NCBI GenBank assembly: GCA_963786765.1 | Contig: CAWBAJ010000022.1 | Span: forward strand, 42,297 to 74,296 | Reading direction: 5' to 3' | Source of the DNA: an uncultured Actinomycetota bacterium | GTDB lineage: Bacteria; Actinomycetota; Actinomycetes; Actinomycetales; Kineosporiaceae | Length of the DNA: 32,000 nucleotides | Shown: piece by piece, positions 1-32,000 of the stretch | Numbering within the stretch: the stretch's first letter is position 1 | Layout of the letters: every line of letters begins with the position of its first letter | The notes under the pieces: model-generated | The model's input: only the letters and a program-made list of their open reading frames with translations | Databases searched by the model: none | What the model was told of the DNA's origin: nothing | Made by a program: the position numbers and the translations under genes

Positions 1-215
1 CGCAGCTCGGCCGGCTCAAGACCATGATCGACGGGCTCGTCGCAAGCGGCTTCGTCACCGACCTCGCGTCGGGCAAGTTCCACCAGTCCTACGAGCAGTG
101 GAACACCGGCGCACGCAACGTGATGGCCGGCCTCGAGGGCATGAGCAGCTTCCTGCGTACCGCGGTCGCCCAGCACCAGCAGCTCGACCAGCAGCTCAGC
201 AGCTCCGTCGGCTGA
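1..215 (+). CDS. WXG100/Esx-like small T7SS substrate (5' end outside window)
   Basis: The frame is open from nt 3 to TGA 213-215 (in-window ATG at 24). The ~70 visible aa are small, helical and Gln/Ala-rich. They have a central Trp turn (SYEQWNTGARNV; W-x-x-G, not strict WxG) and end in AQHQQLDQQLSSSVG. The gene lies 43 nt upstream of, and co-oriented with, the FtsK-type T7SS ATPase. The call rests on size, composition and context. Confidence 0.5.
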   Translation, partial: QLGRLKTMIDGLVASGFVTDLASGKFHQSYEQWNTGARNVMAGLEGMSSFLRTAVAQHQQLDQQLSSSVG

Positions 216-258
216 GCGCGACGGGCGCGGGCGAGCGGGGCGGACCGGGGAGGCGGCC

Positions 259-3200
259 ATGATGCTGAGGCTGACGTTGAGGCATCCCGCGTCGGGAGCG
301 GAGGCGGACGTCGAGGTGACGGCGGAGCCGGGCAGCAGTGTCGGCTCGCTGCTTGCCGCCTCGCCGATCCCCGTCGCCGGCCGGCCCTGCTACCTCGCGC
401 GCCCGGAGGGCAGTTCTGGCTCCGTGGTCCGGCTCGACCCGGACGCGACCCTCGCCGCCGCGGGCATCACCCACGGATGTGTCGTCTCGGTCGGTGCCCC
501 GGCCGCCGTTGCGGCCGGCGGGCCGCCGGCGGCGGCCGGGGCACTCGAGATCGTCGACGGTCCCGGCCGCGGGACTCTGCACTGGGTGGCGCCCGGCCGG
601 CACGTCGTCGGCCGGGGCAACGCCGCGGATGTCCGGCTCGAGGACCTCAGCGTGTCGCGGGCGCACGCCGGGCTGGACGTCGGCGCCGATCGGGACGCCA
701 CCTCGGTCGCCGACCTCGGCTCCAGCAACGGCACCACCCTGGACGGCCGGCCGCTCGGCACGGGCCCGCTGCACGGGGGCAGCCGGATAGGGATGGGCGA
801 CACCGTCCTGCAGTGGACGCCGTTGCCGGCCCGGGCAGCGCATGCGACGCCGAGCCCGGACGGGCGCCTCGACTTCGACCGCGCCTTTGCCCCCGCACCC
901 GCTCTTCCGCGCACCCGGATCACGTTCCCCGACGCGGCCGCCGAGTCGTCGGCCCTCGTCCGGGTCCTGCTGACCGCCGGCGCGCCGCTGCTCGCCGGCG
1001 TGCTCATGGCCTGGCTGTTCCGGCAGCCGGCGATGCTGCTCTTCGCCGTGCTCGGCCCGCTCATGGCTCTCGGGCCCTACCTGGGCGATCGCCGGTCGCG
1101 GGGGCATCGCAGCCGTGAGCAGCGAGCCGTCCGGGAGCGGGCCGAGCGCGACCTCGCCGAGCACGTGCGGCGGGAGGAACACGCTCGCGCCACGCTGACC
1201 CCCGACCGCGTGCACCTCGCCGCCGCTGCCACCGGCGCCGGTCGGGGACTGTGGCCCAGAGGCGGCGAGAGCCCGCACGGCCTCGTCGTCCGGGTCGGGA
1301 CCGCGGACGCCGAGGCAATGCTGGACCTGCATGGGACGCCGTGGCCCGGCTTCCGCCCGCCCGTCCTGCGGGCGGCGCCCGTAACCGTCGACCTGCGCCG
1401 GGCCGGCGTGCTCGGCGTGGTCGGGAAGCCCCGGGACACCGCACCGCTGGTCCGCTGGCTGGTGACGCAGCTCGCCGTTCTGCGCAGCCCCGAGGACCTG
1501 ACGCTGGTCGTGCTCGCGGCCGACGACGCCGATGCCGAGGACGACCTCTCGTGGACGCGCTGGCTGCCGCATGCCGAGGTCGGCGAGACCGGCCGCGCGC
1601 CGTGCCGGATCGGCGTCACCGCGGCCACGCGCACCGCGCGGCTCACCGAGCTGACCGAGCTGATCGCCGCTCGGCGCACCGCCGCCGACGCCGGGCCGGC
1701 GGACGCGTGGGCCCAGGAGGTCGTCGTCCTGTTGCAGGGCGCCGTCGCACTGCGCCGGCTCCCTGGTATTCGCCAGGTGCTGCGCGAGGGACCCGCGGTC
1801 GGCGTCCACGCGATCTGCGTGGACCGGCAGGACCTGAACGAGTGCCACGCCCTGTGCGCCGTCGACGGCGACCGCCTCGTCCTGACGCCCAGCCGACAGG
1901 AGCCGTCCGTCGTCGTCCGTGCGGAGGGGCTCGACCTCGCAACTGCGGGCGACCTCGCGCGGTCCCTCGCGCCGATGCGCGACCGGCTGACACTGGCCGG
2001 CGCGCAGGCCGCCGTCCCGTACCCGGTGCGCTATGTCGACCTCGTCGCGATGCCCGAGCCCTCACCCGAGCACGTGCGCCAGCGGTGGTCGGCCCGGCCC
2101 GGGCCGACCACCGAGGCCGTGCTGGGCGCGGACGGCGCCGGGCGGGTGTGCGTCGACCTCGCGCGGCAGGGGCCGCACACGATGCTCGGAGGCGCCACCG
2201 GTGCCGGCAAGAGCATCCTGCTACAGACCCTGGTCACCGCGCTCCTGCTCGACAATCGCCCCGACGAGCTGAATCTCGTGCTCGTCGACTTCAAGGGCGG
2301 CAGCGCTTTCCTGCCGTTCGCGGGCTGCCCGCACGTCGTCGGCCTGATCCGCTCCACCGGGAGCACGCCCGCCGACGTGTTCGACGAGGCCGCCGCCGTC
2401 CGCGTGCTCGCCTCGGTGCGCGCGGAGGTGCGCCGCCGCGAGTCGATCCTCGCGCCCTACGGCGGCGAGCTCGACGAGTACTGGCGGGCGCGGCGCACGG
2501 ACCGCAGGCTGGCGGCGCTGCCCCGGCTCGTCATGATCTTCGACGAGTTCGCGCGGGTACTCGAGACGACCCCCGACTTCCTGCGCGAGCTCGTCAACGT
2601 CTCCGCCAAGGGCCGCTCGCTCGGCATCCACCTCGTGCTCGCGACCCAGTCGCTGCAGGGCAAGCTCTCACCGGAGCTCAAGAACAACATCGACCTGCGG
2701 ATCTCGCTGCGCCAGAACGAGGTGTCCGACAGCGTCGAGGTGCTCGGCGCACCGGACGCGGCCGGGATCCCGGGACACCTGCGAGGCCGCGGCATGATCC
2801 TCTGCACCAGGGACGAGGTGCGGCTGCCCCGGGTGTTCCAGTCGGGGTACCTCGGCGACGCTCCCCCGCGCGGCGGCGCCGTGCCCGCCCGGGTCCGTCT
2901 CGTCGACTGGCCGAGCCTCGGCGCGGACCGGCCGGAGCCGGACGACGCCTCGCGCGGTGGGGACACCGACCAGACGCTCGTGATCGCCGCGATCGAGCAG
3001 GCCGCCCGCGAGCTCGCCGTCCCCGCGCCCTCCCGGCCCCTGCTCCCACCGCTGCCCGCCGTCGTCCGCCCCGCCGACGTCGACCAGCTCGCGACGGTCG
3101 CGCCGGCGCCCACCGCCGTCCCGTTCGGCCTCGTCGACGACCCCGCCGGCCAGGCCCAGCTGCCCGCCGTCCTCGACCTGGCGGGCACCGATCGGCTCCT

Positions 3201-4605
3201 GATCGCGGGCGGTCCCCAGTCGGGTCGGACGACGGCCGCGCGTGCCCTCGTCCGCGCCCTCGCCGTCCGCTTCCGCCCCGACCGGGTACATCTCTACGTC
3301 CTCGAGCAGCACCCCGGCGGACTCGCCGACGCCGCCCGGCTTCCGCACTGCGGAGCGGTGCTCTCCCCTGCCGAGCCCGACCGGATCCGCCGGTTCGTCA
3401 TCTGGCTCGAGGGTGAGGTGCAGCGTCGCAAGTCCGCCGGATCCACCGCGGCGGCCGCGCTGCCGTGGATCGTCGTCGTGATCGACGGCTGGGAGCAGTT
3501 CGAGAACCGCAGCGACCCGACCTTCATGGAGACGTCGCTGCTGGGCCGCCTGCGCGCCGTGATCACCGCGGGGACGCCGCTCGGAGTCCACGTCGTGGCC
3601 CTCGGCGGCCAGGACCTGCTCGCGGGCAAGCTGCCGGCGCTCTTCAGCCGTCGCATCCTGCTGCCGTTCCCGCAGGAGGACGTGCGGCGTGCGCACCTCC
3701 TGCCCGGGACCCCGCGTCCGCCGCTCGTGCCGGGCCGCGGCATCGACGCGGCGACCGGCCGGCAGGTCCAGGTCGTCGACGCCGATCTGGCCGATCTGGC
3801 CGATCTGGCCGATCCGGCCGATCCGGCCGATCCGGCCGGGCTCGGCGACCTGCAGCGGCCCATCGGCGGCGCCGTGGCCGTGAGCTTCCCGAGCCTGCCC
3901 GTCGCTGTGCCGTCGCGAGAGGTCGCCCGGCCCGTCGGCGTCGCCGATACCTGGGTGCCGCTCGGCGTCGGCGGTCAGGACGTCGGTCCCGTCGGCGCCG
4001 ACCTCTTCGAGGCGGGGCCGCACCTGCTGCTGATTTCGGGACGGGCCGGCTCCGGCCGCACCACGGCGCTCGCGGCGCTCGGGGGGGCGCTGCGCCGCGC
4101 CGGTGTGGGGGTGCTGGCCGTGGCACCCCCGCGCTCGCCGCTGCCCGGGCTGCTGCCCGAGGACGACGGCGTCCGCGTGGTGAGTGGCACGACCGTCAAG
4201 GACCGTGACCTGCGGGACGCTGTCGCGGCCTTCGGGGACGGCCGGTACGCGATGCTCGTCGACGACGTCGAGCAGCTCACCGTCGTCCCCGAGCAGGACG
4301 GCTTCGCCGACCGGCCGACGGTGCTGCAGGACGTCGCCGCTCCCGGGGCGCTCGGCACCCGCGCGCTGGTGCTCGCCGGCGACGCGCTGCCCGTGCTCTC
4401 CGGCGGGCGACGGAACCTCATGCGCGTGGTCACCGAGGTGATGACGTCGGGCCGGCGGCTGCTGCTCACGCCGACGCAGCCGATGGCGGCCCGCGAGCAC
4501 GGCGTCAACCTGGAGCCCGACCAGTTCCTCGCCGGGCCGCCCGGGCGCGGCTACCTCACCGACGGCTCCGACCTGCAGCTCGTCCAGCTGGCCCTGCCCT
4601 CGTAA
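259..4605 (+). CDS. EssC/EccC-type type VII secretion ATPase (beta-grasp + FHA + 2 TM + three FtsK/SpoIIIE P-loop domains)
   Basis: 1448-aa ORF; ATG 259 is preceded by GGGGAGG (249-255). aa 1-79 look like a YukD-type beta-grasp (LTLRHPASGAEADVEVTAEPGSSVGSLL...ATLAAAGITHGCVVSVG). aa ~96-187 are an FHA domain with canonical residues (VGRGN, SVSRAH, SSNGTTLDG). Two TM helices span aa ~231-275. Walker A motifs are GGATGAGKS (nt ~2188-2214), GGPQSGRTT (~3205-3234) and GRAGSGRTT (~4035-4064). Overlapping ORFs on both strands are Arg/Pro/Gly-rich shadow frames. Confidence 0.9.
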   Translation: MMLRLTLRHPASGAEADVEVTAEPGSSVGSLLAASPIPVAGRPCYLARPEGSSGSVVRLDPDATLAAAGITHGCVVSVGAPAAVAAGGPPAAAGALEIVDGPGRGTLHWVAPGRHVVGRGNAADVRLEDLSVSRAHAGLDVGADRDATSVADLGSSNGTTLDGRPLGTGPLHGGSRIGMGDTVLQWTPLPARAAHATPSPDGRLDFDRAFAPAPALPRTRITFPDAAAESSALVRVLLTAGAPLLAGVLMAWLFRQPAMLLFAVLGPLMALGPYLGDRRSRGHRSREQRAVRERAERDLAEHVRREEHARATLTPDRVHLAAAATGAGRGLWPRGGESPHGLVVRVGTADAEAMLDLHGTPWPGFRPPVLRAAPVTVDLRRAGVLGVVGKPRDTAPLVRWLVTQLAVLRSPEDLTLVVLAADDADAEDDLSWTRWLPHAEVGETGRAPCRIGVTAATRTARLTELTELIAARRTAADAGPADAWAQEVVVLLQGAVALRRLPGIRQVLREGPAVGVHAICVDRQDLNECHALCAVDGDRLVLTPSRQEPSVVVRAEGLDLATAGDLARSLAPMRDRLTLAGAQAAVPYPVRYVDLVAMPEPSPEHVRQRWSARPGPTTEAVLGADGAGRVCVDLARQGPHTMLGGATGAGKSILLQTLVTALLLDNRPDELNLVLVDFKGGSAFLPFAGCPHVVGLIRSTGSTPADVFDEAAAVRVLASVRAEVRRRESILAPYGGELDEYWRARRTDRRLAALPRLVMIFDEFARVLETTPDFLRELVNVSAKGRSLGIHLVLATQSLQGKLSPELKNNIDLRISLRQNEVSDSVEVLGAPDAAGIPGHLRGRGMILCTRDEVRLPRVFQSGYLGDAPPRGGAVPARVRLVDWPSLGADRPEPDDASRGGDTDQTLVIAAIEQAARELAVPAPSRPLLPPLPAVVRPADVDQLATVAPAPTAVPFGLVDDPAGQAQLPAVLDLAGTDRLLIAGGPQSGRTTAARALVRALAVRFRPDRVHLYVLEQHPGGLADAARLPHCGAVLSPAEPDRIRRFVIWLEGEVQRRKSAGSTAAAALPWIVVVIDGWEQFENRSDPTFMETSLLGRLRAVITAGTPLGVHVVALGGQDLLAGKLPALFSRRILLPFPQEDVRRAHLLPGTPRPPLVPGRGIDAATGRQVQVVDADLADLADLADPADPADPAGLGDLQRPIGGAVAVSFPSLPVAVPSREVARPVGVADTWVPLGVGGQDVGPVGADLFEAGPHLLLISGRAGSGRTTALAALGGALRRAGVGVLAVAPPRSPLPGLLPEDDGVRVVSGTTVKDRDLRDAVAAFGDGRYAMLVDDVEQLTVVPEQDGFADRPTVLQDVAAPGALGTRALVLAGDALPVLSGGRRNLMRVVTEVMTSGRRLLLTPTQPMAAREHGVNLEPDQFLAGPPGRGYLTDGSDLQLVQLALPS
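3781..3834 (+). repeat. In-frame 9-bp tandem repeat, 6 units (3 x GCCGATCTG + 3 x GCCGATCCG), encoding (ADL)3(ADP)3
   Basis: Read directly: gccgatctg x3 then gccgatccg x3. It encodes ..VVD-ADLADLADLADPADPADP-AGLGDL.. in the linker between the 2nd and 3rd P-loop domains of the ATPase. Confidence 0.95.
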
Positions 4606-4608
4606 TGG

Positions 4609-5388
4609 TCAGGCCGGAAGAAGGCCGGTAAGGACGGCGGGGCCCGTCCGGGCCGGGTTGTTGTCCGGTTCCAAGGTGATGACCATTCGCGAACCAGGGT
4701 TCTGCTGCAGGTCCCAGACGGTCCACATCCTGACGTCAGCGGAGGTGCCGCCGGGCGGGATCTCGAATGAGCCCGCGGAGACGGCGTCCGGGTGCGACAC
4801 GGTGTCGTCCGTGCCGACGTACCAGCACTCGTAGTGCCCCTCCCCGTCAGGAACGGGCGAAAGGCCGCTCACGGTGAGTCGGACGGACCAGCCGTTGTCG
4901 GTGTTCTCGCCCACTGCCTCGCCGCGGGCAGGTCCGCCGTTCGGGGCCTGGAGAGCGATCGTCACGGTGGGCGGCGCGGACTGCCGGAGGGCCCAGATCC
5001 CGCCGCCGGCGGCGATCAGGACGGCGGCGGCTGCCGCCACGAGCCACGTCAGGGGACGGCGAGGGCGCCCCCGGCGCTCCGCCAGGCCCACCACGGGTGC
5101 GTCGCCGGCCTGAGCGACGGAACGGTGGACGGGCTGCTCGGCGGCTGCTTCCCGGACGGCGCGGAGCGTGCGCTCCTCGAGGCCGGGCGGCAGCTCGACA
5201 GGCGGTGCGGCCACGCCGAGGAGCGCGCGTGCCGGCCGCAACTCGCGGACCTCCTTGCGGCAGGCCTCGCAGGTCTCGAGGTGGGCGGCGAAGCGCTCGG
5301 CCTCCTGCGGGTCCAGAGCACCCAGCACCCAGGCGGCGGCGTCAGCGTGCGGGCCCGGCCCCTCGAGCTCCGGTCGCGGCTCAGACAT
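4609..5388 (-). CDS. Membrane-spanning zinc-binding (ZAS-type, RskA-like) anti-sigma factor
   Basis: The protein starts MSEPRPELEG... and carries an H-x3-C-x2-C motif (AAHLETCEACRKEV). It has one TM helix (LTWLVAAAAAVLIAAGGGIWAL) and an extracytoplasmic C-terminal domain. Start ATG 5388..5386 overlaps the sigma-gene stop (ATGTCTGA, 8-nt overlap). The 15 upstream codons in the ORF track (MACARCARACRREGS) are treated as non-coding. Confidence 0.8.
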   Translation of the reverse strand: MSEPRPELEGPGPHADAAAWVLGALDPQEAERFAAHLETCEACRKEVRELRPARALLGVAAPPVELPPGLEERTLRAVREAAAEQPVHRSVAQAGDAPVVGLAERRGRPRRPLTWLVAAAAAVLIAAGGGIWALRQSAPPTVTIALQAPNGGPARGEAVGENTDNGWSVRLTVSGLSPVPDGEGHYECWYVGTDDTVSHPDAVSAGSFEIPPGGTSADVRMWTVWDLQQNPGSRMVITLEPDNNPARTGPAVLTGLLPA

Positions 5389-5950
5389 CGAACCCTCGCG
5401 CCTGCAGGCCCGCGCGCAGCGCGCGCAGGCCATGGAACATCCGCGTCTTCACCGTTCCGAGCGGGATGCCGAGCCGCTGCGCGATCTCCGACTGGGTCAT
5501 GCCCTCGTCGTAAGCCAGCGCGAGAACCTCGCGCTGGGGCGCGCTCACGCCGTCCAGCGCCTCGCGGACGACGAGGCTGTCCATCAGCTGGTCGACGTTG
5601 TCCTCGACCGGCGGCAGGAACACGTCCTCGACAGGTCCGTGGACCCGCGACGACGGTCGTCGCCGGACGTCGGTTGCCACGCTGCGCGCGATCACGAACA
5701 GGTAGGCGCCCACGGTCCCTCGTTGCGGATCGAAACGGGAAGCCGTTCGCCAGAGCCGCACGAACGTCTCCTGCACGACCTCCTCGGCCAGCCCAGAGTC
5801 CGCCAGCAGGCGCAGGGCGAACCCGTAGATCCGTCCGGAGTAGCGCCGGAACAGCTCCGCGACGGGGGCGCCGTCGTCGCCGGCCGCCATGCGCGCGACG
5901 AGTTCGGCGTCCTCGCGTGCCAGCTGCTCTCGCGCATCCTCGCCTACCAT
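5381..5950 (-). CDS. ECF (group IV sigma-70) RNA polymerase sigma factor
   Basis: Region 2 reads ELFRRYSGRIYGFALRLLADSGLAEEVVQETFVRLWR. Region 4 HTH reads REVLALAYDEGMTQSEIAQRLGIPLGTVKTRMFHGLRALR. I chose the start at MVGEDAREQ (ATG 5950..5948); the longer ORF-track extension to 6163 is Arg/Pro/Ala-rich with no sigma similarity. Confidence 0.85.
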   Translation of the reverse strand: MVGEDAREQLAREDAELVARMAAGDDGAPVAELFRRYSGRIYGFALRLLADSGLAEEVVQETFVRLWRTASRFDPQRGTVGAYLFVIARSVATDVRRRPSSRVHGPVEDVFLPPVEDNVDQLMDSLVVREALDGVSAPQREVLALAYDEGMTQSEIAQRLGIPLGTVKTRMFHGLRALRAGLQARGFDV

Positions 5951-6095
5951 CGACACCAGGTACCAGCCTCTAGTACGAGCCGTCCGCGTCGCCCGGTTCA
6001 GTTCCGCAGCGGCCGCACCCCGGACGGTTCGTGCCAGTCTAGGCAGGGGGTACGCCCGCGGCGGGGTCGCGCGGTCGCCCGCACCAGGAGGCCTG

Positions 6096-7745
6096 ATGCC
6101 GGACGAGCAGGAACCGGGGGCGACGCCAAAACCGTTCGGTTCCGCGGCCCGTAGTCCTGGCATGAGCGCAGCAGCGAGCGCACCCGCCCTGCCCCGGGTG
6201 ATCGGCGTGAGTGACCTCGTCGTGCTCCACCAGGGCGGGTTCGCGACCGTCTACCGCGGCTACCAGCAGCGCCTCGACCGCTGGGTGGCCGTCAAGGTGA
6301 TCGGGGACGCCGAGCCGGAGCGGGTCCGAGTCCGTCGCTTCGAACGCGAATGCGCGATCATGGGGCGGTTGTCGAGCCATCCGCACGTATTGCGCGTCCA
6401 CGACAGCGGTTACCTGCACGGCGGGGCACCGTACCTCGTCACCGAGCTGTGCCTGCGCGGCTCCCTGGCCGACCGGCTCGGCCGTGAGGGCCGGCTGCCC
6501 GCCGCGGACGTGGTCGCGCTCGCGCGGGCGATCAGCGGCGTGCTGGCGGCCATGCACGCGGACGGCCTGCTTCACCGTGACGTGAAGCCGGGCAACATCC
6601 TGTTCCGCGACTCCGGCGAGCCCGTGCTCGCCGACTTCGGCCTCGCGGTGCCGCTCTCTGAATCGGAGGCCGAGCCGCGCGCCGCCAGCCCGACGTTCAC
6701 CGCGCCCGAGGCACGGGACGCGGGCAGCTGGACGCCGGCCGCCGACGTCCACGCCCTCGGGACCACACTGCGCATTGCGCTCGGTGGTACCAGCGGAACG
6801 GACCAGGACGCCGGCATGCTGCATGCGCTCGTGACCCGGATGCTCGCGCCGGACCCGTCCGCCAGGCCGACCGCCGCGGAGGTCGTCGCCGAACTCGGGG
6901 CTTCTCCCGTGACCACCAGCGGCACGGCGGACCGATCGGTGGCAGACGGCCCGTTCCCGGCCCTCCGTCCGCTGCAGGCCCCCGGCCCGCTCCCGCCCGG
7001 GTCGAGCGCCGTTATCGACGAACCGACGCAGGTGAAGGCGGCCGAGCCGCCCGATGGACGCCACTGGCCCCGTCGGGTCCCGCTCGTCGCCGCCATTCCC
7101 CTCGCCGTCCTCGTGGCGGTCGTCGCAACGTTCCTGCTGACCGGTCGGCCGGTGGGACCGGCTCCTCGTTCCGCCGCGTCCGTCGCGCCCACCGGGTTGG
7201 CACCCGCTCCCACTGCCGCTGCGCGCGGCGGCGGCACGGCCAGGACGCCGAGCGCCGCGCCGTCGGGTTCGCCCGCCGCCTCGTCGCCCGCCACCACCGC
7301 GGGTGACACCGCACCGGCCGGGTACCGATGGGTGGCGGCGGCGCAGGGACTGCGGGTGGCCGTGCCGCAGCGCTGGCCCCTGCACCCCGTACCCGGCACC
7401 GCGGAGCTGCGCGCCGTCGATCCGCAGCACCCGGCGCGGTTCGTCCAGGTCGGCGGTTACCGCCCGGGGCACACCAGCCAGCTGGCACGGGTGCGCGGGT
7501 ACGCCTCGACCGAGAGCGCGGGATACCGGCAGATCCACCTCGAGCAGGTCGGCTACGGCGCCTCGCCGGACGCCGTCGACTGGGAGTACATCTACCTGGC
7601 CGGCGGCGCGGACCGGCATGCGGAGGGCCGGTACTGGCGGCTGGGCGGCGCCGAGTACGTCGTGTATGCGAGTGCACCCGCGGCGGACTGGTCCGGAATG
7701 CGACGCGTGTTCGCCGTCCTCGTCGCGACGGCACGCCCGCACTGA
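6096..7745 (+). CDS. Transmembrane Hanks-type Ser/Thr protein kinase with extracytoplasmic C-terminal domain
   Basis: ATG 6096 is preceded by AGGAG (6086-6090). Kinase motifs are GGFATVY, VAVKV, HRDVKPGNILF, DFGLA and SPTFTAPE. A TM helix (VPLVAAIPLAVLVAVVATFLL) is followed by an Ala/Pro/Ser linker. The ~140-aa outer domain begins GLRVAVPQRWPL. Divergent from the ECF sigma gene. Confidence 0.85.
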   Translation: MPDEQEPGATPKPFGSAARSPGMSAAASAPALPRVIGVSDLVVLHQGGFATVYRGYQQRLDRWVAVKVIGDAEPERVRVRRFERECAIMGRLSSHPHVLRVHDSGYLHGGAPYLVTELCLRGSLADRLGREGRLPAADVVALARAISGVLAAMHADGLLHRDVKPGNILFRDSGEPVLADFGLAVPLSESEAEPRAASPTFTAPEARDAGSWTPAADVHALGTTLRIALGGTSGTDQDAGMLHALVTRMLAPDPSARPTAAEVVAELGASPVTTSGTADRSVADGPFPALRPLQAPGPLPPGSSAVIDEPTQVKAAEPPDGRHWPRRVPLVAAIPLAVLVAVVATFLLTGRPVGPAPRSAASVAPTGLAPAPTAAARGGGTARTPSAAPSGSPAASSPATTAGDTAPAGYRWVAAAQGLRVAVPQRWPLHPVPGTAELRAVDPQHPARFVQVGGYRPGHTSQLARVRGYASTESAGYRQIHLEQVGYGASPDAVDWEYIYLAGGADRHAEGRYWRLGGAEYVVYASAPAADWSGMRRVFAVLVATARPH

Positions 7746-7942
7746 GCATTCCTCCCGGTCGGCCCGCATTTACTGTCCGCGGCGGGGGCACAAAGAATGC
7801 GGAGCCGCTCGCCGAGCGCGTGAACCGATCCACGCGGGCGGGGCGGCGTAGAAGCTTTCGACAGGCCGCCTGCAGACGTTTCGGTGGCCGCACGAAACCA
7901 CACCGCACGAGTCGACGCGACATTCACGAGAGGACGGCGGTA

Positions 7943-8260
7943 ATGGCCACCTCCTTCGGATGCAATCCCCCCGCGGCGGTTCGAGCGGCCGGCGAGCTCG
8001 CCGCGATCCGGCAGGACGTGGCGAGCGCCGGGCAGCTCGACTCCGGATCGGGCGTCACCGGTTCCGACCGCATCGAGGCGGCGCTGCACGCGTTCTTCAC
8101 GGACTCGACGCAGAGCCGGCAGAACCTCGAGCACCTGCTCGACCGGGCCGTCGGAATGCTCCGCGGCCTCGCGACCGGCAGCACCGACCTGGACCGCAAC
8201 CTCGCTACGGCTCTGACGCCCGGCCGCACGACGGTCGCCGGTCCCGGCAGCCCGCGTTAG
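7943..8260 (+). CDS. Small (105 aa) predicted helical protein, first gene of the Rhs toxin operon; candidate T7SS targeting/partner protein
   Basis: ATG 7943 with GAGAGGA ~10 nt upstream. GC3 is high in this frame. There is no signal peptide or TM helix. The sequence is Ala/Leu/Asp-rich (..AAVRAAGELAAIRQDVASAG..RIEAALHAFFTDSTQSRQNLEHLLDRAVGMLRGLATGSTDLDRNLATAL..). The function is inferred from position only. Confidence 0.6.
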   Translation: MATSFGCNPPAAVRAAGELAAIRQDVASAGQLDSGSGVTGSDRIEAALHAFFTDSTQSRQNLEHLLDRAVGMLRGLATGSTDLDRNLATALTPGRTTVAGPGSPR

Positions 8261-8284
8261 CCCCCGCTTGGAAGAGAGGCAGCC

Positions 8285-8998
8285 GTGACCACCTCCACGA
8301 TCCTCCCCGCTGCGGTGATCGGATTCTCGCTGCGCGTCCCCGAGAGCTGGTACGAGTTCGACATCTGGCGGGCCACCCGCACCCGACACCTACCCCGCCT
8401 CGTCGAGGAGCGGGTGGCGCGGGTGCCGGAGCTGGCCCCTCGGGCGCAGGCCCTGGTGCGCCTCCTGCGCAGGGTCGCGGAGGATGCCGAGCGCGCCGGG
8501 GCGGTCTACTGCGCGGCTCTGGCCGAGCCGGTCGGCGTGGCAGGCTTCCTTACGGCGTCCTGCACCGTCCTGCAGACGCCGGGACCGGACGACCCGGCGC
8601 AGCGGAGCGTCGGGGCCATCGCCGCCGGCATCCCCGCGACCGGCGCGGCGCTCGGCGAACCGGGCGCACGCGAGGTGGTCCTCCTCGAGCACCCGGCAGG
8701 CCGCGGCGTCCGGGTCCGTGAGATCGCCCTCCTGGACGGCTGCGCCGACGGCGACGGCGGGACTCCGACCGGGCCGACGGAGCACGTCGTCATGCACACG
8801 CTGCTGCCCTCGCCCGGGTGGTCCGATGCACGCCGCGGCAGCTACGTCGTCGACCTCGTGCTCGCCAGCCCCCAGGTGCAGCTCGCCGCCCCGATGCTCG
8901 ACCTCTTCGACGTGATCAGCGACACCTTCCGCTGGATCCCCGCGCCTGAAGTGGACGAGCAGGAGACGGCTGCAGCGGGCGAAGGACGGGCGTCATGA
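8285..8998 (+). CDS. Hypothetical 237-aa protein coupled to the Rhs toxin gene; candidate chaperone/adaptor
   Basis: GTG 8285 with GAGAGG 6 nt upstream. Stop TGA 8996-8998 overlaps the Rhs ATG 8995 (ATGA). The N-terminus has an h-x-h-x-VP-x-x-W strand motif (GFSLRVPESWYEFDIW), which I associate with PsbP/Mog1/DUF1795-type folds. There is no signal peptide or TM helix. Confidence 0.6.
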   Translation: MTTSTILPAAVIGFSLRVPESWYEFDIWRATRTRHLPRLVEERVARVPELAPRAQALVRLLRRVAEDAERAGAVYCAALAEPVGVAGFLTASCTVLQTPGPDDPAQRSVGAIAAGIPATGAALGEPGAREVVLLEHPAGRGVRVREIALLDGCADGDGGTPTGPTEHVVMHTLLPSPGWSDARRGSYVVDLVLASPQVQLAAPMLDLFDVISDTFRWIPAPEVDEQETAAAGEGRAS

Positions 8999-11900
8999 AC
9001 GACTGGAGCGTCCTCGGTCTGCCCGGCGACCCGACCCCCGGCGACCCCGCGGGCACGAGCGCACTGGCCGCCCGGCTGCGCCGCGAGGCCGACCGGGCTC
9101 ACAGCAACGACGTCCGGTTGCGGGCGATCGCCGCCGGCAGCAGCGACCTGGCTCTGCTCGGCGACTACGCACCGAAGTACCGCGACGCGCTCGCCGAACT
9201 ACCGGGCGAGGTCGGCAAGCTCCAGAAGGCGTTCTGCGGTGCGGGGGACGCGCTCGCGACGTACGCCGACCAGCTGAGCCAGGCCAAGGCGCGCGCGGCC
9301 ACAGCCCTGCAGGAGGGCGAGGACGCCGACGCGCGCTACCACGGCGCGATGAACGAGCTCCGGGCCGCGCTGCCAGGCCCGCGGTCCGCGCTGCTCTCCA
9401 GCGGGCTGGGCCTCACCCCGCTCGCGCTCGCCGCCGCAACCGCCGGGCTCGACCCGGGCACGACGGCGACCGTGCAGTCCGCGGCGGCGCGCGCCCGCAC
9501 CGCTGCAGCCGATCGGGACGCCGCCCGCAGCCTGGCCGATCAGGCTGCGGCGCTGCGCGGGGACGCCGAGGCGCGCTGCGTCGACGGCGTCAACGCCGCC
9601 CTCGACGGCAGCGGCATCAAGGACAAGACCTGGTGGGAGCGAGCCTGGGACCGCGCGACGGCACCCTTCAGCTCGTGGGACGCGTTCGTCTCCCTGTGCC
9701 GAACTGTCGCGATCATCGCGGGGACGGTCGCGCTGTTCATCTCCGGCCCGATCGGCCTGGCGCTCGTCGCGATCGCCCTGATCGCGAGCGCGGTCGTCGT
9801 GCAGGACACGGTGACGAAGTTCGCCCAGGGCCGGGCGACGCTCCTGGACGTCGGACTGGACACCCTCGGCCTGATCCCGGGCGAGGAGGGGGTCGGCGAC
9901 CTCGCCCGGCTCGGTCCCGGCGCGCTCGGCCTGGCCCGCGACCTGCCGTCCGCCGGCCGCGCCGTCACCGGGCTGCTGAGGAGCGGCCGCGCGGCGCTGC
10001 CCGCGATCCGCGACGTCCTCGGTGACCTGCGCCAGAACGCGATCCCGGCAGCCAAGCGGTTCCTGAAGATCGACCCGATCGACATGGTCACCGGCGAGAT
10101 GGTGATGCAGGAGACCGACGTCCGGCTGCCCGGAACCCTGCCGCTGGTGCTGAGCCGGACCCACGCCTCCTCCTACCGTGCCGGGCGCTGGTTCGGCCGG
10201 TCCTGGACGTCGACCCTCGACCAGCGGCTCGAGGTCGACGGCGGCGGGGTGCTCTTCGCCGGCGAGGACGGCGTGCTGCTCGCGTTCGCACTGCCTGCCG
10301 AGGGCGCCGCCGTCGAGCCGTACGAGGGGCCACGTCTGCAGCTGAGCCGTGAGGGCGAGCACTACCGGCTGCTCGACCCGCAGACCGGACGAACGCTGAC
10401 CTTCGCGGCCGCCGGCGCCGAGCCCGGCGTGCTGCCGCTGCGGTCGATCAAGAACAGGAACGGCGACCGGATCGAGATCTCCTACGACGTCACCGGCATG
10501 CCCGTCGTCGTGCGGCACAGCGGCGGCTACGCCGTCGGTGTCGACACCTCAGCCGGGCTCGTGACGGGGCTGCGGCTGCTCGGGGCCGACCGGGACGGCG
10601 ACGTCGTCCTCGCGCGCTACGACTACGACGGCGCCGGCCGGCTGATCGCCGTCACGGACACCTCCGGCGTGGCGCTGCGGCTGGAGTACGACCCGGCCGG
10701 CCGGATCGTCGGCTGGCACGACCGCATCGGCACGTCGTACCGGTACGGCTACGACGCCCGGGGGCGCGTCGTGTGGACGTCCGGCTCGGCGGGGTGCCTG
10801 GACGGCACGCTGCGCTACGACGAGGAGCAGCGGACGACGACCGTCGTCGACTCCCTCGGCGCCACCTGGAAGTACGCCTACAACGAGGACCTGCAGGTGG
10901 TCCGCGAGGTCGACCCGCTCGGGGGCGTGACCCGGTACGCGTGGGATCGCTACGACCGGCTGCTGATGCACGAGGACGCGCTCGGCGCCGTCACCCGGCA
11001 CACGTACGACGAGGCCGGCGACCTGATCCGGATCACCCGCCCCGACGGCGCCACGTTCGCCGTCAGCTACGACGAGCACCACCTCCCCGCCGTCGTCAGA
11101 CGGCCCGACGGCGGCGTCGAGCGACGCGTGCACAGCAGCGCGGGGAACCTCGTCGCGGTCACCGATCCTGCCGGCGCCGCCACCCGGTTCGGGTACGACG
11201 AGCGCGAGCACCTGGCAAGCGTCACGGACGCCGCCGGCGGCCTCACGGTCGTCAGGTGTGACGCCGCCGGGCTGCCGTTCGCCGTCACCGATCCGGCCGG
11301 CCGGACGTCGCGGTGCTCCCGCGACCGGGCCGGACGCGTCACGGCGGTGACGGACCCCGTCGGCCGCACCACGCTCTTCACGTGGACGGACGCCGGCCAG
11401 CCGGCCTCACGCACGCTGCCGTCCGGCCGGACCGAGCGGTGGGACCACGACGCCGAGGGCAACCTCATCGGTCACACCGACCCGGACGGGCACCGCACGA
11501 CCGTCGAGTACACGTGGTTCGACCTGCCGGCGTCGGTCACCGATCCCGACGGGGCGCGCCGCGTCTTCGGCTACGACACCGAGCTCCGCCTCGTCGCCGT
11601 CACGGACGCCGCCGGCCTCGTCTGGCGCTACGAGCGCGACGCCGCCGGCCGGATCGTCCGTGAGCTCGACCTCGACGGCCGCGAGCTGCGCTACGAGCGG
11701 GACCCGGTGGGCCGGCTGACGGCGCAGGTGAACGGCGCCGGGGAGCAGGTCTCGTACCGGCGCGACGTGCTCGGCCGGGTGGTGATGCGGGACCATGACG
11801 GGCTCACGGACGCGTTCGGCTACGACGCGATGGGCCGGCTGCTCCGGGCGACCACGGCCGATGCGGAACTGGGGTTCGAGTACGACCCGGCGGGCCGGGT

Positions 11901-13461
11901 GCTCACCGAGACGGTCGGGGGCCGGGCCCTGACGTCGAGCTACGACGGGGCGGGACGCCGGGTGCGGCGCAAAACGCCCTCTGGTGTCGTCAGCGCATGG
12001 ACGTTCGACGAGGCCTCGCAGCCGCTCGGCCTCGTCGCAGGACCGGGACGGCTCGAGTTCGGGCACGACGCCGGCGGCCGCGAGTCGTCGATGCGGCTGG
12101 GCGAGGCGCTGGTGACGCGCACATTCGACGCCGACGGGCGGCTGCATGCGCAGCGGGTCTCGGTCGGCGAGCGGCGTCTCGTCGACCGGGCCTACCGGTA
12201 CCGCGGCGACGGGTCCCTCACGGGGATCGACGATCCTCTCGCCGGTTCGGTGGCGTTCGACCTGGATCCCGTCGGGCGCATCACGGCCGCCTCGTCCGGA
12301 GGCTCGCGCGAGCGTTTCGCCTACGACGTCGCCGGGCGGCCGCTGGCCGGCGGCGTGCCGTCGTACGAGGGCACCCGAATTCGGCGGGTGGGCAGGACCA
12401 GCTACGGCTACGACTGCCAGGGCCGGATGATCTGGCGGCGGACCCGGACCCTCGACGGGCAGCGCCGGGAGTGGACGTACGCCTGGGACGCCCTCGACCG
12501 CCTCGTCGCCGTCACGACACCGGGGGGCGGTCGCTGGCGCTACCTCTACGACGCCCTCGGGCGGCGGGTCGGCAAGCGGCGCACGGACGGCGAGGGCCGC
12601 GTGGTCGAGCGCGTCGACTACACCTGGGACGGCGCGGTGCTGGCCGAACAGGTACGCCGGTTCCCGGGTCGCGCCACGGCCACCACGTGGGACTGGCGGC
12701 CCGGCACCTTCCGGCCCGTCTCCCAGACCGACCGGGTCGGACTGACGGTCGACGACGTCGCGGACGCGCCGCAGTCATGGGTCGACGAGCAGTTCCACGC
12801 CATCGTCACCGACCTCGTCGGGACACCCACCCAGCTCGTGGACGCCGAGGGTCGCGTCGCCTGGCAGGCCCGGACGTCGCTCTGGGGCGCGCACATCGGC
12901 GAGGGCGCGGACGGCGTCCTGTCGTGCCCGCTGCGCTTTCCCGGCCAGATCGCGGACGACGAGACGGGCCTGCATTACAACTACTTCCGCTACTACGACC
13001 CGGACAGCGGCCGGTACGTCTCGGCCGACCCCATCGGCCTCCTTGGCGGCATCGACCCACACGCCTACGTCCGCAACCCGACGACATGGACAGACCCGCT
13101 CGGCCTGGCGCCGTGCGACGTGGCCGGAGGTGCCGCGAACGCGGCCGACGGCGTCAGACTTGCCCAGCAGCTCACATCGGAGGAGGCCGGCTCGCTGTTC
13201 ACCGGCACGGGTGGCCTCCGGGAGGACGTGATGGCGTCGTCGCGGCTGATCATTCCCGGTGTCGACCTCGACAACTCGGAAGTCATCGCGGAGCTGACCT
13301 CCGACGGGAGCAGGATCGAGGACTGGGGCAAGTACGCCACACCGTCGTTCCGCTCGCCCTCAGGAAAGTTCCAGGTGCACTTCTACTACAACGACACGAC
13401 CAGCACCGTCAATTACAACATCGACTACAAAGCGAAGTTCCAGGGAGGCGGCAGGCGGTGA
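8995..13461 (+). CDS. Rhs/YD-repeat polymorphic toxin with N-terminal T7SS-substrate-like helical domain, TM helices and 117-aa variable C-terminal toxin domain
   Basis: GAAGGA lies 8 nt upstream of ATG 8995. aa 1-~130 are helical with no Sec/Tat signal (MNDWSVLGLPGDPTPGDPAGTSALAARLRREADR...GDALATYADQLSQAKARA). This matches my memory of the 'putative T7SS-secreted protein' N-terminal domain of actinobacterial toxins. A hydrophobic stretch spans aa 231-269 (nt 9685-9801). A DUF6531-like segment reads DPIDMVTGEMVMQETDVRLPGTLPLVLSRTHASSY..GRSWTS. There are many YD repeats (YDYDGAGRL, YDPAGRIV, YGYDARGRV...). The Rhs core end reads PLRFPGQIADDETGLHYNYFRYYDPDSGRYVSADPIGLLGG..NPTTWTDPLGL. The unique tail occupies aa 1372-1488 (nt 13108-13458). 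Confidence 0.92.
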   Translation: MNDWSVLGLPGDPTPGDPAGTSALAARLRREADRAHSNDVRLRAIAAGSSDLALLGDYAPKYRDALAELPGEVGKLQKAFCGAGDALATYADQLSQAKARAATALQEGEDADARYHGAMNELRAALPGPRSALLSSGLGLTPLALAAATAGLDPGTTATVQSAAARARTAAADRDAARSLADQAAALRGDAEARCVDGVNAALDGSGIKDKTWWERAWDRATAPFSSWDAFVSLCRTVAIIAGTVALFISGPIGLALVAIALIASAVVVQDTVTKFAQGRATLLDVGLDTLGLIPGEEGVGDLARLGPGALGLARDLPSAGRAVTGLLRSGRAALPAIRDVLGDLRQNAIPAAKRFLKIDPIDMVTGEMVMQETDVRLPGTLPLVLSRTHASSYRAGRWFGRSWTSTLDQRLEVDGGGVLFAGEDGVLLAFALPAEGAAVEPYEGPRLQLSREGEHYRLLDPQTGRTLTFAAAGAEPGVLPLRSIKNRNGDRIEISYDVTGMPVVVRHSGGYAVGVDTSAGLVTGLRLLGADRDGDVVLARYDYDGAGRLIAVTDTSGVALRLEYDPAGRIVGWHDRIGTSYRYGYDARGRVVWTSGSAGCLDGTLRYDEEQRTTTVVDSLGATWKYAYNEDLQVVREVDPLGGVTRYAWDRYDRLLMHEDALGAVTRHTYDEAGDLIRITRPDGATFAVSYDEHHLPAVVRRPDGGVERRVHSSAGNLVAVTDPAGAATRFGYDEREHLASVTDAAGGLTVVRCDAAGLPFAVTDPAGRTSRCSRDRAGRVTAVTDPVGRTTLFTWTDAGQPASRTLPSGRTERWDHDAEGNLIGHTDPDGHRTTVEYTWFDLPASVTDPDGARRVFGYDTELRLVAVTDAAGLVWRYERDAAGRIVRELDLDGRELRYERDPVGRLTAQVNGAGEQVSYRRDVLGRVVMRDHDGLTDAFGYDAMGRLLRATTADAELGFEYDPAGRVLTETVGGRALTSSYDGAGRRVRRKTPSGVVSAWTFDEASQPLGLVAGPGRLEFGHDAGGRESSMRLGEALVTRTFDADGRLHAQRVSVGERRLVDRAYRYRGDGSLTGIDDPLAGSVAFDLDPVGRITAASSGGSRERFAYDVAGRPLAGGVPSYEGTRIRRVGRTSYGYDCQGRMIWRRTRTLDGQRREWTYAWDALDRLVAVTTPGGGRWRYLYDALGRRVGKRRTDGEGRVVERVDYTWDGAVLAEQVRRFPGRATATTWDWRPGTFRPVSQTDRVGLTVDDVADAPQSWVDEQFHAIVTDLVGTPTQLVDAEGRVAWQARTSLWGAHIGEGADGVLSCPLRFPGQIADDETGLHYNYFRYYDPDSGRYVSADPIGLLGGIDPHAYVRNPTTWTDPLGLAPCDVAGGAANAADGVRLAQQLTSEEAGSLFTGTGGLREDVMASSRLIIPGVDLDNSEVIAELTSDGSRIEDWGKYATPSFRSPSGKFQVHFYYNDTTSTVNYNIDYKAKFQGGGRR

Positions 13462-13823
13462 GAGTCCGTTGCACCAGACTTGTGAGCCCACTCGACGGCT
13501 CGGAGCAGACGAGGAGCCTGTGGGTCGAGGTCGGGCGTGAGTACCAGGTGCTCAGCGTGCTGGTGGACCCTCGCGGGCGTGTCCGAGTTCAGGTTCTCGA
13601 CGACGACAGGGCACCCAGCTACTGGCCCGCCGAGATGTTCGAGACGACGGACGAGAGGGTCCCCGCCAACTGGGTGGCACGGCTGGACGGTCGCGGTGTC
13701 CTGAAGCTGGCTCCCACGTCCTGGTTGCGCGCAGGATTCTGGGAGGACTATTTCGACGGACGTCCGGACGCGATGGCACAGTTCGAGCGTGAACTGCCCG
13801 CCATACTCCAGAGCGAGACGTGA
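13458..13823 (+). CDS. Candidate cognate immunity protein (121 aa)
   Basis: GTG 13458 overlaps the Rhs stop TGA 13459-13461 (GTGA), with GGAGG at 13445-13449. An alternative GTG lies at 13482. The product is acidic and cytoplasmic, with no TM helix or signal peptide (..SLWVEVGREYQVLSVLVDPRGRVRVQVLDDDRAPSYWPAEMFETTDERVPANWVARL..GFWEDYFDG..). It sits exactly where Rhs immunity genes sit. The 487 upstream codons of the ORF-track entry 11997..13823 are a shadow frame of the Rhs gene. Confidence 0.7.
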   Translation: MRVRCTRLVSPLDGSEQTRSLWVEVGREYQVLSVLVDPRGRVRVQVLDDDRAPSYWPAEMFETTDERVPANWVARLDGRGVLKLAPTSWLRAGFWEDYFDGRPDAMAQFERELPAILQSET

Positions 13824-14022
13824 GCCGATCGCTTCGGCAGGGGGCGACACCGCGGGGACCCTGGCCCACGGCTGGTTCGGGCGGCTACACGCCGAGTCGC
13901 CGTTGCCCAGCCCCTCGGCGAGTCGGCTCAGGGTCGATCGCCAGAGTCAGGCACGGGCCGCGATCCCGGGGATCCCGGCACGGCGCATCATCATCTCGTT
14001 CGCGTTGTGGCCGACCTCATGG

Positions 14023-14242
14023 TCAGCTGCAGGCCAGCTCGGCCCGGCGGTGGCAGTACATGCCATCGAAGGCGTCGTGGACCTGGCGGCCTTGGTCCAG
14101 CAGCAGTGCGCCCCCGATGTTGTTCGCTGTCGATCGCCACGGTGACCCGACCCAGGCCGCGCTCGCGCGGCACCAGGTCCGTCTTGGAGCCCTTCTCTAA
14201 CCGTCCCACGCTCGCACGGCTCAGCTGCCTGTCCAGGAACAT
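14023..14242 (-). pseudogene. Short frameshifted ORF of unknown family (possible HTH remnant)
   Basis: Two adjacent minus-strand frames both show high GC3. The first reads MFLDRQLSRASVGRLEKGSKTDLVPRERGLGRVTVAIDSE. After a 1-nt shift near 14118 the second reads NNIGGALLLDQGRQVHDAFDGMYCHRRAELACS*. LSRASVGRLEKG resembles an XRE-type recognition helix, but no family was recognised. Confidence 0.25.
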
Positions 14243-14400
14243 CGGTGCCCGCGACCGGTTCGCCTATCGGCAACCCGATGTGATCCAGAGATCCTTCGTG
14301 CTGACGTCCTGCACGGACAGCTGATTCGACGCCGCCGAATCATGTCCGACCGTCGGTTGAACCAGAACCTACGGCCGGACTCATGCTCGGAGCGGAGAGT

Positions 14401-15063
14401 CTAGGACCCGGGCTCGATAATCACATAGTACGGAAAGACGTCACACCCTCCCTTTCCGACGAATGAAGGTGCCGTGCGTTCCCTGATGTGCACATGGAGC
14501 ACAGCGTGGCCGTTGCTTCCCCAGGGGATACTGATCGGATGAGCGGGGCTGGCCCCGTAGCGAATCGGATCATTAGTTATCTGGTCGGCATAGTCGAATG
14601 TGTTGAAGTTGCCATAGTTGTTCCACGCCCCTTGGGGATAGTTATGATTACCGTCCTCCATGGATGCTTCTGCGTACATGTAGCGCTGTCGCCCCACATC
14701 GTACTGAAGCCAGAGCCCGGTCAGCTGGAAGCCAGAAGCGGTGCGGACGACGGCCAACTGGGCATGGATAACGGCTCGCGTGTAGGGGTACTCACTGCAT
14801 GCCACTTCGTTCTGTTCCGGGAAGGCTTGAAGATAGACCTCGCGGCCGATATCGGCACGCGGTATTGAGCAACGCTGCGTGTTGAACGGCGGCTGACTGG
14901 TCGCATCGTGGCATGCAAGGCTTGGCGAGGCTGCCAGCGCAGGCGTTGTCGGCAGCACCAGGAGACCGGTCAGCGCGACGAGGGTGGCTGCGACGAGATA
15001 CTTCCCGACCGCTGACGCACGGCCAGAACGGTTGAGGGTCGCGCCTTGAGCAGAGTTCAGCAC
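14401..15063 (-). CDS. Secreted hypothetical protein (220 aa), compositionally foreign
   Basis: GTG 15063 has a strong AAGGAGAGG ~10 nt upstream. A Sec signal peptide (KYLVAATLVALTGLLVLPTTPALA/ASPS) precedes a mature part with 4 Cys that is rich in Tyr/Asn/Gly (..NHNYPQGAWNNYGNFNTFDYADQ..). My hand counts of three 60-nt lines in this gene gave 55%, 60% and 42% GC, against 80% for a line counted in the Rhs gene. No family was recognised. Confidence 0.75.
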   Translation of the reverse strand: MLNSAQGATLNRSGRASAVGKYLVAATLVALTGLLVLPTTPALAASPSLACHDATSQPPFNTQRCSIPRADIGREVYLQAFPEQNEVACSEYPYTRAVIHAQLAVVRTASGFQLTGLWLQYDVGRQRYMYAEASMEDGNHNYPQGAWNNYGNFNTFDYADQITNDPIRYGASPAHPISIPWGSNGHAVLHVHIRERTAPSFVGKGGCDVFPYYVIIEPGS

Positions 15064-15609
15064 CTTGGAACGCCTCTCCTTCTTCTGTGTGTCGTACTCA
15101 AAGTAGACTATGCCGAAACTCGGGCTTTCGCTTGATGACGCTATCCGTCAGCGAGCCGCATCGTAAAGGCGATTCGACAGTTGTCGAATGAGTCGGTCTC
15201 AGGACGTGCGTGCCAGATCAGTCTCGAGATGTGGGTGACGCGTCCGGCTGGACAATCCTGAGGCTCGGATTCCAGCGGCCGTCGGATCTGGTGCGAATCG
15301 CCGCCGGACACGCGCGCAGGTAGGTCCTGACGTGAGACCGGGCAACTCGCTGCCTGGCTGCAAGCAAATCCTGACCGGCCAGGTCACGGTGCCCGGGTGC
15401 CAAGTGCCGCGTGCGCGTATCGGTGCCGCTCGCCTGGGCTTCCAGGATGCTTGGCGAAACGGCCTCGGCTGATAACTGGCACTGTGGCGGTGAGTCGCGC
15501 CGGCCTAGGCCCGCGCGGGCCCCCTGAGGACACCTCCGCTCATGCCGATGACCGGGCGAGCGGGGATCGACCGGTCGGCCGGTCCGCATCCACCGGGTCA
15601 CCATCACGG

Positions 15610-16194
15610 TCAACCCCTGTACCCACGGTCACCGGGCATGGGTTGCACTGTGAGGCCCGCGGCGGTGAGGAACTGACGGATCTGGGCGGCGTGCTCAACG
15701 ACGTGCAGCGGCATGCTGCCGACAATCACCGCGAACAGCATTCCGTGGTATCGATGCGCGCTTGGAAGTGGCCGAGCGGCCATCTCCTCGGTGAGCCCGT
15801 CAAGGGTCTGGCATACCCGGCCGCGGCACCAGTCGACGTACCCGAGAAGCTCGGGCTTAGTGAAACTGCGGTTGGGGAAGCCGTAGGTGTTGTCGTCGAA
15901 CGGTTGTGGCGGTGCCCACGGCTCGAACTCGCCAGCCAGGTCATAGTCGAGCGTGTTCAGCGCGTGGTAGCCGAGGAACCAGGGAGCCGACCCGTGCAAG
16001 CCCCCGTGCGGCGCCGGTGCCGTAGGCGCCTGGTCCGGCCACAAGTCCGTCTGCCACAGGTCGTCGGGGCACTCGGTCAGCGCCGCCTCCATCAGCCGCA
16101 GCGCCTGTTCGAAGTTATGAGCCATGCTCTGCACGAACGCGTTCGACACACTGCCGGTATAGTGCATATCGGCGGCCGTGGCACTGACATGCAC
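15610..16194 (-). CDS. DinB-like (DinB_2 superfamily) metal-dependent protein
   Basis: The translation shows spaced His motifs typical of DinB four-helix bundles (..MAHNFEQALRLMEAAL.., ..GYHALNTLDYD.., ..PLHVVEHAAQIRQFL). The start is ambiguous (ATG 16194, or internal Met at codon 10 or 24). Confidence 0.6.
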   Translation of the reverse strand: MHVSATAADMHYTGSVSNAFVQSMAHNFEQALRLMEAALTECPDDLWQTDLWPDQAPTAPAPHGGLHGSAPWFLGYHALNTLDYDLAGEFEPWAPPQPFDDNTYGFPNRSFTKPELLGYVDWCRGRVCQTLDGLTEEMAARPLPSAHRYHGMLFAVIVGSMPLHVVEHAAQIRQFLTAAGLTVQPMPGDRGYRG

Positions 16195-16282
16195 CCACGC
16201 TCTTGCCGCGATCCGTGGCGGTCCTGCACGGACCGCTCGCCGGGGGACATGCCATAGCAGGTGCTCGTCGAGCGGTGTCGGG

Positions 16283-16560
16283 TCATGGTGTCCGGTCGGG
16301 GTGGCGTCGAGGTTCAGGGTTGCGTACCTTGAACCGGGCGATGGGTTTGAGCGTGGTGCGGGCGACCTCGGTCAGATGTTCGTCGCCGCCATAGACGCGC
16401 GGAAGGTGCGATCCGCGGCTTCGACGGTGACGGTGCGACCGGCATGGACATTCCCGTGGACGAGTCATGGCGACCTCGTCGCTGCGGATTTTGTGAGTAT
16501 TGACCGACGCTCACGCGCAAGACGGACACTCTGCGTGCGTGCTGCCCAGATCGGGCGCGC
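16283..16560 (-). mobile_element. IS481-like (integrase-core) transposase C-terminal remnant, frameshifted and with a stop
   Basis: The minus-strand frames, spliced by eye, read ..ARRVSVLRVSVGQ.. / ..LVHGNVHAGRTVTVEAADRTF / RVYGGDEHLTEVARTTLKPIARFKVRNPEPRR*. This is the characteristic tail of actinobacterial IS481-type transposases (RRVS..G..V..Q..VG..HAG..V.V......V.....L..V.RT....I.RFK). No DDE catalytic region or inverted repeat was found. Confidence 0.55.
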
Positions 16561-16709
16561 CGTGCCCGAGCCTGCGGACCCCGCTCCGGTCCGTGAACGC
16601 TGCCAGCACAGCGACTAGCGACGCGATCGCGAGAGCCTGCACGGCGCAGTCCCCGCCGCCGCTCGTGTTCACAACCCTGCCAACGTTCGTGGCCAAGCCC
16701 TCGAGCCTG

Positions 16710-17747
16710 TTAAAGACGCACGAGGGCGACACCTCGCTCCGTAAGGTGGTAACACACGCTCCCCCGTACCCGGTGATTGTTCACGGTGCCGGCGCGTGCG
16801 AGCGCGCCGAGGTGGTAGGAGATGGTGCTCGGTGCATAGCCCAACTCCGCGGCGAGGTCGGACGTCGTCCCCGGAAGCGTTTTTAGGGCGCGGAGGATTC
16901 GGCCTCGCGCCTGCCCCAGCAGCAGCTCGAGGTGATCCCCACGGCGGTGAGGCTGACCAACCCCGATCTTCAATGAACCGGTTGCCACCCCGATGGCGGC
17001 GTGGGTTTCGCCGGTGAAGGAGTTATAGCCCATGTCGCTCGAGCGCGTCCTGGGCGAGCAAATCATTGGTTTGAGGATGAGCGTATCCGGCGACCAGTCC
17101 AGCTGTACGCCGACCTTACTCGCGTCGTAGGTCAGCCGTCCGTTCGCGAAGCTGATGTTGGGGTGAACCTGGCCGAGGCTGATCTCCGGCCCCCATTTCG
17201 CGGTTGCCTCCTGCAACCTGTGCGTCTCGCGACGCAGAACGCTCTCAAACCTAGGGTATAGGGTGTCGACGACCGTGGCCCGGTACTGCTGGAGGAGAAA
17301 ACAGTACCGACTCAAATTGCGGCGCGGGTTCTCACGCCAACCATTCCAGTACCGTCGGCCGTTCGACGCGCCTGCCGCTGCCTCAGTGCCGCTCCAGGCC
17401 GCGGGCAGGCTAACGGACAGGAAGTCCTCGTCGCGTGCCAGATCCCGAAGGACGACGTCGTCGGGGGTCTCGCGGAGTTCCTCGAGCTGCTGTTCGAAGG
17501 GACGGGAGGGCGCCGTGGACCGGCTGAGGAAGTCGGGGCAGTAGCACTCGAAGGCCGTGTGCGGGGCCAAGAGCTCGTCCATCGGAAGGCCCCGTGCGAG
17601 AACTCGAGCACGTGCGATCACGGAGGGCGGTAGCCGGGCTTGCAGTGGTCCGAACATCTCGAGGAGGCTGGTGAAGACCGTCAACCTGGGGTCGGCCTGG
17701 ATGTCGATGAGCGGTACATCGACGACAGCCGTCCACAAGGGCTTCAC
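16710..17747 (-). CDS. DUF5937-type N-terminal domain fused to ArsR-family winged-HTH transcriptional regulator
   Basis: The C-terminus reads LLLGQARGRILRALKTLPGTTSDLAAELGYAPSTISYHLGALARAGTVNNHRVRGSVCYHLTERG (ArsR wHTH). The upstream part (..YCPDFLSRSTAPSRPFEQQLEELRETPDDVVLRDL..) matches my memory of the DUF5937 family. The first ~130 codons of the ORF-track entry are an Arg/Gly-rich shadow frame. The likely start is GTG 17747..17745 (GTGA overlap with an upstream open frame) or TTG 17738. Confidence 0.75.
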   Translation of the reverse strand: MKPLWTAVVDVPLIDIQADPRLTVFTSLLEMFGPLQARLPPSVIARARVLARGLPMDELLAPHTAFECYCPDFLSRSTAPSRPFEQQLEELRETPDDVVLRDLARDEDFLSVSLPAAWSGTEAAAGASNGRRYWNGWRENPRRNLSRYCFLLQQYRATVVDTLYPRFESVLRRETHRLQEATAKWGPEISLGQVHPNISFANGRLTYDASKVGVQLDWSPDTLILKPMICSPRTRSSDMGYNSFTGETHAAIGVATGSLKIGVGQPHRRGDHLELLLGQARGRILRALKTLPGTTSDLAAELGYAPSTISYHLGALARAGTVNNHRVRGSVCYHLTERGVALVRL

Positions 17748-18200
17748 CCCACCAGGTTTGTCGCCGCTTCCAGGTGTGGCAAGCCGCAGTCCACCGCGTT
17801 CGAGCCTTCTCGAATCCAAGGGCTGCCGATGGCCCCGCTCGTCAAGCTCAGCCCACCGAGGGCGACGGCCGCAGCGACGCTCATGGCTGCGACGCAAACC
17901 AGGGCCCGAAGCCGGGCAACGGTCTCGTCCGAGACGTCCGCGTCCTCGAGGACGTCGACCGGCAACCCGCGCTCGACGGCGGCCGCCGCGGCCCAGGTCA
18001 GCAGGGCGGTGCGCCCGGAGCCCGGCCGACGCCGGGCGACAACCTCGCCGGCGCCGCTCCCAGCCTTCGACGGCCCCGACGGGTTCGTCGGCAGGCCGTA
18101 GCCCTGCTCTGCCAGACCTGCTTGGCGTCTCAGGCACCATCCAAGCCCAGCACGGGTGTCGCCTCCAGCTTCACGAGCAGGCACATCACCAGCAGAAGGA

Positions 18201-18398
18201 TCACGCTCCACAGCGGCATCCGCCGGTTGGACATGCGCGACGACTCCGGCGTCGAGCTGACCGCGGATCTGCGACCTCGAACCAGTCACGATTCCTCGTG
18301 GTTCGCGCGGCTCGGGCGACAGCGTTGCGAATGGCGCCGTCCACACCCTTCCGGGAGGAACCGACTACCTCGACGACCCTGTAGACGTGTTTCGACAT
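18201..18398 (-). pseudogene. Dodecin family protein, apparently frameshifted
   Basis: ATG 18398. The first 42 aa (MSKHVYRVVEVVGSSRKGVDGAIRNAVARAARTTRNRDWFEV) match the dodecin fold sequence. Near nt 18268-18273 similarity jumps to another frame (QIRGQLDAGVVAHVQ, cf. mycobacterial ..SIRGHLVDGAVAHFQ). The in-frame tail (ADPRSARRRSRRACPTGGCRCGA*) is Arg-rich nonsense. The final VTMKVGFRLE-type strand was not found in any frame. Confidence 0.6.
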
Positions 18399-18479
18399 GG
18401 CCACCGGGTGAGCGATCCGTCCCGCCACTGACTGCCCGGCCGCCTTCCAGGCGGACGGTGCGACAACTACCGTCGGGGG

Positions 18480-19598
18480 ATGACTCGCGAGACACCGCCG
18501 TTTCGTGCCGACCACGTGGGCAGCCTGCTTCGACCCACCGCGCTGCTCGAGGCACGAGCGAGGCACGCCGCCGGCGAGATCGATGCCGACAAGCTGCGGA
18601 CCGCCGAGGACGCCGCTGTCCGGCAGGTCGTCCGCATGCAGGAGGACGTGGGGCTGCAGACGGCTACCGACGGCGAGTTCCGTCGGACGTCGTGGCACAT
18701 GGACTTCATCTACCAACTCGGCGGAGTGACGCGCACGGACGAGAAGCTGACGGTCCACTTTCGCAACGCGCAGGGCGAGCTGGACTTCGAGTCCGCGGCC
18801 TTGAAGGTCCACGACCGGGTCACACTGACCGACACGATCTTCGGCGATGCCTTCCGCTTCCTGCGCGAGACCGCCTCACCCTCCCAGACGCCGAAGCTGA
18901 CCATCCCGTCCCCGAGCATGGTGCACTACCGCGGTGGTCGGGCGGCGATCGACGAGGACGTGTACCCCGAGCTCGATGCCTTCTGGTCCGACCTCACCAG
19001 TGCCTATGCGGACGAGGTACGCCGGCTCGGAGAGCTCGGCTGCACCTACCTGCAGCTCGACGACACCAGCCTCGCCTATCTCAACGATCCGCAGCAGCGC
19101 GCCATGCTCGCGGAGCAGGGCGCCGACTCCGAGCACCAGCACGAGACGTACATCCGCAATATCAACGCCGCGCTGCGCGACCGCCCGGACGGCATGAACG
19201 TCACCACGCACATGTGCCGTGGCAACTACCGGTCGTCCTGGGCCGCGGAGGGGAGCTACGACTTCGTGGCCGAGGCGCTGTTCTCCCAGCTCGAGGTGGA
19301 CGGATTCTTCCTCGAGTACGACGACGACCGTTCCGGCGGCTTCGAGCCGCTGCGGTTCGTCCCCCCGGGCAAGCAGGTCGTGCTCGGCCTCGTCACGACG
19401 AAGCGCGGTGCCCTGGAGGACAAGGACCAGCTCAAGCGGCGGATCGACGAGGCAGCCAAACACGTGCCGCTCGACCAGCTCTGCCTCTCACCGCAGTGCG
19501 GCTTCTCCTCGACGGTCGAGGGCAACGTGATCACCTATGAGGAGGAGGTCGCCAAGCTCCGCCTGATCGTGGAGACAGCCCAGGAGGTGTGGGGCTGA
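18480..19598 (+). CDS. Cobalamin-independent methionine synthase-like protein (MetE C-terminal/Meth_synt_2 domain, stand-alone)
   Basis: 372 aa. The N-terminus (PPFRADHVGSLLRPTALLEARARHAAGEID..LRTAEDAAVRQVVRMQEDVGLQTATDGEFRR) and the C-terminal ..LCLSPQCGFSS.. Zn/Cys motif are typical of this family. Confidence 0.85.
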   Translation: MTRETPPFRADHVGSLLRPTALLEARARHAAGEIDADKLRTAEDAAVRQVVRMQEDVGLQTATDGEFRRTSWHMDFIYQLGGVTRTDEKLTVHFRNAQGELDFESAALKVHDRVTLTDTIFGDAFRFLRETASPSQTPKLTIPSPSMVHYRGGRAAIDEDVYPELDAFWSDLTSAYADEVRRLGELGCTYLQLDDTSLAYLNDPQQRAMLAEQGADSEHQHETYIRNINAALRDRPDGMNVTTHMCRGNYRSSWAAEGSYDFVAEALFSQLEVDGFFLEYDDDRSGGFEPLRFVPPGKQVVLGLVTTKRGALEDKDQLKRRIDEAAKHVPLDQLCLSPQCGFSSTVEGNVITYEEEVAKLRLIVETAQEVWG

Positions 19599-19600
19599 CG

Positions 19601-21061
19601 TCACATCGGGTACTGCGGCAGCGTTCCCCGGACGGTGACCCACTGTGTGTCGGTGAACGCCTCGAGGTTGGCCGTCGCACCACCCTGTCGTGACCCGGTG
19701 CCCGAGTCGTTCACGCCGCCGAAGGGGATGTTCGCTTCGTCGTTGATGGTCTGGTCGTTGATGTGTACCAGACCGCTGGGGATCCGCTCGGCGATCTCGA
19801 GGCCGCGCATCACGTCCCGGGTGAGGATGCCCAACGACAGCCCGTAAGGCGTGTCGGCCGCCAGCCGTACCACCTCGTCCACACTGTCGAACCGGACCAC
19901 GGGGGCCACAGGCCCGAACACCTCTTGGCTGTAGGCCGGCGCTGTGGTCGGTACGTCCGCCAGCACGGTGGGGCGGTAGAACAGGTCCTCGTAGGTGCCC
20001 CCGGCGGCCAGTCGCGCGCCGGCGTCGACCGACTCGGTGACCAGCGCGTGAATGCGGTCGCGCTGGCCGACGTCGATGACGGGCCCCAGGGCCACCTGCC
20101 CGGACACCGGGTCGCCGACGGGGAGGTGGTCGGCCCGGGCGGCCAGCGCCGCGATGTAGTCGTCGGCGACGCCGGACTGCACGAGGTGCCGCCCGGCCGC
20201 CATGCACACCTGGCCCTGGTGCGCGAAGGAGCCCCAGGAACCAACGGACGAGGCCGCCTCGACGTCGACGTCGTCCAGCACGAGCAGCGCCGAGTTCCCG
20301 CCGAGCTCGAGGTGCACGCGCTTGAGGTGCTGCGCTGCCAGCGCCGCGACGGCTCGGCCCACGCGGGTGGACCCCGTGAAGGCGATCACCCGCACAGCGG
20401 GCTCGGTCACGAGCGCCTCGCCCACCTCGGCTCCGCCGGGCAGGACGTGGAGCAGACCGTCCGGCAGGCCCGCGGCGGCGAAGATCTCAGCCAGAACCGC
20501 TCCGCCGCTGACCGCCGTCCTGGGGTCGGGCTTGAGCAGCACGGCGTTCCCCAGCGCCAAGGCGGGTGCCACCGCGCGGACGGAGAGGATCGTGGGCACG
20601 TTGAACGGAGCGATCACGCCGACGACCCCCACGGGAAGGCGGCGGGCGAGGCTGAGCCGAGGCATCGAGGACCTCAGGAGCTGTCCGTACGGCGCCGACG
20701 CGAGAGCCGCTGCCTCGTAGCACTCCTCGGCGGAGGTCATGATCTGGAACCCGGCGAAAGGCCCGATGGCCCCGCTCTCGCGCATCAGCCAACCGGTGAT
20801 CTCCTCGGCGTTCGCGTGCCAGAGGTCGCCGGCACGGCGCAGCACCGCCGACCTCTCGGTGTACGGCACGGCCGCCCAGTTCCGCTGCGCGTCCGCCGCA
20901 ACCGTCGCGGCCTTGTGTACGTCGGCCTGTGTGGCGGCGCCCATCGTCGCAAGCTGTTCGCCGGTGGCCGGTGACACCACCGGATAGGGCTCCCCCGAGC
21001 CGTCGTTCCAACCGGTGGAGTAGATCTTGCCCTGCCAGGCACGTCCTTCGAGGAGTGGCAT
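19601..21061 (-). CDS. NAD(P)+-dependent aldehyde dehydrogenase, probably (hydroxy)benzaldehyde dehydrogenase
   Basis: 486 aa with ALDH signatures (..VHLELGGNSALLV.., catalytic Cys in FAHQGQVCMAAGRHLV, FTGSTRVG). The N-terminus (WQGKIYSTGW..) resembles the benzaldehyde/vanillin dehydrogenase subgroup. It lies directly downstream of pobA on the same strand. Substrate is inferred from context. Confidence 0.85.
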   Translation of the reverse strand: MPLLEGRAWQGKIYSTGWNDGSGEPYPVVSPATGEQLATMGAATQADVHKAATVAADAQRNWAAVPYTERSAVLRRAGDLWHANAEEITGWLMRESGAIGPFAGFQIMTSAEECYEAAALASAPYGQLLRSSMPRLSLARRLPVGVVGVIAPFNVPTILSVRAVAPALALGNAVLLKPDPRTAVSGGAVLAEIFAAAGLPDGLLHVLPGGAEVGEALVTEPAVRVIAFTGSTRVGRAVAALAAQHLKRVHLELGGNSALLVLDDVDVEAASSVGSWGSFAHQGQVCMAAGRHLVQSGVADDYIAALAARADHLPVGDPVSGQVALGPVIDVGQRDRIHALVTESVDAGARLAAGGTYEDLFYRPTVLADVPTTAPAYSQEVFGPVAPVVRFDSVDEVVRLAADTPYGLSLGILTRDVMRGLEIAERIPSGLVHINDQTINDEANIPFGGVNDSGTGSRQGGATANLEAFTDTQWVTVRGTLPQYPM

Positions 21062-21148
21062 GGTCGTCAGTCAACCTTTCACGCGACGGCCCGTCCAGAG
21101 CGTGAACCGCAGGGGTACGACCAGCGACTACGTGCTCGCGGTCTCGGT

Positions 21149-22327
21149 TCAGTAGCCGATCGGGAGCCCGGCGTAGTTCTCGGCCAGCCCCGTCGCAGCG
21201 GCATGGCTCGTCGCCACCCACCGCAGCTGGGACAGCTGCAGCTGTGCGTCGAAGGGGTCGGCGCTGGTGTGCAGTATCGTCGTCATCCACCATGAGAAGT
21301 GGGTACAGCGCCAGACGCGGCGCAGAGCGGCGTCGGAGTAGGCGTCCACGAGTGTCGGGTCGTTCTTGCCGAGCCATCCCGCGAGGGCCGGCGCGAGCAG
21401 GGCGACGTCGGCGACGGCGAGGTTGAGGCCCTTCGCACCCGTCGGCGGCACGATGTGCGCGGCATCCCCGGCGAGGAACAGGCGGCCGTGCCGCATCGGC
21501 GCGTGCACGTAGCTCCGCATCGGCAGCACGCTTTTCTCCGCGATCGACCCTGACTGCAACTGCCATCCATCGATGCCGGCACCCAGCCGATCCGCAAGGG
21601 CGGCCCAGATCCGGTCGTCCGACCAGTCGTCGATCTCGGTGTCCGGCGGCACCTGTAGGTACAGCCGGCTCACGGTCGCCGACCGCATCGAGTGCAGGGC
21701 GAAGCCGCTCGGGTGCCAGGCGTAGATGAGTTCGTCGGTGGACGGCGGGACGTCGGCGAGCACTCCCAGCCAGGCGTAGGGGTACGTGCGTTCCCAGACC
21801 TGGCGGGCGGCGGACGGAACGGCGGCCCGGCTCGGCCCGAACGACCCGTCGCACCCTACGACCACGTCGGCCTCGAGCCGCTCGGAGCCACCGCCGCCGG
21901 GCAAGGTGTAGGTGACGAAGGGGTGGTCAGTGGTCAGGTCGTGCAGCCGAGTCTCGCTGACCTCGTATCTGAACTGCTGGCCGGCCGCGTGGCGGACCCG
22001 GCCCAGGTCCTTGGTCACCTCGGTCTGGCCGTAGACCCACACGCTGCGGCCCACGAGGTCGACGAAGTCGACGTGGTGCCGCTCGCCCGGGGTCTGCAGG
22101 TAGATACCGCGGTGCTCGAACCCCTCCCTGTGCAGTCGCTCCCCCACGCCGACCTCGTCGAGCAGACCCACAGTGGAGCTCTCGAGGATGCCGGCCCGGA
22201 TCCGCGCCTCGACGTAGGCACGCGATCGGGCCTCGACGACGACCGATGCGATGCCCTCCTGGTCGAGCAGATGGGAGAGCAGCAGGCCGGCCGGCCCGGC
22301 CCCGATGATGGCGACCTGGGTGCGCAT
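21149..22327 (-). CDS. pobA: 4-hydroxybenzoate 3-monooxygenase
   Basis: Similar along its whole length to Pseudomonas PobA as I recall it: MRTQVAIIGAGPAGLLLSHLL.., ..VYGQTEVTKDL.., ..RLFLAGDAAHIVPPTGAKGLNLA.., ..HFSWWMTTILH... I chose ATG 22327..22325; the ORF-track TTG at 22339 adds 4 codons. Confidence 0.93.
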   Translation of the reverse strand: MRTQVAIIGAGPAGLLLSHLLDQEGIASVVVEARSRAYVEARIRAGILESSTVGLLDEVGVGERLHREGFEHRGIYLQTPGERHHVDFVDLVGRSVWVYGQTEVTKDLGRVRHAAGQQFRYEVSETRLHDLTTDHPFVTYTLPGGGGSERLEADVVVGCDGSFGPSRAAVPSAARQVWERTYPYAWLGVLADVPPSTDELIYAWHPSGFALHSMRSATVSRLYLQVPPDTEIDDWSDDRIWAALADRLGAGIDGWQLQSGSIAEKSVLPMRSYVHAPMRHGRLFLAGDAAHIVPPTGAKGLNLAVADVALLAPALAGWLGKNDPTLVDAYSDAALRRVWRCTHFSWWMTTILHTSADPFDAQLQLSQLRWVATSHAAATGLAENYAGLPIGY

Positions 22328-22335
22328 GGGACGAG

Positions 22336-23138
22336 TCAACGGGCGACGTCGTCGACGCGACCACTCTCGCCTTCCATCCAGCGGAAGTCGGTCCCGTCGA
22401 CGGATCGTGCAATGCCGCGTGCGGCCACCTGGAGCGCCGAGACGAGCCGCGGGCGGTTCCGGCCCAGGCTCGGGACGACGATCCCGAGGGCTGCGACGAC
22501 TCCGGACGGCGTCAGGACCGGCACCGCGACCGAGCAGGCACCGAGACTCATCTCCTCGATCGTCTGCGCCTAGCCGTCCCGGCGCACGCGGCGCAGCTGC
22601 TCCGCGAGCAGGCCGGGCGAGGTGATCGTGTACGGGTGATGCGCGAGAGGTCGCCGAGGACGCGCTCCTGCAGATTGGCGGGAGCGTACGCGAGCAGCAC
22701 CTTGCCCACGCCGGTCGAGTGCAGGGGGAGACGCTCGCCCACCTGGCTCACCACGGGCACCGACGCCGACCCCGACAGCCGGTCCACGTAGAGCACCCGG
22801 GTGCCGTCGCGCACCGCGAGGTGCACCGTGGCCAGCGTGGCCCCGTAGAGGTCGTGCAGGAAGGGCGAGGCGAGCTGGCGGAGCCCGGACTGCACCGGCG
22901 CGAGGAGGCCGATGTCCCACATCCGGCCCCCCACGACGTAGCGGCCGTCGGACTGGCGGGCGAGGAAGCCTGCGGCGACCACCTCGGCCACGAGCCGGTG
23001 CGTGGTCGGCGCCGGCAGCCCCGCCCGGCGAGCGAGCTCGCTCAGCGCCAGCGCCCGGTGCCCCTCGTCGAAGGCGGACAGCAGCGCCAGCACGCGCGAA
23101 GCGACCGTCGTCCGCGCCTGCCCGGTGTTGCCCGCCAC
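22336..23138 (-). pseudogene. IclR-family regulator (PcaR/PobR-like) disrupted by one frameshift and one in-frame TAG
   Basis: GTG 23138. The N-terminal wHTH (VLALLSAFDEGHRALALSELARRAGLPAPTTHRLV) and effector domain read cleanly to ..VLGDLSRI. Similarity then continues in another frame (HPYTITSPGLLAEQLRRVRRDG) after a 1-nt indel near 22636-22645. It hits TAG (plus-strand cta 22570-22572) where Tyr is expected (RDG-Y-AQTIEE). It then continues in-frame as AQTIEEMSLGACSVAVPVLTPSGVVAALGIVVP... to TGA 22336-22338. Confidence 0.8.
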
Positions 23139-23147
23139 GCCATCGTC

Positions 23148-23164
23148 CTTCCGCTCAACGGAAG
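23148..23164. promoter_or_regulatory. Perfect 6-5-6 inverted repeat CTTCCG-CTCAA-CGGAAG in the iclR/pcaH divergent intergenic region (candidate operator)
   Basis: Read directly from the sequence. It lies 10 nt from the iclR GTG and ~45 nt upstream of the pcaH ATG. The operator role is inferred. Confidence 0.35.
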
Positions 23165-23208
23165 ATCAGCCTCCCACCGTCCCCGCCCTCGTGACTACGG
23201 TCGGCGTC

Positions 23209-24030
23209 ATGACCCTGACTGCCGGGCACAGCGAGCGGCACGAGGCAGCGCCGACGTCCTCGGACGCCGCTTCGACGACGCAGGCGGAGATCAGCGACGA
23301 GATCTCGAGGCTGCGGGCCGACTACGAGCGAGAGCGGCGGAGCGACGGCGAGCGGACCCGGCCGCTGCTGGACTACCCGCCCTACCGAAGCAGCATGCTG
23401 CGCCACCCCACCAAGGCGCTGCAGCATGCCGACCCCGAAGGGGTCGAGCTCTTCGCGCCCGTCTTCGGCCAGCGGGACGTCGACCCACTCGAGGCCGACC
23501 TCACGATCCAGCACGGTGGCACGCCGGTCGGCGAGCGGCTGGTCGTCACCGGGAAGGTCATGGACGCCGACGGACGATCGGTCCGCCATCAACTCGTCGA
23601 GATCTGGCAGGCGAACCCGGCGGGCCGCTACATCCACAAGCGTGACCAGCACCCGGCGCCGATCGACCCCAACTTCACCGGCGTCGGGCGCTGCCTGACC
23701 GACGCCGACGGCGTCTACCGGTTCACCACGATCAAGCCGGGACCGTACCCGTGGCGCAACCACCGCAATGCCTGGCGGCCGGCGCACATCCACTTCTCGC
23801 TGTTCGGCACCGACTTCACCCAGCGGTTGATCACCCAGATGTACTTTCCCGGGGATCCGCTGTTCGACCTCGACCCCATCTATCAATCGATCCCCGACCA
23901 GTCCGCCCGGGACCGCCTCGTCGCCCGTTACGACCACGACGTGACCCAGCACGAATGGTGCACCGGCTATCGCTGGGACATCGTGCTGACCGGTAGCTCC
24001 CGGACACCCATGGAGCAGGAGCAGGTGTGA
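23209..24030 (+). CDS. pcaH: Protocatechuate 3,4-dioxygenase beta subunit
   Basis: Contains ..YRSSMLRHPTKAL.., ..VEIWQANPAGRYIHKRDQH..PIDPNFTGVGRCLTDADGVYRFTTIKPGPYPW..NAWRPAHIHFSLFG..FTQRLITQMYFPGDP... Start is ATG 23209 (alternative GTG 23191). The ORF-track start at 23002 lies antisense inside the iclR gene. Confidence 0.92.
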   Translation: MTLTAGHSERHEAAPTSSDAASTTQAEISDEISRLRADYERERRSDGERTRPLLDYPPYRSSMLRHPTKALQHADPEGVELFAPVFGQRDVDPLEADLTIQHGGTPVGERLVVTGKVMDADGRSVRHQLVEIWQANPAGRYIHKRDQHPAPIDPNFTGVGRCLTDADGVYRFTTIKPGPYPWRNHRNAWRPAHIHFSLFGTDFTQRLITQMYFPGDPLFDLDPIYQSIPDQSARDRLVARYDHDVTQHEWCTGYRWDIVLTGSSRTPMEQEQV

Positions 24031-24593
24031 ACGCCCTCGTCCCGACGCCGGGGCAGACCGTCGGCCCGTTCTTCGGCTACGCCCTCCCCTACCCCGGCGA
24101 CGCCGCACTCGTCCCACCAGGAACGCCAGGTGCGATCCAGCTGCGTGGGCGTGTGCTCGACGGGCGCGGGCAGCCGGTCCCCGACGCACTGCTCGAGCTG
24201 TGGCAGGCCGGCCCCGACGGCTCCGTCGTCCGGCATCCCGGCTCGCTGCGCCGCGACGGGTGGACCTTCACCGGCTGGGGCCGCGCGAGCACGGACAACG
24301 AGGGAAGGTATTCGTTCAGCACTCTCGCACCGGGAACGGTCCCCGGATCCACCGCTCCCTTCTTCGCGCTGACGGTGTTCGCCCGCGGCCTGCTGGATCG
24401 CCTCTTCACCCGCGCCTACCTGCCCGTCGATGACGAGACCCTCGACCGGGACCCGCTGTTGTGCACCGTCCCGCGGGACCGTCGCGATTCGCTGATCGCC
24501 ACGCGCGCCGGCTCCGGGTACGTCTTCGACGTCGTCCTGCAGGGGGACGGCGAGACCGTCTTCCTCTCGTACCCTCGCCAGCCGACGCGATGA
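24027..24593 (+). CDS. pcaG: Protocatechuate 3,4-dioxygenase alpha subunit
   Basis: GTG 24027 overlaps the pcaH TGA (GTGTGA). Contains ..TPGQTVGPFF.., ..LELWQAGPDG.., ..GWGRASTDNEGRYSFSTLAPG.., ..FFALTVFARGLL..LFTRAY... Confidence 0.9.
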   Translation: MNALVPTPGQTVGPFFGYALPYPGDAALVPPGTPGAIQLRGRVLDGRGQPVPDALLELWQAGPDGSVVRHPGSLRRDGWTFTGWGRASTDNEGRYSFSTLAPGTVPGSTAPFFALTVFARGLLDRLFTRAYLPVDDETLDRDPLLCTVPRDRRDSLIATRAGSGYVFDVVLQGDGETVFLSYPRQPTR

Positions 24594-25846
24594 CGGACCT
24601 GCTCTGGCCGGGCGACGAGCGGGCCGGCGACCTGTTCACGGACGCCGCTGTCCTGACGGCGATGGTCACGGTCGAGCAAGCATGGCTGTCCGCGCTGGTG
24701 GAGGCCGGAATCGCGCCTGCGGAGGCCCGCGTCTCTCTGACGGGGCTGCTGACCCCGTCGGACGCGGACGAGCTCGCGGCGGACGCCGAGGCCGGGGGCA
24801 ACCCGGTGATCCCGCTCGCGACGCTGCTCCGCGGACGCCTGGGCCCCGGCGCGGCCGCCTCCCCGTGGCTCCACCAAGGGCTGACGAGCCAGGACGTCCT
24901 CGACACCGCCCTGATGCTCTGCCTGCGCGACACCGTCGACCGCATCCGGGACGAGCTGTGCGCGCAGGCGGCAGCCCTCGCCGGCCTGGCCGACCTGCAC
25001 CGCGCGACCGTCATGTCAGGCCGCACGCTGACGCAGCACGCGGTACCCGTTTCCTTCGGGCTCAAGGCCGCCACGTGGCTCGCCGGCGTGCTGGACGCCG
25101 CAGAAGAGGTCGACGCCGTCGGCGTCCGGCTGCCCGTGCAGCTGGGAGGTGCCGCGGGGACGCTCGCGGGCCCCGCCCAGCTCGCCCGACTGGCCCGCGC
25201 AAGGGCGCCCGAGCGGACCGCCCTCGAGCTCACCGACCACCTCGCAGCCGCGCTCGGGCTACGCCCCACTCCGCCGTGGCACACCACCCGGACGGCGGTC
25301 ACCCGGGCCGGCGACGCCCTGGTCCGGTGCACCGACGCCTACGGACGCATCGCGAACGACGTCCTCACACTGTCCCGTCCCGAGATCGGCGAGCTGGCGG
25401 AGCCGGCGCGGAGCGGTCGAGGCGGCTCGTCCACGATGCCGCAGAAAGTCAACCCCGTACTCTCAGTGCTCCTGCGACGGGCGGCACTCGCCGCCCCAGG
25501 GCTCGCCGGCCAGCTGCACCTCGCCGCCGCCGAGGCCGGGGACGAGCGCCCGGACGGCGCCTGGCATGTCGAATGGTCGGCGCTCCGGCTGCTCGCCCGG
25601 CGCACCGCCGTCGCGGCGTCCCAAGCCACCGAGCTCCTCGCCGGGCTCCAGGTGGACGCCGACCGCATGCGAGCGACCGCCGAAGCGGCAGCCCCCGAGC
25701 TGCTCGCGGAGGCGCGCTCACTCGCCGAGCTGAGCGGGGAGCCGACAGCTGCGCCCACGGACGTGGTCGGTTATCTCGGCTCGACAGACCTGCTCATCGA
25801 CGCGGTGCTGGAGCGCGCTGCGAGCTACCTGAAGGGGGCCGAGTGA
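24590..25846 (+). CDS. pcaB: 3-carboxy-cis,cis-muconate cycloisomerase
   Basis: ATG 24590 overlaps the pcaG TGA (ATGA). Fumarate-lyase-superfamily signature GSSTMPQKVNP. The N-terminus reads LLWPGDERAGDLFTDAAVLTAMVTVEQAWL. The position between pcaG and pcaL fits. Confidence 0.9.
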   Translation: MTDLLWPGDERAGDLFTDAAVLTAMVTVEQAWLSALVEAGIAPAEARVSLTGLLTPSDADELAADAEAGGNPVIPLATLLRGRLGPGAAASPWLHQGLTSQDVLDTALMLCLRDTVDRIRDELCAQAAALAGLADLHRATVMSGRTLTQHAVPVSFGLKAATWLAGVLDAAEEVDAVGVRLPVQLGGAAGTLAGPAQLARLARARAPERTALELTDHLAAALGLRPTPPWHTTRTAVTRAGDALVRCTDAYGRIANDVLTLSRPEIGELAEPARSGRGGSSTMPQKVNPVLSVLLRRAALAAPGLAGQLHLAAAEAGDERPDGAWHVEWSALRLLARRTAVAASQATELLAGLQVDADRMRATAEAAAPELLAEARSLAELSGEPTAAPTDVVGYLGSTDLLIDAVLERAASYLKGAE

Positions 25847-27006
25847 CCATCCCCGTCGTCCAGGCCGTAGCGCTCACCGCCACCGAGGCGTCCTTGCCGC
25901 TGCTCGTGGTCGGGCCCTCCCTCGGGACGTCCGTCGAAGCGCTGTGGTCGGCCTGCGCCGCCGAACTCGCCGGCGAGTACGACGTCGTCGGCTGGGACCT
26001 GCCGGGGCACGGGCGCAGCCGGCCGGTGACCGAGGCCTTCACGGTGGCGGAGCTCGCAGCAGGCGTGCTCGCCCTGGCCGACGGGACACTCCGCGCGCGG
26101 GGGACCCCCACTGCGCCCTTCGCCTACGCCGGGGACTCGCTGGGCGGTGCGGTCGGAGTTCAGCTCCTGCTCGACGCCCCGCGCCGCGTCGCGGAGGCGA
26201 CCCTGATCGCGACGGGCGGCCGGATCGCGACGCCGGAGAGCTGGCGCGAGCGTGCCTCGCTGGTTCGTTCCTCCGGCACCCGTGCGCTCGTCGACAGCAC
26301 TCCTGCCCGCTGGTTCGCCCCCGGCTTCGCCGAGCCCGTCGCCGGCGAACTGCTCACTGCGCTCATGGCCGCGGACGACGAGAGCTATGCGCTGGCCTGC
26401 GACGCGCTCGCCGACTTCGACGTCCGTTTCCGCCTCGGCGACATCAGCGCCCCCGTGCTGGCGGTGGCGGGTCGGCACGACCAGGTGACGCCGGTGGCCG
26501 ACCTGGCCGGGATCGCGGGGGCCGTCCGGCGTGGTCGGCTCGTCGTGCTCGAGGGCTGCGGACACCTCCCACCGGCGGAGGCGCCCGCGGCGGTAGCCGG
26601 TCTGGTGCGCGGGGCGGCGGCGGACGGCGTCCGCGGTGCCGGGACGCAAGTGCGGAGAGCCGTCCTGGGACATGCTCACGTGGACCGCGCTGCCGCGGGT
26701 ACGACCCCCTTCACGTCGGACTTCCAGGACCTCATCACTCGGTACGCGTGGGGCGAGATCTGGACACGGCCCGGGCTCGACCGGCGCAGCCGCTCGATCG
26801 TCACGCTGACCGCCCTGGTCGCCCGCGGCCACGACGAGGAGCTGGCCATGCACGTCCGCGGCGCACTGCGCAACGGACTGAGCGAGGAAGAGATCAAGGA
26901 AGTACTGCTGCAGACCGCTGTCTACTGCGGCGTCCCCGCGGCGAACAGCGCCTTCCGGGTCGCCCAGCGGGTGATGGCGGAGCCTGACCAGGAGGACCAC
27001 CGATGA
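25843..27006 (+). CDS. pcaL: Fused 3-oxoadipate enol-lactonase / 4-carboxymuconolactone decarboxylase
   Basis: GTG 25843 overlaps the pcaB TGA (GTGA). The N-terminal alpha/beta hydrolase has ..VGWDLPGHGRS.., nucleophile elbow GDSLGG, and ..GCGHLPP... The C-terminal CMD domain reads ..FQDLITRYAWGEIWTRPGLDRRSRSIVTLTALVARGHDEELAMHVRGALRNGLSEEEIKEVLLQTAVYCGVPAA... The fusion resembles Rhodococcus/Streptomyces PcaL. Confidence 0.9.
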   Translation: MTIPVVQAVALTATEASLPLLVVGPSLGTSVEALWSACAAELAGEYDVVGWDLPGHGRSRPVTEAFTVAELAAGVLALADGTLRARGTPTAPFAYAGDSLGGAVGVQLLLDAPRRVAEATLIATGGRIATPESWRERASLVRSSGTRALVDSTPARWFAPGFAEPVAGELLTALMAADDESYALACDALADFDVRFRLGDISAPVLAVAGRHDQVTPVADLAGIAGAVRRGRLVVLEGCGHLPPAEAPAAVAGLVRGAAADGVRGAGTQVRRAVLGHAHVDRAAAGTTPFTSDFQDLITRYAWGEIWTRPGLDRRSRSIVTLTALVARGHDEELAMHVRGALRNGLSEEEIKEVLLQTAVYCGVPAANSAFRVAQRVMAEPDQEDHR

Positions 27007-27119
27007 GCGGATCGAGCGGAGCCGCCTACGTCTACGACACCTTCCGGACCCCCTTCGGGCGCCTGGGCGGCGCGCTCTCGGGCAGTCGCCCCGACTACCT
27101 CGCCGCCCTGGCTTGCTGA
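27003..27119 (+). pseudogene. pcaF: 5' stub (38 codons) of a 3-oxoadipyl-CoA thiolase gene
   Basis: ATG 27003 overlaps the pcaL TGA (ATGA). MSGSSGAAYVYDTFRTPFGRLGGALSGSRPDYLAAL matches the conserved thiolase N-terminus (..D..RTP.GR.GGALS..R.DDLAA..). The frame then stops at TGA 27117-27119. The remaining ~360 codons are absent, and an unrelated minus-strand fragment follows. Confidence 0.75.
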
Positions 27120-27140
27120 GCGGCATGGCCCATCATCGGG

Positions 27141-27602
27141 CGCACCGGCGAACCCGAGTTCGTCGAGTGCCGGAGGCCGCAGCCCGTGCGCGACGTCGCG
27201 CAGGCTGCTGATGACCTGGCGCGACGCGTCCTGGGCGTTTCGGAGGTAGGCCGGGGAGCGGGCGCCGTCACGGCCGAGATGTGCTGCCGCCGCATCCAGG
27301 TTGAGCCCCAGACCGGTGAGGAGAGGCCCGAGGCCGTCGTGCAGGTCCCGCCGGAGTCGGCGGCGCTCCTCCTCCCGGGCGGCGACGAGGCGGTGCCGCG
27401 CGTCCTGGAGGTCACGGGTGAGGGTCTCGGCCCGGACCAGCCCACCGACGAGCTCGGCGACGGTCGCGAGCACCAGTGCGTCCTGCTCGTCGACGGTCCC
27501 GCTTCCATGCGGTGGCGCGGCGACGAGTTCACCGACGTGTTCACCGGAGTGGACGAGCGGCCACGTGCGCACGCCGTCCCCGATGGCTGGCAGGGTCGCC
27601 AC
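27141..27602 (-). pseudogene. Internal fragment of a NarL-class sensor histidine kinase (end of sensor/GAF-like region + HisKA_3), lacking the N-terminus and the HATPase_c domain
   Basis: The translation reads ..VATLPAIGDGVRTWPLVHSGEHVGELVAAP..LVRAETLTRDLQDARHRLVAAREEERRRLRRDLHDGLGPLLTGLGLNL..SLRDVAHGLRPPALDELGFAGA. After that the frame runs antisense into the pcaF stub and pcaL with no ATPase motifs. The codons above ~27602 are antisense to the RibD_C-like fragment. Confidence 0.7.
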
Positions 27603-27608
27603 ACCCTG

Positions 27609-27994
27609 GACGTCCCCGTTGTCGTGGTGACGCACCGGGTCACCACGGACTGGGTCGAGGCCCACCGCGACGCTCCCTTCACCTTCGTGACCGACGGGTG
27701 GAGGCCGCGATCGCACGGGCCCAGGAGCTCGCCGGGGACCGCGTCGTCGCGATCACCGGGGGCACCATCGCCCGCCAGTGCCTGGACCTGGGGCTGCTCG
27801 ACGAGGTGGCCGTCGACCTGGTCCCCGTCGTGATGGGGGAGGGCAACCGCCCCTTCTTCGGCAAGCTGTCGTCCCAGGACGTCCTGCTCGGCAACCCCAC
27901 GGTCTGCGTCCAGGGCGACCGGGTCACCCACCTGATGTTCCCGGTGCTGCACCGACCCGACAACACCTCCTCAACGTCCGCCGCCGCTCCCTAA
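27609..27994 (+). pseudogene. C-terminal ~2/3 of a RibD_C/dihydrofolate-reductase-family gene, with a 1-nt frameshift
   Basis: Frame A reads ..DVPVVVVTHRVTTDWVEAHRDAPFTFVTDG. After a missing base at ~27696-27698, frame B reads VEAAIARAQELAGDRVVAITGGTIARQCLDLGLLDEVAVDLVPVVMGEGNRPFFGKL...GDRVTHLMFPV..* (TAA 27992-27994). The N-terminal ~60 aa of the family were not found. Confidence 0.65.
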
Positions 27995-28368
27995 CCACCC
28001 CGGCTCCGGCCAACAGACACGCGTCCCATAGCTGGACGCCCCTCTGGACGACCCGAGCAGATCGACCGGGAGCCGACGGGCACAGACTCGGTACTGCTTC
28101 CGCTGACCCGACTGCGAGGACAACCACGCCACGGTCGTGTCACGGGCAGGATCGCCATCGGAAGCGTCGCAGGCGCCGATGCGGACCGTTCCTGCGCGAC
28201 CTACAGCCAAGGGCCTGGCCGAGCTCCGCGCCGGCAACCCCCGTCGCTCACGCTCGACGCCGCGGTTCCGGTGGCACGATCATGAGGGTGGTCTTCCACG
28301 CTCGCGCGGGTCAGCCTCTGACGCCACGCCTCCGGCAGATCATGCCCCATCGGTATGACGAACGTTGA

Positions 28369-28911
28369 TCAGACCGTCGCCGCCACCGATCGCGGGCTGC
28401 GGCGTACGCCCCAGGACGCGAAGGCGAGCAACAGCAGCCCAGGGAGGACGCCGCTGATCGTGTCCACCGCGGCCTGACCCGCGCCGGCGAACACGAGGAC
28501 CAGTCCGAGCGCACCGCAGGCCGTGATCGCCGCGCCCAGCACGTGGAAGAACGGGGCATCGAAGACGACGGCGAGCGCGAAGAAGTGGATCCCGACGACG
28601 AGCGACACCCAGGTCACTCCCGCCTCGGGCTGATCGAGCGGGCCGGCGAGCACCCGGAGCCCGGCGAAAAGCGCCACGACCTCGACCAGGACGACGAGCC
28701 AGTAGGCACGGCCGAAGGCAGCCCCTCCACCGGGCTCGCTGCCCGAAAGGCCCCGCCTGCGGTAGACCGCCGCGACGACGGCGAGGGCCGCCACCAGGGC
28801 CAGCAGGCGCAGCGGCCATTCCACGGCGGCCGGCAGGGCATGCGTGTTGACCTGCACGTAGATCAGCCCGAAGACGGCTGCCACCAAAGAGCCGACGTAC
28901 TGTCCCGGCAC
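28369..28911 (-). CDS. Integral membrane protein (about 5-6 TM helices), divergent partner of the TetR regulator
   Basis: 180 aa, almost entirely hydrophobic helices (..GSLVAAVFGLIYVQV.., ..LRLLALVAALAVVAAVY.., ..AYWLVVLVEVVALFAGL.., ..WVSLVVGIHFFALAVVF.., ..VLGAAITACGALGLVLVFAG.., ..VLPGLLLLAFASW..). No family was recognised. Confidence 0.75.
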   Translation of the reverse strand: MPGQYVGSLVAAVFGLIYVQVNTHALPAAVEWPLRLLALVAALAVVAAVYRRRGLSGSEPGGGAAFGRAYWLVVLVEVVALFAGLRVLAGPLDQPEAGVTWVSLVVGIHFFALAVVFDAPFFHVLGAAITACGALGLVLVFAGAGQAAVDTISGVLPGLLLLAFASWGVRRSPRSVAATV

Positions 28912-28927
28912 GGCTGCCCCCTCGAGC

Positions 28928-28942
28928 GTGAATCCAATTCAC
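28928..28942. promoter_or_regulatory. Inverted repeat GTGAAT-CCA-ATTCAC (plus a third GTGAA half-site at 28947-28951) in the membrane-protein/TetR divergent intergenic region; candidate TetR operator
   Basis: Read directly. It sits in a locally AT-richer 62-nt intergenic region, 32 nt upstream of the TetR ATG 28974. The operator role is inferred. Confidence 0.4.
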
Positions 28943-28973
28943 CTGAGTGAACTATATCAGATAGAGTGGCCAC

Positions 28974-29624
28974 ATGAGACGGGCAGACGACGAGGCCGCG
29001 GGCAGCTCGTCAGCCCGGCCCTACCGCTCCACCCTGCGGGCGGAGCGCGCCGCCGAGACCCGTCGCACAATCGCAGTCGCCGCTCGCGAGCTCTTCGCCG
29101 AGCGAGGCTTCCCGGGGACGACGGTGACGGACATCGCCGAGCGGGCCCGCGTTGCTCCGCAGACCGTGTACGCCACGTTCGGCTCTAAGGGAGCAATCGT
29201 CCGTGCCTTGCTCACGCAGTTCGAGGTGGACGCCGAGGCGACGCGATGGCGTAGCCGGATCGAGGACGAGCCTGACCCCGGCGGCAAGCTCGAGGCCTTC
29301 GCGCAATGGACGTGCGCGCTGCTCTCCAGCAGCAAGTCCGTCATCGCCGCCGTCCAGGGAGCAGCCGGCGACCCGGCCCTGCTGAGCCTGCGGCGGGAAG
29401 GGGACGAACACCGCCGCGAGGCCTTGCGCCGCCTGATCGCCGGGCTGGCGAGCACCGCATCGGTGCGGCCCGACATCACCGAGCTCGTCGCCGTCGACCG
29501 GGCCTGGATGCTGACCGGACTCGACCTGTACCTCGCGGCGGTCGAGGGCTGCGGCTGGACGGACGCCGAGTACGCCACCTGGCTCGGCGCCCTGCTCAGA
29601 GAGCAGATCCTCGGGACGGGATGA
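28974..29624 (+). CDS. TetR/AcrR-family transcriptional regulator
   Basis: The N-terminal HTH reads RRTIAVAARELFAERGFPGTTVTDIAERARVAPQTVYATFGSKGAIVRALL. An all-helical ligand domain follows. Confidence 0.9.
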   Translation: MRRADDEAAGSSSARPYRSTLRAERAAETRRTIAVAARELFAERGFPGTTVTDIAERARVAPQTVYATFGSKGAIVRALLTQFEVDAEATRWRSRIEDEPDPGGKLEAFAQWTCALLSSSKSVIAAVQGAAGDPALLSLRREGDEHRREALRRLIAGLASTASVRPDITELVAVDRAWMLTGLDLYLAAVEGCGWTDAEYATWLGALLREQILGTG

Positions 29625-29729
29625 GCCCCACAGGCACGAGTGAGACGTCCAGACCGGCATCTCTCCTGCTGACAGGCATATGAGAAGTGACCGGGGAATA
29701 CGAGTGCGAGGCAACTAATGGCCCGGGTT

Positions 29730-29938
29730 TCAAGATTCTGCACGCTTGGCCTTGGCGAGGATCTGCTCGACCGGGCTGGTCCCGGTGAAGGGTGGACGCG
29801 GTCGTTCCAGCCGTCGATGTAGGCGGTGATCACACTGGTGAGGTCGCGGACCGAGCGGTAGGAGCCGCGGTGAATGGTCTGCCGCTCGGCCATGGAGAAC
29901 CAGATCTCGACCAGGTTCATCCAGGACGCCATGCCGTC
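29730..29938 (-). mobile_element. IS630-family transposase C-terminal remnant (frameshifted)
   Basis: The minus strand reads ..ASWMNLVEIWFSMAERQTIHRGSYRSVRDLTSVITAYIDGWNDRVHP. After a frameshift it continues FTGTSPVEQILAKAKRAES*. This matches the ..H.SW.NQVE.WFS.L.R..L.RG.F.S...L...I..F....N....PF.WT.. tail of IS630-type DDE transposases. The upstream catalytic region is absent. Confidence 0.65.
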
Positions 29939-29985
29939 CCAAGCTGACAGTGCGGGTGCGTTCTCGTCACCCGCTCCTCCACGAA

Positions 29986-30363
29986 GGTCAGGCCTTGGCC
30001 GGTCGCCGCGTCACGCTGCGCTGGACGCGGACCTGGCGCACGTCATCGACGACGGCCTGCTGGTCCGCACCCTGCCCACGCTCGCGCCGCCTTCACTGCG
30101 CCGCCGCCTGCACGGAGTGCGCCTCGCCATCCCGGCTCAGCCAGCTCCCGCCGGACCGCTACGAGTGCAGCGGCGGGTGTCCAGCCGCGGGAGAGACCCA
30201 AGTCGCAGGGCAACACCTGCGCGTCGGCCTCGCCCACTCGCACACCCTGGTCGGCATCGACGTCCGCGAGAGCGAGTTCCACGTCTGCGACCAGACCGGC
30301 GAACCCCTGACCACCATCGCCAGAACCAGCGGCAACGAAGTCACCGGGACTCAAGGGCTATAG
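29986..30363 (+). mobile_element. IS481-like transposase C-terminal remnant with at least 2 frameshifts
   Basis: The frames, spliced by eye, read ..ALAGRRVTLR / LDADLAHVIDDGLLVRTLPTLAPPSLRRRLHGVRLAIPAQPAPAGPLRVQRRVSSRG / ETQVAGQHLRVGLAHSHTLVGIDVRESEFHVCDQTGEPLTTIARTSGNEVTGTQGL*. The overall motif pattern matches the remnant at 16283-16560, but the sequences differ. It abuts the IS630 remnant. Confidence 0.55.
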
Positions 30364-30408
30364 CGTCCGCGACGGGATCAGCTGACGGGGGTGGATCGAT
30401 CGGAGCTG

Positions 30409-31212
30409 TTACGACCTGACCCAGACGTCGAGCCGCGCGTCTCGTAACTGCTCGGCGAACAGCCCGGTCGGACTCACGGCATTGAGCAGCAAGGTGGCCT
30501 CGGTCGAGAACTCGGTGAATGCTCGACCGAGGCGATGCGGGGCACCGTCGGAACGCGAGAGGCAGCGGGCGATCACGTCGTCCACCGTGCTGATCACCTC
30601 TTGCCCGCCGGCAACACCCACCGTCGAGAAGGCCTGAAAACCTGTCGTCTCCATCGGCCCAGACTCATCACCGGGTGCCGTGCGGACGGTCGATCGGGCT
30701 GTCGCAGCGCCAAGCCCACGCGACGTTCGGCCGGCGAGCAGCTCGGTCAGCGCCGCGTAGGGCGGAAGTGGGTAGGAGCTTCCCGGCGGCGGGTCACCGC
30801 TCAGTGTCCACCCGTAGACCAGGACGCAGAACCCGCCTGGCTGAAGGATCCGCATCAGTGCCCGCGCCGCGGCCGCCTGGTCGAACCAGTGGAATGCCTG
30901 GCCCATCACGGCGACACGGAACGACGCCGGATCGAACGGAAGCTGCTCGGCGCGAGCGCAAACGAACCGGACGTGGTCCATCGACTCCACGACCGTGCCT
31001 GCATGTCGGACCATCGACAACTCCTGGTCCACCCCGACCACCTCATCGAAGTGTTCGGCTATCCGCGCCGTGAGGGTGCCGGGTCCACACCCAACGTCCA
31101 CGATCCTGTCTCCGCTGCCCACGGCGGTCGCCAGCACCTCCCCCAGGGACGCGGGATAGGGCAGCCTCCCGCGGGCGTAGAAGTCCGCGCTCCCGGCGTA
31201 CACCGTCCGCAC
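30409..31212 (-). CDS. Class I SAM-dependent methyltransferase
   Basis: GTG 31212 with GGAGG ~10 nt upstream. SAM motif I reads RIVDVGCGPGTLT. Later motifs are ..FRVAVMGQAFHWFD.. and ..LQPGGFCVLVYGW... Confidence 0.85.
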   Translation of the reverse strand: MRTVYAGSADFYARGRLPYPASLGEVLATAVGSGDRIVDVGCGPGTLTARIAEHFDEVVGVDQELSMVRHAGTVVESMDHVRFVCARAEQLPFDPASFRVAVMGQAFHWFDQAAAARALMRILQPGGFCVLVYGWTLSGDPPPGSSYPLPPYAALTELLAGRTSRGLGAATARSTVRTAPGDESGPMETTGFQAFSTVGVAGGQEVISTVDDVIARCLSRSDGAPHRLGRAFTEFSTEATLLLNAVSPTGLFAEQLRDARLDVWVRS

Positions 31213-31597
31213 GTGCCCCTGCCTCCACCCTTTCCGACCCGCTCGAGCCTAACTCGCGCGACGCCGCCGAGATCGTCCGAACCCCCGCGTCGGTCGCGGC
31301 CAGGAGGAGGCCGGCTTCGCCGCAGCGGGACCCTTCCACCACCACCCCGGGTTGTCGGCGCGGGTGCGGCGCAGACCGGTGAAGGACATGAGTGCCCGGC
31401 TGAGGTACTCGACAAGTTGGGGCTTCAGCACACACATCTTGGCGTGCCCAGGTGTGCGCATGCGGGTCTATTGGATCTGCAGCCCCCGAGGGGGACGGTG
31501 ATCCGAAGGAGTACATGGCATATGAGCCTCTACGCCGCTGCCGGGATATTCGGCGCGGCTCGCCCAAGCCGGGGCCCCATGCCGAGGGAGTTGCTAA

Positions 31598-32000
31598 TTA
31601 CTGCGCCGCATCTTCGGCGACCCCCTTGAGGGACTCCAGCATCGGGCGCCAGCCGTTCTCGACCATCGCTTGCGCGGCCTCTTCGCTGGGGCTGTTGCCG
31701 TGGACGAGCGTCAACCGGGTTCCGCCGCCATCACGCGGGGACAGTTCGTACGTCACGTGGTGGTAATTCTCCGGCGCATCCGGATCACCCGTCAGCGGGC
31801 TCCAGTGCGTCACCGACACCACCCATGGCGGCTCGAACCGCAGCACAACGCCCTTGTCCTGGTACGGCCTCCCCTGCCACTCCCCGGACCACGTGATCGG
31901 ACCTCCCTCGGTCCAGTCGGTCCGCTGCTCGGTCCCGTGCATGTACTCGGTCACCAGGGCGGGCTCCGTCAAGGCCCGCCAAACGTGCTCGGGTGAGGCA
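31598..32000 (-). CDS. SRPBCC/AHSA1-like domain protein (N-terminus beyond window end)
   Basis: The frame stays open to the window edge (..ASPEHVWRALTEPALVTEYMHG...). The body (..WSGEWQGRPYQDKGVVLRFEPPWVVSVTHWSPL....HHVTYELSPRDGGGTRLTLVHGN..SEEAAQAMVENGWRPMLESLKGV) is typical of Aha1/SRPBCC START-like proteins. The ORF-track TTG start at 31972 is probably internal. Confidence 0.7.
   Translation of the reverse strand, partial: ASPEHVWRALTEPALVTEYMHGTEQRTDWTEGGPITWSGEWQGRPYQDKGVVLRFEPPWVVSVTHWSPLTGDPDAPENYHHVTYELSPRDGGGTRLTLVHGNSPSEEAAQAMVENGWRPMLESLKGVAEDAAQ

Follow-up and report, generated by a model that had tools for sequence, protein, structure and literature searches.

An EccC/EssC-type ATPase with fused ubiquitin-like and FHA domains in a candidate compact actinobacterial T7SS module

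The ATPase gene and its neighbours

The window (the whole 32,000-nt stretch of DNA that was analysed) carries near its start a gene for a T7SS-type FtsK/SpoIIIE ATPase, preceded by a WXG100 gene and followed by genes for an anti-sigma factor, an ECF sigma factor, a membrane Ser/Thr protein kinase and a Rhs polymorphic toxin with small neighbouring ORFs (Table 1). The ATPase ORF has a GC3 of 0.92 and a GGGAGG ribosome binding site 7 nt 5' of its ATG. Its best solved relative is T. curvata EccC (4NH0; E 1.7e-62), and further ones are B. subtilis YukB (9QKS; 6e-48) and Mtb EccC5 (7NP7; 2e-47).

Table 1. Genes and ATPase domains at the locus, in window coordinates
Feature	Coordinates	Strand	Details
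WXG100 (EsxA-like) gene	3..215	+	C-terminal 70 codons only; 5' end cut by window edge
T7SS-type FtsK/SpoIIIE ATPase gene	259..4605	+	1448 aa; Ubl, FHA, 2 TM helices, DUF, D1, D2, D3
N-terminal ubiquitin-like (Ubl; YukD/EsaB-type) beta-grasp domain	259..498	+	residues 1-80; AF2, Foldseek, family profile
Canonical FHA domain	538..822	+	residues 94-188; R119, S133, R134, H136, N157, G158
Hydrophobic hairpin, read as two transmembrane helices	949..1086	+	residues ~231-276
DUF/D0 ATPase-like domain without canonical P-loop	1246..2058	+	residues ~330-600
ATPase domain D1	2101..2853	+	Walker A GATGAGKS (K651, nt 2209-2211); Walker B VMIFDEF (D762-E763)
ATPase-like domain D2	3091..3828	+	Walker A GGPQSGRTT (R990, nt 3226-3228); Walker B VVVIDGWE
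ATPase-like domain D3	3931..4602	+	Walker A GRAGSGRTT (R1267, nt 4057-4059); Walker B MLVDDVE
Anti-sigma factor (zf-HC2, one TM helix)	4609..5433	-	true start probably near nt 5388
ECF sigma factor	5381..5950	-	start inferred from 191-aa L001 orthologue
Membrane Ser/Thr protein kinase	6093..7745	+	kinase domain, one TM helix, ~190-aa extracytoplasmic C-terminal region
Small protein, ~105 aa	7943..8260	+	candidate Lap/WXG-like secretion partner of Rhs toxin; helical character presumed
Soluble protein, ~237 aa, function unassigned	8285..8998	+	possibly chaperone or adaptor
Rhs polymorphic toxin, candidate substrate	8995..13461	+	RHS_repeat E 9e-87, DUF6531 E 1.5e-24, RHS core E 1.5e-11
Candidate immunity ORF, ~114 aa	13479..13823	+	directly after Rhs gene

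The WXG100 fragment matches Pfam PF06013 (E 1.5e-6; 28.8 bits, cut-off 27.3), and its 70 residues are 100% identical to a complete 97-aa WXG100 encoded upstream of the ATPase of a related locus, L001, an ATPase that is itself 90% identical to that of the window. The gene ends 44 nt upstream of the ATPase gene; nine related loci by tblastn, and L003 by Pfam annotation, likewise have a WXG100 gene no further than 10 kb from the ATPase. On the opposite strand, the anti-sigma factor bears zf-HC2 (E 2.8e-7) and a transmembrane helix at residues 128-149, and its L001 orthologue has RskA_C as well; the ECF sigma factor ORF is 92.5% identical to an L001 orthologue with Sigma70_r2 and r4 domains.

The kinase (Pfam Pkinase, E 2.6e-34; TM helix at ORF residues 394-423) retains the VAVK, HRD, DFG and APE motifs, and with these intact is predicted to be catalytically active. 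Homologues occur within 10 kb of the ATPase in six related loci (L001, L002 with two copies, L004, L011, L012 and L014), and the gene is missing from the sampled flanks of several others. Neither of the two ORFs between kinase and toxin genes has a Pfam match. The smaller is conserved beside the Rhs/WXG100 cassette in L001, L002, L004, L009 and L012, and in L001, L004, L005 and L009 the larger, which has no transmembrane helix, is conserved with the small-protein gene on one side and the WXG100/Rhs genes on the other.

The toxin itself reads as a ~240-aa N-terminal region (presumed helical), two TM helices, DUF6531, RHS repeats and RHS core, ending in a ~120-aa C-terminal domain of unassigned fold. 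Its N-terminus scores below threshold against PF21725 T7SS_signal (E 0.031; 14.6 versus 27 bits). In 10 related loci a Rhs gene lies no more than 10 kb from the ATPase gene. The candidate immunity ORF has no Pfam match. Genes for EccB, EccD, EccE or MycP were seen neither in the window nor in the 10-kb flanks of L001-L019, and no outer-scaffold analogue (EccB/D/E, EsaA, EssA, TsdH/I) recurs in the 10-kb flanks of the related loci; the machine is either minimal or has essential parts encoded elsewhere.

Domain architecture of the ATPase

An earlier note on this DNA had read the protein as a beta-grasp segment and an FHA domain fused to three FtsK-type P-loop domains with Lys, Arg and Arg at their Walker A positions. 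These calls are correct and do not represent chance matches. Residues 2-78 are modelled with confidence by AF2 as a beta-beta-alpha-beta-beta-(alpha)-beta fold, and Foldseek with this model finds ubiquitin and ubiquitin-like structures (probability 1.0; best E 2.7e-4), among them ESX-3 translocon chain 6UMM_B. A profile of the family N-termini reaches ubiquitin-type PDB chains (E ~0.002) and, in a library of 1.84 billion proteins, polyubiquitins. The beta-grasp segment ahead of the FHA domain in the same polypeptide is thus backed by model, structure search and profile. Annotation by the Pfam YukD profile (PF08817) failed for the window protein itself, which has no match at E<=0.1 and does not reach the gathering cut-off; YukD was matched at the same position in the N-termini of two of 40 relatives (E 1e-6). 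The putative YukD-type assignment is one of modelled fold, family profile and context, in that a ubiquitin-type beta-grasp fold occurs here together with a WXG100 gene and a T7SS ATPase. The domain is internal to the ATPase polypeptide and therefore has no free C-terminus, which agrees with a ubiquitin-type fold that does not serve in conjugation. We found no description in the literature of a ubiquitin-like domain fused in cis to a T7SS ATPase.

The single FHA domain matches Pfam PF00498 over residues 116-180 (E 2e-10; 41.4 bits, cut-off 20.7) and aligns with that of M. tuberculosis Rv0020c/FhaA (3PO8; E 5e-10), with GR (R119), S-R-x-H (S133, R134, H136) and N-G-T (N157, G158, T159) all in register, which bears out the claim that every canonical phosphothreonine-contact residue is present. 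Foldseek with its AF2 model (pLDDT 88.9) finds the FHA domains of GarA, OdhI and FhaA at target-normalised TM scores of 0.86-0.90. Conservation here and below was counted in 118 near-full-length actinobacterial homologues, overall only ~30% identical; the FHA motif residues are kept in 103-112 of them (~90%). With all contact residues retained, the domain is a candidate phosphothreonine reader.

The rest of the protein satisfies the layout of the EccC/EssC superfamily: a TM hairpin, a DUF and three tandem FtsK-type P-loop domains. A Kyte-Doolittle scan flagged residues 231-254 of the hairpin, whose second helix (~257-276) lies outside that call and was read by eye from the sequence; the hairpin sits at the position of the two TM helices of EccC/EssC. 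It anchors the protein in the membrane, with both the N-terminal Ubl and FHA part and the C-terminal part from DUF to D3 in the cytoplasm. The DUF region aligns with those of T. curvata EccC and YukB and lies inside the matches to the EssC and EccCa models of NCBIfam. These models span residues 371-1114 (EssC TIGR03928; 324.4 bits, E 1e-96, cut-off 778.4) and 370-865 (EccCa TIGR03924; 281.9 bits, E 1e-83, cut-off 509.15), and EccCb spans 911-1280 (TIGR03925; 233.4 bits, E 4e-69, cut-off 346.55). All three scores fall below their cut-offs, which agrees with the note's view of a T7SS ATPase whose design is that of neither mycobacterial EccC nor firmicute EssC.

The Walker A motif is GKS in D1 and GRT in both D2 and D3. 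D1, with a Pfam FtsK_SpoIIIE match at residues 619-800, is the only one of the three with the full catalytic set (GKS + hhhhDE), and its G-K-S and D-E are invariant (118/118). D2 and D3 have a well-formed P-loop and a Walker B Asp, with no Glu directly after that Asp. R990 of D2 aligns to the Lys of T. curvata EccC D2 (GGPQTGKST), and R1267 of D3 to the Lys of EccC2 D3 (6JD5; GRQGCGKTT / LIDDVQ / PPGRG). At the D2 position 106 homologues have Arg and six have Lys, with G989 and D1076 invariant; at the D3 position Arg is found in 110 and Lys in two, and D1335 and D1336 of Walker B are kept in 113 and 111. The conservation of the nucleotide-site residues of D1, D2 and D3 and of the phosphothreonine-site residues of the FHA domain therefore reflects purifying selection, not decay.

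That D2 and D3 are impaired in hydrolysis, as the note suggested, is plausible. Arginine P-loops have been probed in two related ATPases. In ESX-5 EccC5, the Walker A Arg of NBD3 is conserved; R1181A is defective in secretion, whereas the R1181K variant performs as the wild type does (PMC4418733). A Walker A Arg is also present in D2 of S. aureus EssC (G1019/R1020), and the D2 Walker motifs are needed for complex assembly (PMC9436818). Since R1181K is neutral, Arg and Lys can be interchangeable at that Walker A position, which shows that Arg there is not necessarily a hydrolysis-off substitution.

The family and its relation to T7SSa and T7SSb

Hosts of the family are high-GC actinomycetes (Streptomyces, Micromonospora, Nonomuraea, Frankia/Pseudofrankia, Geodermatophilaceae). 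By sequence comparison the family appears to be absent from the a-j scheme of T7SS subtypes. D1 shows 28-40% identity to each of the representatives with which it was compared (those of subtypes a-j, T. curvata EccC and B. subtilis YukB), and in a rough NJ tree the ATPase forms its own branch. The note's label of a T7SSa/T7SSb hybrid consequently serves as an architectural description and fails as a phylogenetic statement. Nor is the architecture unusual, as it had been called: the arginines of D2 and D3 are conserved in a large actinobacterial family. The note had named, as what would overturn its claim, that such P-loops and fused N-terminal domains be common in a well-described EccC subfamily; common the family is, but well described it is not.

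EssC/YukB of the T7SSb of Bacillota resembles the window ATPase in placing an N-terminal FHA module before the TM hairpin, DUF and three ATPase domains, and S. aureus EssC shares the Walker A Arg of D2 (R1020). The T7SSb ubiquitin-like partner, free YukD/EsaB, contacts FHA, DUF and D1, and we liken the fused domain to it. Both systems would have a single-pass membrane protein of kinase fold as FHA partner (proposed here), and both have linked Rhs or LXG toxins with small helical partners (helicity presumed here). However, EssC has two FHA domains without phosphothreonine residues that bind a pseudokinase constitutively, whereas the window encodes one canonical FHA domain and a kinase with intact motifs; YukD is a separate protein, whereas the Ubl lies in cis here; and no homologues of EsaA/YueB or EssA/YueC were seen in the window or the related flanks.

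With T7SSa EccC, the window ATPase shares the order TM hairpin, DUF, D1, D2, D3, the D2 motif GGPQ(S/T)G-x-(S/T)T, and the D3 Walker B DD and PPGRG motif; its D3 further resembles EccC5 NBD3 in the conserved Walker A Arg (R1181). In contrast, EccC has no FHA domain and no Ubl, the latter being found on EccD; its D2 keeps Lys; and it works in a complex of EccB/C/D/E/MycP, the other genes for which are absent from the window locus.

Candidate role of the ATPase and competing readings

We favour with moderate confidence, on the sequence features above, the reading that the ATPase is the motor and coupling ATPase of a compact actinobacterial T7SS module distinct from ESX/T7SSa, firmicute T7SSb and the published T7SSc-j representatives. 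It might instead be an accessory EccC paralogue, a substrate-specific, kinase-regulated alternative motor for an ESX/T7SSa complex (EccB, EccD, EccE, MycP) encoded elsewhere. A canonical esx locus is present in many Streptomyces and relatives, scaffold genes do not recur near the ATPase, and the best solved relative is an actinobacterial T7SSa EccC. We nevertheless consider this unlikely: in T7SSa it is EccD that supplies the Ubl in contact with the EccC DUF, and a fused one would duplicate it or clash; the module has a WXG100 gene of its own; the scores are far under the EccCa and EccCb equivalog cut-offs; and D1 is only 28-39% identical to those of EccC5 and T. curvata EccC. Quite unlikely, in our estimate, is a TsdC orthologue in a T7SSd locus such as those of Olsenella and Bifidobacterium (Garrett, Higginson and Palmer 2024), for all that the two have in common. 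T7SSd comprises actinobacterial ATPases with a phosphothreonine-competent FHA domain and an adjacent kinase; TsdC is of EccC/EssC type, with GR, SxxH and NG conserved in its N-terminal FHA, and its locus likewise holds a single-pass membrane Ser/Thr kinase, one WXG100 gene and a Rhs substrate (PMC11217815). The phylum is the same, and both loci are without EccB/D/E/MycP. But T7SSd is reportedly without a ubiquitin-like component, here fused ahead of the single FHA domain; the family Ubl profile gives negative bit scores on the O. uli TsdC N-terminus; and TsdC has an extra ~110-aa N-terminal module, aligned by its authors with EssC FHA1. The published alignment, as read through OCR, shows degenerate D2 and D3 P-loops in O. 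uli TsdC (GTPTS.VES; no G-[KR]-[ST]), whereas both are intact as G-R-[ST] here. D1 is only ~33-34% identical to that of TsdC, which does not set TsdC above the other subtypes; in the rough NJ tree TsdC groups with Bacillota ATPases, a weak point based on one OCR-derived TsdC sequence. TsdH-like and TsdI-like genes (TsdI: ~1650 aa, Sec signal, Ig-like domains) were not seen in the window or the related flanks.

D2 and D3 could also be dead pseudo-ATPase modules that bind no nucleotide, their Arg a product of functionless drift. The canonical Walker A Lys has been described as essential for ATP binding (PMC4418733), D3 of S. aureus EssC, like D2 and D3 of O. uli TsdC, is truly degenerate in the published alignment, and D2 and D3 here have no Glu immediately after the Walker B Asp. 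Yet G-x4-G-R-[ST] is kept in the 106 and 110 of 118 divergent homologues counted above, as drift would not do; the Walker B Asp is invariant in D2 and nearly so in D3; and both Arg P-loops probed by experiment, EccC5 R1181 and EssC R1020, are functionally required, all of which makes the idea very unlikely. Database names of all the relatives ('FtsK/SpoIIIE domain-containing protein' or 'DNA segregation ATPase'), together with a weak match to FtsK model NF007615 (E 1.8e-14), would suit a DNA translocase of FtsK/SpoIIIE/TraB type with regulatory N-terminal domains and no role in secretion. This we find scarcely credible, given the EccC/EssC layout of membrane hairpin, DUF and three tandem P-loop domains, the EssC, EccCa and EccCb scores far above that for FtsK, and the WXG100 gene that adjoins the ATPase here and in related loci.

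If the ATPase is indeed the motor of its own compact T7SS module, ATP hydrolysis in D1 would drive export of the WXG100 protein and of the Rhs toxin with its small helical partners. D2 and D3 would do no work of their own but would bind nucleotide, substrate tails or both and govern oligomerisation, a role proposed because of the analogy to EssC D2, whose Arg P-loop serves assembly, and EccC5 NBD3, whose Arg P-loop serves full secretion. The fused Ubl would play in cis the part of free YukD in T7SSb and of the EccD Ubl in T7SSa, packing on FHA, DUF and D1 and so holding the N-terminal module assembly-competent; YukD touches the FHA domains, DUF and D1 hairpin of YukB and is needed for assembly (PMC12637312). 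The FHA domain would dock on a phosphothreonine made by the membrane kinase and carried either by that kinase or by the linker of the ATPase, and through this contact an envelope signal may switch assembly or activity of the secretion machine. The kinase would stand in for the EssB/YukC pseudokinase, which binds the degenerate EssC FHA domains without phosphorylation; EssC FHA2 is known to bind the EssB pseudokinase (PMC9436818). A kinase paired with a phosphothreonine-competent FHA domain on the ATPase, with Rhs substrates, has been described for T7SSd, e and j (PMC11217815).

We advance one broader reading only tentatively, judging its chances somewhat short of even. The family may be an uncatalogued minimal actinobacterial T7SS subtype outside a-j, with the Ubl assembly factor fused in cis to the ATPase and a live kinase in the EssB/YukC niche, making a phosphothreonine-gated machine that fires Rhs toxins. 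The logic of kinase and phosphothreonine-binding FHA could then be ancestral, with the T7SSb pair of pseudokinase and degenerate FHA domains as its fossil, and the paired Arg P-loops of D2 and D3 could be a family-specific tuning of nucleotide-dependent assembly.

The family helps to address how T7SSs assemble and are switched on. In T7SSb cryo-EM, free YukD joins the ATPase FHA domains to the DUF, D1 and the pseudokinase, and the fusion of Ubl and FHA on an ATPase beside a kinase gives Rosetta-stone support for that contact. With its few parts, canonical phosphothreonine reader and obvious kinase, the system is therefore a good one for testing phosphorylation gating of T7SS assembly. The family appears to mark a gap in the a-j catalogue though it is common in antibiotic-producing and plant-symbiotic actinomycetes, where it probably delivers Rhs toxins in competition between bacteria. 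Precedent exists for each individual element, and the advance is an incremental one. Although they belong to the ABC transporter superfamily and have neither a Ubl nor a link to WXG100 proteins, Rv1747-type exporters provide an analogy, being membrane transport ATPases with N-terminal FHA domains, encoded beside a Ser/Thr kinase thought to switch them.

Identity of the ATPase and breadth of its family

At codon positions 1, 2 and 3 the stop-to-stop ORF holding 259-4605 (+) has GC fractions of 0.80, 0.55 and 0.92, the pattern of a true gene in high-GC DNA. Its ATG is preceded, 7 nt away, by a GGGAGG ribosome-binding site, and the N-termini of homologues start at the same MxLRLTV motif. The 1448-aa product matches Pfam FtsK_SpoIIIE (E 2.6e-42), with a hydrophobic hairpin (residues ~231-276) between a ubiquitin-like (Ubl)-FHA module and a DUF followed by three FtsK-type domains (D1, D2 and D3); it is a T7SS-type ATPase anchored in the membrane. 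A reading as a DNA translocase was considered and rejected.

The nearest solved relatives are T. curvata EccC (E 1.7e-62), B. subtilis YukB (6e-48) and M. tuberculosis EccC5 (2e-47), and scores fall well under the cut-offs of the curated NCBI models for EssC (324 bits vs 778), EccCa (282 vs 509) and EccCb (233 vs 347). The earlier note had read the protein as a hybrid of T7SSa and T7SSb designs, and it is indeed neither a canonical EccC nor a canonical EssC; the note had also called the design unusual, which does not hold: the N-terminal beta-grasp, canonical FHA and GKS/GRT/GRT P-loops it described are all present, and they are standard in a family that is widespread but unstudied. A homologue search with a threshold of E≤1e-10 gave 356 proteins; among the best 120 of these, almost all are 1380-1530 aa long, almost all have the FHA, and every one is named only 'FtsK/SpoIIIE domain-containing protein'. 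Hosts include Streptomyces, Micromonospora, Nonomuraea, Pseudofrankia/Frankia, Geodermatophilus, Modestobacter, Janibacter, Pseudonocardiaceae and many metagenomes, and a scan of GTDB species genomes gave 16 family loci but no close relative, its best hit being 62% identical. Alignment of 118 near-full-length members shows strong conservation of the flagged positions, which are thus family characters under purifying selection rather than quirks of this gene.

Conservation of key ATPase and FHA positions among 118 near-full-length family members
Position	Conserved in	Variant
FHA R119	108/118	
FHA S133	108/118	
FHA H136	110/118	
FHA N157	103/118	
FHA G158	112/118	
D1 G-K-S	118/118	
D1 Walker B D-E	118/118	
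D2 Walker A Arg (R990)	106/118	Lys, 6
D2 G989 and Walker B D1076	118/118	
D3 Walker A Arg (R1267)	110/118	Lys, 2
D3 Walker B D1335 / D1336	113/118 / 111/118	

The Walker A motifs read GATGAGKS in D1 (K651), GGPQSGRTT in D2 (R990) and GRAGSGRTT in D3 (R1267). The proposed Lys-to-Arg replacement is borne out by alignment to EccC structures, where R990 falls on the Lys of T. curvata EccC D2 (GGPQTGKST) and R1267 on that of EccC2 D3 (GRQGCGKTT); the D3 Walker B (LVDDVE vs LIDDVQ) and PPGRG motifs also match EccC2. Both D2 and D3 combine the Arg with a Walker B Asp that has no Glu immediately behind it. As judged from its motifs (GKS and DE), D1 would be the working ATPase, and D2 and D3 may serve as nucleotide- or substrate-sensing assembly modules that keep the geometry of the nucleotide site. 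Two experimentally probed Arg P-loops support such a role: membrane-complex assembly depends on D2 of S. aureus EssC (G1019/R1020; PMC9436818), and in NBD3 of ESX-5 EccC5 the conserved R1181 can be changed to Lys with neutral effect, R1181A harming growth and secretion (PMC4418733). The neutrality of R1181K cautions against equating Arg with 'hydrolysis-dead', and a reading of D2 and D3 as dead was considered and rejected.

Four divergent members (P0101, P0112, P0114 and P0117) have Lys in D2 and Arg in D3, and P0087 (1795 aa) has four Lys P-loops; these sequences suggest that the change to Arg came earlier in D3 than in D2. P0110 retains Lys in D3, and P0102 also groups with the divergent homologues in intermediate P-loop states.

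The N-terminal Ubl and FHA domains

The FHA assignment is confirmed. Pfam FHA matches residues 116-180 (E 2e-10, 41.4 bits vs a cut-off of 20.7), and the segment aligns to the FHA of M. tuberculosis Rv0020c/FhaA (3PO8; E 5e-10) with all phosphothreonine-contact residues in register: GR (R119), S-R-x-H (S133, R134, H136) and N-G-T (N157-T159). When residues 1-225 are modelled with AlphaFold2 (pLDDT 88.9), this domain superposes on the FHA structures of GarA, OdhI and FhaA with target-normalised TM scores of 0.86-0.90.

The beta-grasp domain that the earlier note placed before the FHA is likewise supported by fold, Foldseek and family profile, although the window protein alone has no Pfam YukD match. 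Residues 2-78 form a confident beta-beta-alpha-beta-beta-(alpha)-beta fold in the AlphaFold2 model. Foldseek with the two-domain model gave FHA matches only; the Ubl domain modelled separately hit ubiquitin and Ubl structures with probability 1.0, including the ESX-3 translocon chain 6UMM_B. A profile from 39 homologous N-termini matches ubiquitin-type PDB chains (E about 0.002), and two distant homologues match Pfam YukD at the same position (E 1e-6). In a representative library of 1.84 billion proteins this profile finds 903 clusters (50% identity) at E≤0.001, the polyubiquitins among them being the multi-repeat ones. Many of its matches (P0121-P0267) are short, 70-350 aa; they could be N-termini of ATPases cut off by contig ends, or Ubl proteins that stand alone.

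For actinobacteria, Iyer et al. (2006) recorded YukD-like domains solely in fusion with EccD, a protein of 12 TM helices (PMC1779556). Free YukD touches the FHA domains, DUF and D1 hairpin of YukB and is needed for complex formation, and the EccD Ubl of T7SSa binds the same DUF surface as YukD (PMC12637312). The cis-fused Ubl of the window ATPase most likely plays this part within a single polypeptide. We also observed a strongly conserved juxtamembrane motif, DGRLDFDRAFAPAPA, at residues ~200-220 (nt ~856-918) of the ATPase and in homologues; it takes the form (F/W)NRPPR(I/L)R in more distant actinobacterial relatives and has a counterpart, (Y/F)xRSPR, in TsxC proteins of Bacillota. The equivalent FHA-stalk linker of YukB binds YukC and mediates oligomerisation (PMC12637312).

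Gene neighborhood and comparison with known subtypes

The features around the ATPase gene are collected in the table below; context upstream of the window was taken from L001, a related locus whose ATPase is 90% identical.

Features flanking the ATPase gene, in window coordinates
Feature	Position	Strand	Remarks
WXG100 gene	ends 44 nt 5' of ATPase		
ECF sigma / anti-sigma (zf-HC2) pair	4609-5950	-	between ATPase and kinase; divergent from kinase
Membrane Ser/Thr kinase	downstream of sigma pair		single-pass; VAVK, HRD, DFG and APE intact
Small protein, ~105 aa	3' of kinase		
Soluble protein, ~240 aa	3' of small protein		
Rhs toxin, 1488 aa	8995-13461	+	
Candidate immunity ORF, small	13479-13823	+	directly 3' of Rhs gene
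220-aa ORF	14401-15063	-	no Pfam match
DinB_2 match	15610-16194	-	sub-threshold (22.4 bits vs cut-off 24.8)
ArsR-type HTH protein	16710-17900	-	

Much of this module recurs within 10 kb of homologous ATPases: tblastn places WXG100 there in nine related loci, and Pfam annotation places it there in L003; Rhs is found there in ten, and the kinase in L001, L002 (two copies), L004, L011, L012 and L014. The small protein is found in five related loci and the ~240-aa protein in four. Around the ATPase, in the window and in the related loci, there is no recurring EccB/D/E/MycP, EsaA/EssA or large secreted protein with Ig-like domains. Conserved-neighbor clustering, to which antisense ORFs in DNA of 75% GC add noise, was used only to show that there is no further recurring membrane protein family. 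The Rhs toxin comprises a ~240-aa N-terminal region, two predicted TM helices, DUF6531, RHS repeats, the RHS core motif and a C-terminal domain of ~120 aa; its N-terminus matches Pfam T7SS_signal only below threshold (E 0.031). TM helices before the Rhs shell are unusual for a T7SS-linked toxin. Pfam scans found nothing above threshold in the small protein, the ~240-aa protein, the Rhs C-terminal domain, the candidate immunity ORF or a 280-aa protein upstream in L001.

Given an FHA that appears phosphothreonine-competent and a neighboring kinase that appears live, the simplest model would be kinase-dependent, phosphothreonine-gated assembly or activation of the secretion machine. The same gating was proposed by Garrett et al. 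for T7SSd, e and j (PMC11217815); by comparison, FHA2 of EssC binds the EssB pseudokinase without phosphorylation (PMC9436818, PMC11217815). The ECF sigma/anti-sigma pair, which is also present in L001 and has a related pair in L004, may speculatively provide a second, transcriptional, envelope-signal input to the module. In L002 (Streptomyces sp. NPDC005962), Cas1 and Cas2 genes (1-844) lie about 9 kb 5' of the ATPase module, probably by coincidence.

Among the T7SSc-j catalogued by Garrett, Higginson and Palmer (2024), T7SSd is actinobacterial: its ATPase bears an FHA in which the phosphothreonine motifs are conserved, it also has a membrane kinase, a WXG100 gene and substrates of the Rhs type, and it is the sole subtype where no ubiquitin-like component was found (PMC11217815). 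The window ATPase differs from TsdC, the T7SSd ATPase, of Olsenella uli in its fused Ubl, its single FHA and its intact D2 and D3 Arg P-loops, those of TsdC being degenerate; D1 identity is about 33-34%, and no gene resembling TsdH or TsdI was seen at the locus. The family Ubl profile found nothing in O. uli TsdC or the other FHA-bearing subtype representatives. The window D1 is 28-40% identical to each representative compared (a-j, T. curvata EccC, YukB), and in a rough neighbor-joining D1 tree its clade takes its own branch outside every represented subtype; this tree, built with subtype sequences transcribed by OCR from a supplementary PDF, is only indicative and not a phylogeny.

Two of the three elements called unusual have published precedent: P-loops with Arg, and actinobacterial T7SS ATPases that carry an FHA. 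No description of a Ubl-FHA-EccC fusion or of this family was found in the open (non-subscription) literature; the Ubl-ATPase cis fusion and the pairing of an Arg P-loop in D2 with another in D3, both set in a compact WXG100/kinase/Rhs module, are described nowhere in the literature searched. To a T7SS specialist the fusion would neatly confirm recent structural findings and provide a model of regulation that is tractable; it would not be a field-changing surprise.

Remainder of the window

The stretch at ~13800-18400 has 63-67% GC, vs about 75% in its flanks, and few ORFs with coding-type GC3; it may have been acquired horizontally, or may be a graveyard of decayed toxin and immunity genes 3' of the Rhs gene. 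Beyond it, Pfam matches at 18432-25846 are to Meth_synt_2 (cobalamin-independent synthase family), aldehyde dehydrogenase, FAD_binding_3 (FAD-binding domain), a protein like the beta subunit of protocatechuate 3,4-dioxygenase, and an enzyme of the Lyase_1 family. These may form an aromatic-catabolism block, which appears unrelated to the secretion module.

Follow-up and report, generated by a model that had tools for sequence, protein, structure and literature searches.

Actinobacterial T7SS-type N-terminal domains joined to RHS repeats were catalogued in 2012 (PMC3482391), and Rhs genes were described in 2023-2024 beside T7SSa, b, c and d loci (PMC10327511, PMC11217815). Listeria LrhA is an Rhs toxin that is encoded with small partner proteins (PMC10327511). 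In the T7SSd loci of Actinomycetota, an FHA-ATPase with intact phosphothreonine-binding residues is found with a WXG100 protein and a kinase, and with an Rhs gene alongside (PMC11217815). The Esr threat-sensing pathway, of which fn3, MoxR, DUF58, transglutaminase and kinase proteins are the hallmark parts, has been linked to Esx; its FHA output protein is sometimes fused to EccC, and Esx substrates have been shown to be controlled post-translationally in a kinase-dependent way (PMC13622651). The linkage of Rhs proteins to T7SS, the systems that combine FHA-EccC with a kinase (T7SSd) and the coupling of Esr to Esx are already known from genomics, while none of the papers found shows by experiment that a T7SS exports an Rhs protein. 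A first-pass annotation of the DNA studied here had called such export essentially uncharacterised, which is correct in the experimental sense but overstated, as the genomic links have been published (PMC3482391, PMC10327511, PMC11217815).

Gene content of the window

The window, a stretch of 32,000 nucleotides, contains genes for an FHA-ATPase, a WXG100 protein, a kinase and an Rhs protein, for which the T7SSd loci are a precedent. We consider it fairly probable that a polymorphic Rhs toxin is encoded here together with its immunity protein, and that the pair is dedicated to a type VII-like secretion system. The features are as follows.

3..215, forward strand: 3' 70 codons of a WXG100 (EsxA/TsdA-like) gene, cut by the left window edge (Pfam WXG100, E=2e-5 on the fragment)
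259..4605, forward strand: EccC/EssC-type T7SS ATPase, 1448 aa (Pfam FtsK_SpoIIIE, 2.6e-42; FHA, 2e-10)
4609..5433, reverse strand: anti-sigma factor of the zf-HC2 type, one TM helix, extracytoplasmic domain (Pfam zf-HC2, 2.8e-7)
5381..5956, reverse strand: ECF sigma factor (Pfam Sigma70_r2, r4 and Sigma70_ECF; start candidates at 5956 and 5950)
6096..7745, forward strand: membrane Ser/Thr protein kinase, TsdD/EsrE-like (Pfam Pkinase, 2.6e-34; AGGAGG before ATG 6096)
7943..8260, forward strand: h105, small protein of 105 aa whose conserved gene heads the toxin operon; candidate targeting factor (synteny)
8285..8998, forward strand: h237, 237 aa, predicted cytosolic alpha/beta protein, candidate TM-hairpin chaperone (AF2, Foldseek, synteny)
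8995..9639, forward strand: Rhs aa 1-215, predicted bundle of three helices, trafficking domain of a divergent T7SS_signal (PF21725) type (homologue matches, AF2)
9679..9837, forward strand: Rhs aa ~229-281, conserved TM hairpin of two hydrophobic helices joined by SGPIG (Kyte-Doolittle)
10072..13107, forward strand: Rhs aa 360-1371, DUF6531 plug region, YD/RHS-repeat cage and Rhs core (Pfam, NCBIfam, motifs)
13108..13461, forward strand: Rhs aa 1372-1488, putative C-terminal toxin domain of a widespread family without a database description
13458..13823, forward strand: putative cytosolic immunity protein, 121 aa, cognate to the C-terminal toxin (GTGA overlap, RBS, co-travel)

The four-gene toxin cluster is real and intact, and belongs to a high-GC soil actinobacterium. 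Its open reading frames (7943-8260, 8285-8998, 8995-13461 and 13458-13823) are exact to the base, and the layout reported in the first-pass annotation, with one gap and two overlaps, holds at every coordinate. The gene for h105 runs from the ATG at 7943 to a TAG that ends at 8260 and is followed by a gap of 24 nt, after which the gene for h237 starts with the GTG at 8285 and ends at 8998. The Rhs gene starts at the ATG at 8995 within an ATGA overlap with the latter, and its stop codon (13459-13461) overlaps the GTG at 13458 of the immunity gene (GTGA), with a GGAGG located 10 nt 5' of this start. GC3 is of the coding type in all four genes (0.90, 0.90 and 0.93, and 0.79 in the immunity gene). 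The Ser/Thr kinase gene (6096-7745) and the ECF sigma/anti-sigma pair, which lie between the ATPase and the toxin operon, were missing from the earlier annotation.

Pfam and NCBIfam searches bear out the previously proposed EccC/EssC-type ATPase and WXG100-like gene, and identify an N-terminal FHA domain in the former. The ATPase consists of an N-terminus of ~90 aa, which is possibly a ubiquitin-like domain (the match to YukD is weak, E=0.1), the FHA domain (aa 97-185), two predicted TM helices at ~aa 231-276 and three P-loop FtsK/SpoIIIE domains. It matches the NCBIfam models T7_EssCb_Firm (1.4e-96), EccCa (1.3e-83) and EccCb (4e-69), all under the equivalog cut-offs. The FHA motifs GR, SxxH and NG are readable in the sequence, and the domain is kept in orthologous ATPases. 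The WXG100 fragment is 100% identical to a 97-aa orthologue in locus L001, and the homologue in locus L014 scores 38 bits, which is over the cut-off of 27.3 bits; there is one such gene per locus, in which W-N-x-G and a C-terminal HxxxDxxL are kept. Neither the window nor the 10-kb flanks showed a homologue of EccB, EccD, EccE, mycosin, EssA, EssB, EsaA, TsdH or TsdI, so the translocon is incomplete as far as it is visible there, which counts against the preferred explanation.

The kinase has, besides its kinase domain, a single TM helix (aa 394-425 in the numbering of the long ORF) and a C-terminal extracytoplasmic domain without a known family. Its homologues flank the helper genes h105 and h237 in 8 related loci at >90 bits and in 11 at E<=1e-4. 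Secretion is probably gated by phosphorylation, in which the kinase would act on the FHA domain of the ATPase or by way of it. The sigma/anti-sigma pair may control transcription; homologues of the sigma factor flank the cluster in loci L001, L006, L020 and L028, and the anti-sigma gene also adjoins it in L001 and L006.

The Rhs protein and its immunity partner

The domain content of the 1488-aa protein marks it as a genuine Rhs cage toxin. Pfam and NCBIfam models identified DUF6531 (aa 360-431), RHS_repeat (15 stretches, E=4e-86), RHS and Rhs_assc_core (aa 1297-1371), with PIDMVTGE at aa 361-368 and the core ending in the DPLGL autocleavage motif (aa 1367-1371). Neither PAAR nor VgrG was matched in these searches, and an N-terminal Sec/Tat-type signal is absent, the first hydrophobic stretch starting at aa 229, as the earlier identification of an Rhs protein lacking all of these had it. 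TseI needs two glutamates for N-terminal Rhs autocleavage (PMC7170923), whereas the Rhs protein in the window has one of them (GEM, not GEE), which we list against the preferred explanation. The folded Rhs cage has a size of ~110 kDa, and its passage through a T7SS is likewise counted as a difficulty for this explanation.

The C-terminal domain has no match in Pfam, NCBIfam or PDB, and belongs to a family with 601 cluster representatives at E<=1e-3, in which W72, K74, H90, Y92, N94 and K107 are invariant. The domain ends at most 30 residues from the C-terminus in ~94% of the matches, and its carriers are DUF6531-Rhs, SpvB/TcdB-Rhs and T7SS_signal proteins. Homologues of the 121-aa protein, for which no TM helix or signal peptide is predicted, are located directly 3' of the same toxin domain on two unrelated carriers (38% identity, E=6e-23 in locus L029; 41%, E=1e-27 in locus L030). 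This supports its earlier assignment as an immunity protein, here as the partner of the C-terminal toxin. The pair is inherited together on three different delivery backbones, and the cassette is lower in GC (0.65 in the toxin domain vs 0.74 in the remaining gene).

The N-terminus had been described as a helical domain of ~130 aa. It is indeed predicted to be helical, but it extends over ~205-215 aa, with three helices at aa 18-46, 59-125 and 154-206 (AF2 pLDDT 85-95), and is followed by the TM hairpin, so that bundle and hairpin make up a conserved module of ~300 aa. The hairpin, with 19-residue Kyte-Doolittle means of 2.1-2.5, is near-invariant among homologues, although AF2 confidence was low when it was modelled alone; a GLIPG motif and a variable linker to aa ~360 come after it. 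Homologues of the module are 32-58% identical to the window copy, and two of them are named "WXG100 family type VII secretion target" in their source records. The window copy matches PF21725 at E=0.023 and 15 bits, under the 27-bit cut-off, and membership in the T7SS_signal family is supported through the homologues: 13 of the 19 proteins scanned (the window copy and 18 homologues) match, with a best E of 3e-8. Reading by eye found no WXG, LXG or YxxxD/E motif in the N-terminal domain of the window protein, and a Foldseek search with the model of the module returned generic long helical bundles alone, with no T7SS substrate in the top 50. We count these two results and the sub-threshold score against the T7SS reading. 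The module is found on Rhs proteins and on proteins of 440-500 aa that end in Tox-REase-2, Ntox50 or DUF6782 and, by this distribution, is a swappable trafficking unit.

Helper genes and conserved synteny

We compared the window to 28 related loci, including loci from Frankia, Protofrankia, Kineosporia, Nonomuraea, Pseudonocardiaceae and other MAGs. The common order is h105, h237, WXG100, toxin, immunity and, on the opposite strand, EccC; no other gene family is conserved across the 20-kb loci. The FHA-bearing EccC/EssC ATPase travels with the N-terminal module, h105, h237 and WXG100. An EccC match lies within ~6 kb in 13 of the 16 related Rhs loci with a flank of at least 5 kb (12 of them substantial, with 239-1478 aa aligned, and one a 54-aa remnant), and the WXG100 gene is directly upstream in 17 of the 24 loci with enough upstream sequence. 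The T7SS link postulated for the toxin-immunity operon is supported by these neighbours and by the family matches of the N-terminal homologues.

The h105 gene precedes that of h237 in 14 loci by tblastn, and also in L018 by clustering. No family match of the protein reaches the threshold, DUF6507 being hit weakly by 6 of the 16 members (best E=0.012). The protein shows no detectable similarity to the WXG100 protein of the cluster (hhalign probability <1%), nor was a relation to WXG100 or Lap proteins detectable. The h237 gene is present in 18 of the 28 loci and in 16 of the 24 with enough upstream sequence. Its product, previously listed as a helper, is alpha/beta rather than helical in the AF2 model (pLDDT 81, pTM 0.78), has no sequence match in Pfam, NCBIfam or PDB, and is predicted to have a PsbP/Mog1/LpqN/DUF1795-type, Eag-like fold. 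Foldseek against PDB placed 3lyd, MTC28 and LpqN at the top (E=6e-5 to 3e-4); PsbP came next, and SciW, an Eag chaperone of the T6SS, was a weak match (E=0.11, probability 0.47, rank 37). Such a fold suggests that h237 may chaperone transmembrane helices. That the SciW likeness is weak, that the top-ranking structures belong to secreted lipoproteins with unrelated functions and that h105 shows no WXG100 or Lap relation are counted against the helper roles, which conserved synteny suggests.

Proposed delivery and alternative readings

The N-terminal module would be the delivery part. In the cytoplasm of the producer, its helical bundle would be presented to the FHA-bearing ATPase with the participation of the WXG100 protein and h105, by analogy with the Lap/WXG100 targeting factors of LXG toxins, while h237 would shield the hydrophobic hairpin much as Eag chaperones would for the prePAAR-TMD Rhs effectors of the T6SS, or Ltc chaperones for T7SSb toxins. 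The Rhs cage would enclose the 117-aa toxin, which the aspartyl autoprotease would free at DPLGL|A. After export, the hairpin would insert into the membrane of the target cell and the toxin would reach its cytoplasmic target, with the 121-aa protein neutralising it in the producer and its kin. A route other than the neighbouring ATPase is very unlikely for the Rhs protein; in such a case the module would anchor it in the membrane after insertion by another pathway, or the toxin would be released by lysis, and the EccC/WXG100 synteny would reflect no more than shared regulation or a shared genomic island. The incomplete membrane complex and the sub-threshold N-terminal domain would fit this, as would three Rhs loci without EccC despite at least 6.6 kb of downstream sequence (L010, L022, L024) and the extra N-module toxins of Frankia sp. 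Cr3 that have neither a helper nor an ATPase gene nearby (L007, L009, L013). However, the ATPase-WXG100-toxin synteny is kept in at least five named genera and several family- or order-level MAG lineages despite rearrangement of the gene order, the homologues match T7SS_signal, and Sec/YidC insertion of a protein that has a two-helix hairpin but lacks a signal peptide would presumably leave both bundle and cage in the cytoplasm.

Within the T7SS reading, h237 could instead be an EspG- or EsaE-like adaptor, a structural or regulatory T7SS part, or a second immunity protein against a membrane-active hairpin, a possibility to be taken seriously, albeit the less likely one. Its nearest structural matches are of the LpqN, MTC28 and PsbP type rather than Eag chaperones, and its identity of 43-50% across related loci (84% in L001), irrespective of which C-terminal toxin is present, fits any module- or machine-linked role equally. 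Yet h237 has no predicted signal peptide or TM helix and should be cytosolic, unlike LpqN and MTC28; its gene is immediately 5' of the toxin gene and translationally coupled to it, and follows the hairpin-bearing module onto a 448-aa non-Rhs toxin (L012). The PsbP/DUF1795 fold class is also the one used for TMD chaperoning by the T6SS, the DUF1795 assignment drawing in part on the SciW match. A defence or host-interaction weapon, such as an Esr/Esx-type response to epibiotic Patescibacteria or a toxin against eukaryotic cells, is improbable. Several of the host genera are plant symbionts, Frankia and Protofrankia being root-nodule symbionts. Related loci of Kineosporia and of one Actinomycetales MAG carry the hallmark genes of Esr (PMC13622651), namely those of an fn3 protein, MoxR, DUF58, a transglutaminase and a kinase, directly upstream, but MoxR, vWA and transglutaminase genes are absent from the window, and the cytosolic immunity gene, tightly coupled to the toxin domain and travelling with it, marks a toxin able to hit the producer's kin. 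The weapon reading and that of inter-bacterial competition are mutually compatible.

Organization of the Rhs operon and its toxin tip

The window has a G+C content of 74%, and real genes could be recognized by a GC3 value of at least 0.85. The four open reading frames (ORFs) that the first-pass annotation had described as a helper - helper - Rhs - immunity operon were recovered with exactly the same coordinates, and are listed here along with the genes upstream of them:

3-215, plus strand: WXG100 gene, cut by the window edge; the 70 residues left are identical to the C-terminal end of an orthologue of 97 aa
259-4605, plus strand: EccC/EssC-type ATPase, 1448 aa
4609-5956, minus strand: anti-sigma factor (zf-HC2) and ECF sigma factor pair
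6096-7745, plus strand: membrane Ser/Thr kinase (likeliest extent)
7943-8260, plus strand: first candidate helper protein (h105), 105 aa
8285-8998, plus strand: second candidate helper protein (h237), 237 aa, GTG start, preceded by a 24-nt gap
8995-13461, plus strand: Rhs toxin, 1488 aa, with the ATG start within an ATGA that overlaps the h237 stop codon
13458-13823, plus strand: predicted immunity protein, 121 aa, with the GTG start within a GTGA overlap and GGAGG 10 nt upstream

A ribosome-binding stretch, GGAAGAGAGG, is located in the gap ahead of the GTG start of h237. A search of positions 7600-14500 for sigma-70-type promoters and intrinsic terminators gave none, which is uninformative at such a G+C content.

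Beginning at the toxin tip, the G+C content falls from about 0.74 to 0.62-0.68 in positions 13100-20000, and this segment looks like an island or a recombination boundary. It contains a gene for a 220-aa protein of no recognized family with a hydrophobic, signal-peptide-like N-terminus (14401-15063, minus strand), as well as genes for a DinB_2 protein, an ArsR-type regulator and a MetE-like protein. Further downstream (21149-27006) is an ordinary aromatic-catabolism cluster with no relation to the toxin, which encodes an FAD monooxygenase, an IclR regulator, a protocatechuate 3,4-dioxygenase and a hydrolase/carboxymuconolactone decarboxylase fusion.

The Rhs domains that had been expected in the 1488-aa protein were all matched in Pfam and NCBIfam: DUF6531 at aa 360-431, RHS repeats (PF05593, 15 stretches, E=4e-86; TIGR01643, 14 stretches, E=1e-82) and the Rhs-associated core (TIGR03696, 82 bits against a cut-off of 32.5 bits, aa 1297-1371), while neither PAAR nor VgrG gave a match in these databases. 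Rhs cores in the PDB, from type VI secretion system (T6SS) and Tc-toxin proteins, align to the core region, with E=2e-25 at the motif stretch RYYDPDSGRY...DPIGL...NPTTWTDPLGL (aa 1345-1371). The core ends in NPTTWTDPLGL, with APC as the next residues, and an aspartyl autoprotease site of this kind is known from TseI and TccC3. DPLGL directly precedes the toxin and has the form of the C-terminal aspartyl autoprotease motif, at which cleavage is predicted. At the cage entrance (aa 361-369), PIDMVTGEM resembles the N-cleavage signature of TseI, PVSMVTGEELL (PVxxVTGEE), in that the proline, the VTG and the first glutamate are kept, with methionine in place of the second glutamate. Mutation of the second glutamate stopped cleavage in TseI and PSPTO_5438 (PMC7170923), and N-terminal processing of the Rhs protein is uncertain because only one of the two glutamates is kept. 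With its repeats, core motif, variable C-terminal domain (the predicted toxin) and predicted immunity gene, the protein fits an Rhs/YD-repeat polymorphic toxin.

The C-terminal toxin domain (aa 1372-1488) has no match in Pfam, NCBIfam or the PDB. A word-indexed search retrieved only two 76-aa fragments, whereas an exhaustive HMMER search yielded 601 cluster representatives, of which 303 scored at E<=1e-10. In about 94% of the matches the domain ends no more than 30 residues from the C-terminus of its carrier. The carriers are between about 65 and 4421 aa long, with the shortest probably being gene fragments, and include DUF6531-Rhs proteins, SpvB/TcdB-type Rhs proteins and one T7SS_signal protein; their source names are uninformative (“RHS repeat-associated protein”). 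Six residues of the domain are invariant (W72, K74, H90, Y92, N94 and K107), and nuclease-type chemistry is only a guess. A match of the toxin profile to the DLG guanylate kinase (E=0.008) spans only the N-terminal linker helices and was discarded as spurious.

Homologs of the 121-aa protein are encoded directly downstream of an Actinoplanes Rhs gene carrying the toxin domain (38% identity, E=6e-23) and directly downstream of a metagenomic T7SS_signal toxin with the same domain (41% identity, E=1e-27). Its assignment as the immunity protein is thereby corroborated by two independent carriers. The toxin-immunity cassette has a G+C content of 65%, as compared to 74% in the rest of the gene. The spread of carriers, the adjacency and the low G+C content are together typical of a cognate toxin-immunity pair that is exchanged horizontally and whose target is predicted to be cytoplasmic. 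The toxin-immunity family appears to be new, with at least 600 sequence clusters and no counterpart in Pfam, NCBIfam or the PDB.

The N-terminal module and the candidate helper proteins

The first approximately 300 residues of the Rhs protein, here called the N-module, form a conserved unit: of 18 database proteins, 17 share 50-58% identity with it and the other shares 37%. Most of these homologs are only 440-500 aa long and have different ends (Tox-REase-2, Ntox50 or a DUF6782 metallopeptidase), and the N-module is therefore a swappable trafficking module. An elongated helical bundle without a Sec/Tat signal had been anticipated, and the AlphaFold2 model agrees: it contains three long helices within aa 18-206 (18-46, 59-125 and 154-206; pLDDT 85-95), and the protein has no N-terminal hydrophobic segment. 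The bundle is followed at about aa 229-281 by two strongly hydrophobic, near-invariant helices that form a transmembrane (TM) hairpin around a FISGPIGLAL turn, and then by a GLIPG motif.

The expected match to a T7SS-type N-terminal family held for most of the homologs rather than for the protein itself. The window's own copy reached only 15 bits against T7SS_signal (PF21725; E=0.023, cut-off 27), but 13 of the 19 scanned proteins (the own copy and 18 homologs with 32-58% identity) match this family at E<=0.01, the best at 3e-8. Since the homologs match, homology of the Rhs N-terminus to PF21725 is supported transitively. By eye, no WXG, LXG or YxxxD/E motif was found in aa 1-215; the conserved motifs are instead DWxVLxLxGDPxPGDP and GDYAPK. 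Profile-profile comparison of the N-module with the WXG100 family of the cluster gave a probability below 1%. When the N-module model was compared with PDB structures by Foldseek, the matches were BAR-like and other generic helical bundles only (E about 0.1), with none specific to a solved T7SS substrate, an outcome that neither backs nor refutes an LXG- or WXG-like fold for the modeled structure.

No family could be assigned to h105. Six of its 16 orthologues have a weak match to DUF6507 (best E=0.012), and the idea that h105 is a recognizable WXG100 paralogue was dropped, as profile-profile comparison with the WXG100 family of the cluster gave a probability below 1%. Sequence searches of the PDB with h237 and h105 returned nothing meaningful, and h237 belongs to no sequence family and has no DUF1795 match in Pfam, NCBIfam or the PDB. 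The predicted structure of h237 is an alpha/beta sandwich (pLDDT 81, pTM 0.78), for which the top solved structures are the Jonesia protein 3lyd, MTC28 and LpqN (E=6e-5 to 3e-4, probability 1.0). For the PsbP-class structures overall (3lyd, MTC28, LpqN and PsbP), the values are E=6e-5 to 5e-3 and probability 0.99-1.0, supporting a PsbP/Mog1/DUF1795-class alpha/beta fold for the modeled protein. The T6SS Eag chaperone SciW matches the h237 model weakly (E=0.11, probability 0.47), which makes for a weak structural link to Eag proteins in particular.

In T6SS, Eag chaperones cover the transmembrane helices of the prePAAR Rhs effectors. The gene for h237 adjoins and co-occurs with the hairpin-bearing N-module, and in one locus (L012) it precedes a 448-aa toxin that bears the N-module without an Rhs cage; h237 therefore tracks the N-module and not the cage. 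The fold class, cytosolic location, translational coupling and co-occurrence with the hairpin suggest that h237 could play a role like that of the Eag chaperones.

Linkage to secretion genes in related loci

We searched one genome per species for the N-module, which returned 28 loci, the closest of which is 90% identical. These loci are from Frankia, Protofrankia, Kineosporia, Nonomuraea, Agrococcus and metagenome-assembled genomes (MAGs) of Pseudonocardiaceae, Kineosporiaceae and other Actinomycetota, and the N-module is fused to an Rhs cage in 21 of them. The usual gene order is [kinase] - h105 - h237 - WXG100 - toxin - variable small gene(s) - EccC, with EccC on the opposite strand, 0.6-5.6 kb downstream of the toxin; exceptions are the window and L001, where WXG100 and EccC have moved upstream together. 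The proposed linkage of the N-module to a T7SS ATPase was supported by EccC matches in 13 of the 16 Rhs loci with at least 5 kb of flanking sequence, of which 12 are substantial (239-1478 aa aligned) and one is a 54-aa remnant (L005). Among the 24 loci with at least 2 kb upstream, WXG100 was found in 17, h237 in 16 and h105 in 13. When all ORFs of the 28 loci were clustered, no other broadly conserved family was present in more than three loci, and no EccB, EccD, EccE, mycosin or EssB-like component was found among them.

The ATPase in the window has two TM helices, three P-loop domains and an N-terminal FHA domain (PF00498, E=2e-10, aa 116-180), which is also found in its orthologues in L006 and L015. 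The phosphothreonine-binding residues of the FHA domain, GR, S-R-A-H (SxxH) and N-G, are all present (...VGRGNAADVRLEDLSVSRAHAG...SSNGT...). The best NCBIfam match is to the firmicute EssC model, at 324 bits, which is below the 778-bit cut-off. The approximately 180 C-terminal residues of the kinase (7206-7742), which are extracytoplasmic, have no family match and represent a candidate sensor input of the system. An ECF sigma factor gene adjoins the cluster in the window and in L001, L006, L020 and L028. A zf-HC2 anti-sigma factor accompanies it in three of these five (the window, L001 and L006), and the sigma factor may be a transcriptional switch of the cluster.

Some of the loci depart from this arrangement. 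In the symbiont Protofrankia coriariae (L005), the locus seems to be in decay: the Rhs gene is broken into two ORFs that overlap, and EccC is reduced to a short C-terminal remnant (10001-14411 and 16998-17494; the 54-aa tblastn match lies in a 115-aa ORF). Frankia sp. Cr3 has three extra copies of the N-module at contig ends (L007, L009 and L013), and as far as 10 kb upstream of them neither h105 and h237 nor WXG100 and EccC are present, which suggests dispersed toxins that would depend on helpers encoded elsewhere. In Kineosporia babensis (L022), ten tandem paralogous small ORFs of a single family (73-175 aa; 16155-20840, minus strand) are located downstream of the Rhs gene and on the strand opposite to it. 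These could be an array of orphan cassettes, for immunity or toxin tips, or else pieces of one repeat gene that has decayed.

Relationship to known secretion systems

We compared the cluster to T7SSd of Olsenella and Bifidobacterium (TsdA/TsdC/TsdD/TsdH/TsdI), with which it shares an EssC-like ATPase whose N-terminal FHA domain keeps the phosphothreonine-binding GR/SxxH/NG, just one WXG100 gene, a neighboring membrane Ser/Thr kinase and the lack of a separate ubiquitin-like gene (PMC11217815). As judged from gene content, the window matches T7SSd in three parts (FHA-ATPase, WXG100 and kinase) but not in TsdH/TsdI. Neither a TsdI-like giant Ig-repeat protein with a C-terminal TM helix nor a small single-TM TsdH was found in the window or in the 10-kb flanks of the 28 loci; both could be encoded elsewhere in the genome. 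The hosts also differ, being gut and oral Coriobacteriia and Bifidobacteria for T7SSd, as compared to soil and symbiotic Frankiales, Kineosporiales, Streptosporangiales and Pseudonocardiales here, and neither a TM hairpin in the toxin N-module nor a PsbP-fold protein in the operon has been described for T7SSd. Residues 1-95 of the ATPase (259-543), ahead of the FHA domain, have a faint match to the YukD/EsaB ubiquitin-like family (E=0.1, 13.8 bits). Because T7SSd is reported without a separate ubiquitin-like gene, this component may be fused to the ATPase here.

A connection between Rhs genes and T7SS has been noted before: Garrett, Higginson & Palmer (2024; PMC11217815) describe an Rhs gene neighboring the T7SSd locus of Olsenella uli and mention the genetic linkage of Rhs toxins to T7SSa and T7SSb. 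The Listeria toxin LrhA (Bowran et al., 2023; PMC10327511), which is linked to T7SSb with essC8 and encoded with LxpABC and LrhI, likewise has DUF6531 and RHS repeats, no Sec signal, an EssC neighbor, a WXG100 and two other small proteins before it and an immunity gene after it; the evidence for LrhA is bioinformatic only. However, the LrhA system is a canonical firmicute T7SSb in which all partners are small helical proteins, whereas one partner here is a 237-aa alpha/beta protein and the toxin has a TM hairpin. The membrane-anchored immunity protein of LrhA implies an envelope target, while the immunity protein here is cytosolic. Small partner genes upstream of the toxin are also a feature of the LXG toxins with Lap and Ltc (DUF4176) proteins (PMC10801868, PMC9600955, PMC12478183), and dedicated Ltc chaperones serve the middle region of T7SSb toxins (PMC12478183). 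The Rhs protein differs in having no LXG motif or LXG Pfam match, the sequences of h105 and h237 have no relationship to those of Lap and Ltc proteins, and the middle region is a TM hairpin and a whole Rhs cage instead of the disordered amphipathic helix of LXG toxins.

A parallel to the toxin and h237 together would be the T6SS prePAAR-TMD Rhs effectors and their Eag chaperones (RhsA/EagR, Tse6/EagT6, SciW; PDB 6xrb). These also combine an Rhs cage with TM helices in the N-terminal delivery region, the DUF6531-type PVxxxxGE motif, the C-terminal DPxGL autocleavage motif and, encoded directly upstream, a small cytosolic partner with the PsbP/Mog1/DUF1795-class fold that is predicted for h237. 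In contrast, the present system belongs to another machine and a monoderm host, with no PAAR, VgrG or Hcp; h237 is outside DUF1795 by sequence and resembles SciW only weakly, and only one of the two N-cleavage glutamates is kept.

The combination of T7SS-type N-terminal domains and RHS repeats in actinobacteria was catalogued by Zhang et al., 2012 (PMC3482391), and we found no report in the literature of experimental T7SS export of any Rhs protein. What appears to be new is the conserved module found in Frankiales, Kineosporiales, Streptosporangiales and Pseudonocardiales, in which an Rhs cage is attached to a T7SS_signal bundle with a TM hairpin and has both a 105-aa and a PsbP-fold protein as partners. 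Tentatively, and with considerable doubt about the scheme as a whole, we propose that a lineage of soil and symbiotic actinobacteria may export an entire Rhs cage by a pared-down, phosphorylation-gated T7SS (FHA-EccC, one WXG100 and a kinase), with a membrane-inserting hairpin in the delivery module, held in solution by a PsbP/Eag-like chaperone, and a toxin of undescribed fold as the payload. If true, this would be an independent, convergent re-invention by a T7SS of the T6SS prePAAR-TMD/Eag solution for crossing the target membrane; should the hairpin and the chaperone act as proposed, T6SS and T7SS would have converged on one way of delivering Rhs toxins. With six gene families in cultured Kineosporia, Nonomuraea and Frankia strains, the cluster is a compact, conserved test system in which one can ask whether T7SS export folded Rhs cages of more than 100 kDa, what roles the hairpin and the PsbP-like partner have, and whether the kinase-FHA pair gates toxin export.

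Coupling of a Ser/Thr kinase and an FHA domain to EccC is also seen in the Esr-Esx system of Actinomycetales (Wang et al., 2026, preprint; PMC13622651). In work on Schaalia, the threat-sensing pathway Esr, with its kinase and FHA protein, was shown to be linked to Esx in the genome, with the FHA protein often fused to EccC, and to control the export of particular substrates post-translationally. Unlike Esr, the window has no MoxR, vWA, transglutaminase or beta-propeller sensor genes, and the characterized Esr-Esx effectors, AesA and AesB, are helical or disordered (PMC13622651), as compared to an Rhs toxin with an immunity gene here. In an Actinomycetales MAG (L014, 13-8392) and in Kineosporia aurantiaca (L015, 137-8646), four conserved genes are located directly upstream of kinase-h105-h237-WXG100-Rhs. 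Their identification as Ecc proteins was rejected, since they encode an fn3-repeat protein, a MoxR AAA+ ATPase, a DUF58 protein and a transglutaminase, a set that, by its domain content, corresponds to the components of the Esr threat-sensing pathway (PMC13622651).

Follow-up and report, generated by a model that had tools for sequence, protein, structure and literature searches.

A candidate toxin–immunity pair of an unannotated family at the C-terminus of an actinobacterial Rhs protein

The C-terminal tail of an intact Rhs/YD-repeat protein and the 121-aa protein encoded by the overlapping downstream gene probably form a toxin–immunity pair, and on the basis of sequence comparison the probability of this reading is put at about 0.8. 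Both are encoded in the 32,000-nucleotide stretch of DNA analysed here, referred to as the window. Tail and partner together represent, as judged from homology searches, a toxin–immunity family that is so far unannotated within a well-known kind of system. The tail is taken as a toxin module because it is found strictly at the C-terminus of many unrelated carriers and because a homologue of the immunity protein is encoded downstream of it in most of the loci compared. In this reading the region encodes both the toxic part of an actinobacterial Rhs polymorphic toxin and its antidote. Polymorphic toxin tails have been a repeated source of new enzymes and research tools, and Rhs tails without a family assignment are common. 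Nothing in the window contradicts the current understanding of such systems.

The Rhs carrier and the composition of its tail

The Rhs protein matched RHS_repeat (PF05593; 4e-86, 19 stretches), DUF6531 (1.5e-24) and RHS (1.4e-11) in Pfam, and YD_repeat_2x (TIGR01643; 1.1e-82) and Rhs_assc_core in NCBIfam (Table 1). The motif PxxxxDPxGL, with which such cores end, is present as NPTTWTDPLGL at 13075–13107, and DPLGL itself (13093–13107) is the expected self-cleavage boundary by analogy with other Rhs proteins. This is followed by 117 tail codons (13108–13458) encoding one His and one Cys; the core boundary, the tail sequence and the single His are exactly as the earlier note on this DNA had given them. 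The features by which Rhs/YD polymorphic toxins are recognised, namely a repeat shell, the core motif, a variable C-terminus and a downstream immunity gene, were all found here. In the N-terminal part, residues 1–230 had no match in NCBIfam, and residues 231–269 probably form two membrane-spanning helices.

The same note had described the tail as visibly richer in AT than the repeat region, and the calculation agreed with it. The GC content is 74.3% for the Rhs body, 64.7% for the tail, 65.3% for the 121-aa ORF and 63% for the next 1.6 kb. Across the Rhs body, 354-nt windows average 74.5% (sd 1.6), and none falls below 70.3%. The fall in the tail lies mostly in codon position 1 (0.74 to 0.58); GC3 falls less (0.94 to 0.87) and drops to 0.79 in the 121-aa ORF. 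Of 12 other loci, 11 likewise had a lower GC3 in the tail and immunity genes than in the carrier. A promoter and terminator scan of the module and of the low-GC stretch was uninformative for the finding, and neither a tRNA gene nor a second or orphan copy of the toxin or immunity gene was found in the window.

Table 1. Coordinates of the features of the Rhs locus (positions in the window)
Feature	Position	Strand	Basis or remark
EssC/EccC-type type VII secretion ATPase with N-terminal FHA domain	259..4605	+	Pfam, NCBIfam
237-aa gene, candidate accessory protein or chaperone	8285..8998	+	Stop overlaps Rhs start (ATGA); role from position only
Rhs/YD-repeat carrier protein, 1488 aa, intact	8995..13461	+	Pfam and NCBIfam matches
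N-terminal helical region, aa 1-230, possible secretion-targeting domain	8995..9684	+	Sub-threshold PF21725 match; inferred role
Strongly hydrophobic segment, aa 231-269	9685..9801	+	Kyte-Doolittle 19-residue means 1.9-2.3
Rhs-associated core, aa 1297-1371, ends in DPLGL	12883..13107	+	TIGR03696 3.2e-23; motif read directly
Putative C-terminal toxin domain, aa 1372-1488, and stop codon	13108..13461	+	Unannotated family; C-terminal in relatives
Conserved polar stretch	13330..13431	+	K1446 13330-13332; H1462 13378-13380; Y1464 13384-13386; N1466 13390-13392; D1477 13423-13425; K1479 13429-13431; codon positions checked
GGGAGG ribosome-binding site of immunity gene, 9 nt before GTG	13443..13448	+	Read directly
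Putative cognate immunity gene, 121 aa, acidic, cytoplasmic	13458..13823	+	Downstream homologues; GTGA overlap with Rhs stop

Recurrence of the tail and of its downstream partner

A full HMMER search of 1.84 billion cluster representatives returned 696 relatives of the tail at E ≤ 1e-3 and 509 at E ≤ 1e-10, and among the 150 matches listed of the 696 the median distance between the end of the domain and the C-terminus is 1 residue. The word-indexed protein search gave only 4 relatives of the tail and 5 of the immunity protein, a small family size that is a sensitivity artefact since the full search gave 696. The domain occurs on Rhs carriers in Actinomycetota, Gammaproteobacteria and Gemmatimonadales, on CdiA/filamentous haemagglutinin proteins of Burkholderia and Paraburkholderia that contain DUF6862 or DUF637, and on a PT-HINT carrier in Kitasatospora. 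Further carriers contain T7SS_signal, eCIS_core, SpvB with TcdB and Rhs, PA14 with Rhs, or NPCBM, and the Campylobacter concisus plasmid pCCON31 has the domain in an orphan CdiA-CT module. All of the 78 related Rhs cores from metagenomes bear tails other than that of the window. These homology searches show the 117-aa tail to be a distinct domain recurring C-terminally on many toxin-delivery proteins; its recurrence on unrelated carriers and the different tails on related cores are what the earlier suggestion of a swapped toxin module would predict.

The ORF downstream starts with a GTG at 13458 and overlaps the Rhs stop TGA (13459–13461) as GTGA, and the 121-aa product is acidic (pI 4.88, net charge −4.5). 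Of 28 genome loci compared, which represent several phyla including low-GC hosts, 25 encode a homologue of it (E 1e-10 to 5e-67) directly 3' of the toxin domain, and the 3 loci without one are contig ends or fragments. The identical 4-nt stop/start overlap was observed in 11 of these 25 loci, and the N-terminus MRVRC is kept in 31 aligned homologues. From this gene arrangement the 121-aa gene is shown to be translationally coupled to the Rhs tail and to travel with it. The divergence of the toxin was correlated with that of the immunity protein (r 0.76; none of 2000 permutations was as high), which co-inheritance alone could cause. The immunity proteins are acidic across the family (median pI 4.8), and the acidic protein overlapping the Rhs stop, proposed at the outset as the immunity candidate, gains from both the downstream homologues and its pI. 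Orphan immunity copies elsewhere sit among genes of the immunity type, for example beside an SMI1/KNR4 gene. The 121-aa protein itself had no match to the known immunity families (SUKH/SMI1, barstar, ImmD, ImmE5 and the Imm families of Pfam) in Pfam, NCBIfam, PADLOC or PDB sequences.

The overlapping ORF might have been unrelated or spurious, and the tail a structural terminus of the Rhs protein without toxicity, as long spurious ORFs are common in a window of 71.5% GC, the frame of this ORF is open from 11997 and its GC3 lies below that of the surrounding genes. This explanation is most improbable and is already contradicted by the conserved-start homologues that directly follow the toxin domain in several phyla and in low-GC hosts, by an AlphaFold model of the 121-aa protein with pLDDT 92, and by the movement of the tail among unrelated carriers.

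Predicted fold, conserved residues and possible activity of the tail

Neither the tail nor the 121-aa ORF matched anything at E ≤ 1 in Pfam, NCBIfam, PHROGs (one chance-level value of 0.29) or PADLOC, and nothing relevant was found in PDB sequences at E ≤ 10 with single sequences or profiles. The Pfam scan of 44 members of the tail family at E ≤ 10 gave no recurrent family, and phage genomes yielded no tblastn match to the tail. The view that the tail fits no annotated toxin family is thus upheld by Pfam, NCBIfam, PHROGs, PADLOC and PDB alike. Candidates with HNH/AHH, deaminase (HxE...PCxxC) or ADP-ribosyltransferase (R-S-E or H-Y-E) activity were rejected, as the signature motifs are absent and Pfam gave no match, in agreement with what had been claimed for these motifs; the His and the Cys of the tail are single, and no helix follows the His-bearing strand towards the C-terminus. 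A pore former was ruled out, the tail being free of hydrophobic stretches of that type.

The AlphaFold model of the tail has a helical N-terminus followed by a β-meander, with a pLDDT of 80 overall, about 94–96 over tail residues 41–80 and mostly 85–96 over residues 41–110. Conservation was measured over 144 full-length tail domains, in which K1446, H1462, Y1464, N1466 and K1479 are each 99% conserved, and D1477 is Asp in 97% and Glu in 3%, so that one of the two is present in 100%. T1449 (13339–13341) is Thr or Ser in 98%, and D1443 is 87% conserved. The six polar residues conserved in at least 97% lie on or beside the predicted strands E73–77, E86–95 and E108–111 (tail numbering); a single long strand bears H1462, Y1464 and N1466 at alternating positions, and other predicted strands bear K1446 and K1479. 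The model and the conservation together match the earlier description of a small tail, β-rich near its end, with conserved Lys and Tyr. On the C-terminal β-sheet the six residues would share one face, and T1449 would follow directly on the first strand of the sheet.

Fold comparison by Foldseek on AlphaFold models, which the earlier note had proposed as a check, left the tail without a relative in the PDB: the best match among 350,542 chains had E 0.11 with TM <0.3, and no solved relative was found. The only matches, among viral models, were two uncharacterised proteins (E ~0.01–0.02). For the 121-aa protein, weak SH3/Tudor/PetP-like matches were obtained in the PDB (E 0.09–0.9). An immunity protein of this predicted kind, an SH3-like β-barrel with C-terminal helices, might bind the tail one-to-one and cover its active face, and the producer would be protected by this binding.

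As a working guess, which we hold tentatively, the tail could be a metal-independent endoribonuclease acting in the cytoplasm; it might cut tRNA, rRNA or mRNA and leave a 2',3'-cyclic phosphate. BECR-fold RNase toxins include colicin D, colicin E5, RelE, barnase, the CdiA-CT of E. coli NC101/EC3006 and Ntox7/19/21/35/36/41/47-50 (Zhang et al, 2012, PMC3482391). The tail has in common with them a length of about 100 aa, helices followed by an antiparallel β-meander, conserved Lys, His, Tyr and Thr on or beside strands, the absence of a metal-binding motif, a cytoplasmic acidic immunity protein, and carriers of the Rhs, CdiA, HINT and T7SS kinds. It differs from them in having no sequence, profile or Foldseek similarity. 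The tail pattern K, H-x-Y-x-N, D-x-K matches none in the toxin table of Zhang et al (2012; PMC3482391), and neither this table nor its supplement contains a matching motif or organism. In hhalign the probability was ≤1% against RelE, YoeB, barnase, RNase T1 and MazF, and ≤0.2% for RelE, YoeB and barnase alone, with approximate reference sequences that make this a weak test. Homology lends the RNase reading no support, as neither the tail (E ≤ 1) nor the 44 family members (E ≤ 10) matched a BECR or other nuclease family in Pfam. The pI of the tail spans 4 to 10 in the family and is 4.8 in the window copy; a nucleic-acid binder would be expected to be more consistently basic than this variable, often acidic domain.

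The same pI values are compatible with a toxic enzyme of undescribed fold and activity that is not an RNase, with immunity likewise by binding; it might, for instance, hydrolyse or modify a nucleotide cofactor, a translation-machinery protein or some other target in the cytoplasm. The confidently modelled core without a match in the PDB, the viral proteins as sole Foldseek matches and the lack of a profile match in four libraries point the same way, and such an enzyme is possible, if rather unlikely. It is likewise doubtful, though conceivable, that the tail founds a toxin superfamily, with a fold unlike solved structures, a Lys, His-x-Tyr-x-Asn, Asp-x-Lys catalytic set and a reaction new among interbacterial toxins, together with a new SH3-like immunity fold, in at least six phyla and on at least six kinds of carrier.

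A metal-dependent DNase is improbable. In such an enzyme D1443 and D1477-x-K1479 would be PD-(D/E)xK-like, with H1462 and N1466 aiding metal binding; the Asp or Glu at 1477 with an invariant Lys two residues on is a literal (D/E)xK, D1443 is fairly well conserved, and PD-(D/E)xK-type CdiA toxins are known in Burkholderia. However, four predicted strands lie between D1443 and D1477 and there is no helix among the last five strands, and the assignment was rejected because this topology misfits the alpha-beta-beta-beta-alpha-beta core. Foldseek also gave no restriction-endonuclease-like match, though such folds are abundant in the PDB, and no Tox-REase family of Pfam was matched.

The absence of a signal peptide from all 31 immunity homologues, none of which has a lipobox either, suggests that the tail works in the cytoplasm of the target. 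In the window copy the maximum 19-residue hydropathy is 0.45, which is too low for a signal peptide. Immunity proteins against envelope-acting toxins are normally exported. Action on the cell wall or membrane rather than in the cytoplasm would fit two relatives of about 200 aa (P0003 and P0004) that consist only of a hydrophobic N-terminal leader, a linker and the tail domain, but it is very improbable given the immunity homologues, the lack of hydrophobic segments in the tail and its presence on carriers that deliver into cells (CdiA and eCIS).

Delivery and relation to known systems

By analogy with other Rhs toxins, aspartyl self-cleavage by the core would release the tail after Leu1371, and the cleaved tail may stay inside the YD-repeat shell. 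The whole Rhs protein would then be exported and a neighbouring cell would receive the tail. Export by an EssC-type type VII system is possible, as the gene for an EssC-type ATPase lies 4.4 kb from the Rhs gene, on its upstream side. This ATPase matched FtsK_SpoIIIE (2.6e-42) and FHA (2e-10) in Pfam, and EssC (1.4e-96), EccCa (1.3e-83) and EccCb (4.1e-69) in NCBIfam, all three below the equivalog cut-offs. In one relative (P0010) the T7SS_signal domain PF21725 is fused to the tail domain (2.1e-16). The Rhs N-terminus of the window reached only E 0.22 with PF21725 (11.8 bits, cut-off 27), and this value, together with the sigma, anti-sigma and kinase genes that separate the ATPase gene from the Rhs gene, weakens the link to type VII export.

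Like the known Rhs/YD toxins (for example Dickeya RhsA/B, Bacillus WapA, T6SS Rhs effectors and the Tc-toxin TcC), the system in the window has RHS repeats and a core that ends in DPxGL, with a C-terminal toxin that is short and variable and an immunity gene tightly coupled to it. The composition likewise breaks where core meets tail, and related cores carry different tails. The system differs from the known ones in the unannotated tail and immunity families, the high-GC actinobacterial host without T6SS signatures, the N-terminal helical region with two probable hydrophobic helices, and the nearby EssC-type ATPase gene. The Listeria T7SSb essC8 locus with LrhA (PMC10327511) likewise has a Gram-positive Rhs toxin near an EssC-type ATPase, a probable immunity gene and small accessory genes, whereas in the window the ATPase gene is 4.4 kb off with regulatory genes between, and the host is actinobacterial.

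PT1–PT9 and their PIM immunity proteins are short C-terminal toxins discovered computationally (Nachmias et al, bioRxiv 10.1101/2021.10.19.465003). In the accessible part of that preprint they resemble the present pair as unannotated C-terminal domains of ~80–150 aa on many carriers, with immunity genes of ~120 aa identified by synteny. From the descriptions and primer-derived stretches available there, none of PT1–PT9 appears to be the tail family. PT1 and PT7 have reported crystal structures, with placeholder PDB codes in the text available, whereas the tail family has no PDB sequence match at E ≤ 10; and PT1 activity needs two His (H44 and H48), whereas the tail family has a single conserved His. 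The primer translations of PT5 and PT8, GKFHTTKGEQY and PDTHYSKYKYENG as far as the primers extend, differ from GKFQVHFYYN of the tail, and PT2 and PT8 are described in the same part as confined to Neisseriaceae and Leptospiraceae (10.1101/2021.10.19.465003).

The pair offers a tail of ~110 aa with a confident predicted core and six polar residues conserved in at least 97%, and a partner with a very confident model. Its ~700 diverse relatives on Rhs, CdiA, eCIS, Tc and T7SS carriers belong to a family that is nameless in Pfam and NCBIfam and has no solved relative, and one characterised pair would provide annotation for hundreds of 'hypothetical' genes, some of them in Burkholderia, Campylobacter and Streptomyces. 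The window is also a test case for whether actinobacterial Rhs toxins exit through an EssC-type type VII system. The 237-aa gene just upstream of the Rhs gene matched no family in Pfam or NCBIfam; it has an in-frame GC3 of 0.90 and 88% DNA identity to its counterpart in another locus (L001).

The Rhs tail and the gene overlapping its stop codon

The intact Rhs protein contains 19 RHS-repeat stretches (Pfam, 4e-86) together with a match to the RHS core, and its core is closed by NPTTWTDPLGL, beyond which the C-terminal tail begins. The tail sequence quoted in the earlier note agreed letter for letter over 117 residues, including a single His and a single Cys. The Rhs stop codon TGA (13459-13461) is overlapped by the GTG start of an ORF encoding an acidic 121-aa protein (pI 4.88, net charge -4.5), in which no hydrophobic leader was found (top 19-residue hydropathy 0.45). 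Within the window, there was no second or orphan copy of this toxin/immunity cassette.

Features of the Rhs locus and its surroundings (nucleotide positions in the window unless marked aa)
Feature	Position	Strand	Remarks
EssC/EccC-type ATPase, 1448 aa	259-4605	+	N-terminal FHA and three FtsK/SpoIIIE domains
zf-HC2 anti-sigma factor	4609-5433	-	ATPase-Rhs interval
ECF-type sigma factor	5381-6163	-	ATPase-Rhs interval
Ser/Thr protein kinase	5889-7745	+	ATPase-Rhs interval
~111-aa gene	7924-8260	+	just 5' of Rhs gene region; no family match
237-aa gene	8285-8998	+	overlaps Rhs start (ATGA); no family match; conserved in L001 (closest genome)
Rhs ORF, 1488 aa	8995-13461	+	ORF calling
Strongly hydrophobic stretch	9685-9801 (Rhs aa 231-269)	+	between N-terminal helical region and DUF6531
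DUF6531	Rhs aa 360-431	+	Pfam
Rhs-associated core TIGR03696	Rhs aa 1297-1371	+	NCBIfam, 3.2e-23
DPLGL	13093-13107	+	end of Rhs core
Tail, 117 residues	13108-13458	+	1 His, 1 Cys
GGGAGG	13443-13448	+	9 nt 5' of GTG at 13458
121-aa ORF	13458-13823	+	GTG start; sequence reading
Low-GC stretch, 56-63%	13824-15400		directly 3' of immunity gene
220-aa protein	14401-15063	-	signal-peptide-like N-terminus; no family match

Neither the tail nor the 121-aa protein matched Pfam or NCBIfam at E ≤ 1, PHROGs and PADLOC gave no matches above chance, and PDB sequences were not matched by single sequences or family profiles. When 44 members of the toxin family were scanned singly against Pfam at E ≤ 10, no family recurred. 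The earlier view that the tail has no assignable toxin family thus held across these searches. Judged by sequence comparison, the pair is a new toxin-immunity family, unannotated in Pfam, NCBIfam, PHROGs, PADLOC and PDB sequences, within a kind of system that is very well known. Unassigned Rhs tails are common, and therefore another one will not surprise a specialist.

The tail had also been described as AT-richer than the repeat region, and the GC calculation that the earlier note had called for confirmed this, with 64.7% in the tail against 74.3% in the Rhs body (354-nt windows there: mean 74.5%, sd 1.6, minimum 70.3%). GC content was 65.3% in the 121-aa ORF and ~63% over the 1.6 kb 3' of it. 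The fall in the tail was chiefly at codon position 1 (0.74 to 0.58) because of amino-acid content, and was smaller in GC3 (0.94 to 0.87); GC3 went down to 0.79 in the 121-aa ORF. A matching drop in GC3 was seen in 11 of 12 other loci with the toxin/immunity module, indicating that the shift is real and a property of the cassette. The GC3 of carrier and tail was 0.86 versus 0.56 at the Kribbella locus and 0.85 versus 0.57 at the Burkholderia locus.

Relatives of the tail and of the 121-aa protein

A word-indexed search returned just 4 relatives of the tail, and a full HMMER search with the four-sequence profile returned 696 cluster representatives at E ≤ 1e-3 (509 at E ≤ 1e-10). Among the 150 matches listed, protein length ranged from 65 to 4421 aa and the median distance from domain end to C-terminus was one residue. 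Scanning one genome per species gave 28 loci with the toxin domain, in actinobacteria (Kribbella, Streptomyces, Kitasatospora, Bifidobacterium and several Actinomycetota metagenome-assembled genomes) and in Burkholderia, Paraburkholderia, Herbaspirillum, Variovorax, Pseudomonas, Gemmatimonadales and Oscillospiraceae. The carriers were Rhs proteins with or without DUF6531, a teneurin-like YD protein, CdiA-type haemagglutinins (Fil_haemagg with DUF6862; DUF637), one PT-HINT protein, T7SS_signal and eCIS_core proteins, SpvB+TcdB+Rhs, PA14+Rhs and NPCBM proteins, and short proteins made of a hydrophobic leader and the domain alone. The 78 metagenomic Rhs cores that were 33–58% identical to the window core all carried other tails (33–196 aa), and none carried the window toxin or immunity protein. 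On these sequence comparisons, the tail family is large and behaves as a polymorphic toxin domain.

The domain also occurs on Campylobacter concisus plasmid pCCON31 (NC_009795.1, 5359-6896) in an orphan CdiA-CT module, which lies 3' of a filamentous haemagglutinin gene; the immunity homologue there is of 203 aa, with an additional cysteine-rich, zinc-ribbon-like C-terminal extension. The toxin-domain frame of Streptomyces glaucosporus (locus L013, 1375-2367) has a match to part of a DDE_3 transposase further upstream, which suggests either that a transposase adjoins or is fused to an orphan toxin cassette or that the ORF is over-extended.

At 25 of the 28 loci, the gene for a homologue of the 121-aa protein begins only a few bases from the toxin stop codon (profile E 1e-10 to 5e-67), 11 of these 25 having the identical 4-nt overlap, and the remaining three loci are fragmentary or lie at contig ends. 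Alignment of the homologues showed a common start M-[KR]-V-[RK]-C and the motif GFWE-x-[YF]-[FH]-D; they are acidic without exception (median pI 4.8), and all are without a signal peptide. Toxin and immunity divergence were correlated (r 0.76, reached by none of 2000 permutations), which could be explained by co-inheritance alone. Two orphan homologues had no toxin within 6 kb, and orphan copies in such settings are typical for immunity genes. One lies ~0.6 kb 3' of an SMI1/KNR4 (SUKH-type immunity) gene on an S. longwoodensis plasmid (NZ_CP107814.1; L110, 6001-6345) and the other is part of an array of small ORFs, unannotated and toxin/immunity-like, in B. multivorans (NZ_CP143551.1; L111, 6001-6378). 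The proposal that the tail is a toxin and the 121-aa protein its immunity protein therefore has strong comparative support, from the C-terminal domain on varied carriers and the homologue in 25/28 loci, and the assignment of the 121-aa protein as the cognate partner is strongly supported at the sequence level.

Predicted fold and proposed activity

The tail was modelled with AlphaFold2 using 44 sequences (mean pLDDT 80; 10-residue block means 84 for residues 31–40, 94–96 for 41–80 and 85–95 for 81–110). Residues 1–11 are disordered in the model, followed by helices 12–28, 39–43 and 57–63, with strand 46–50 preceding the third helix, and then strands 73–77, 81–83, 86–95, 100–102 and 108–111. 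The only structural neighbours of this model were two BFVD entries (Foldseek probability 1.00, E 0.01–0.02), a 99-aa uncharacterised Siphoviridae protein (A0A8S5LX18) and a protein from the giant virus Indivirus ILV1 annotated as "putative hemagglutinin" (A0A1V0SD22_2), which may be viral copies of the tail fold or of a related toxin fold. The immunity model, of very high confidence (pLDDT 92, pTM 0.83), has seven strands and C-terminal helices, and its matches were weak and SH3/Tudor/PetP-like (E 0.09–0.9).

Conservation was counted over 144 full-length toxin domains. K1446, H1462, Y1464, N1466 and K1479 were 99% conserved, position 1477 was D in 97% and E in the rest, T1449 was T/S in 98% and W1444 was conserved in 95%. 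H1462, Y1464 and N1466 alternate on the long central strand of the predicted sheet and would thus face one side, and K1446 and K1479 are carried by other strands of that sheet.

Because the immunity protein is cytoplasmic, the toxin target should be cytoplasmic as well; action on an envelope target appears very improbable, as the immunity proteins are leaderless. The tail is small and contains neither hydrophobic segments nor a metal-site motif. In metal-independent RNase toxins, conserved Lys, His, Tyr and Thr typically lie at one face of a sheet or next to it. From the cytoplasmic immunity, the small domain without a metal-site motif and the conserved Lys/His/Tyr/Thr by the sheet, a cytoplasmic endoribonuclease was ranked first, with a probability of roughly 40% that draws on anatomy and base rates and not on homology. 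Conserved-residue patterns of this sort have been tabulated for BECR clades (Zhang et al, 2012, PMC3482391). The toxin-domain pI varies and is often acidic, which counts mildly against an endoribonuclease, and a novel fold with a novel enzymatic activity is possible, if rather unlikely. A metal-dependent DNase could use D1443 and D1477-x-K1479, but the predicted topology is unfavourable and Foldseek gave no match, making this activity improbable. The RNase activity offered in the earlier note is a reasonable guess. The family is well suited to experiments: it is broad, the domain is small, the models are confident and a candidate active site stands out clearly.

Possible export route and genomic setting

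By analogy with Rhs proteins already studied, we infer that the tail would be freed inside the YD shell through self-cleavage after Leu1371. The Rhs N-terminus is helical, with a sub-threshold T7SS_signal match (Pfam, E 0.22), and a relative (P0010) has a clear T7SS_signal domain (2e-16) fused to the same toxin domain. The hydrophobic stretch at aa 231-269 probably forms two membrane helices, which is unusual in a presumed secreted protein. The FHA–FtsK/SpoIIIE product had T7SS EssC (1.4e-96), EccCa and EccCb as its top NCBIfam matches, all under equivalog cut-offs, and its sequence places it as a divergent type VII ATPase, here in an actinobacterium of high GC. As a published parallel, an Rhs toxin adjoins a T7SSb locus in Listeria (PMC10327511), whereas in the window the sigma/anti-sigma/kinase cluster (4609-7745) separates the ATPase gene from the Rhs gene. 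Type VII export of the Rhs protein is plausible, and the two genes just upstream of the Rhs gene are candidate accessory or chaperone genes.

The closest genome, L001, a Danish soil metagenome-assembled genome (Actinomycetota), aligns collinearly with window positions 5221-13821 (~89% identity) and carries the same tail (86% DNA and 83% protein identity) and the same immunity gene, so the cassette is stably tied to the Rhs gene in this lineage and borders a variable region. Similarity ends two bases short of the immunity gene end, and therefore the low-GC stretch that follows is a variable or inserted region.
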